Notes: a model not told the origin generated them from the sequence alone. A stretch of 20,000 bases of DNA from an uncultured virus (IMG/VR IMGVR_UViG_3300017958_000005) (IMGVR_UViG_3300017958_000005:58821-78820); one strand, 5' to 3'. Positions 1 to 20,000 are shown, numbered from the stretch's first letter. Made by a program: numbers and translations.

Positions 1-2
1 GG

Positions 3-215
3 AATGCCATTCAATATATGCTCGGCCAATCGAGGCAGGCGCAATGGTCAGGCGGAGAGGGATATTGGGCTCCAATCCTCGGCTACGACTACGTCACCTC
101 AAACGAGGGCGTGTTCCTTGTTCACAACCGAGGCAGTGTTGCTGTGCTTGACGTCGCCGAACCGCTCAGCGGCGGAGCAGCAAAGACAATTGTAGATGGC
201 CTCAATGAAGGGTAA
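3..215 (+). CDS. 3' end of a gene truncated by the window edge; C-terminus loosely resembles ADP-ribosyltransferase-like domains of phage polyvalent/MuF-type proteins
   Basis: Frame is open from nt 3 (AAT GCC ATT CAA TAT ATG...) to TAA at 213-215, so the ATG at 18 is probably internal. Ends ...LGYDYV-x5-FLVHNRGSVAV..., similar to the GYD-x(n)-hydrophobic-NR strand pattern of ART-like domains (weak, recalled). Confidence 0.55.
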   Translation, partial: NAIQYMLGQSRQAQWSGGEGYWAPILGYDYVTSNEGVFLVHNRGSVAVLDVAEPLSGGAAKTIVDGLNEG

Positions 216-224
216 ACTATTGAC
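212..224 (+). promoter_or_regulatory. Putative -10 element for a leaderless transcript
   Basis: G-TAAACT (213-218), 6 nt, then ATG at 225; no Shine-Dalgarno. Confidence 0.55.
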
Positions 225-608
225 ATGAGTGATACAACTAACGAATGGGGCGAAGATCTGCAAGAGGTAGAGCGTCGACAGCAATTCACCGACCGGTTTA
301 ACGAGTTGATGGACTTGACCGACTACCCGCCATTTTCAATCAATCTTGAAAAACACAACGAGTATCGCGAAGAAGTCATGGCCTACAGCGTGAAAATCTC
401 TGAACAAATTCGTGAAAGCGACGCAATCGAAGATCGACCATTCTCAACACTTATGGCGAAATGGGAAGATGACCTTGACGAGGCCAAACTCTACAAACAG
501 CGTTATGGTAGGGATTTTGTTGGCGCCCAGAAAGCGGCCGCAAAGAATGACGGCATCTCCATGCGTGACGTAAAGCCCATCGGACCACCATCAGCATATA
601 AAGACTGA
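225..608 (+). CDS. Hypothetical acidic protein, 127 aa
   Basis: Fills the gap between neighbours; TGA overlaps the next ATG by 1 nt at 608; plausible helical composition. Confidence 0.8.
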   Translation: MSDTTNEWGEDLQEVERRQQFTDRFNELMDLTDYPPFSINLEKHNEYREEVMAYSVKISEQIRESDAIEDRPFSTLMAKWEDDLDEAKLYKQRYGRDFVGAQKAAAKNDGISMRDVKPIGPPSAYKD

Positions 609-2212
609 TGAATAAAGGGGCCGCCGGGAAAGCGCGAGCACTCCGACGCGCTAAAGAATTGGGATGCACTGGTGCACACAAACATCCTGACGGCGGCTGG
701 ATGGCATGCTCCACCCATGAAGAGTACGAGCGTTTAGAAGCCGAAGAAGAGTCCGAGCAAGAAGAAAAATCCGTTCTTTCTCGTGTTCGTGAATTCCAAA
801 GTGTTCGCGAACGAAAAGGCAAACGCCGCAAAAAGAAAAATAAAAAGAACTGGGAAAAACTCGGTGAACGTGGCGTTGTTTCAATCGACACAATCACTGG
901 CGGCGGGCTCGTTTCGGGCGCTGTCGCTGGAAAAGTTGCATCAGCAATCCCCCGTGACGGAGAAGAAGATGTTTTTACCGACATCAACTCAGCACGTCGA
1001 AGGGCGCGACAACTGGGATGTATCGGAGTTGCACGACGTCGTTCCACTGGCGGTCAAGTCGTATGGACTCCGTGTTCAAACATCACCGACTATGCGCGAC
1101 GCACAGGAAGCACCGCCCTTGGCCGTCGATACATAGAACGAATGCGACGGCAAGAAGCGCGTCGAATCGTTGAAGAAGAACGCAAGCGCGGTCGCTACAA
1201 GCGTAAAATTTCCCTATTTGAAGAACTTCACGGGAAAGCGCTCGGCAGGAAAATCCGTCAGGCTGCTGCTGTTTTCGATGCCAATGCCACGGATGGTGAC
1301 AACGACGGGATGGTGCAAGATGGCACCGCTTTTGCTAGACCAGCAATCCCCAAGGGTGTCGGTAAGTCGAAAACATGGAAAGACCTCATTGAGATGGAGC
1401 CCGGTTGGATGTCCGAGGCACCAAAAAACATTCAAAGAGCAGCGTCGCAGGAAGCGAGAGAAAAACACCGGAAATTACGTGTTTCTGGGCTTCGTTCGCA
1501 GCAAACCGGGTCCGGTGGTCGTGCTCAAGTGAGTCGAATCATGCAACAAGTCATGCCAGAGCATCGTGGAAAAGAGGATAGAACCCTCTATTTCATTGGC
1601 GGAACAACTGGTGCGGGGAAGTCAACTCTCACCCGAAATGACAGATTTGGGATACCGGGGCCTGATGCTGCTGCACATATTGACCCTGATGAGATTAAGG
1701 CCGGTTTGGTTGGCTGGGATAATGGCCGTGGTGCTGGTGCCGTTCACGATTCTTCACGACGAGTTACCGATCACGCCATGAAAGCAGCGGCTGAGGAAAA
1801 AACCGATATGGTCGTTCAGGGTACTGGCAAGAGGACTGAGCACCTTCAAATGGCTCGTCAAAATGGATATGCAACTGTTGGGCACTTTGTTCATATTCCC
1901 GGTGACGAAGCAGATCGCCGGATTGTTCAGCGAAATGCTGACAATAGGCAGAATGGTGGAGCGATAATCCCGGAATGGTTTGGGAGCCAGATTGGTCGTG
2001 AACTACAGCCGATTGTTCCTCGTCAAATTACATCCGGATTATTTGATGAATTCTTCTTGTGGGATAACAGCGGAGACACACCCGTTCTGATTGCTAAGCG
2101 CACCAAAGACGGAAATTACAACATCAATGATATTGATGCTTTCAATGATTTCTTTAGTCCGACCGGAGCCGAGTACGTCAAGAACTACTGGGATAGTAAG
2201 TCAAGTAGTTAA
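608..2212 (+). CDS. Multidomain protein: two DUF3721-like repeats, a DGDNDG acidic motif and a C-terminal zeta-toxin-like (AAA_33/zeta) P-loop kinase
   Basis: Repeats ARALRRAKELGCTGAH...WMAC and SARRRARQLGCIG...WTPC; FDANATDGDNDGMVQDGT; Walker A GGTTGAGKST (nt 1598-1627), HIDPDEIK, VVQGT, A-x2-R-x3-R, LWDNS. Confidence 0.8.
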   Translation: MNKGAAGKARALRRAKELGCTGAHKHPDGGWMACSTHEEYERLEAEEESEQEEKSVLSRVREFQSVRERKGKRRKKKNKKNWEKLGERGVVSIDTITGGGLVSGAVAGKVASAIPRDGEEDVFTDINSARRRARQLGCIGVARRRSTGGQVVWTPCSNITDYARRTGSTALGRRYIERMRRQEARRIVEEERKRGRYKRKISLFEELHGKALGRKIRQAAAVFDANATDGDNDGMVQDGTAFARPAIPKGVGKSKTWKDLIEMEPGWMSEAPKNIQRAASQEAREKHRKLRVSGLRSQQTGSGGRAQVSRIMQQVMPEHRGKEDRTLYFIGGTTGAGKSTLTRNDRFGIPGPDAAAHIDPDEIKAGLVGWDNGRGAGAVHDSSRRVTDHAMKAAAEEKTDMVVQGTGKRTEHLQMARQNGYATVGHFVHIPGDEADRRIVQRNADNRQNGGAIIPEWFGSQIGRELQPIVPRQITSGLFDEFFLWDNSGDTPVLIAKRTKDGNYNINDIDAFNDFFSPTGAEYVKNYWDSKSSS

Positions 2213-2217
2213 CTAGA

Positions 2218-2241
2218 TAAGGGCCTTATGTAATGCCCTTA
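2218..2241. repeat. Imperfect palindrome in the intergenic region before the capsid gene
   Basis: TAAGGGC-CTTATGTAAT-GCCCTTA, 7-bp arms, followed by an A-run. Confidence 0.55.
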
Positions 2242-2347
2242 AAAAAATAGTGTTATTTGCCTTATTTGGGGCTAGTGATGTTGTACCTTATAGGTAAGGG
2301 CGCGTGCTTACGTAGGCCTTGTAAACCATCCATCACGTAATTCTTCC

Positions 2348-2353
2348 AAGGAG
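2348..2353 (+). promoter_or_regulatory. Shine-Dalgarno site of the major capsid gene
   Basis: AAGGAG, 10 nt before ATG 2364. Confidence 0.7.
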
Positions 2354-2363
2354 AAGACCCATC

Positions 2364-3680
2364 ATGGCAGATTCAAGCCGCATTACGGAGTTGCAGACCG
2401 CGCTCCAGAGCAAGATGGACGAGAACAAGGCCATTGCCGACTCGTTCAAAATTGAGGACGGCGTCGTCGTCGTCGAAAATGACCAGAAGTCCGCGTTCGA
2501 CGCGAACATGAAGGACATCAAGGAGATCAAGTCACTGATCGCCGGCCTTCAGGACTTCAGCGAAGTTCAGTCGTGGAGTGCAGAGTCGGTTGAGTCCGTC
2601 GCTGCTGCCGCTGCTGCTGGCGAGGGCCTCCGCGAGGCTCGCGCTCAGTTCAAGTCGATCGGTGAGGAATTCCTCGCTTCCGACGAGTTCAAGAGCCTTC
2701 AGGGTGGCCGTAACGGCGCGAACATGCCGTCGCCATTCCAGTACTCTGGCTCGCTGACCACCAGCGGTTACGGCGTTAAGGACATCTACTCGGCGATGCC
2801 TTCCGGCACCCCGGGTCAGTTTGGTTCGATCCAGCGCGATCCGATTGTGATCCCGCCGCAGCGCACCAAGCGCGTCCGCGACCTGTTCCCGACCCGCACC
2901 ACTTCGGCTGCGATCATCGAGTACTTCCGCATGACCGGATTCACCAACAACGCGGCGACCGTCGCTGAGCGTGGTGGCACCCCCGAGACGTTCGCTGCGA
3001 AGCCGCAGTCGACGATGACCTTTGAGGGCGCTCAGGCTCCCGTTCGCACCATCGCTCACTGGGAGGCCGCTCACCGTAACGTCCTCGCCGACGAGCCGCA
3101 GTTGCGTTCGATCATCGACAACGAGTTGATGTACGGCCTCCGTCTTCAGGAAGACGCTCAGATCCTCTCTGGTGACGGAACTGGTGAGAACCTCACTGGT
3201 GTTCTCAACACCACTGGTATCCAGACCTACGACTGGTCCGACGGTGCGCTCAGCCCGGTTCCGGACACGAAGGCTGACGCGATTCGTCGCGCCGCCACGC
3301 TTTCGTTCCTCGCCTACTACGAGCCGACCGGCGTCGTTCTTCACCCGAACGACTGGGAGGACATCGAGTTGACGAAGGACAGCAACGGTCAGTACCTCGT
3401 CGCGGTTTCGGTCGCGATGGGTGGCGAGCCGCGCGTCTGGCGTCTCCCGGTCGTCGAGACCCCCGCTATCGCCGAGGGCACCGCTCTCGTCGGTGCGTTC
3501 GGTACCGGCGCCCAGTTGTACGACCGCGAGCAGGCGAACATCCGGATCTCCGAGCAGCACTCGGACTTCTTCGTTCGCAACGCGATCGTGGTGCTCGCCG
3601 AGCAGCGTCTGGCCCTCGCGGTCAAGCGTCCGGAGGCCTTCGTGAAGGTTTCCTTCGACGGCGCTCCCGAGGCTCCCTGA
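2364..3680 (+). CDS. Major capsid protein, HK97 fold, with N-terminal coiled-coil delta/scaffold domain
   Basis: VRDLFP, A-x-VAE-x(n)-KPQS-x-MTF, VRTIAHW, LRSIIDNELMYGL, QILSGDGTGENLTG, LHPNDW, F-x-RN-x-IVVLAEQRLALAVKRPEAFV; strong SD; strongly C/G-ending codon usage. Confidence 0.96.
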   Translation: MADSSRITELQTALQSKMDENKAIADSFKIEDGVVVVENDQKSAFDANMKDIKEIKSLIAGLQDFSEVQSWSAESVESVAAAAAAGEGLREARAQFKSIGEEFLASDEFKSLQGGRNGANMPSPFQYSGSLTTSGYGVKDIYSAMPSGTPGQFGSIQRDPIVIPPQRTKRVRDLFPTRTTSAAIIEYFRMTGFTNNAATVAERGGTPETFAAKPQSTMTFEGAQAPVRTIAHWEAAHRNVLADEPQLRSIIDNELMYGLRLQEDAQILSGDGTGENLTGVLNTTGIQTYDWSDGALSPVPDTKADAIRRAATLSFLAYYEPTGVVLHPNDWEDIELTKDSNGQYLVAVSVAMGGEPRVWRLPVVETPAIAEGTALVGAFGTGAQLYDREQANIRISEQHSDFFVRNAIVVLAEQRLALAVKRPEAFVKVSFDGAPEAP

Positions 3681-3720
3681 TCCTCGGATCAACAACTAAC
3701 GGCCTAGAGCCGTAGGAACG

Positions 3721-3753
3721 TCCCCCGGGTTAGTCCCCGGGGGATTTTCCTTT
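3721..3753 (+). terminator. Rho-independent terminator after the capsid gene
   Basis: 9-bp stem TCCCCCGGG / CCCGGGGGA, loop TTAGTC, then TTTTCCTTT; a small hairpin ACGGC-CTAGA-GCCGT (3699-3713) precedes it. Confidence 0.9.
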
Positions 3754-3757
3754 ATAT

Positions 3758-3771
3758 GTACAATGTTTAAT
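3758..3771 (+). promoter_or_regulatory. Putative -10 element for a leaderless transcript
   Basis: G-TACAAT (3759-3764), 7 nt, then ATG at 3772, immediately after the terminator. Confidence 0.6.
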
Positions 3772-3933
3772 ATGGCAAAGAACAGCAACGCCGACAACGA
3801 TTATTGGGATGAATACAAACGGATTGGTCGAGACTTCAGGGGTGGACCAGAAGACCTCGAGGAACTTGTTGTTGATGAACATCGGCACGTGCGTATCCAT
3901 CGCCGTAGAAAAGAAAAGATGACCGACGAATGA
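3772..3933 (+). CDS. Small hypothetical protein, 53 aa (absent from the supplied ORF track)
   Basis: MAKNSNADNDYWDEYKRIGRDFRGGPEDLEELVVDEHRHVRIHRRRKEKMTDE*; fills the gap exactly, its stop overlaps the nuclease start (ATGATG), and a -10 box lies upstream. Confidence 0.75.
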   Translation: MAKNSNADNDYWDEYKRIGRDFRGGPEDLEELVVDEHRHVRIHRRRKEKMTDE

Positions 3934-4295
3934 TGACTCTGTACACCTATCGGGCACGGCTTGACCGTGTTGTTGACGGAGACACCGTCGACCTAACCAT
4001 TGACCTTGGATTTGATATCCACCACAAAGTCCGTTGTCGTCTTTATGGAATCAACACTCCCGAGAGCCGAACAAAAGACCTTGCTGAAAAAGAAAAAGGT
4101 CTTGCCGCTAAAGCCTACGTGGAAGACTGGTTTAATTGGAATAAAGAGTGTTTTGTTCAAACCATGAAGGATGGCAAAGGCAAGTATGGTCGCCTTCTCG
4201 CCAATATCTACCCAGACGAAAAGTGTGAGTTCTCTCTTAACGAACAGTTAGTTGACTCCGGTCACGCTGTCGAATACTTTGGTGGAGCACGATAA
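3930..4295 (+). CDS. Thermonuclease (staphylococcal nuclease-like); start at 3930 or 3933
   Basis: RVVDGDT, RLYGINTPE, KYGRLLA, LNEQLV-x2-GHA; no signal peptide. Confidence 0.93.
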   Translation: MMTLYTYRARLDRVVDGDTVDLTIDLGFDIHHKVRCRLYGINTPESRTKDLAEKEKGLAAKAYVEDWFNWNKECFVQTMKDGKGKYGRLLANIYPDEKCEFSLNEQLVDSGHAVEYFGGAR

Positions 4296-4297
4296 TC

Positions 4298-4579
4298 ATG
4301 TCGGATTCGCCCGGATGGTGGGTGAATTCTAACGACCATTACTGGAACCTAGATGGGACCCCAGCAAAGGCAATGCTCATCAAACGGCTACGAGAAAACG
4401 TAAAAATCGTCTCACTTATGCCATGGACATCCGATGTTTACGGATGTTACCCATGTGATGTTTACTGGGTGGACAGAGAAACATGTTGGGTCTGTGGTGA
4501 CGAGGGTTTACTCCTCGCCAACGCACAGACCAAAATCAACATGGTGAAGGACGCCCACAGGGGCAACACCATCACTTGA
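4298..4579 (+). CDS. Hypothetical protein, possible zinc ribbon
   Basis: CYPC and CWVC pairs; starts 2 nt after the nuclease stop; overlaps the RNR stop by 8 nt. Confidence 0.7.
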   Translation: MSDSPGWWVNSNDHYWNLDGTPAKAMLIKRLRENVKIVSLMPWTSDVYGCYPCDVYWVDRETCWVCGDEGLLLANAQTKINMVKDAHRGNTIT

Positions 4580-6497
4580 TTGGACATGCGCCCGTAGCGC
4601 AGTCATCCATAACGACGTCCTCCGAGAAGATTGACTGCACCAAGGGAACCGAGAAGTCAATCTTTTCCAACATCTTCTTGTACTCATCTTCAGTACATTC
4701 CTCGTAAGGCGGAAGCGGGAAGTTGTGATCCGAGTGCAGAAGGAACGAGACAGACTTGACACCGTCGGTGTAATTCTTCGACAGCCACTCACGGATGTCG
4801 TCAAGTTCTTCAATTCGATAGTAGACGGTTACGGACACAGCGTTGTCTGCCCAGACGGTCTGCATCTTCTTAACCCATTCCAACTGGTCAATAGCAGTCA
4901 TGTCAGCAGCAAGTACTGAACCCTCTGGCGATTCACATGGGAACTCAACAACATAGCGAGTGCGATCTTCGCGTCCATCGATGCCCACGTCCCACTTGAC
5001 TGGGTAGCCGCGCCGACGGCAAGCATCAACCAACGGATCTGACGAGCCAAATCGAACACGACGAATGTAATGACGAGCATACGCAGGATGAACACCCGGA
5101 GTCACACCCGGTAGCAGAGCCAACGTTCCAGAAGGCTGAACAGTAGTCAGACGAATCGACTTCGGGAAACCATGCTCCGCCGAATACTTCTCATCGAGAC
5201 CTTCCAGATACTCGTACACCGGATCGAGCCACGAAATCTGCTTTTCCGATGCCTGAAGAATGCCCGTCACCGACTGACCAAGACGAGCGTTCTTCGAAAC
5301 GATCTTCGTAGTCTTCTCGTAAGGATATGACAGACGCGTGATCTGCTTCTGAGTCATGTAGAGCAGTTCTGAAATTTCCCGGAACTGAGCAAGCGACTCG
5401 ATATTTGGAAGGAAGATCGTCGAAAGGTTGCACGACTCCCCGTCGCCAAGAGCAATTTCAGCACACGGGTTATAACCCTCAATGCTCGGGTCTGCCTTCT
5501 TGTGTCCCAGACGACCAAACTTGCGTGCCAACTTTCGGTTGACAAGACCGTATGGTTCCCCTGAGCCGTCGTAACCCTTCCACACCTCGGGCACAATTTC
5601 TTCCCACGCGTCAGCGTAAATCGAGTTGTTGGAGTTTGCGCGCCATGCGGGCACGTTGCCGGCAGACCAGTTCTTTGCCCGAAGGAAGAGAACATCATCC
5701 GGGTCTCCGATCGCGATTTGAGCGGAACGTCGCGATGAACCAGAAACCACAATACGCCCAATGATGTTGCAAATGTCGAGGACATCAACGGAACGCAACT
5801 TCTTGCCAACGCGAGCATCCATGACCTTGCAGATATCCTCGATGCCGTCGATCAACGCACCCGGACCTGATGCCGTGCCACCAAACGTCTTGAGTGGTGC
5901 ACCGTACTCGCGGATGAGAATCGTTGAATACGAGAACGACTTGCCCGTGTAGAAGTACGACTTCAAAACGGAATGAACCAGACGCGACCACCCCTGACGC
6001 GAGTCGGGGACAATGATGTCGGCGTCATTCGTCTTCTCATGAGAGATAGCAACACCCGACTTGACCTTTGGCAACTCGTGAATTTTTGCGCGTTCCACCG
6101 AGAACCCGACGCCACCACCGAGCATGAGGTGATCGAACAGGAATTCGAAGTCCTCAACCTTTTCAATGTTGACGAAGTAACAGTTATTCAGGGAAGCAGC
6201 GTTGAACTGCTGAACCAACGGGGTACCCAACTGCCACAACGCACGACCCGAAAATGAACACCGCAAATTGAACATGTGATCGAACAATGTCTCGGCCTGC
6301 TTCTTGGTGTAAGGAACACCGATCTCTCCAGCGCCCTCAATGACTCGAGCGATTGTTTCTGGCCAAGTTTCAATCGTTCCGTCATCTTTCGGACGGCTGT
6401 AGGTACGCAGATAGACAATCTCGCCCATTCCATTAAAGCCCCACGGAGGTGTTTTTTGGGCGTACGAATCTAGGAACGACTGTTCAAGCAGGGTCAT
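4572..6497 (-). CDS. nrdJ: Class II adenosylcobalamin-dependent ribonucleotide reductase, monomeric RTPR type
   Basis: RTYSR, SGRALW, LNNC, GGGVGFS, GGTASGP, RRSAQI, NPCAEI (thiyl Cys), CNL, TTVQPSGT, C-terminal redox pair CATGAC; SD AAAGAGG upstream. Confidence 0.95.
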   Translation of the reverse strand: MTLLEQSFLDSYAQKTPPWGFNGMGEIVYLRTYSRPKDDGTIETWPETIARVIEGAGEIGVPYTKKQAETLFDHMFNLRCSFSGRALWQLGTPLVQQFNAASLNNCYFVNIEKVEDFEFLFDHLMLGGGVGFSVERAKIHELPKVKSGVAISHEKTNDADIIVPDSRQGWSRLVHSVLKSYFYTGKSFSYSTILIREYGAPLKTFGGTASGPGALIDGIEDICKVMDARVGKKLRSVDVLDICNIIGRIVVSGSSRRSAQIAIGDPDDVLFLRAKNWSAGNVPAWRANSNNSIYADAWEEIVPEVWKGYDGSGEPYGLVNRKLARKFGRLGHKKADPSIEGYNPCAEIALGDGESCNLSTIFLPNIESLAQFREISELLYMTQKQITRLSYPYEKTTKIVSKNARLGQSVTGILQASEKQISWLDPVYEYLEGLDEKYSAEHGFPKSIRLTTVQPSGTLALLPGVTPGVHPAYARHYIRRVRFGSSDPLVDACRRRGYPVKWDVGIDGREDRTRYVVEFPCESPEGSVLAADMTAIDQLEWVKKMQTVWADNAVSVTVYYRIEELDDIREWLSKNYTDGVKSVSFLLHSDHNFPLPPYEECTEDEYKKMLEKIDFSVPLVQSIFSEDVVMDDCATGACPIK

Positions 6498-6550
6498 TTG
6501 GGGCCTCTTTCGAAGTATTTTGTGCGGTTATGACGGGTAGTAAATCCCCG

Positions 6551-6576
6551 TTTGTCGATTGTATCTGACCGACAAA
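6551..6576 (-). promoter_or_regulatory. Putative nrdJ -10 box enclosed by a 7-bp inverted repeat (possible operator)
   Basis: TTTGTCG (6551-6557) - 12 nt - CGACAAA (6570-6576); the spacer contains ATTGTA (6558-6563), which is TACAAT on the minus strand. Confidence 0.5.
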
Positions 6577-6587
6577 TACTGAAAGCG

Positions 6588-6908
6588 TTAAGCCAATCCG
6601 AGATTTCTTGCTTCTTCGAGAGGAATGTGTTTTCCTGCCGGATATTTAAGGACTTTAGCGACGGTGAACGGAGTAATTTTTTTCTCCTCCCACACATCTT
6701 CCTCGAGCAGAAAGGTTTGAGACTCAACCAAGGATTCGATCTGGTTGTATCCGGCCACATGTTCTGGTGGCTGAAGATCTCCTTTGCAGTCACCAGTAGG
6801 GTGGCCACATACCGGACATGGCTCCCTGCTTGCAGCAGAAAAGCCAACTTCCAGACCATCAATGCGGATCACTCCGTCATTTCGTCCGAAAGAGTTGTAT
6901 CCGATCAT
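6588..6908 (-). CDS. Hypothetical protein with CPVCGHPTGDC metal-binding-like motif
   Basis: 106-aa ORF co-oriented with nrdJ; leaderless-type -10 upstream. Confidence 0.75.
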   Translation of the reverse strand: MIGYNSFGRNDGVIRIDGLEVGFSAASREPCPVCGHPTGDCKGDLQPPEHVAGYNQIESLVESQTFLLEEDVWEEKKITPFTVAKVLKYPAGKHIPLEEARNLGLA

Positions 6909-6921
6909 CCCTTAATTGTAC
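6909..6921 (-). promoter_or_regulatory. Putative -10 element for a leaderless transcript
   Basis: Minus strand reads G-TACAAT-TAAGGG-ATG (box at 6920-6915, start at 6908). Confidence 0.6.
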
Positions 6922-6932
6922 CCCTCATAGCG

Positions 6933-7559
6933 TTAGAACTCTTGGACATTGAAGCCAGCGGCATTCAGCATCGTGATTGGATCCTCACCGAGGGTTTCGT
7001 CTTCATCCGAACACGGCCCCCTGAGAGTTGCTGCGATCATAGCGGGGATGATTGCCTCGCGCAACACCGAAGCGGCACCTTGCGTGTATGCGACATTATC
7101 TTCCCACCAGATGTGTTCTTTATTAATATAACTATATGGCGCACTTATTAACATTACATTAGGAGAATCATCTACGCCGAGTGAAACGTGAGTCACAGTC
7201 ACGCATTCCCTTACGTTTTTATTGCCATCGGCAAATAATGCGGCAAGATTCTTCCCCGCCGTCATCTCCGGAGTTTGAGAATGAAATCCTTCGGCTACAA
7301 ACGTAACCTCGTCACAACCCCAAAAATACCTCATTGCGTGTAAAGCGCCAAGACACATCTCGAATCGTTCTTGCAAATCCTTCTTCATGAATTCACGAGT
7401 TAATTGGACAACAAGAGCAAGTTCGTCTCCTACCCACCCAAAGAAATTGAATGGGATATCCTTACCAACACCCTCATCAGCAATGAGAACTTCTTTCGCG
7501 ATCTGGGCAGAAGTCAGCGAAAGCGCAACCTTGGAATATATGTCTGGATATTGGTCCAC
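6933..7559 (-). CDS. Hypothetical protein, 208 aa
   Basis: Long ORF with globular-protein composition, tiles the minus-strand block; GTG start. Confidence 0.8.
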   Translation of the reverse strand: MDQYPDIYSKVALSLTSAQIAKEVLIADEGVGKDIPFNFFGWVGDELALVVQLTREFMKKDLQERFEMCLGALHAMRYFWGCDEVTFVAEGFHSQTPEMTAGKNLAALFADGNKNVRECVTVTHVSLGVDDSPNVMLISAPYSYINKEHIWWEDNVAYTQGAASVLREAIIPAMIAATLRGPCSDEDETLGEDPITMLNAAGFNVQEF

Positions 7560-7605
7560 GACTGGCTACAATAGTCCACGCACGCCAAAATCAAGGGAGA
7601 AATCA

Positions 7606-7944
7606 ATGGCAAGCAAGAAACCGGCAAAGAAAACCTCAGCGAAAAAGGCACCCGCCAAGAAAACGGCGCCAGCCTCAGGAAAGAAGACCGCTGCTGCTAA
7701 GAAATCCGCAGCAAAGAAGGCACCTGCAAAGAAGACACCTGCCAAGAAGGCACCTGCCAATGCAGCACCGAGGAAGCGCGCTCAGGCAACTGGCCCATAC
7801 GCTGGGAACAACACTGAAGCAAAACAGTTCACGGAAGCACCAGCACCTGCTCCTGCTCCGGTTGAGACCACAGCCGAAAAGATTGATATTGTCGTCGAGA
7901 AGCCATCTTGGCGCTCGCGTCTCGTGGCGGTCTTCAAAAAATAA
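7606..7944 (+). CDS. Histone H1-like Lys/Ala/Pro-rich (PAKK-repeat) protein, 112 aa
   Basis: MASKKPAKKTSAKKAPAKK...; SD AAGGGAG and TACAAT (7567-7572) upstream of ATG 7606; the track's start at 7387 would overlap the divergent gene. Confidence 0.85.
   Translation: MASKKPAKKTSAKKAPAKKTAPASGKKTAAAKKSAAKKAPAKKTPAKKAPANAAPRKRAQATGPYAGNNTEAKQFTEAPAPAPAPVETTAEKIDIVVEKPSWRSRLVAVFKK
7714..7758 (+). repeat. 3 x 15-nt coding tandem repeat (KK[A/T]PA)
   Basis: AAGAAGGCACCTGCA / AAGAAGACACCTGCC / AAGAAGGCACCTGCC. Confidence 0.85.
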
Positions 7945-7962
7945 CCGCGTAGGGCAGGCCTG

Positions 7963-8640
7963 ATGGCACTCGAAGTTCGAGACAATTTCATCAATCCAGA
8001 GTTATTCGAAGCAGTTCGCCTCGATGAAGGTTTCTTTCCGCCAGAAATGGAAGGAATCAACATTGGCGAATACCTGAACGAATTTCATGACGAAGAATGT
8101 GACTGCTACGCCCCATACATGTTTTGGGATGGATGGCATAATTCGCCCGCAGACACAACTCGCAAAAAAGTAATTCAAGAAATTTGGTCGACCCCGGGCT
8201 TGCTCCCATGCGACATTGATGACGTCGTCGGCTTCGAATACTGGACACGAACGTTTCTACCCGGACAATTTTTGGCTGTGCACTGCGATGAAGACACGTT
8301 CTTGTACCAGAAATCGCAAATATTTCGTGGCCCCATCATCGGATGTGTTTGGTATGGGCCATCCGAAGCAACAGGCGGATTTCTTGAACTTCACGACAAT
8401 ATCCTCAAAGAAGGAAGAGGCGTTTTAGAACGCAATTTACTTGACCCGATGATGTCACCCATTGAAGAACGTGAGCGAATTAAGTACCAGCCGAATCGCC
8501 TAGTCGTATTCGACGCCGGTCACCGCCTACATGAAACAACGAAGACACTTTCAGGAAAACGTCAGGTCATGGTAATCAATGTTTGGCTCAAAGATAAACC
8601 TCCGACTGCTCTAGAGACTGGTGAGTTCTTTTACGAATAA
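7963..8640 (+). CDS. 2OG-Fe(II) oxygenase superfamily protein
   Basis: HCD facial-triad motif, GGFLEL, PNRLVVFDAG-x2-LH, distal RQVMVINVW. Confidence 0.85.
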   Translation: MALEVRDNFINPELFEAVRLDEGFFPPEMEGINIGEYLNEFHDEECDCYAPYMFWDGWHNSPADTTRKKVIQEIWSTPGLLPCDIDDVVGFEYWTRTFLPGQFLAVHCDEDTFLYQKSQIFRGPIIGCVWYGPSEATGGFLELHDNILKEGRGVLERNLLDPMMSPIEERERIKYQPNRLVVFDAGHRLHETTKTLSGKRQVMVINVWLKDKPPTALETGEFFYE

Positions 8641-8647
8641 AACAATT

Positions 8648-9283
8648 ATGCAACTCGAACGAATATCGCTTATTGAACTTGGTGTTTGGGTAGGAAAAAT
8701 TGATGAGGTCAACCCAAAACAAATCTCGTCGGATATCCATAATTACGCTCAAACCATCGATCAGGAATGCCCTGATTACGGCGTAATTTCGCGCGGGTTC
8801 GTTCAATTTGAAGATTTGGTAATGCCGATCACACCGGAAGTTACAAAACTGGAAACAGCCGTAAAAGCGCGCCTCCATCATCTAACAGGCAGAGACTACG
8901 AGATCCACGATATGTGGGCTGTTGACCTCGAATACAATCAGAGTGTCATCGCCCACTCACACCACTCCAATCTGCACGTACATCCCCACGAGTACTACAG
9001 CGTCACTTATTATCCGCAAGTGCCCGAGGGCTCCGCAGAACTCGTTTTCAACTACGACTACTGCAACATGATGAGCGGCACCGCAAGTGTGAAACCGGAA
9101 GTCGGAACATGTGTCATTTTCAACTCATACATCCAACACATGACGTCTCGCAACAAATCCGATACGTCTCGTCTCGTTGTAAGCATGAACCTCGGGCCCG
9201 TTGACCCAACGGTTGACCCAAATGCTGATTGGTCCGTGTACTGGAACAGGCCTGTAATCGAAAATCCCGAGCCGCATAAATGA
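8648..9283 (+). CDS. 2OG-Fe(II) oxygenase-like protein (TIGR02466-like, HxH type)
   Basis: IAHSH, SVTYYPQVP, ELVF, PEVG-x2-VIFNSYIQH, RLVVSMN; ATG 8648 preferred over the overlapping GTG 8621. Confidence 0.82.
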   Translation: MQLERISLIELGVWVGKIDEVNPKQISSDIHNYAQTIDQECPDYGVISRGFVQFEDLVMPITPEVTKLETAVKARLHHLTGRDYEIHDMWAVDLEYNQSVIAHSHHSNLHVHPHEYYSVTYYPQVPEGSAELVFNYDYCNMMSGTASVKPEVGTCVIFNSYIQHMTSRNKSDTSRLVVSMNLGPVDPTVDPNADWSVYWNRPVIENPEPHK

Positions 9284-9696
9284 CAACAGAACATCGCCGC
9301 TCACCTCGCAAAAAAGTTACAAACATCGAACGGGTTGGCGCATGGGGAAAAGTGCGGTACCTGCATCATCTCGAGTGCGGCCATGTCGAGTCGCGCCCAA
9401 GAGCGTCGTCGGCCCCACGCCTCGGCTGTGTGATGTGCTTGCGCATCTCCGAAAAAGAAGCGGAACTCGAAGATTTACTAATAGTTAACGAGAATCCTGT
9501 TGACATTGGACACGATGCAGGCCAAGATGAAATACGACTCGCAAAGACAGCCAGCATCATCGCCAAAAGATTCGGTGTGCCAGTCGAAGCAGTCGACATA
9601 CACGTTGCAATTGGGCCAGAAGGCACACTCGTCTACAACGGTGGACTGGTGTTCCTCTCTGGGGAAGACATATTCCGGTTAGTGGGAGAACGATGA
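9280..9696 (+). CDS. Hypothetical protein with zinc-finger-like N-terminus
   Basis: HLECGH ... CVMC; ATGA overlaps at both ends. Confidence 0.78.
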   Translation: MTTEHRRSPRKKVTNIERVGAWGKVRYLHHLECGHVESRPRASSAPRLGCVMCLRISEKEAELEDLLIVNENPVDIGHDAGQDEIRLAKTASIIAKRFGVPVEAVDIHVAIGPEGTLVYNGGLVFLSGEDIFRLVGER

Positions 9697-10028
9697 ACAG
9701 TAAGGTTGAGCCGGTACCAGCCGGCGCCGGTGCATGCTACGAAATGCCAGTGTCTTGGTGGTTTCCGCATTTTGATCCAAGACGAAATGGTTCAATCGCA
9801 GTGATGCGACAGAACCGTGAAAAAGCGATCGAAATCTGCAATTCATGCGAATACAAAGAACAGTGTCTTGAGTGGAGCCTGCATCACGAACCTCTAGGCG
9901 TGTGGGGAGGTATGCCAGAATACCCACGAGCGGTTCTTCGAGCGAAGCGTGGTATCGAATGCTCGAACAATGCGTTTATCTCTGTTCCCGGAAAAGGGGT
10001 ACGTAACGTATCTGCGGTGAAAGGCTGA
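9693..10028 (+). CDS. whiB: WhiB-family Fe-S transcriptional regulator
   Basis: AC-x6-WWFP ... ICNSCEYKEQC (four Cys in total) and GVWGG turn; SD GGGAG. Confidence 0.92.
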   Translation: MNSKVEPVPAGAGACYEMPVSWWFPHFDPRRNGSIAVMRQNREKAIEICNSCEYKEQCLEWSLHHEPLGVWGGMPEYPRAVLRAKRGIECSNNAFISVPGKGVRNVSAVKG

Positions 10029-11803
10029 TGTATGGCCACACCGAAACTCTCCTGTCGAAACTAGACGGCGTCGTAAAATCTGCGAACGGATGGGAAGCAC
10101 GATGCCCATGCCGTCAAGATGACCGCAACCCATCACTTTCCGTTAAAGAAAATTCCGATGGAAAAATCGTCATGTTCTGTCACAGGAACAACGGATGTGG
10201 TGCCGCTGAAATCTGCTCGGCTATCGGTTTGCAACTTTCAGATTTAATGCCACCATCTGACAAGACGCAAACTGCATCAATCGATTATCCAAAACAGGAA
10301 CGTCCAAAACTAAAGTTCGTCGCAAAATACGAATACCGCGACGCCGACGGAACCCTGCTTTTTGAGAAAGTTCGATACACCGAACCCGATGGCAAAAAGA
10401 CTTTCCGCCAACGCAAGCCCGACGGATCTGGGGGCTGGACATACAGCCTTGGAGACACCCCAAAGGTGTTATATAACCTGCCCGCCGTCTTAGAGGCAAA
10501 AGCAAACGGAGAACCAATCTTTCTCGTGGAAGGAGAGAAAGATGCAGACGCTCTCATCTCAATGGGTGCTTGTGCCACAACTATGCCCGGAGGGGCAGGT
10601 AAATGGCTCGACATACACACTGAGGCTCTCGCTGGAGCAATCGTGGACGTTATCGTCGACAACGACGAGCCCGGACGCCGACATGCACACCTTGTCGCAG
10701 GCATCCTCACTCAAGCCGGTTCGGACGTAGCGATTTGGCGAAGCCAAACTCAAAAAGACATTTACGACCACCTGCAAGCGGGTGGGTCAACCACCGACCT
10801 CGAACAGATCCCATACGAAACCCTGATCTCTGAGTTTGCTGGCCAAACAATCGAGCCAGAAGAACAGGAAGAAGACGGTGACGAGCCAGAACTTGTCGAG
10901 CACACTCCGCAAGAAAAAGCAATCCTCGACATCGCCCATCTGCTCACGTCAGATAAAAACCCAAAACACATTCTTCTAAAAATCGCTGACATCGCCTTAT
11001 CACAAGGCCAAGAGTTCTCGCAGCCAGATCCGGGCCGACTGGTGAACTGGGATGACTTCGTCATGGAGGAAACTGACGATTCGTATGAATGGCTCCTACC
11101 CGGACTATTGGAAAAACAAGAACGAGTAATGGTCGTAGCCGCTGAAGGTGTTGGCAAAACCATGCTTGCCCGTCAAGTGGCGATCTGCTCAGGATACGGA
11201 GTTCACCCATTCACTTTTCAACGCATGCCACGTGTACGCACGCTCACCGTTGACCTAGAGAACCCTGAGCGAATCATCAAACGAACGTCCGACAAAATCG
11301 TCGGAGCAGCAAAGTCAATGGGTTACGAACGCAAAGGTGACAACCATCTTGTTATCAAGCCGGACGGCCTGAACCTGCTATCGGTGCAAGACCGAATGAT
11401 CTTGGAACAACACATCGAGGCAGTCGAGCCAGAAATCCTAGTAATGGGACCCCTCTACAAAGCATTTCTCGACCCCGGTACTAAAACTTCTGAAGCGGTT
11501 GCAATCGAAGTCGCAAAATATCTCGACCGCATACGGTCAACCTACAACTGTGCGCTCTGGCTGGAACACCACGCTCCACTTGGAGCATCACAAACCTCTC
11601 GCGAGTTACGTCCGTTTGGATCCGCTGTCTGGTCACGTTGGCCAGAGTTTGGACTCGCGTTACAGCCAGACCCCGTTCGCCCTCACGATTTTGTTTACGA
11701 CGTAAATCATTTCCGTGGTGCTCGAGACCTTCGCGCATGGCCCACGCAAATGACACGCGGCAAGAAGTTTCCGTTCGAAGTATTGGAGTTTATGAAAGTA
11801 TGA
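10028..11803 (+). CDS. DNA primase-helicase (Zn-binding + TOPRIM + RecA-like AAA_25/RepA helicase)
   Basis: ARCPC-x2-DD-x2-PSLSV ... MFCH-x4-C; FLVEGEKDADAL; DNDEPG; Walker A AAEGVGKT; DLEN; LEHH; RPFGS. Confidence 0.92.
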   Translation: MYGHTETLLSKLDGVVKSANGWEARCPCRQDDRNPSLSVKENSDGKIVMFCHRNNGCGAAEICSAIGLQLSDLMPPSDKTQTASIDYPKQERPKLKFVAKYEYRDADGTLLFEKVRYTEPDGKKTFRQRKPDGSGGWTYSLGDTPKVLYNLPAVLEAKANGEPIFLVEGEKDADALISMGACATTMPGGAGKWLDIHTEALAGAIVDVIVDNDEPGRRHAHLVAGILTQAGSDVAIWRSQTQKDIYDHLQAGGSTTDLEQIPYETLISEFAGQTIEPEEQEEDGDEPELVEHTPQEKAILDIAHLLTSDKNPKHILLKIADIALSQGQEFSQPDPGRLVNWDDFVMEETDDSYEWLLPGLLEKQERVMVVAAEGVGKTMLARQVAICSGYGVHPFTFQRMPRVRTLTVDLENPERIIKRTSDKIVGAAKSMGYERKGDNHLVIKPDGLNLLSVQDRMILEQHIEAVEPEILVMGPLYKAFLDPGTKTSEAVAIEVAKYLDRIRSTYNCALWLEHHAPLGASQTSRELRPFGSAVWSRWPEFGLALQPDPVRPHDFVYDVNHFRGARDLRAWPTQMTRGKKFPFEVLEFMKV

Positions 11804-12282
11804 AACTGGTTGATCTACACCCGTGGGAGTATGACCATGCGCTGAGTGTTGCTGCTCGCCGGTGTGCTGCCAACTGGGGTAAACAAGATGCTCCGCATTA
11901 CCACCGCAAGAACATGGAGGACGACCGGACTGCTCAAGCAGCGGCTTGCGTCTGCGAGTTGGCTGTCGCAAAAGCAACGAACCGCTATTGGTCTGGACAT
12001 GTTTGGCACAAGAGCGAACATCACTTGTATCGGGATCTCGCCGATGTAGGTGAAAACATTGAAGTCCGACGTATCCGCACCCGCATGTCTGCCGCTGTAA
12101 GGCGACACCAGTTGGGAAAAGGTTTAGTATTATTTGTAGCAAGGCCTGTATTGCCAGAAATGACACAAGTCGAAATATTTGGCTGGAAAAAATATGACGA
12201 GGCATGGGAAATCGGCGAACCGGCCTCATATGACCCCGACAACACCCGCGTAATCGGAGTTGAACATTTGGAACAATTATGA
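11800..12282 (+). CDS. Hypothetical protein, possible PD-(D/E)xK restriction-endonuclease-like fold, 160 aa
   Basis: ATGA overlap with the primase stop gives a start at 11800; CELAVAK ... ADVGENIEVR resembles E...D...ExK with Arg in place of Lys. Confidence 0.65.
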   Translation: MKLVDLHPWEYDHALSVAARRCAANWGKQDAPHYHRKNMEDDRTAQAAACVCELAVAKATNRYWSGHVWHKSEHHLYRDLADVGENIEVRRIRTRMSAAVRRHQLGKGLVLFVARPVLPEMTQVEIFGWKKYDEAWEIGEPASYDPDNTRVIGVEHLEQL

Positions 12283-12953
12283 GCGACGACAGTGGAAAAG
12301 CCCTATCACGAGAATTCTTAGCCGAACGTGACCTGCGCATCTTCAAAATGAGGCAGGCCGGCGTGACGACAACTGAAATTGCGCGACGCTTCAATGTCAG
12401 CACATCAGTTGTGTCGAAAGCGGTCGGTCGTCAACTCGAAAAAATGAACCGGGAAGCCATGATGGCTTACCCTGAAGTTTTGCGAATGGAACTGGAACGC
12501 TTAGATGCGCTACAAGCCGCAATATGGCCGATGACACAACATCGACGAGTGACCCTTGACGATGGGCAAGAAGTTTCAGTTGAACCTGACATGAAAGCAA
12601 TTCAGCAGGTGCTGAGCATCATGGATCGTCGCTCAAAACTTCTTGGAATGGACCAGAACAACCTCACCGTTCAAATGGACATTTCCACAGACACCGCGAC
12701 CCCGATCCGAGTTTCCATGGCAAGCGAAACCGACACGGGTGCCGCACCAGTCGACGCATTTGACCCTAAAGAAGAAGCCCGCCAACTACTAGAACTCATG
12801 GGCAGATCCGGCGTCCTCCCAGACGCAGAAGTGCAGCAAATGTTAGGAACAGGGACAGAAGAGGAACAAGACATCGAGGAAGCCGAGATCGTCGAAGTTA
12901 TCCGAGATGTTGAAGTGCTAGAAAATTACAGAGGCAACGATGAGTCAGATTGA
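12279..12953 (+). CDS. HTH DNA-binding protein, terminase small subunit-like
   Basis: N-terminal HTH (GVTTTEIARRFNVSTSVV), ELERLDALQAAIWP, D-x-KAI-x2-VL-x-IMDRRSKLLG, acidic tail; pattern recalled from actinophage TerS-like proteins. Confidence 0.65.
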   Translation: MSDDSGKALSREFLAERDLRIFKMRQAGVTTTEIARRFNVSTSVVSKAVGRQLEKMNREAMMAYPEVLRMELERLDALQAAIWPMTQHRRVTLDDGQEVSVEPDMKAIQQVLSIMDRRSKLLGMDQNNLTVQMDISTDTATPIRVSMASETDTGAAPVDAFDPKEEARQLLELMGRSGVLPDAEVQQMLGTGTEEEQDIEEAEIVEVIRDVEVLENYRGNDESD

Positions 12954-13656
12954 CGGACTAGAACAACTTTACATTTTCCCGAACTTCCTAGACGAGGACG
13001 AAATCAACCTCTGGAACAATCGGCTCCGCGCAGAAACATTCTGGAAAGAAATTCCAGCGAGTGACCACGAACACTCAACTCAAAGAAACCACATTTCCAT
13101 CGACGGCGACAATATGCGCAACGACCTTTCATTGCTTCAAGACAATGAGGTCCTAGTATCAAAAATCAACGCCAAGGTCGAACAAATTTTTGGAGAACAT
13201 TTTCTCACGCCCACAACCCTTTACTATCGGAAGTGGGTTGCCGGAATGACACAAGGGCTGCACCATGACGCATGCTACGAGTATGGGGCAGGTCTAGATT
13301 GGCGCACAAACAGCGAAGCAAAAGAATCGGCTTTCCCTATTGCTTTTCACGACGTAGCAACCGTCCTCTACTACAACGACGATTTTGAAGGCGGAGAAAT
13401 CTTTTTCCACCGGCCAAATATCTCATTGAAGCCGGAACGCGGAATGCTCATCATGATGCCATGCACCGACAGATACATTCATGGAGTAAATGAGATCACC
13501 TCTGGCGAACGATACATTTCCGCCCACTTCTGGACACGTGCAAAAACGATCGCAATGTGTCTGGGTCACGATAAAACCCGCATAAATGAATGGATATACA
13601 AGTACTCCGACTGTGATAAGGTTGACCGCCTACTCAGTGACATGCGGCGACACTAG
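12940..13656 (+). CDS. Prolyl-4-hydroxylase-like 2OG-Fe(II) oxygenase
   Basis: HHD, VLYYNDDFEGGEIFF, KPERG, YIHGV-x2-ITSGERY; SD GAGG. Confidence 0.92.
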   Translation: MSQIDGLEQLYIFPNFLDEDEINLWNNRLRAETFWKEIPASDHEHSTQRNHISIDGDNMRNDLSLLQDNEVLVSKINAKVEQIFGEHFLTPTTLYYRKWVAGMTQGLHHDACYEYGAGLDWRTNSEAKESAFPIAFHDVATVLYYNDDFEGGEIFFHRPNISLKPERGMLIMMPCTDRYIHGVNEITSGERYISAHFWTRAKTIAMCLGHDKTRINEWIYKYSDCDKVDRLLSDMRRH

Positions 13657-13662
13657 AAAGAT

Positions 13663-13675
13663 GTAGTATCTAGAC
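13663..13675 (+). promoter_or_regulatory. Putative -10 element for a leaderless transcript
   Basis: G-TAGTAT (13664-13669), 6 nt, then ATG at 13676. Confidence 0.5.
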
Positions 13676-14035
13676 ATGAGCGAAGAATCAACAGAAATTG
13701 AAATCACCTCCATCGAGGATCTGCCCTCAGTCGACTCCGAACAGTTGGCCGAAGTCACCTCATCTCCATCGCATTTCCAATCCGTCCTACTAACCACGAA
13801 CGAGTGGGGAACATTTGAAGTTCGATGGAACGGCACCACTTTCATCCTCCTTAAGGGCATTGCAACACACACCTCTGAAGGAAAACCTCCAATTGTTTCG
13901 TACGAGGTTCTCGGACATCAAAACCCCGAGGAGGAAGTGGACTATCCGTTCCCGCTTGACCTTTCAGTTCTCGAGCGAATCGGTCGCGTCCTCATCCACA
14001 CCGTCAATACCGCTGCAAGCGAGGACGACGAGTAA
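13676..14035 (+). CDS. Hypothetical acidic protein, 119 aa
   Basis: Tiles the gap between the oxygenase and carbamoyltransferase genes. Confidence 0.75.
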   Translation: MSEESTEIEITSIEDLPSVDSEQLAEVTSSPSHFQSVLLTTNEWGTFEVRWNGTTFILLKGIATHTSEGKPPIVSYEVLGHQNPEEEVDYPFPLDLSVLERIGRVLIHTVNTAASEDDE

Positions 14036-14044
14036 ACTGCCAGT
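14032..14044 (+). promoter_or_regulatory. Putative -10 element for a leaderless transcript
   Basis: G-TAAACT (14033-14038, includes the upstream stop codon), 6 nt, then GTG at 14045. Confidence 0.55.
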
Positions 14045-15487
14045 GTGCGCATCCTAGGGATTAACGACTCAAGCCACGACGCAGCAGTAAGTGTAATTGA
14101 CAACGGAGAAATCGTTTTTGCGGCGCACAGCGAACGCTACAACAAACAAAAAAACACTTACGCAATTTCTGACGACCTGATTGAAGAGGTCATGTCGGAT
14201 CCGCCCGACTTGATTGCTTACTTTGAGAAACGTCCATTTAAGCGGGCTCGCAGATTTAGACACGGAGGCATCAACGGTGCCTACCAAAACCTATACAAAA
14301 AACTGCATAAATATCAATGGCCAAAAGAGGTGCAGGTCTCACACCACTACAGTCATGCAGCCGCCGGATATTTCACGTCGACATTTGCGGAAGCAACAGT
14401 AGTTGTACTAGATGCCATCGGCGAATTTGAAACCGCAACGATTTGGGACGCCAGCGGAAACAATATCCGCAAACGAGAATCGCTACGGTACCCGATTTCA
14501 TTCGGATTGTTCTACAGCGCATTCACCGATCTAGTCGGGCTAAAACCCGGCTTTGACGAATACGTACTTATGGGAATGGCCGCCTACGGAGACCCATCCC
14601 GATACGCGGCCGAGATCAACAAAATGTTCCCAAAGTGGAACAGCCAGACACAGAACTTCCACCACGGAGTCAACTGGCCGCACCCAATCATCTGCGAACA
14701 AGACAAATACGATATAGCAGCAGCAGTTCAACTCATATATCAAAATCGTTTAATTGACCTGATGCGCTATGTGCGGCGCGACTCACCCACACAAAACCTT
14801 GTTTTCATGGGCGGCTGCGCACTCAACTGTTCAGCCAACACGAAACTTCTTGACATCTGGGACGAAGTTTGGATAATGCCGAATCCCGGCGACGCCGGCT
14901 CAAGCCTCGGTGCCGCACTAGCAATCTACGGATCACACATCGAATGGCGCGGCCCATACCTCGGTCACGACATCGGCGGCGACTTTTACCCATCCGAAGA
15001 CATCATTGACGTACTGCTACGAGACAAAATTGTTGCAGTCGCAAACGGAAGAGCCGAATTCGGTCCGCGAGCATTGGGGAACCGTAGCCTTTTGGCTGAT
15101 CCCCGACCAGCCGACATGAAAGATCGCGTGAACCAAGTTAAAAAACGGGAACCTTTCCGTCCATTCGCACCAATCATTATGGAAGATCACGTGTCCGAAT
15201 GGTTCGAAATTGACCGCCCCGTCCCATACATGCAATTTGCCGTAAAAGCGCGCTTTCCAGAACTCATGCCGGCCGTAGTGCACCACGACGGAACATCACG
15301 AATCCAAACCGTGAACGAATATCAACACCCCGGCCTCTACGACGTTTTATCAATGTGGTATCACCAAACCGGGATGCCAGTTCTATTAAATACCAGTCTC
15401 AATGTTCGTGACCAGCCTATGCTCAACGACGAACTCGATGCCCTAGTATGGCAAGAAATGAACCCACAAGTAAAACTTGTAACGTGA
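14045..15487 (+). CDS. O-carbamoyltransferase, NodU/CmcH/TobZ family
   Basis: ILGIN-x3-HDAA, SERY, HHYSHAA, DAIGE, MGMAAYG, GGCALNC, PGDAGSSLG, EFGPRALGNRS, KKREPFRPFAP, VVHHDGTSRIQTV, LNTSLN. Confidence 0.96.
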   Translation: MRILGINDSSHDAAVSVIDNGEIVFAAHSERYNKQKNTYAISDDLIEEVMSDPPDLIAYFEKRPFKRARRFRHGGINGAYQNLYKKLHKYQWPKEVQVSHHYSHAAAGYFTSTFAEATVVVLDAIGEFETATIWDASGNNIRKRESLRYPISFGLFYSAFTDLVGLKPGFDEYVLMGMAAYGDPSRYAAEINKMFPKWNSQTQNFHHGVNWPHPIICEQDKYDIAAAVQLIYQNRLIDLMRYVRRDSPTQNLVFMGGCALNCSANTKLLDIWDEVWIMPNPGDAGSSLGAALAIYGSHIEWRGPYLGHDIGGDFYPSEDIIDVLLRDKIVAVANGRAEFGPRALGNRSLLADPRPADMKDRVNQVKKREPFRPFAPIIMEDHVSEWFEIDRPVPYMQFAVKARFPELMPAVVHHDGTSRIQTVNEYQHPGLYDVLSMWYHQTGMPVLLNTSLNVRDQPMLNDELDALVWQEMNPQVKLVT

Positions 15488-15496
15488 GGAAATACG

Positions 15497-16741
15497 ATGG
15501 CACCAAAACACTTTGCCGACAACTGGATCGCTGACTGGTCGCAAAATGACGCAGATCGAATCAAACGAGAGCAACGTTTTGCTCACTTCCGCGCACACAC
15601 CCACATCCACGGTCTTCCAAAATTTTCGAAGTTGACCAAACCTGACAAACAGTATTGGGCGGCCCTCACATACAAAGACGTAGCAGAAATTTCTCGAAAT
15701 CAAGAGATTTTCTGTGCAAGCGAAGGGTATCTGATTACAGATTTGCCGCGTGACATTTTCGAATATTTTGGTTCCCTACTGGCGCTCGACAATCCTCGAC
15801 ATAACGAAGTTCGGTCAATCGTTCAGCGAGCATTTGGGGCATCAAACGTAGCCAAACTAACCACGATGATCGAACAAGTCACAGCGGATATTGTCGACGA
15901 TGTAATCGAGAAACACCCTGAGCGAAAGTGTGACATTCACACTGAACTCTCAGCGCGACTACCAACTGAGATCACCGCGATCATGATGGGTGTGGCTGAC
16001 GACGACAAAAAATGGATGTACGACCGTGTTCGTGAAATCACTGGCAACAGTGATCCCGAATATCACGGTGGAGAGCGCTCAGACACATTTCTTAATGCTT
16101 GCATCGCAATTACCGAATATGCACACAAACTGGCCGCAGAACGCCGTGTGGAACCCAAAGACGACGTCACAAGCCTTCTTTGCAACGCAAAAAATGGTGG
16201 TGTTCTCGAAGATAAAGACTTCGGCTCACTATTCCTACTCCTCATCATGGGAGGAATCGAAACCACCCAGCACGTCATCTCCTACGGGATTAAAGCCTTC
16301 ACCGAAAACCCCGATCAACGTGAACTTCTGTGGAATGACTTCGACAAATACTGGTATGGAACAGTAGAAGAAACCGCACGCATGCAATCCCCAGCAATGC
16401 ATTTCCGACGCACCGCAACCCAAGACACCATCCTGAATGGCACCGAAATTGCCAAAGGTGAAAAAGTTGTTGCATGGTATTGCTCAGCCAACCGTGACGA
16501 AACAGTTTTCCGAAATGCTCAACGGTTCGACATCACTCGCGACTTCCATGAAACACCACACTTCGCCTATGGTGCTCCCGGAATCCATTACTGCATTGGG
16601 GCACCCATTGCTCGCGCGGAAATCAAATCGGCTTTCCAAAACATCATCGAAAAAATGCCTGACCTGCGATTCTCCGGCGAAATCGACTATGCCTACAGCA
16701 AATGGGGCAACGGAATGAAACGTATGAGCGCAGAATGGTAA
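15497..16741 (+). CDS. Cytochrome P450, resembling actinobacterial CYP124/125/142 enzymes
   Basis: FGSLLALDNPRH-x3-R, I-helix GGIETT, K-helix EETAR, FRRTA, SANRDE, RFDI-x-R, heme loop YGAPGIHYCIG; SD GAGGA. Confidence 0.96.
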   Translation: MAPKHFADNWIADWSQNDADRIKREQRFAHFRAHTHIHGLPKFSKLTKPDKQYWAALTYKDVAEISRNQEIFCASEGYLITDLPRDIFEYFGSLLALDNPRHNEVRSIVQRAFGASNVAKLTTMIEQVTADIVDDVIEKHPERKCDIHTELSARLPTEITAIMMGVADDDKKWMYDRVREITGNSDPEYHGGERSDTFLNACIAITEYAHKLAAERRVEPKDDVTSLLCNAKNGGVLEDKDFGSLFLLLIMGGIETTQHVISYGIKAFTENPDQRELLWNDFDKYWYGTVEETARMQSPAMHFRRTATQDTILNGTEIAKGEKVVAWYCSANRDETVFRNAQRFDITRDFHETPHFAYGAPGIHYCIGAPIARAEIKSAFQNIIEKMPDLRFSGEIDYAYSKWGNGMKRMSAEW

Positions 16742-17877
16742 CACCAGTCCCAATGAACGGCGATGTTTACCTACAAAGCCTCAAAACGAACGGTGATTTT
16801 GATTACCACAAAATGCTCGCCTGCTTATGGGAAATGGACGACTATCAAAAGCAGGGGTGGTTGAATGATCACACCGTGGACACATCAGATATTGGCGTCA
16901 CGTCAACTATTAGGCATGAGGTGTTCAACAACGATGACATCGGAAAAATGTTTAGATACAAAATCAACAGCGATGGTCATGTAGGAGAAGAGTTCGTTCA
17001 CAACCCTGACATCATCGCAATGGGCTGCTCCGTCACTTATGGTGCGGGCATGCACACAGAATTTGCATGGCCAAACATTGTGCGTGAAGCCACCGGGAAA
17101 ACGGTAAATGTGTTGGCTTTTCCCGGTGCAAGCATCATGTCGCTTACGCAGCATCTATACAGACACGTCGCACAATATGGTTGGCCAAAACAAATCATGT
17201 TCCTCATCCCCGACTTGTGGAGAACCGAACCACAAGTCCAATGTATTTCTAGGGATGGCCAATACCGAAATGTTGACGGCAAAGAAATGCGCATCAACGA
17301 TAGTTTCAGTAAGAAAAATTTACGCTACAGCGCTGAACGCACACTACGACTCAGCATGCTTGCGCTGTTAAATCTACAGAACATCTGCAAAAGCCTAAAT
17401 ATTGATTACAAAACGTTTTCTTGGCACAGAGAAACACATTACGTTCTCAAAACATCCGAATACAGTTCATACCTATCTGCACTCGAACACTTCGTGCCAC
17501 CAAACAGCGATGCTCCCGGTCAAAAATGGGGTGTACCCATCGAAATGTTCCACACCGGAACCGACATGTGCCCCTGCGGACTACAACCCGGAACACCAAC
17601 ACAACAAGACATGTGGAACATAGCGCTTGACATCGGCGAACACCCCGGAATGCACCTCAACATTCACTTCGCCGAAATTTTCATCAACGCTCAAATCGAA
17701 CAAAACGTCATCGACAAAATCAAACCATTCCACAACCTGTACACGCCACAAGGCGTAGACGCGATCAAACGTCTACGGACAAAAAATCATTCGTCTCGTG
17801 AATTCATGCGAGCAATCAAAAAAGAGAACGGAGAATGGATCACAGATGAATACGCAGATCCTGTACCTCAGAATTAA
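16735..17877 (+). CDS. SGNH/GDSL-like hydrolase or acyltransferase fold protein, paralog 1 (start uncertain: 16702, 16735 or 16753)
   Basis: IIAMGCSVTYG (block I-like), WP, VNVLAFPGAS, D-x3-HPG near the C-terminus. Confidence 0.7.
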   Translation: MVTPVPMNGDVYLQSLKTNGDFDYHKMLACLWEMDDYQKQGWLNDHTVDTSDIGVTSTIRHEVFNNDDIGKMFRYKINSDGHVGEEFVHNPDIIAMGCSVTYGAGMHTEFAWPNIVREATGKTVNVLAFPGASIMSLTQHLYRHVAQYGWPKQIMFLIPDLWRTEPQVQCISRDGQYRNVDGKEMRINDSFSKKNLRYSAERTLRLSMLALLNLQNICKSLNIDYKTFSWHRETHYVLKTSEYSSYLSALEHFVPPNSDAPGQKWGVPIEMFHTGTDMCPCGLQPGTPTQQDMWNIALDIGEHPGMHLNIHFAEIFINAQIEQNVIDKIKPFHNLYTPQGVDAIKRLRTKNHSSREFMRAIKKENGEWITDEYADPVPQN

Positions 17878-17949
17878 AATCAAAAAAATCGTATACAAGA
17901 TTCGTAACTGGAAAAATCGCAAAAAGCCAAAGACCTATATTTACTAACC

Positions 17950-18840
17950 ATGAAACACCAAGACAACAATGGGGACCAATTCTTAGAGTTCTTCCCCAAC
18001 ATGCATCACCTGTTAAATCTAGGCGACAACGAACCGCGCAAACCCTTCGTTGAGAACCCCGACATCGTCGCCGTCGGATGTTCCAACACTTGGGGTGTAG
18101 GCGTTGACGACCACGAAGTCTGGCCGGAAGTGCTCGCGCAACACCTCGGCATGACAGTCAACGTAGTTGCCGAACCCGGACGCGACATCGGCACCCTCGT
18201 CCCACGAATCTTCAACCACATCGAACAATGGGGAAAACCAACATACATATGCTGCCTGTGGCCCGAAATTTGGCGAGCACACGTCAACGTTTGGAAAACC
18301 CCACACAATCCGTGGATCGGCTCAACACGCTTCAACCAAACCCTTGCAGACAATTCAGAACTCGACACCGTCAACCTGTCAATCCACTACTCAGGTGACC
18401 CAACCCATTACGTCGTAGGTCAAACACCATACATGCATGTATCAAACGAAGGATGGCGCGACGAGCGGCCAAAACCGTATCGGCTATGGCCAGAACAATT
18501 CATCACACAAAACCTCGAATACATGTTCATGCTAGAAAAATTCGGAAAAATTCTCGGCATCGAGGTGTACCAAACAAGTTGGTCAGCAAGCACCAACAAC
18601 ACACTGAAACCAGTCCTCGAATCATTCCGTCTGCCACGCCACGAATATCGTGACACCCGACCACGCGTCGACCCACGATTCAAACCAGAACACTGCACCG
18701 ACCACCAGCCACTACTACACCAGCAGGCCTACTGGGAATTCGGCAACGACGGACACCACCCCGGAATTCACGACCACATCCACATCGCCGAACACTTCGC
18801 CGGCCACATGCAACACGACCCCCTCATCAAAAACAGATAA
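17950..18840 (+). CDS. SGNH/GDSL-like hydrolase or acyltransferase fold protein, paralog 2
   Basis: IVAVGCSNTWG, WP, VNVVAEPG, DGHHPG; colinear motifs with the upstream gene. Confidence 0.72.
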   Translation: MKHQDNNGDQFLEFFPNMHHLLNLGDNEPRKPFVENPDIVAVGCSNTWGVGVDDHEVWPEVLAQHLGMTVNVVAEPGRDIGTLVPRIFNHIEQWGKPTYICCLWPEIWRAHVNVWKTPHNPWIGSTRFNQTLADNSELDTVNLSIHYSGDPTHYVVGQTPYMHVSNEGWRDERPKPYRLWPEQFITQNLEYMFMLEKFGKILGIEVYQTSWSASTNNTLKPVLESFRLPRHEYRDTRPRVDPRFKPEHCTDHQPLLHQQAYWEFGNDGHHPGIHDHIHIAEHFAGHMQHDPLIKNR

Positions 18841-18873
18841 ATCTAACGGCACCAACTACAGCCAAAAACAAAA

Positions 18874-19878
18874 CTACCCCCCCAAATAACCCCCCGGCGG
18901 ACGCAAAAACACACCCCTACCCGCCAACACATCACAATTCTCCCAACGAGGCTCCGAACCCAACTCCGGATGAACCTCATGACACCACATAGACCACATC
19001 CGCCTACCCTCAGGCACAAACCCCCCATTCACCGCATGCAACCCACGATGCAAATCAACCACCAAAAAATCATCAACACACCAATCCCACCACAACTGCG
19101 AAACACCACCACCAAAACACGCCCCACGCACCACATCACGAACCAAACCCAACCACAACACATCACGCGAACACGGCACCCGACCACCAACACGCCACAA
19201 CAACCCCCCATCACCCAACCACGAATCAGAAGCAACCGGCAACCTCAACACACGACGATCAGAACAAAAATGCGACTCCACCAACGGCCGCGAAAACGCC
19301 AAAAACTCAAAACCACCCTCAAACGACACCAACACCTTCTCACCACCCTCCCAAACACCAACAACCTCAAAACCAACCGCACGCGCACCCTTAAAAGGAC
19401 ACTGATAATCCAACTCCAACACCCACACCTCATCCAACCACGACCTCAACGAACCCGACACCAACCCCAAAACATCACACATATCCACAAACCCAGTAGA
19501 ACCACCATGAGGAGCAAACAACCCAGCACCCCCACGCCCCACAAAACCCTCCATCCACCAACCCCCAACCAACTGAGGAAAACGCCACCCCTGATTCTCC
19601 AAATGCCACATCAACACCAACTCATCAACACCAACATCCCCCCGACCAGCCAAAATCCCCACATAATCCGTAAACGTCCCCCACTTCCAACCACCCTCAA
19701 CACCCTCAAAACCCGGCGTCACCCCCAACAACCCACCAACCCCAAACAACACACCCGCACGACCAACCTCATCCAAACCCCAACCACGCAAACAAAACCC
19801 ACCACCATCAACCAACGCAGACGCCAACACCCCAACATCCACCCCAACATCATCAAAAACCTCAAAATCAAAAGCCAC
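18874..19878 (-). CDS. TauD/TfdA-like 2OG-Fe(II) dioxygenase, compositionally very biased, about 334 aa
   Basis: Ordered motifs GFCLRG, WHLE, GGSTGFVDM, RPLVESH-x4-RRVL, W-x3-DFLVVDL-x4-H, RRM; GTG at 19878 lies 6 nt after a TATTTT box; frame is open further to 19992. Confidence 0.72.
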   Translation of the reverse strand: MAFDFEVFDDVGVDVGVLASALVDGGGFCLRGWGLDEVGRAGVLFGVGGLLGVTPGFEGVEGGWKWGTFTDYVGILAGRGDVGVDELVLMWHLENQGWRFPQLVGGWWMEGFVGRGGAGLFAPHGGSTGFVDMCDVLGLVSGSLRSWLDEVWVLELDYQCPFKGARAVGFEVVGVWEGGEKVLVSFEGGFEFLAFSRPLVESHFCSDRRVLRLPVASDSWLGDGGLLWRVGGRVPCSRDVLWLGLVRDVVRGACFGGGVSQLWWDWCVDDFLVVDLHRGLHAVNGGFVPEGRRMWSMWCHEVHPELGSEPRWENCDVLAGRGVFLRPPGGYLGG

Positions 19879-19891
19879 AACACCAAAATAC
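19879..19891 (-). promoter_or_regulatory. Putative -10 element for a leaderless transcript
   Basis: Minus strand reads G-TATTTT-GGTGTT-GTG (box at 19890-19885). Confidence 0.4.
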
Positions 19892-19899
19892 AACAACCA

Positions 19900-19933
19900 C
19901 CCCACCCCAAAACAACACCCCAACCCCAACCCC
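19900..19933 (-). other. G-quadruplex-capable motif (five GGGG runs)
   Basis: Minus strand GGGG-TT-GGGG-TT-GGGG-TGTTGTTTT-GGGG-T-GGGG. Confidence 0.55.
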
Positions 19934-20000
19934 ACCGATAAATCTAACCAACCATCACCAAACCCAAAAAAATCACACACCTCCCCCCACACAGCGCGGT

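Follow-up and report, generated by a model that had tools for sequence, protein, structure and literature searches.

A mirror-image strand-bias domain anchored at a single site in an actinophage-like contig and in related phages

What process can write more than a kilobase of one DNA strand mostly in two letters, C and A, across a gene that is retained? This question is raised by the right-hand end of the window analyzed here, which is the final 20 kb of a 78.8-kb (78,820-bp) actinophage-like contig from an uncultured virus. The original prediction, made from the sequence, described a steep strand-specific gradient from 13000 to 20000 that was independent of gene direction. It linked the bias to C->T and A->G changes on a minus strand that is persistently exposed or selected, and it placed the cause at or beyond the right edge, in a replication origin, a genome terminus or a packaging start.

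Composition of the window and position of the switch

The spot counts on which that prediction was based are exact: 19, 41, 45, 55 and 56 of 60 bases are C or A in the lines starting at 1681, 17581, 18781, 19741 and 19861. Measured continuously, the C+A fraction of the plus strand climbs from about 0.55 to 0.64-0.70 at 17.5-18.8 kb and to 0.8-0.9 at 18.85-20.0 kb. Over the whole contig the values per kb are 0.45-0.58 until 76 kb, followed by 0.61, 0.71 and 0.85. The 60-nt lines of the contig minus its last 3 kb (n=1,263) contain on average 31.8 C+A (sd 4.1, maximum 45), while all 19 of the 19 lines from 18841 to 19980 contain 44-56; 100-nt bins outside the last 3 kb (n=759) have a mean C+A fraction of 0.529 (sd 0.055, maximum 0.71). 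In the final 1-kb window the GC skew is -0.715 and the AT skew +0.666. Runs of pure C/A occur at 19720 (37 nt) and 19890 (47 nt), and no other such run of at least 20 nt exists anywhere in the contig. The strand bias is therefore confirmed, and it is stronger than first described.

The predicted gradient holds as a graded rise; it is not a smooth slope of 7 kb, since 13000-17400 has baseline composition. The left arm consists of a graded tail of about 1.4 kb and a saturated plateau of 1.15 kb, together about 2.6 kb. The inner step up to the plateau has its change-point at 18,811 (support 18,653-18,852). The saturated left core of 1,154 nt has a GC skew of -0.70 and a TA skew of -0.65.

The bias is anchored at the right edge, and the flip expected near 20 kb was found there. 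The maximum-likelihood change-point is window position 19,994 (support 19,992-19,998), where plus-strand C+A falls from about 88% to about 26%; the sequence across the switch was read in contigs L001 and L005. Independent contigs that extend beyond the contig end show the same sign reversal no more than a few bases from 19,994 and, beyond it, a second arm that is G/T-rich and 1-2 kb long. The first bases of this right arm (19995..20000, plus strand) are G/T-rich, and the arm continues in L001 and L005 over window-equivalent positions 20,001 to about 22,000. Past the contig end, C+A per 200 nt is 0.26, 0.34, 0.38, 0.41 and 0.39, then 0.44-0.51, with a return to baseline after about +2 kb; the right core has a GC skew of +0.35 and a TA skew of +0.27. 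The whole feature is thus a mirror-image keto/amino domain of about 4.5 kb centered on 19,994, and the window holds its left half. On both sides the strand that runs outward 5'->3' is G/T-rich. This applies to spacers and silent sites and, in weaker form, to sites that change amino acids.

The skew is local. Baseline is regained within about 2-2.6 kb on each side, with a mild shift on the far side (third-position C+A beyond 2 kb is 0.47-0.64 over 10 kb, versus 0.63 on the left) and no replichore-wide reversal. Assemblies are often interrupted at the switch or close to it. Six bases past the flip the contig of the window stops, and a contig from run X2 begins at the same base; the longer contigs L001, L005 and L006, together with a 9,279-nt Logan contig, cross it.

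Genes inside the domain

The baseline for third codon positions, taken from plus-strand genes at 7387-16741, is a plus-strand C+A fraction of 0.626 (1843/2945). Against this baseline the skew is not confined to the last gene. The plus-strand gene at 16702..17877 encodes a 391-aa product with no Pfam or PHROG match; its first half is at baseline (0.58), and its 3' half (from about 17452), which forms the outer tail of the left arm, reaches 0.74 (p 0.007). The next plus-strand gene, at 17950..18840 (296 aa, no family match), lies inside the arm and has a third-position C+A of 231/296 = 0.78 (p 5.6e-8). In chunks of 50 codons its values are 0.70-0.87, with the peak adjoining the core. Four-fold degenerate sites in this gene are A50 C53 G15 T11, two-fold sites are C:T 77:11 and A:G 39:7. 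Its product has an excess of Pro, His, Asn and Thr, with P at 8.1%, H at 7.8% and T at 5.4%. A C/A-rich spacer (18841..18873) separates it from a convergent gene, and the step to the plateau falls about here.

The saturated core is occupied by a minus-strand gene at 18874..19992 for a putative TauD/TfdA-family Fe(II)/2-oxoglutarate dioxygenase. Which codon starts it is uncertain, given how frequent GTG and TTG are in this stretch. On the sense strand 370 of 372 third positions are G or T, four-fold sites are A0 C0 G95 T94, two-fold sites are C:T 0:79 and A:G 2:74, and the keto fractions at codon positions 1, 2 and 3 are 0.84, 0.69 and 0.99. The amino acids are pushed toward Gly, Val, Leu, Phe and Trp (G 19.6%, V 14.0%, W 5.9%, C 3.2%). 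No Pfam family is hit by the window protein; a deep search with it resulted in 53 homologs at E<=1e-3. Twelve of the 13 homologs scanned match Pfam TauD (PF02668) at E<=0.01, and 10 of these matches exceed the curated cut-off. A profile of eight family sequences matches the TauD structure PDB 3swt (E 7e-4). In the alignment of these eight sequences H132-x-E134, H321 and R332 are invariant; H132, E134 and H321 would be the iron-binding His-x-Asp/Glu ... His triad of the family and R332 its 2-oxoglutarate-binding Arg. On this comparison the saturated block is a real gene, whose predicted catalytic residues are retained despite the recoding. The domain shows how far a strand bias can rewrite working genes.

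The right arm carries a DUF5872-like gene (+), a 152-aa ORF (+) and a macro-domain gene (-), with third-position plus-strand C+A of 0.13, 0.40 and 0.34. At positions 1+2 the skew peaks beside the flip, from where C+A goes from 0.88 to 0.65 along TauD and from 0.29 to about 0.5 in the right-hand gene. Spacers are skewed as well as genes, and among codon positions the order is 3 > 1 > 2, as expected of a pressure at the DNA level that is filtered by selection on the proteins.

Each arm has a single strand polarity. Because each arm contains genes of both orientations (TauD on the minus strand with two plus-strand genes on the left; two plus-strand genes with the minus-strand macro gene on the right), the bias follows the DNA strand and not transcription, as had been proposed. 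The plus-strand gene at 17950 and the minus-strand TauD gene, with plus-strand C+A of 0.78 and 0.99 at third positions, illustrate this.

The same flip in related phages

The expectation that relatives would carry the feature was borne out. With the phage of the window designated lineage A, the same amino->keto flip (5'->3') sits over different genes in three other phage lineages; it maps to 7,654 of L008 in lineage B and to 2,172 of L025 in lineage D. The keto fraction changes over 600-nt flanks by 0.54, 0.44 and 0.50 in A, B and D, and at none of the three loci is there a step of opposite polarity greater than 0.20. In all three the G/T-rich strand runs 5'->3' away from the sign change. The arms in B and D end abruptly at gene borders (about 10,065-10,234 and about 3,891), with no fading.

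In lineage B the flip falls on the ATGA stop/start overlap of two co-directional genes, inside an operon. Judged by its five homologs, which are 36-99% identical and conserved to the C-terminus, the upstream gene is a real one. Its reading direction is toward the flip and its sense strand is rich in C and A. It is probably a helicase-loader gene; among six members of its family, three have hits to the PHROG 'helicase loader', the best at E 5.8e-6. The G/T arm of B carries a minus-strand WhiB gene (Pfam 1.6e-13) and a minus-strand gene for an HslV-like peptidase (PHROG 5e-23), both with C/A-rich sense strands. The two-fold sites of WhiB are C:T 25:1 and A:G 24:1. These two genes adjoin plus-strand genes with G/T-rich sense strands. 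The sense strand is therefore C/A-rich in the 17950 and macro genes of A and in the WhiB, HslV-like and helicase-loader-like genes of B, and a transcription rule that requires a G/T excess on the sense strand of every affected gene fails in both lineages.

In lineages A and D the genes beside the flip diverge, and for this reason transcription is there inseparable from replication. In D the skew stops where the diverging operon meets convergent genes. The 13.8 kb of D contain only two perfect copies of TTATCCACA, the consensus DnaA box; these and one single-mismatch site all lie at 2088-2120, a trio that spans 33 nt, 52 nt from the flip. A 12-mer common to phages A and D begins 19 nt past the flip in A, and 11-19 nt past it across both.

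With identities of only 29-36%, the TauD homologs of lineages A, C and D are all located in saturated arms; B has two copies, one of which is also in such an arm. Because silent sites would have been randomized long before such divergence was reached, the force that maintains the bias must still act.

Candidate explanations

The domain is real, anchored at one site, independent of gene orientation and recurrent in related phages, and its recoded gene has been kept. A strand-asymmetric process at the DNA level would begin at one fixed site and run outward both ways for 1-2.5 kb. Most likely this site would be a divergent start of DNA synthesis, either the replication origin of the phage or a site that initiates synthesis in an equivalent way. 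In its vicinity the outward, leading-type strand would either stay single-stranded for long or be made first by a polymerase prone to G.T mispairs, would gain C->T and A->G changes until silent sites saturate, and would have the proteins recoded wherever selection permits. We rate the chances that the domain is the footprint of such a fixed, bidirectional start of synthesis as about even. Both kinds of change are needed on the outward strand because the two-fold degenerate sites are saturated. The C->T/A->G idea of the original prediction fits, in that the polarity is as expected for an outward 5'->3' strand exposed or newly made in replication; of its three candidate sites the origin is the best supported, and terminus and packaging start are poorly supported. 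We infer that the process would be mutational, that it would be DNA synthesis, and which enzyme or exposure would be causal; persistent single-strandedness is one possible cause.

The synthesis reading has parallels. Mitochondrial heavy and light strands, the analogy drawn in the original prediction, differ through C->T and A->G changes on the strand thought to be single-stranded in replication, with shifts in protein composition. The strong bias, the changes behind it and the shifted proteins are alike here; the mitochondrial asymmetry is genome-wide and graded, with silent sites below about 100%, whereas here it is a local mirror pair. In lineage A a gene for SSB lies 3.3 kb to the right of the flip and a primase-helicase gene 8 kb to the left. 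In mutation-accumulation lines of the actinobacterium C. glutamicum, the leading strand of the wild type favors both kinds of change, with counts of 185 vs 105 for C->T and 48 vs 13 for A->G (PMC6159521). Asymmetry around replication origins, where the leading strand has more G and T and the skew reverses at the origin, shares with the domain the polarity of the sign change, the combination of GC and TA skew, the independence from orientation and the C->T and A->G changes. It is, however, 'typically around 2.5%' according to the database paper PMC8941118, compared with 88-99% at third positions here, and it spans a whole replichore, whereas the arms measure 1-2.5 kb, some with abrupt ends, and amino acids are rewritten. 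A precedent for the kilobase scale comes from the ColE1 plasmid, where the initiating Pol I gives way to Pol III gradually 'over at least 1.3 kb' (Allen et al. 2011, PMC3167613). The ColE1 footprint is likewise a kb-scale zone at a fixed leading-strand start with a different polymerase and a distance-dependent, strand-specific pattern; in contrast to the domain it is experimental, made with an engineered error-prone Pol I and one-directional, and not an evolutionary domain of base composition.

Several results count against a start of synthesis, among them the short reach of the skew and the abrupt arm ends in B and D described above. No cluster of DnaA boxes lies at the flip of A or B, and no AT-rich unwinding stretch at any of the three flips. 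Across a further 67 inverted pairs of DnaA boxes from viral contigs the mean change is -0.004 (31/67 positive), like that at 119 control positions; because box pairs elsewhere carry no flip, the boxes in D are a single coincidence of uncertain weight. Polarization of the strain differences in the G/T arm of B gives 6 that move toward keto, 15 that move away from it, 2 neutral and 2 unpolarizable ones (per site 6/659 toward and 15/1737 away), and no variant falls at 17,079-20,424 of A among the 40 of 97 variants listed (four runs). Neither these strain differences nor the listed variants indicate that mutation input is at present raised or biased. The roughly 89 kb of A sequence revealed no DNA polymerase gene.

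A general form of the synthesis reading is offered tentatively, as rather doubtful: some phages would start synthesis at a fixed site of nucleotide scale, the first 1-2.5 kb of the outward strand would be long single-stranded or the uncorrected product of a G.T-mispairing polymerase, and a bias of more than 100 to 1 would write a two-letter-biased code into the resident genes. If this is true, the flips would mark origins at base resolution from sequence, and the domains would be natural experiments in the tolerance of enzymes to recoding. In NucS/EndoMS hosts, whose repair sees G/T-type and not C/A-type mismatches, the keto/amino axis may then tie to the GRINS process considered below.

Strong divergent transcription from the switch, possibly with R-loops, would have exposed non-template strands gain C->T and A->G changes, and read-through would skew genes of the 'wrong' orientation. 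It predicts the identical polarity, and in A and D the arrangement of the genes agrees with it, as does the point where the skew stops in D. G-rich non-template strands favor R-loops, and RNA libraries contain contigs of the region, without strand information. We consider transcription unlikely, however, given the flip of B at the overlap of co-directional genes, with its left gene read toward it, and given that the skew opposes the direction of transcription in four genes, namely the WhiB and HslV-like genes of B and the macro and 17950 genes of A. A sigma-70-type scan resulted in no promoter-like sites at the flips of A and B, a weak test for actinobacterial or phage promoters.

It also seems unlikely that the segregation of bases was itself selected, such that a strand of only C/A or only G/T, free of Watson-Crick hairpins and palindromes, provides a structure-free loading or unwinding zone or escapes nucleases that recognize palindromes. 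This would agree with the near-saturation across lineages with such diverged TauD proteins, the low diversity in the A domain, the abrupt arm ends and the excess of B strain differences away from keto, as if these were mildly deleterious. Strong selection would be needed at silent sites that number in the hundreds, and it would have to work against the amino acids of the protein itself. Avoidance of hairpins and palindromes alone gives no reason for a flip of sign at a point.

WhiB has an actinobacterial host range, and the WhiB genes here indicate such a host. This setting suits the GRINS process of actinobacterial genomes, which is linked to gene conversion and unexplained in mechanism, and which would here act on a single copy in an actinophage. 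GRINS (2021) are defined, in the part of PMC8256042 used here, as regions of >500 bp that have a counterpart of >80% identity elsewhere in the cluster or genome. That part describes intense correlated GC/TA skews in working genes, a third-position maximum and shifts in Gly/Val/Cys/Trp versus Pro/Thr/His/Gln, and it mentions single-copy skewed regions and overlaps with phage genes. The domain agrees in length (left core and arms both exceed 500 bp), in skew strength, in the correlated GC and TA skews of both cores, in the codon-position profile of TauD and in the composition of the TauD and 17950 proteins. GRINS are duplicated, however, and a blastn search of the 4.6-kb domain against 88.8 kb of this incomplete genome gave two 36-nt hits (83%), and no second copy; nor do purine/pyrimidine-collapsed 28-mers of the domain occur elsewhere in these 88.8 kb. 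The same part of the paper has both signs on one strand with abrupt changes, whereas the domain is a single mirror pair anchored at one point, phage-borne and covering several unrelated genes and spacers. The label names a phenomenon and supplies no mechanism, and we think it quite unlikely to be the answer.

A physical genome end at the switch, or a start of packaging or ejection with an exposed end-proximal strand, is very improbable. The contig ends at the flip would suit it, and a protein-primed linear genome would, as we infer, yield such a polarity at joined ends; however, three longer contigs and the 9.3-kb Logan contig pass through the site, the flip in B lies within an operon, a distance of about 45 kb separates the T4-type terminase gene from the switch, and packaging or ejection, being one-directional, would not produce two arms. 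An artefact of sequencing or assembly, as the breaks near the site might suggest, can hardly account for identical sequence in independent assemblies of several samples, which excludes an error of a single assembly, for the presence of at least 92% of sampled words in 13 DNA runs, for a strict 3-base periodicity in frame with the 53 homologs and the retained catalytic residues, or for the recurrence of the feature in diverged lineages.

Composition profile and flip in phage A

The domain of extreme strand composition at the end of the window is real, anchored to a site, independent of gene orientation, mirror-image, gene-recoding and recurrent in related phages. The original prediction had reported a strand bias near the right edge, with five spot counts of plus-strand C+A. 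All five proved exact on recounting, and the observation of the domain as a whole was confirmed and extended by a switch point (the flip), a second skewed stretch (arm) and recurrence in relatives. A single contig of 78,820 bp contains the window as its final 20 kb. Plus-strand C+A per kb is 0.45-0.58 across the first 76 kb of this contig and then reaches 0.61, 0.71 and 0.85. In 100-nt bins it climbs from about 0.55 to 0.64-0.70 between 17.5 and 18.8 kb, and from 18.8 kb up to the end it stands at 0.77-0.90; elsewhere in the contig the mean is 0.529 (sd 0.055, maximum 0.71), and the left end of the contig showed no comparable skew. The gradient had been placed at 13000-20000; the rise from 17.5 kb holds, whereas 13,000-17,400 is at baseline.

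Other contigs of the same phage (phage A) run beyond the window end. L001 has 7 mismatches to the window contig in an 8,051-nt overlap and extends 907 nt beyond it, while L005, with 8 mismatches in 9,400 nt, reaches 10 kb beyond. In these contigs the plus strand needs only a few bases to drop from 88-89% C+A to 26%, with a change-point at 19,994 (support 19,992-19,998); this is the sign change that had been anticipated near 20 kb. In the right arm C+A per 200 nt is 0.26, 0.34, 0.38, 0.41 and 0.39, then about 0.45, and baseline is reached by about +2 kb. The flip is also spanned by a 9,279-nt Logan contig. The window contig ends 6 bases past the flip, and a contig of run X2 starts at that same base. 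Since independent assemblies break at the same base and other contigs span the flip, the break is an assembly effect of the odd DNA and not a genome end. Two contigs other than the window contig stop 864 and 907 nt past the flip (window 19,995-20,000 = contig end; L005 9999); the extreme two-letter composition seems to fragment assemblies.

The idea that the domain is a hypermutated copy of another region was rejected: a search with purine/pyrimidine-collapsed 28-mers gave 0 matches (0.68 expected by chance), no terminal overlap was found and direct blastn was also without a match.

The most strongly skewed gene lies on the minus strand at 18874-19992. In this frame the fraction of keto bases (G/T) is 0.84/0.69/0.99 at codon positions 1/2/3. 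Third positions are G or T in 370 of 372 codons, four-fold sites comprise A0 C0 G95 T94, and two-fold sites have C:T 0:79 and A:G 2:74. The product matched no Pfam or PHROG model, an example of how skewed domains, which also break assemblies, hide genes from profile searches. An exhaustive search returned 53 homologs; 12 of the 13 that were scanned matched the TauD/TfdA dioxygenase family at E<=0.01, and 10 of these scored above its curated cut-off. An H-x-E motif, a second His and an Arg are invariant across the alignment. Homologs with 36-37% identity have an ordinary composition, and one with 67% identity shares the richness of the window protein in Gly, Val, Trp and Phe. Judged from its sequence, the saturated third positions, the homologs and the invariant catalytic residues argue that TauD is a working gene, recoded to G/T-rich codons wherever the protein permits. 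The domain is also an extreme natural test of protein robustness, with catalytic residues retained and 99% of silent sites forced to G/T; much of the amino-acid make-up of the dioxygenase is G/T-driven, and neighbouring genes on the other strand are pushed the opposite way.

Related flips and the role of transcription

The claim that the bias follows the strand and not gene direction is borne out, in that each arm has skewed genes of both orientations. In phage A the sense strands of two plus-strand genes left of TauD are C/A-shifted, with third positions of 0.74 and 0.78 versus a baseline of 0.626 (p 0.007 and 6e-8). In the right arm a minus-strand macro-domain gene has a third-position plus-strand C+A of 0.34 and is shifted like its plus-strand neighbours.

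A look for the same gradient in related phages had been suggested, and we found flips in phage B and lineage D and a saturated TauD homolog in lineage C. Gene frames in skewed DNA were taken from phase analysis and profile matches, because longest-ORF frames are wrong there; tblastx synteny between A and B was dominated by compositional matches and was not used. Phage B is represented by contigs L008-L011, mutually 98-99% identical, with the flip at L008 7,654. The TauD homolog adjoining its arm (31-32% identity to the window TauD) is unskewed. In the 2.4-kb G/T arm, plus-strand genes have G/T-rich sense strands, the minus-strand genes for WhiB and an HslV-like peptidase have C/A-rich sense strands, and each gene is in exactly the saturated codon phase.

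The phage B flip lies about 25 nt beyond the ATGA stop/start overlap of two co-directional genes. The upstream gene is real, with five homologs and conservation as far as its C-terminus; 3 of the 6 members of this family matched the PHROG 'helicase loader', and A and D yielded no homolog. A promoter scan gave 0 promoter-like sites at the flips of A and B, and terminator-like sites at the phage B flip numbered 2, compared with 1.2 expected. Because this flip is inside a co-directional gene pair and genes of opposite orientation are skewed, a divergent promoter is excluded as the general cause.

Some smaller features of phage B were also seen. The C-terminal half of the helicase-loader-like gene (L008 7380-7500) has an insert of about 30-45 residues rich in Thr, Pro, Lys and Asn, which occurs only in B and its 65% relative, while three homologs at greater distance lack it; it resembles low-complexity growth driven by the C/A bias. 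A skewed TauD paralog at L008 9097-10050 is divided into two ORFs (155 and 148 aa), whereas the same-family protein P0008 (313 aa) is unsplit; the split is either a strain frameshift or stop or an assembly error. About 6-8 kb downstream of the main flip, contig L012 has two weaker G/T-rich blocks (5850-6450 and 8100-8700; keto fraction 0.62-0.71, with one codon phase reaching 0.94), which suggests secondary skew domains.

The TauD homolog of lineage C stands at the start of contig L007, with 83% keto third positions. In lineage D (L025) the flip is at 2,172 and precedes a 1.7-kb stretch in which one phase is at 0.9-1.0, TauD homolog included. Arms end abruptly in B and D, in the latter at about 3,891. 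All strong flips have one polarity, which is unchanged under reverse complementation, and steps of opposite polarity never exceed 0.20. Among 19 further viral loci with distant TauD homologs, some of them near-duplicates, 17 had no flip, 1 a moderate and 1 a strong one; the flip is therefore not a property of the TauD family. Arm proteins are about 30% identical across lineages and silent sites are still saturated; from this protein divergence we infer that the force is still acting in every lineage. Contig L021 has a 750-nt C/A-rich block at 18,700-19,450 (keto 0.31-0.40, one phase down to 0.08) that ends in a moderate amino-to-keto step (0.23), amino denoting C/A; the TauD homolog of that phage is only 29% identical.

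The flips were also inspected for site elements. Positions 2088-2120 of lineage D contain two perfect, inverted TTATCCACA sites, forming a 12-nt perfect inverted repeat, and a third similar site with one mismatch. We take this 9-mer to be the DnaA-box consensus. The two are the only perfect copies in the 13.8 kb of D, where length alone predicts about 0.1. No DnaA-box cluster occurs at the A and B flips, and at least 67 usable sites with inverted DnaA-box pairs in other viral contigs included none with a flip. A 12-mer is common to A and D, 19 and 11 nt past the flip, and absent elsewhere among 36 loci; having been spotted by eye in biased DNA, it is only suggestive as a site element. Small direct repeats flank the A flip (L001 8041-8123, window-equivalent 19,990-20,072), namely two 15-mers (80% alike, spaced 38 nt apart) and a tandem pair of 11-mers, TGGTGTATTCG and TGGTGTATTGG. 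They are indistinguishable from chance in such biased DNA and could be binding sites or chance.

Nature of the force and nearest known systems

The saturation of two-fold sites implies both C->T and A->G changes on the strand running 5' to 3' away from the flip, or selection of equal effect. Spacers are skewed as well as genes, and the skew decreases by codon position in the order 3 > 1 > 2; this order and the retained catalytic residues fit a DNA-level pressure filtered by protein selection. The skew stays local instead of running along a whole replichore, and the baseline on the far side differs only mildly.

The strain differences of A and B showed no sign of ongoing hypermutation, which agrees with selection of the composition itself as well as with mutation. 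In the B arm 6 differences were toward keto and 15 away from it, 2 were neutral and 2 could not be polarised, with about equal per-site rates, and none of the 40 of 97 phage A variants listed lay in window 17,079-20,424. These spectra rest on few differences and do not separate the two. Nor do they refute a mutational origin, because saturated sites cannot go further under a one-way bias.

In mutation-accumulation lines of C. glutamicum the leading strand preferentially gains C->T and A->G changes, attributed to G/T mispairs, and the mismatch endonuclease of actinobacteria cuts at G/T, G/G and T/T mismatches and leaves C/A ones uncut (PMC6159521). For ColE1, PMC3167613 describes a kb-scale zone beside the start site that is served by a different polymerase. 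Because of these parallels, the most economical reading is a fixed bidirectional start of DNA synthesis: synthesis would start from a fixed site in both directions and the skew domain would be its footprint. From our analysis we consider this the most likely origin of the domain, with about an even chance of being correct. If the flip is such a start, origins of uncultured phages would be readable from sequence with few-base precision.

Classical origin skew shares the polarity and the independence from gene orientation; however, the domain is far apart from it in magnitude and extent. The nearest published phenomenon is GRINS, skewed gene regions in actinobacterial genomes (PMC8256042). The domain resembles these in length, skew strength, correlation, third-position maximum and amino-acid shifts, but the duplication that defines GRINS was not found within the 88.8 kb examined. 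Full-text literature searches, subscription journals aside, listed no phage for which a keto/amino flip that is local, saturating and mirror-image had been described. The domain may tie the unexplained GRINS of actinobacteria to a site-anchored polar process, and the cause of GRINS would then be testable.

Genome setting of phage A

Phage A is a tailed phage. Its contig encodes a major capsid protein, portal, prohead protease, T4-type terminase and baseplate J protein, along with a class II ribonucleotide reductase, primase-helicase, WhiB, Cas4-like nuclease, ParB and an enzyme cluster of oxygenases, a carbamoyltransferase and a P450. WhiB proteins are not known outside Actinobacteria and their phages, and the WhiB gene suggests an actinobacterial host. 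At least 13 DNA runs with the label salt marsh metagenome contain phage A sequence. Nothing close was found among deposited phages, the sole match being 100 nt at 75% identity. Circular closure was not seen: neither the 907-nt nor the 10-kb extension has a match in the contig, and the genome must therefore exceed the contig in length. The parts of the genome examined yielded no DNA polymerase gene, and Rfam and tRNA scans gave no matches.

The major capsid gene region (window 2364-3680) has a G+C of 0.60-0.63 per kb, as compared with about 0.46-0.54 in the remaining window. Directly upstream, window 608-2212 encodes a protein of 534 aa that combines an N-terminal DUF3721 with a Zeta-toxin/AAA_33-type kinase domain and has a weak PHROG match to a minor head protein. 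The 185-aa protein of window 7387-7944 matches a histone H1-like nucleoprotein (HC2) at a sub-threshold level and may be DNA-condensing. An unusually oxygenase-dense set (window 7963-9283, 12940-13656, 14045-16741 and 18874-19992, and beyond the window in L005) includes three 2OG-Fe(II) oxygenases, TauD, a PhyH-like enzyme, a carbamoyltransferase, a cytochrome P450 and a macro domain; it may be a phage module for small-molecule or nucleotide modification.
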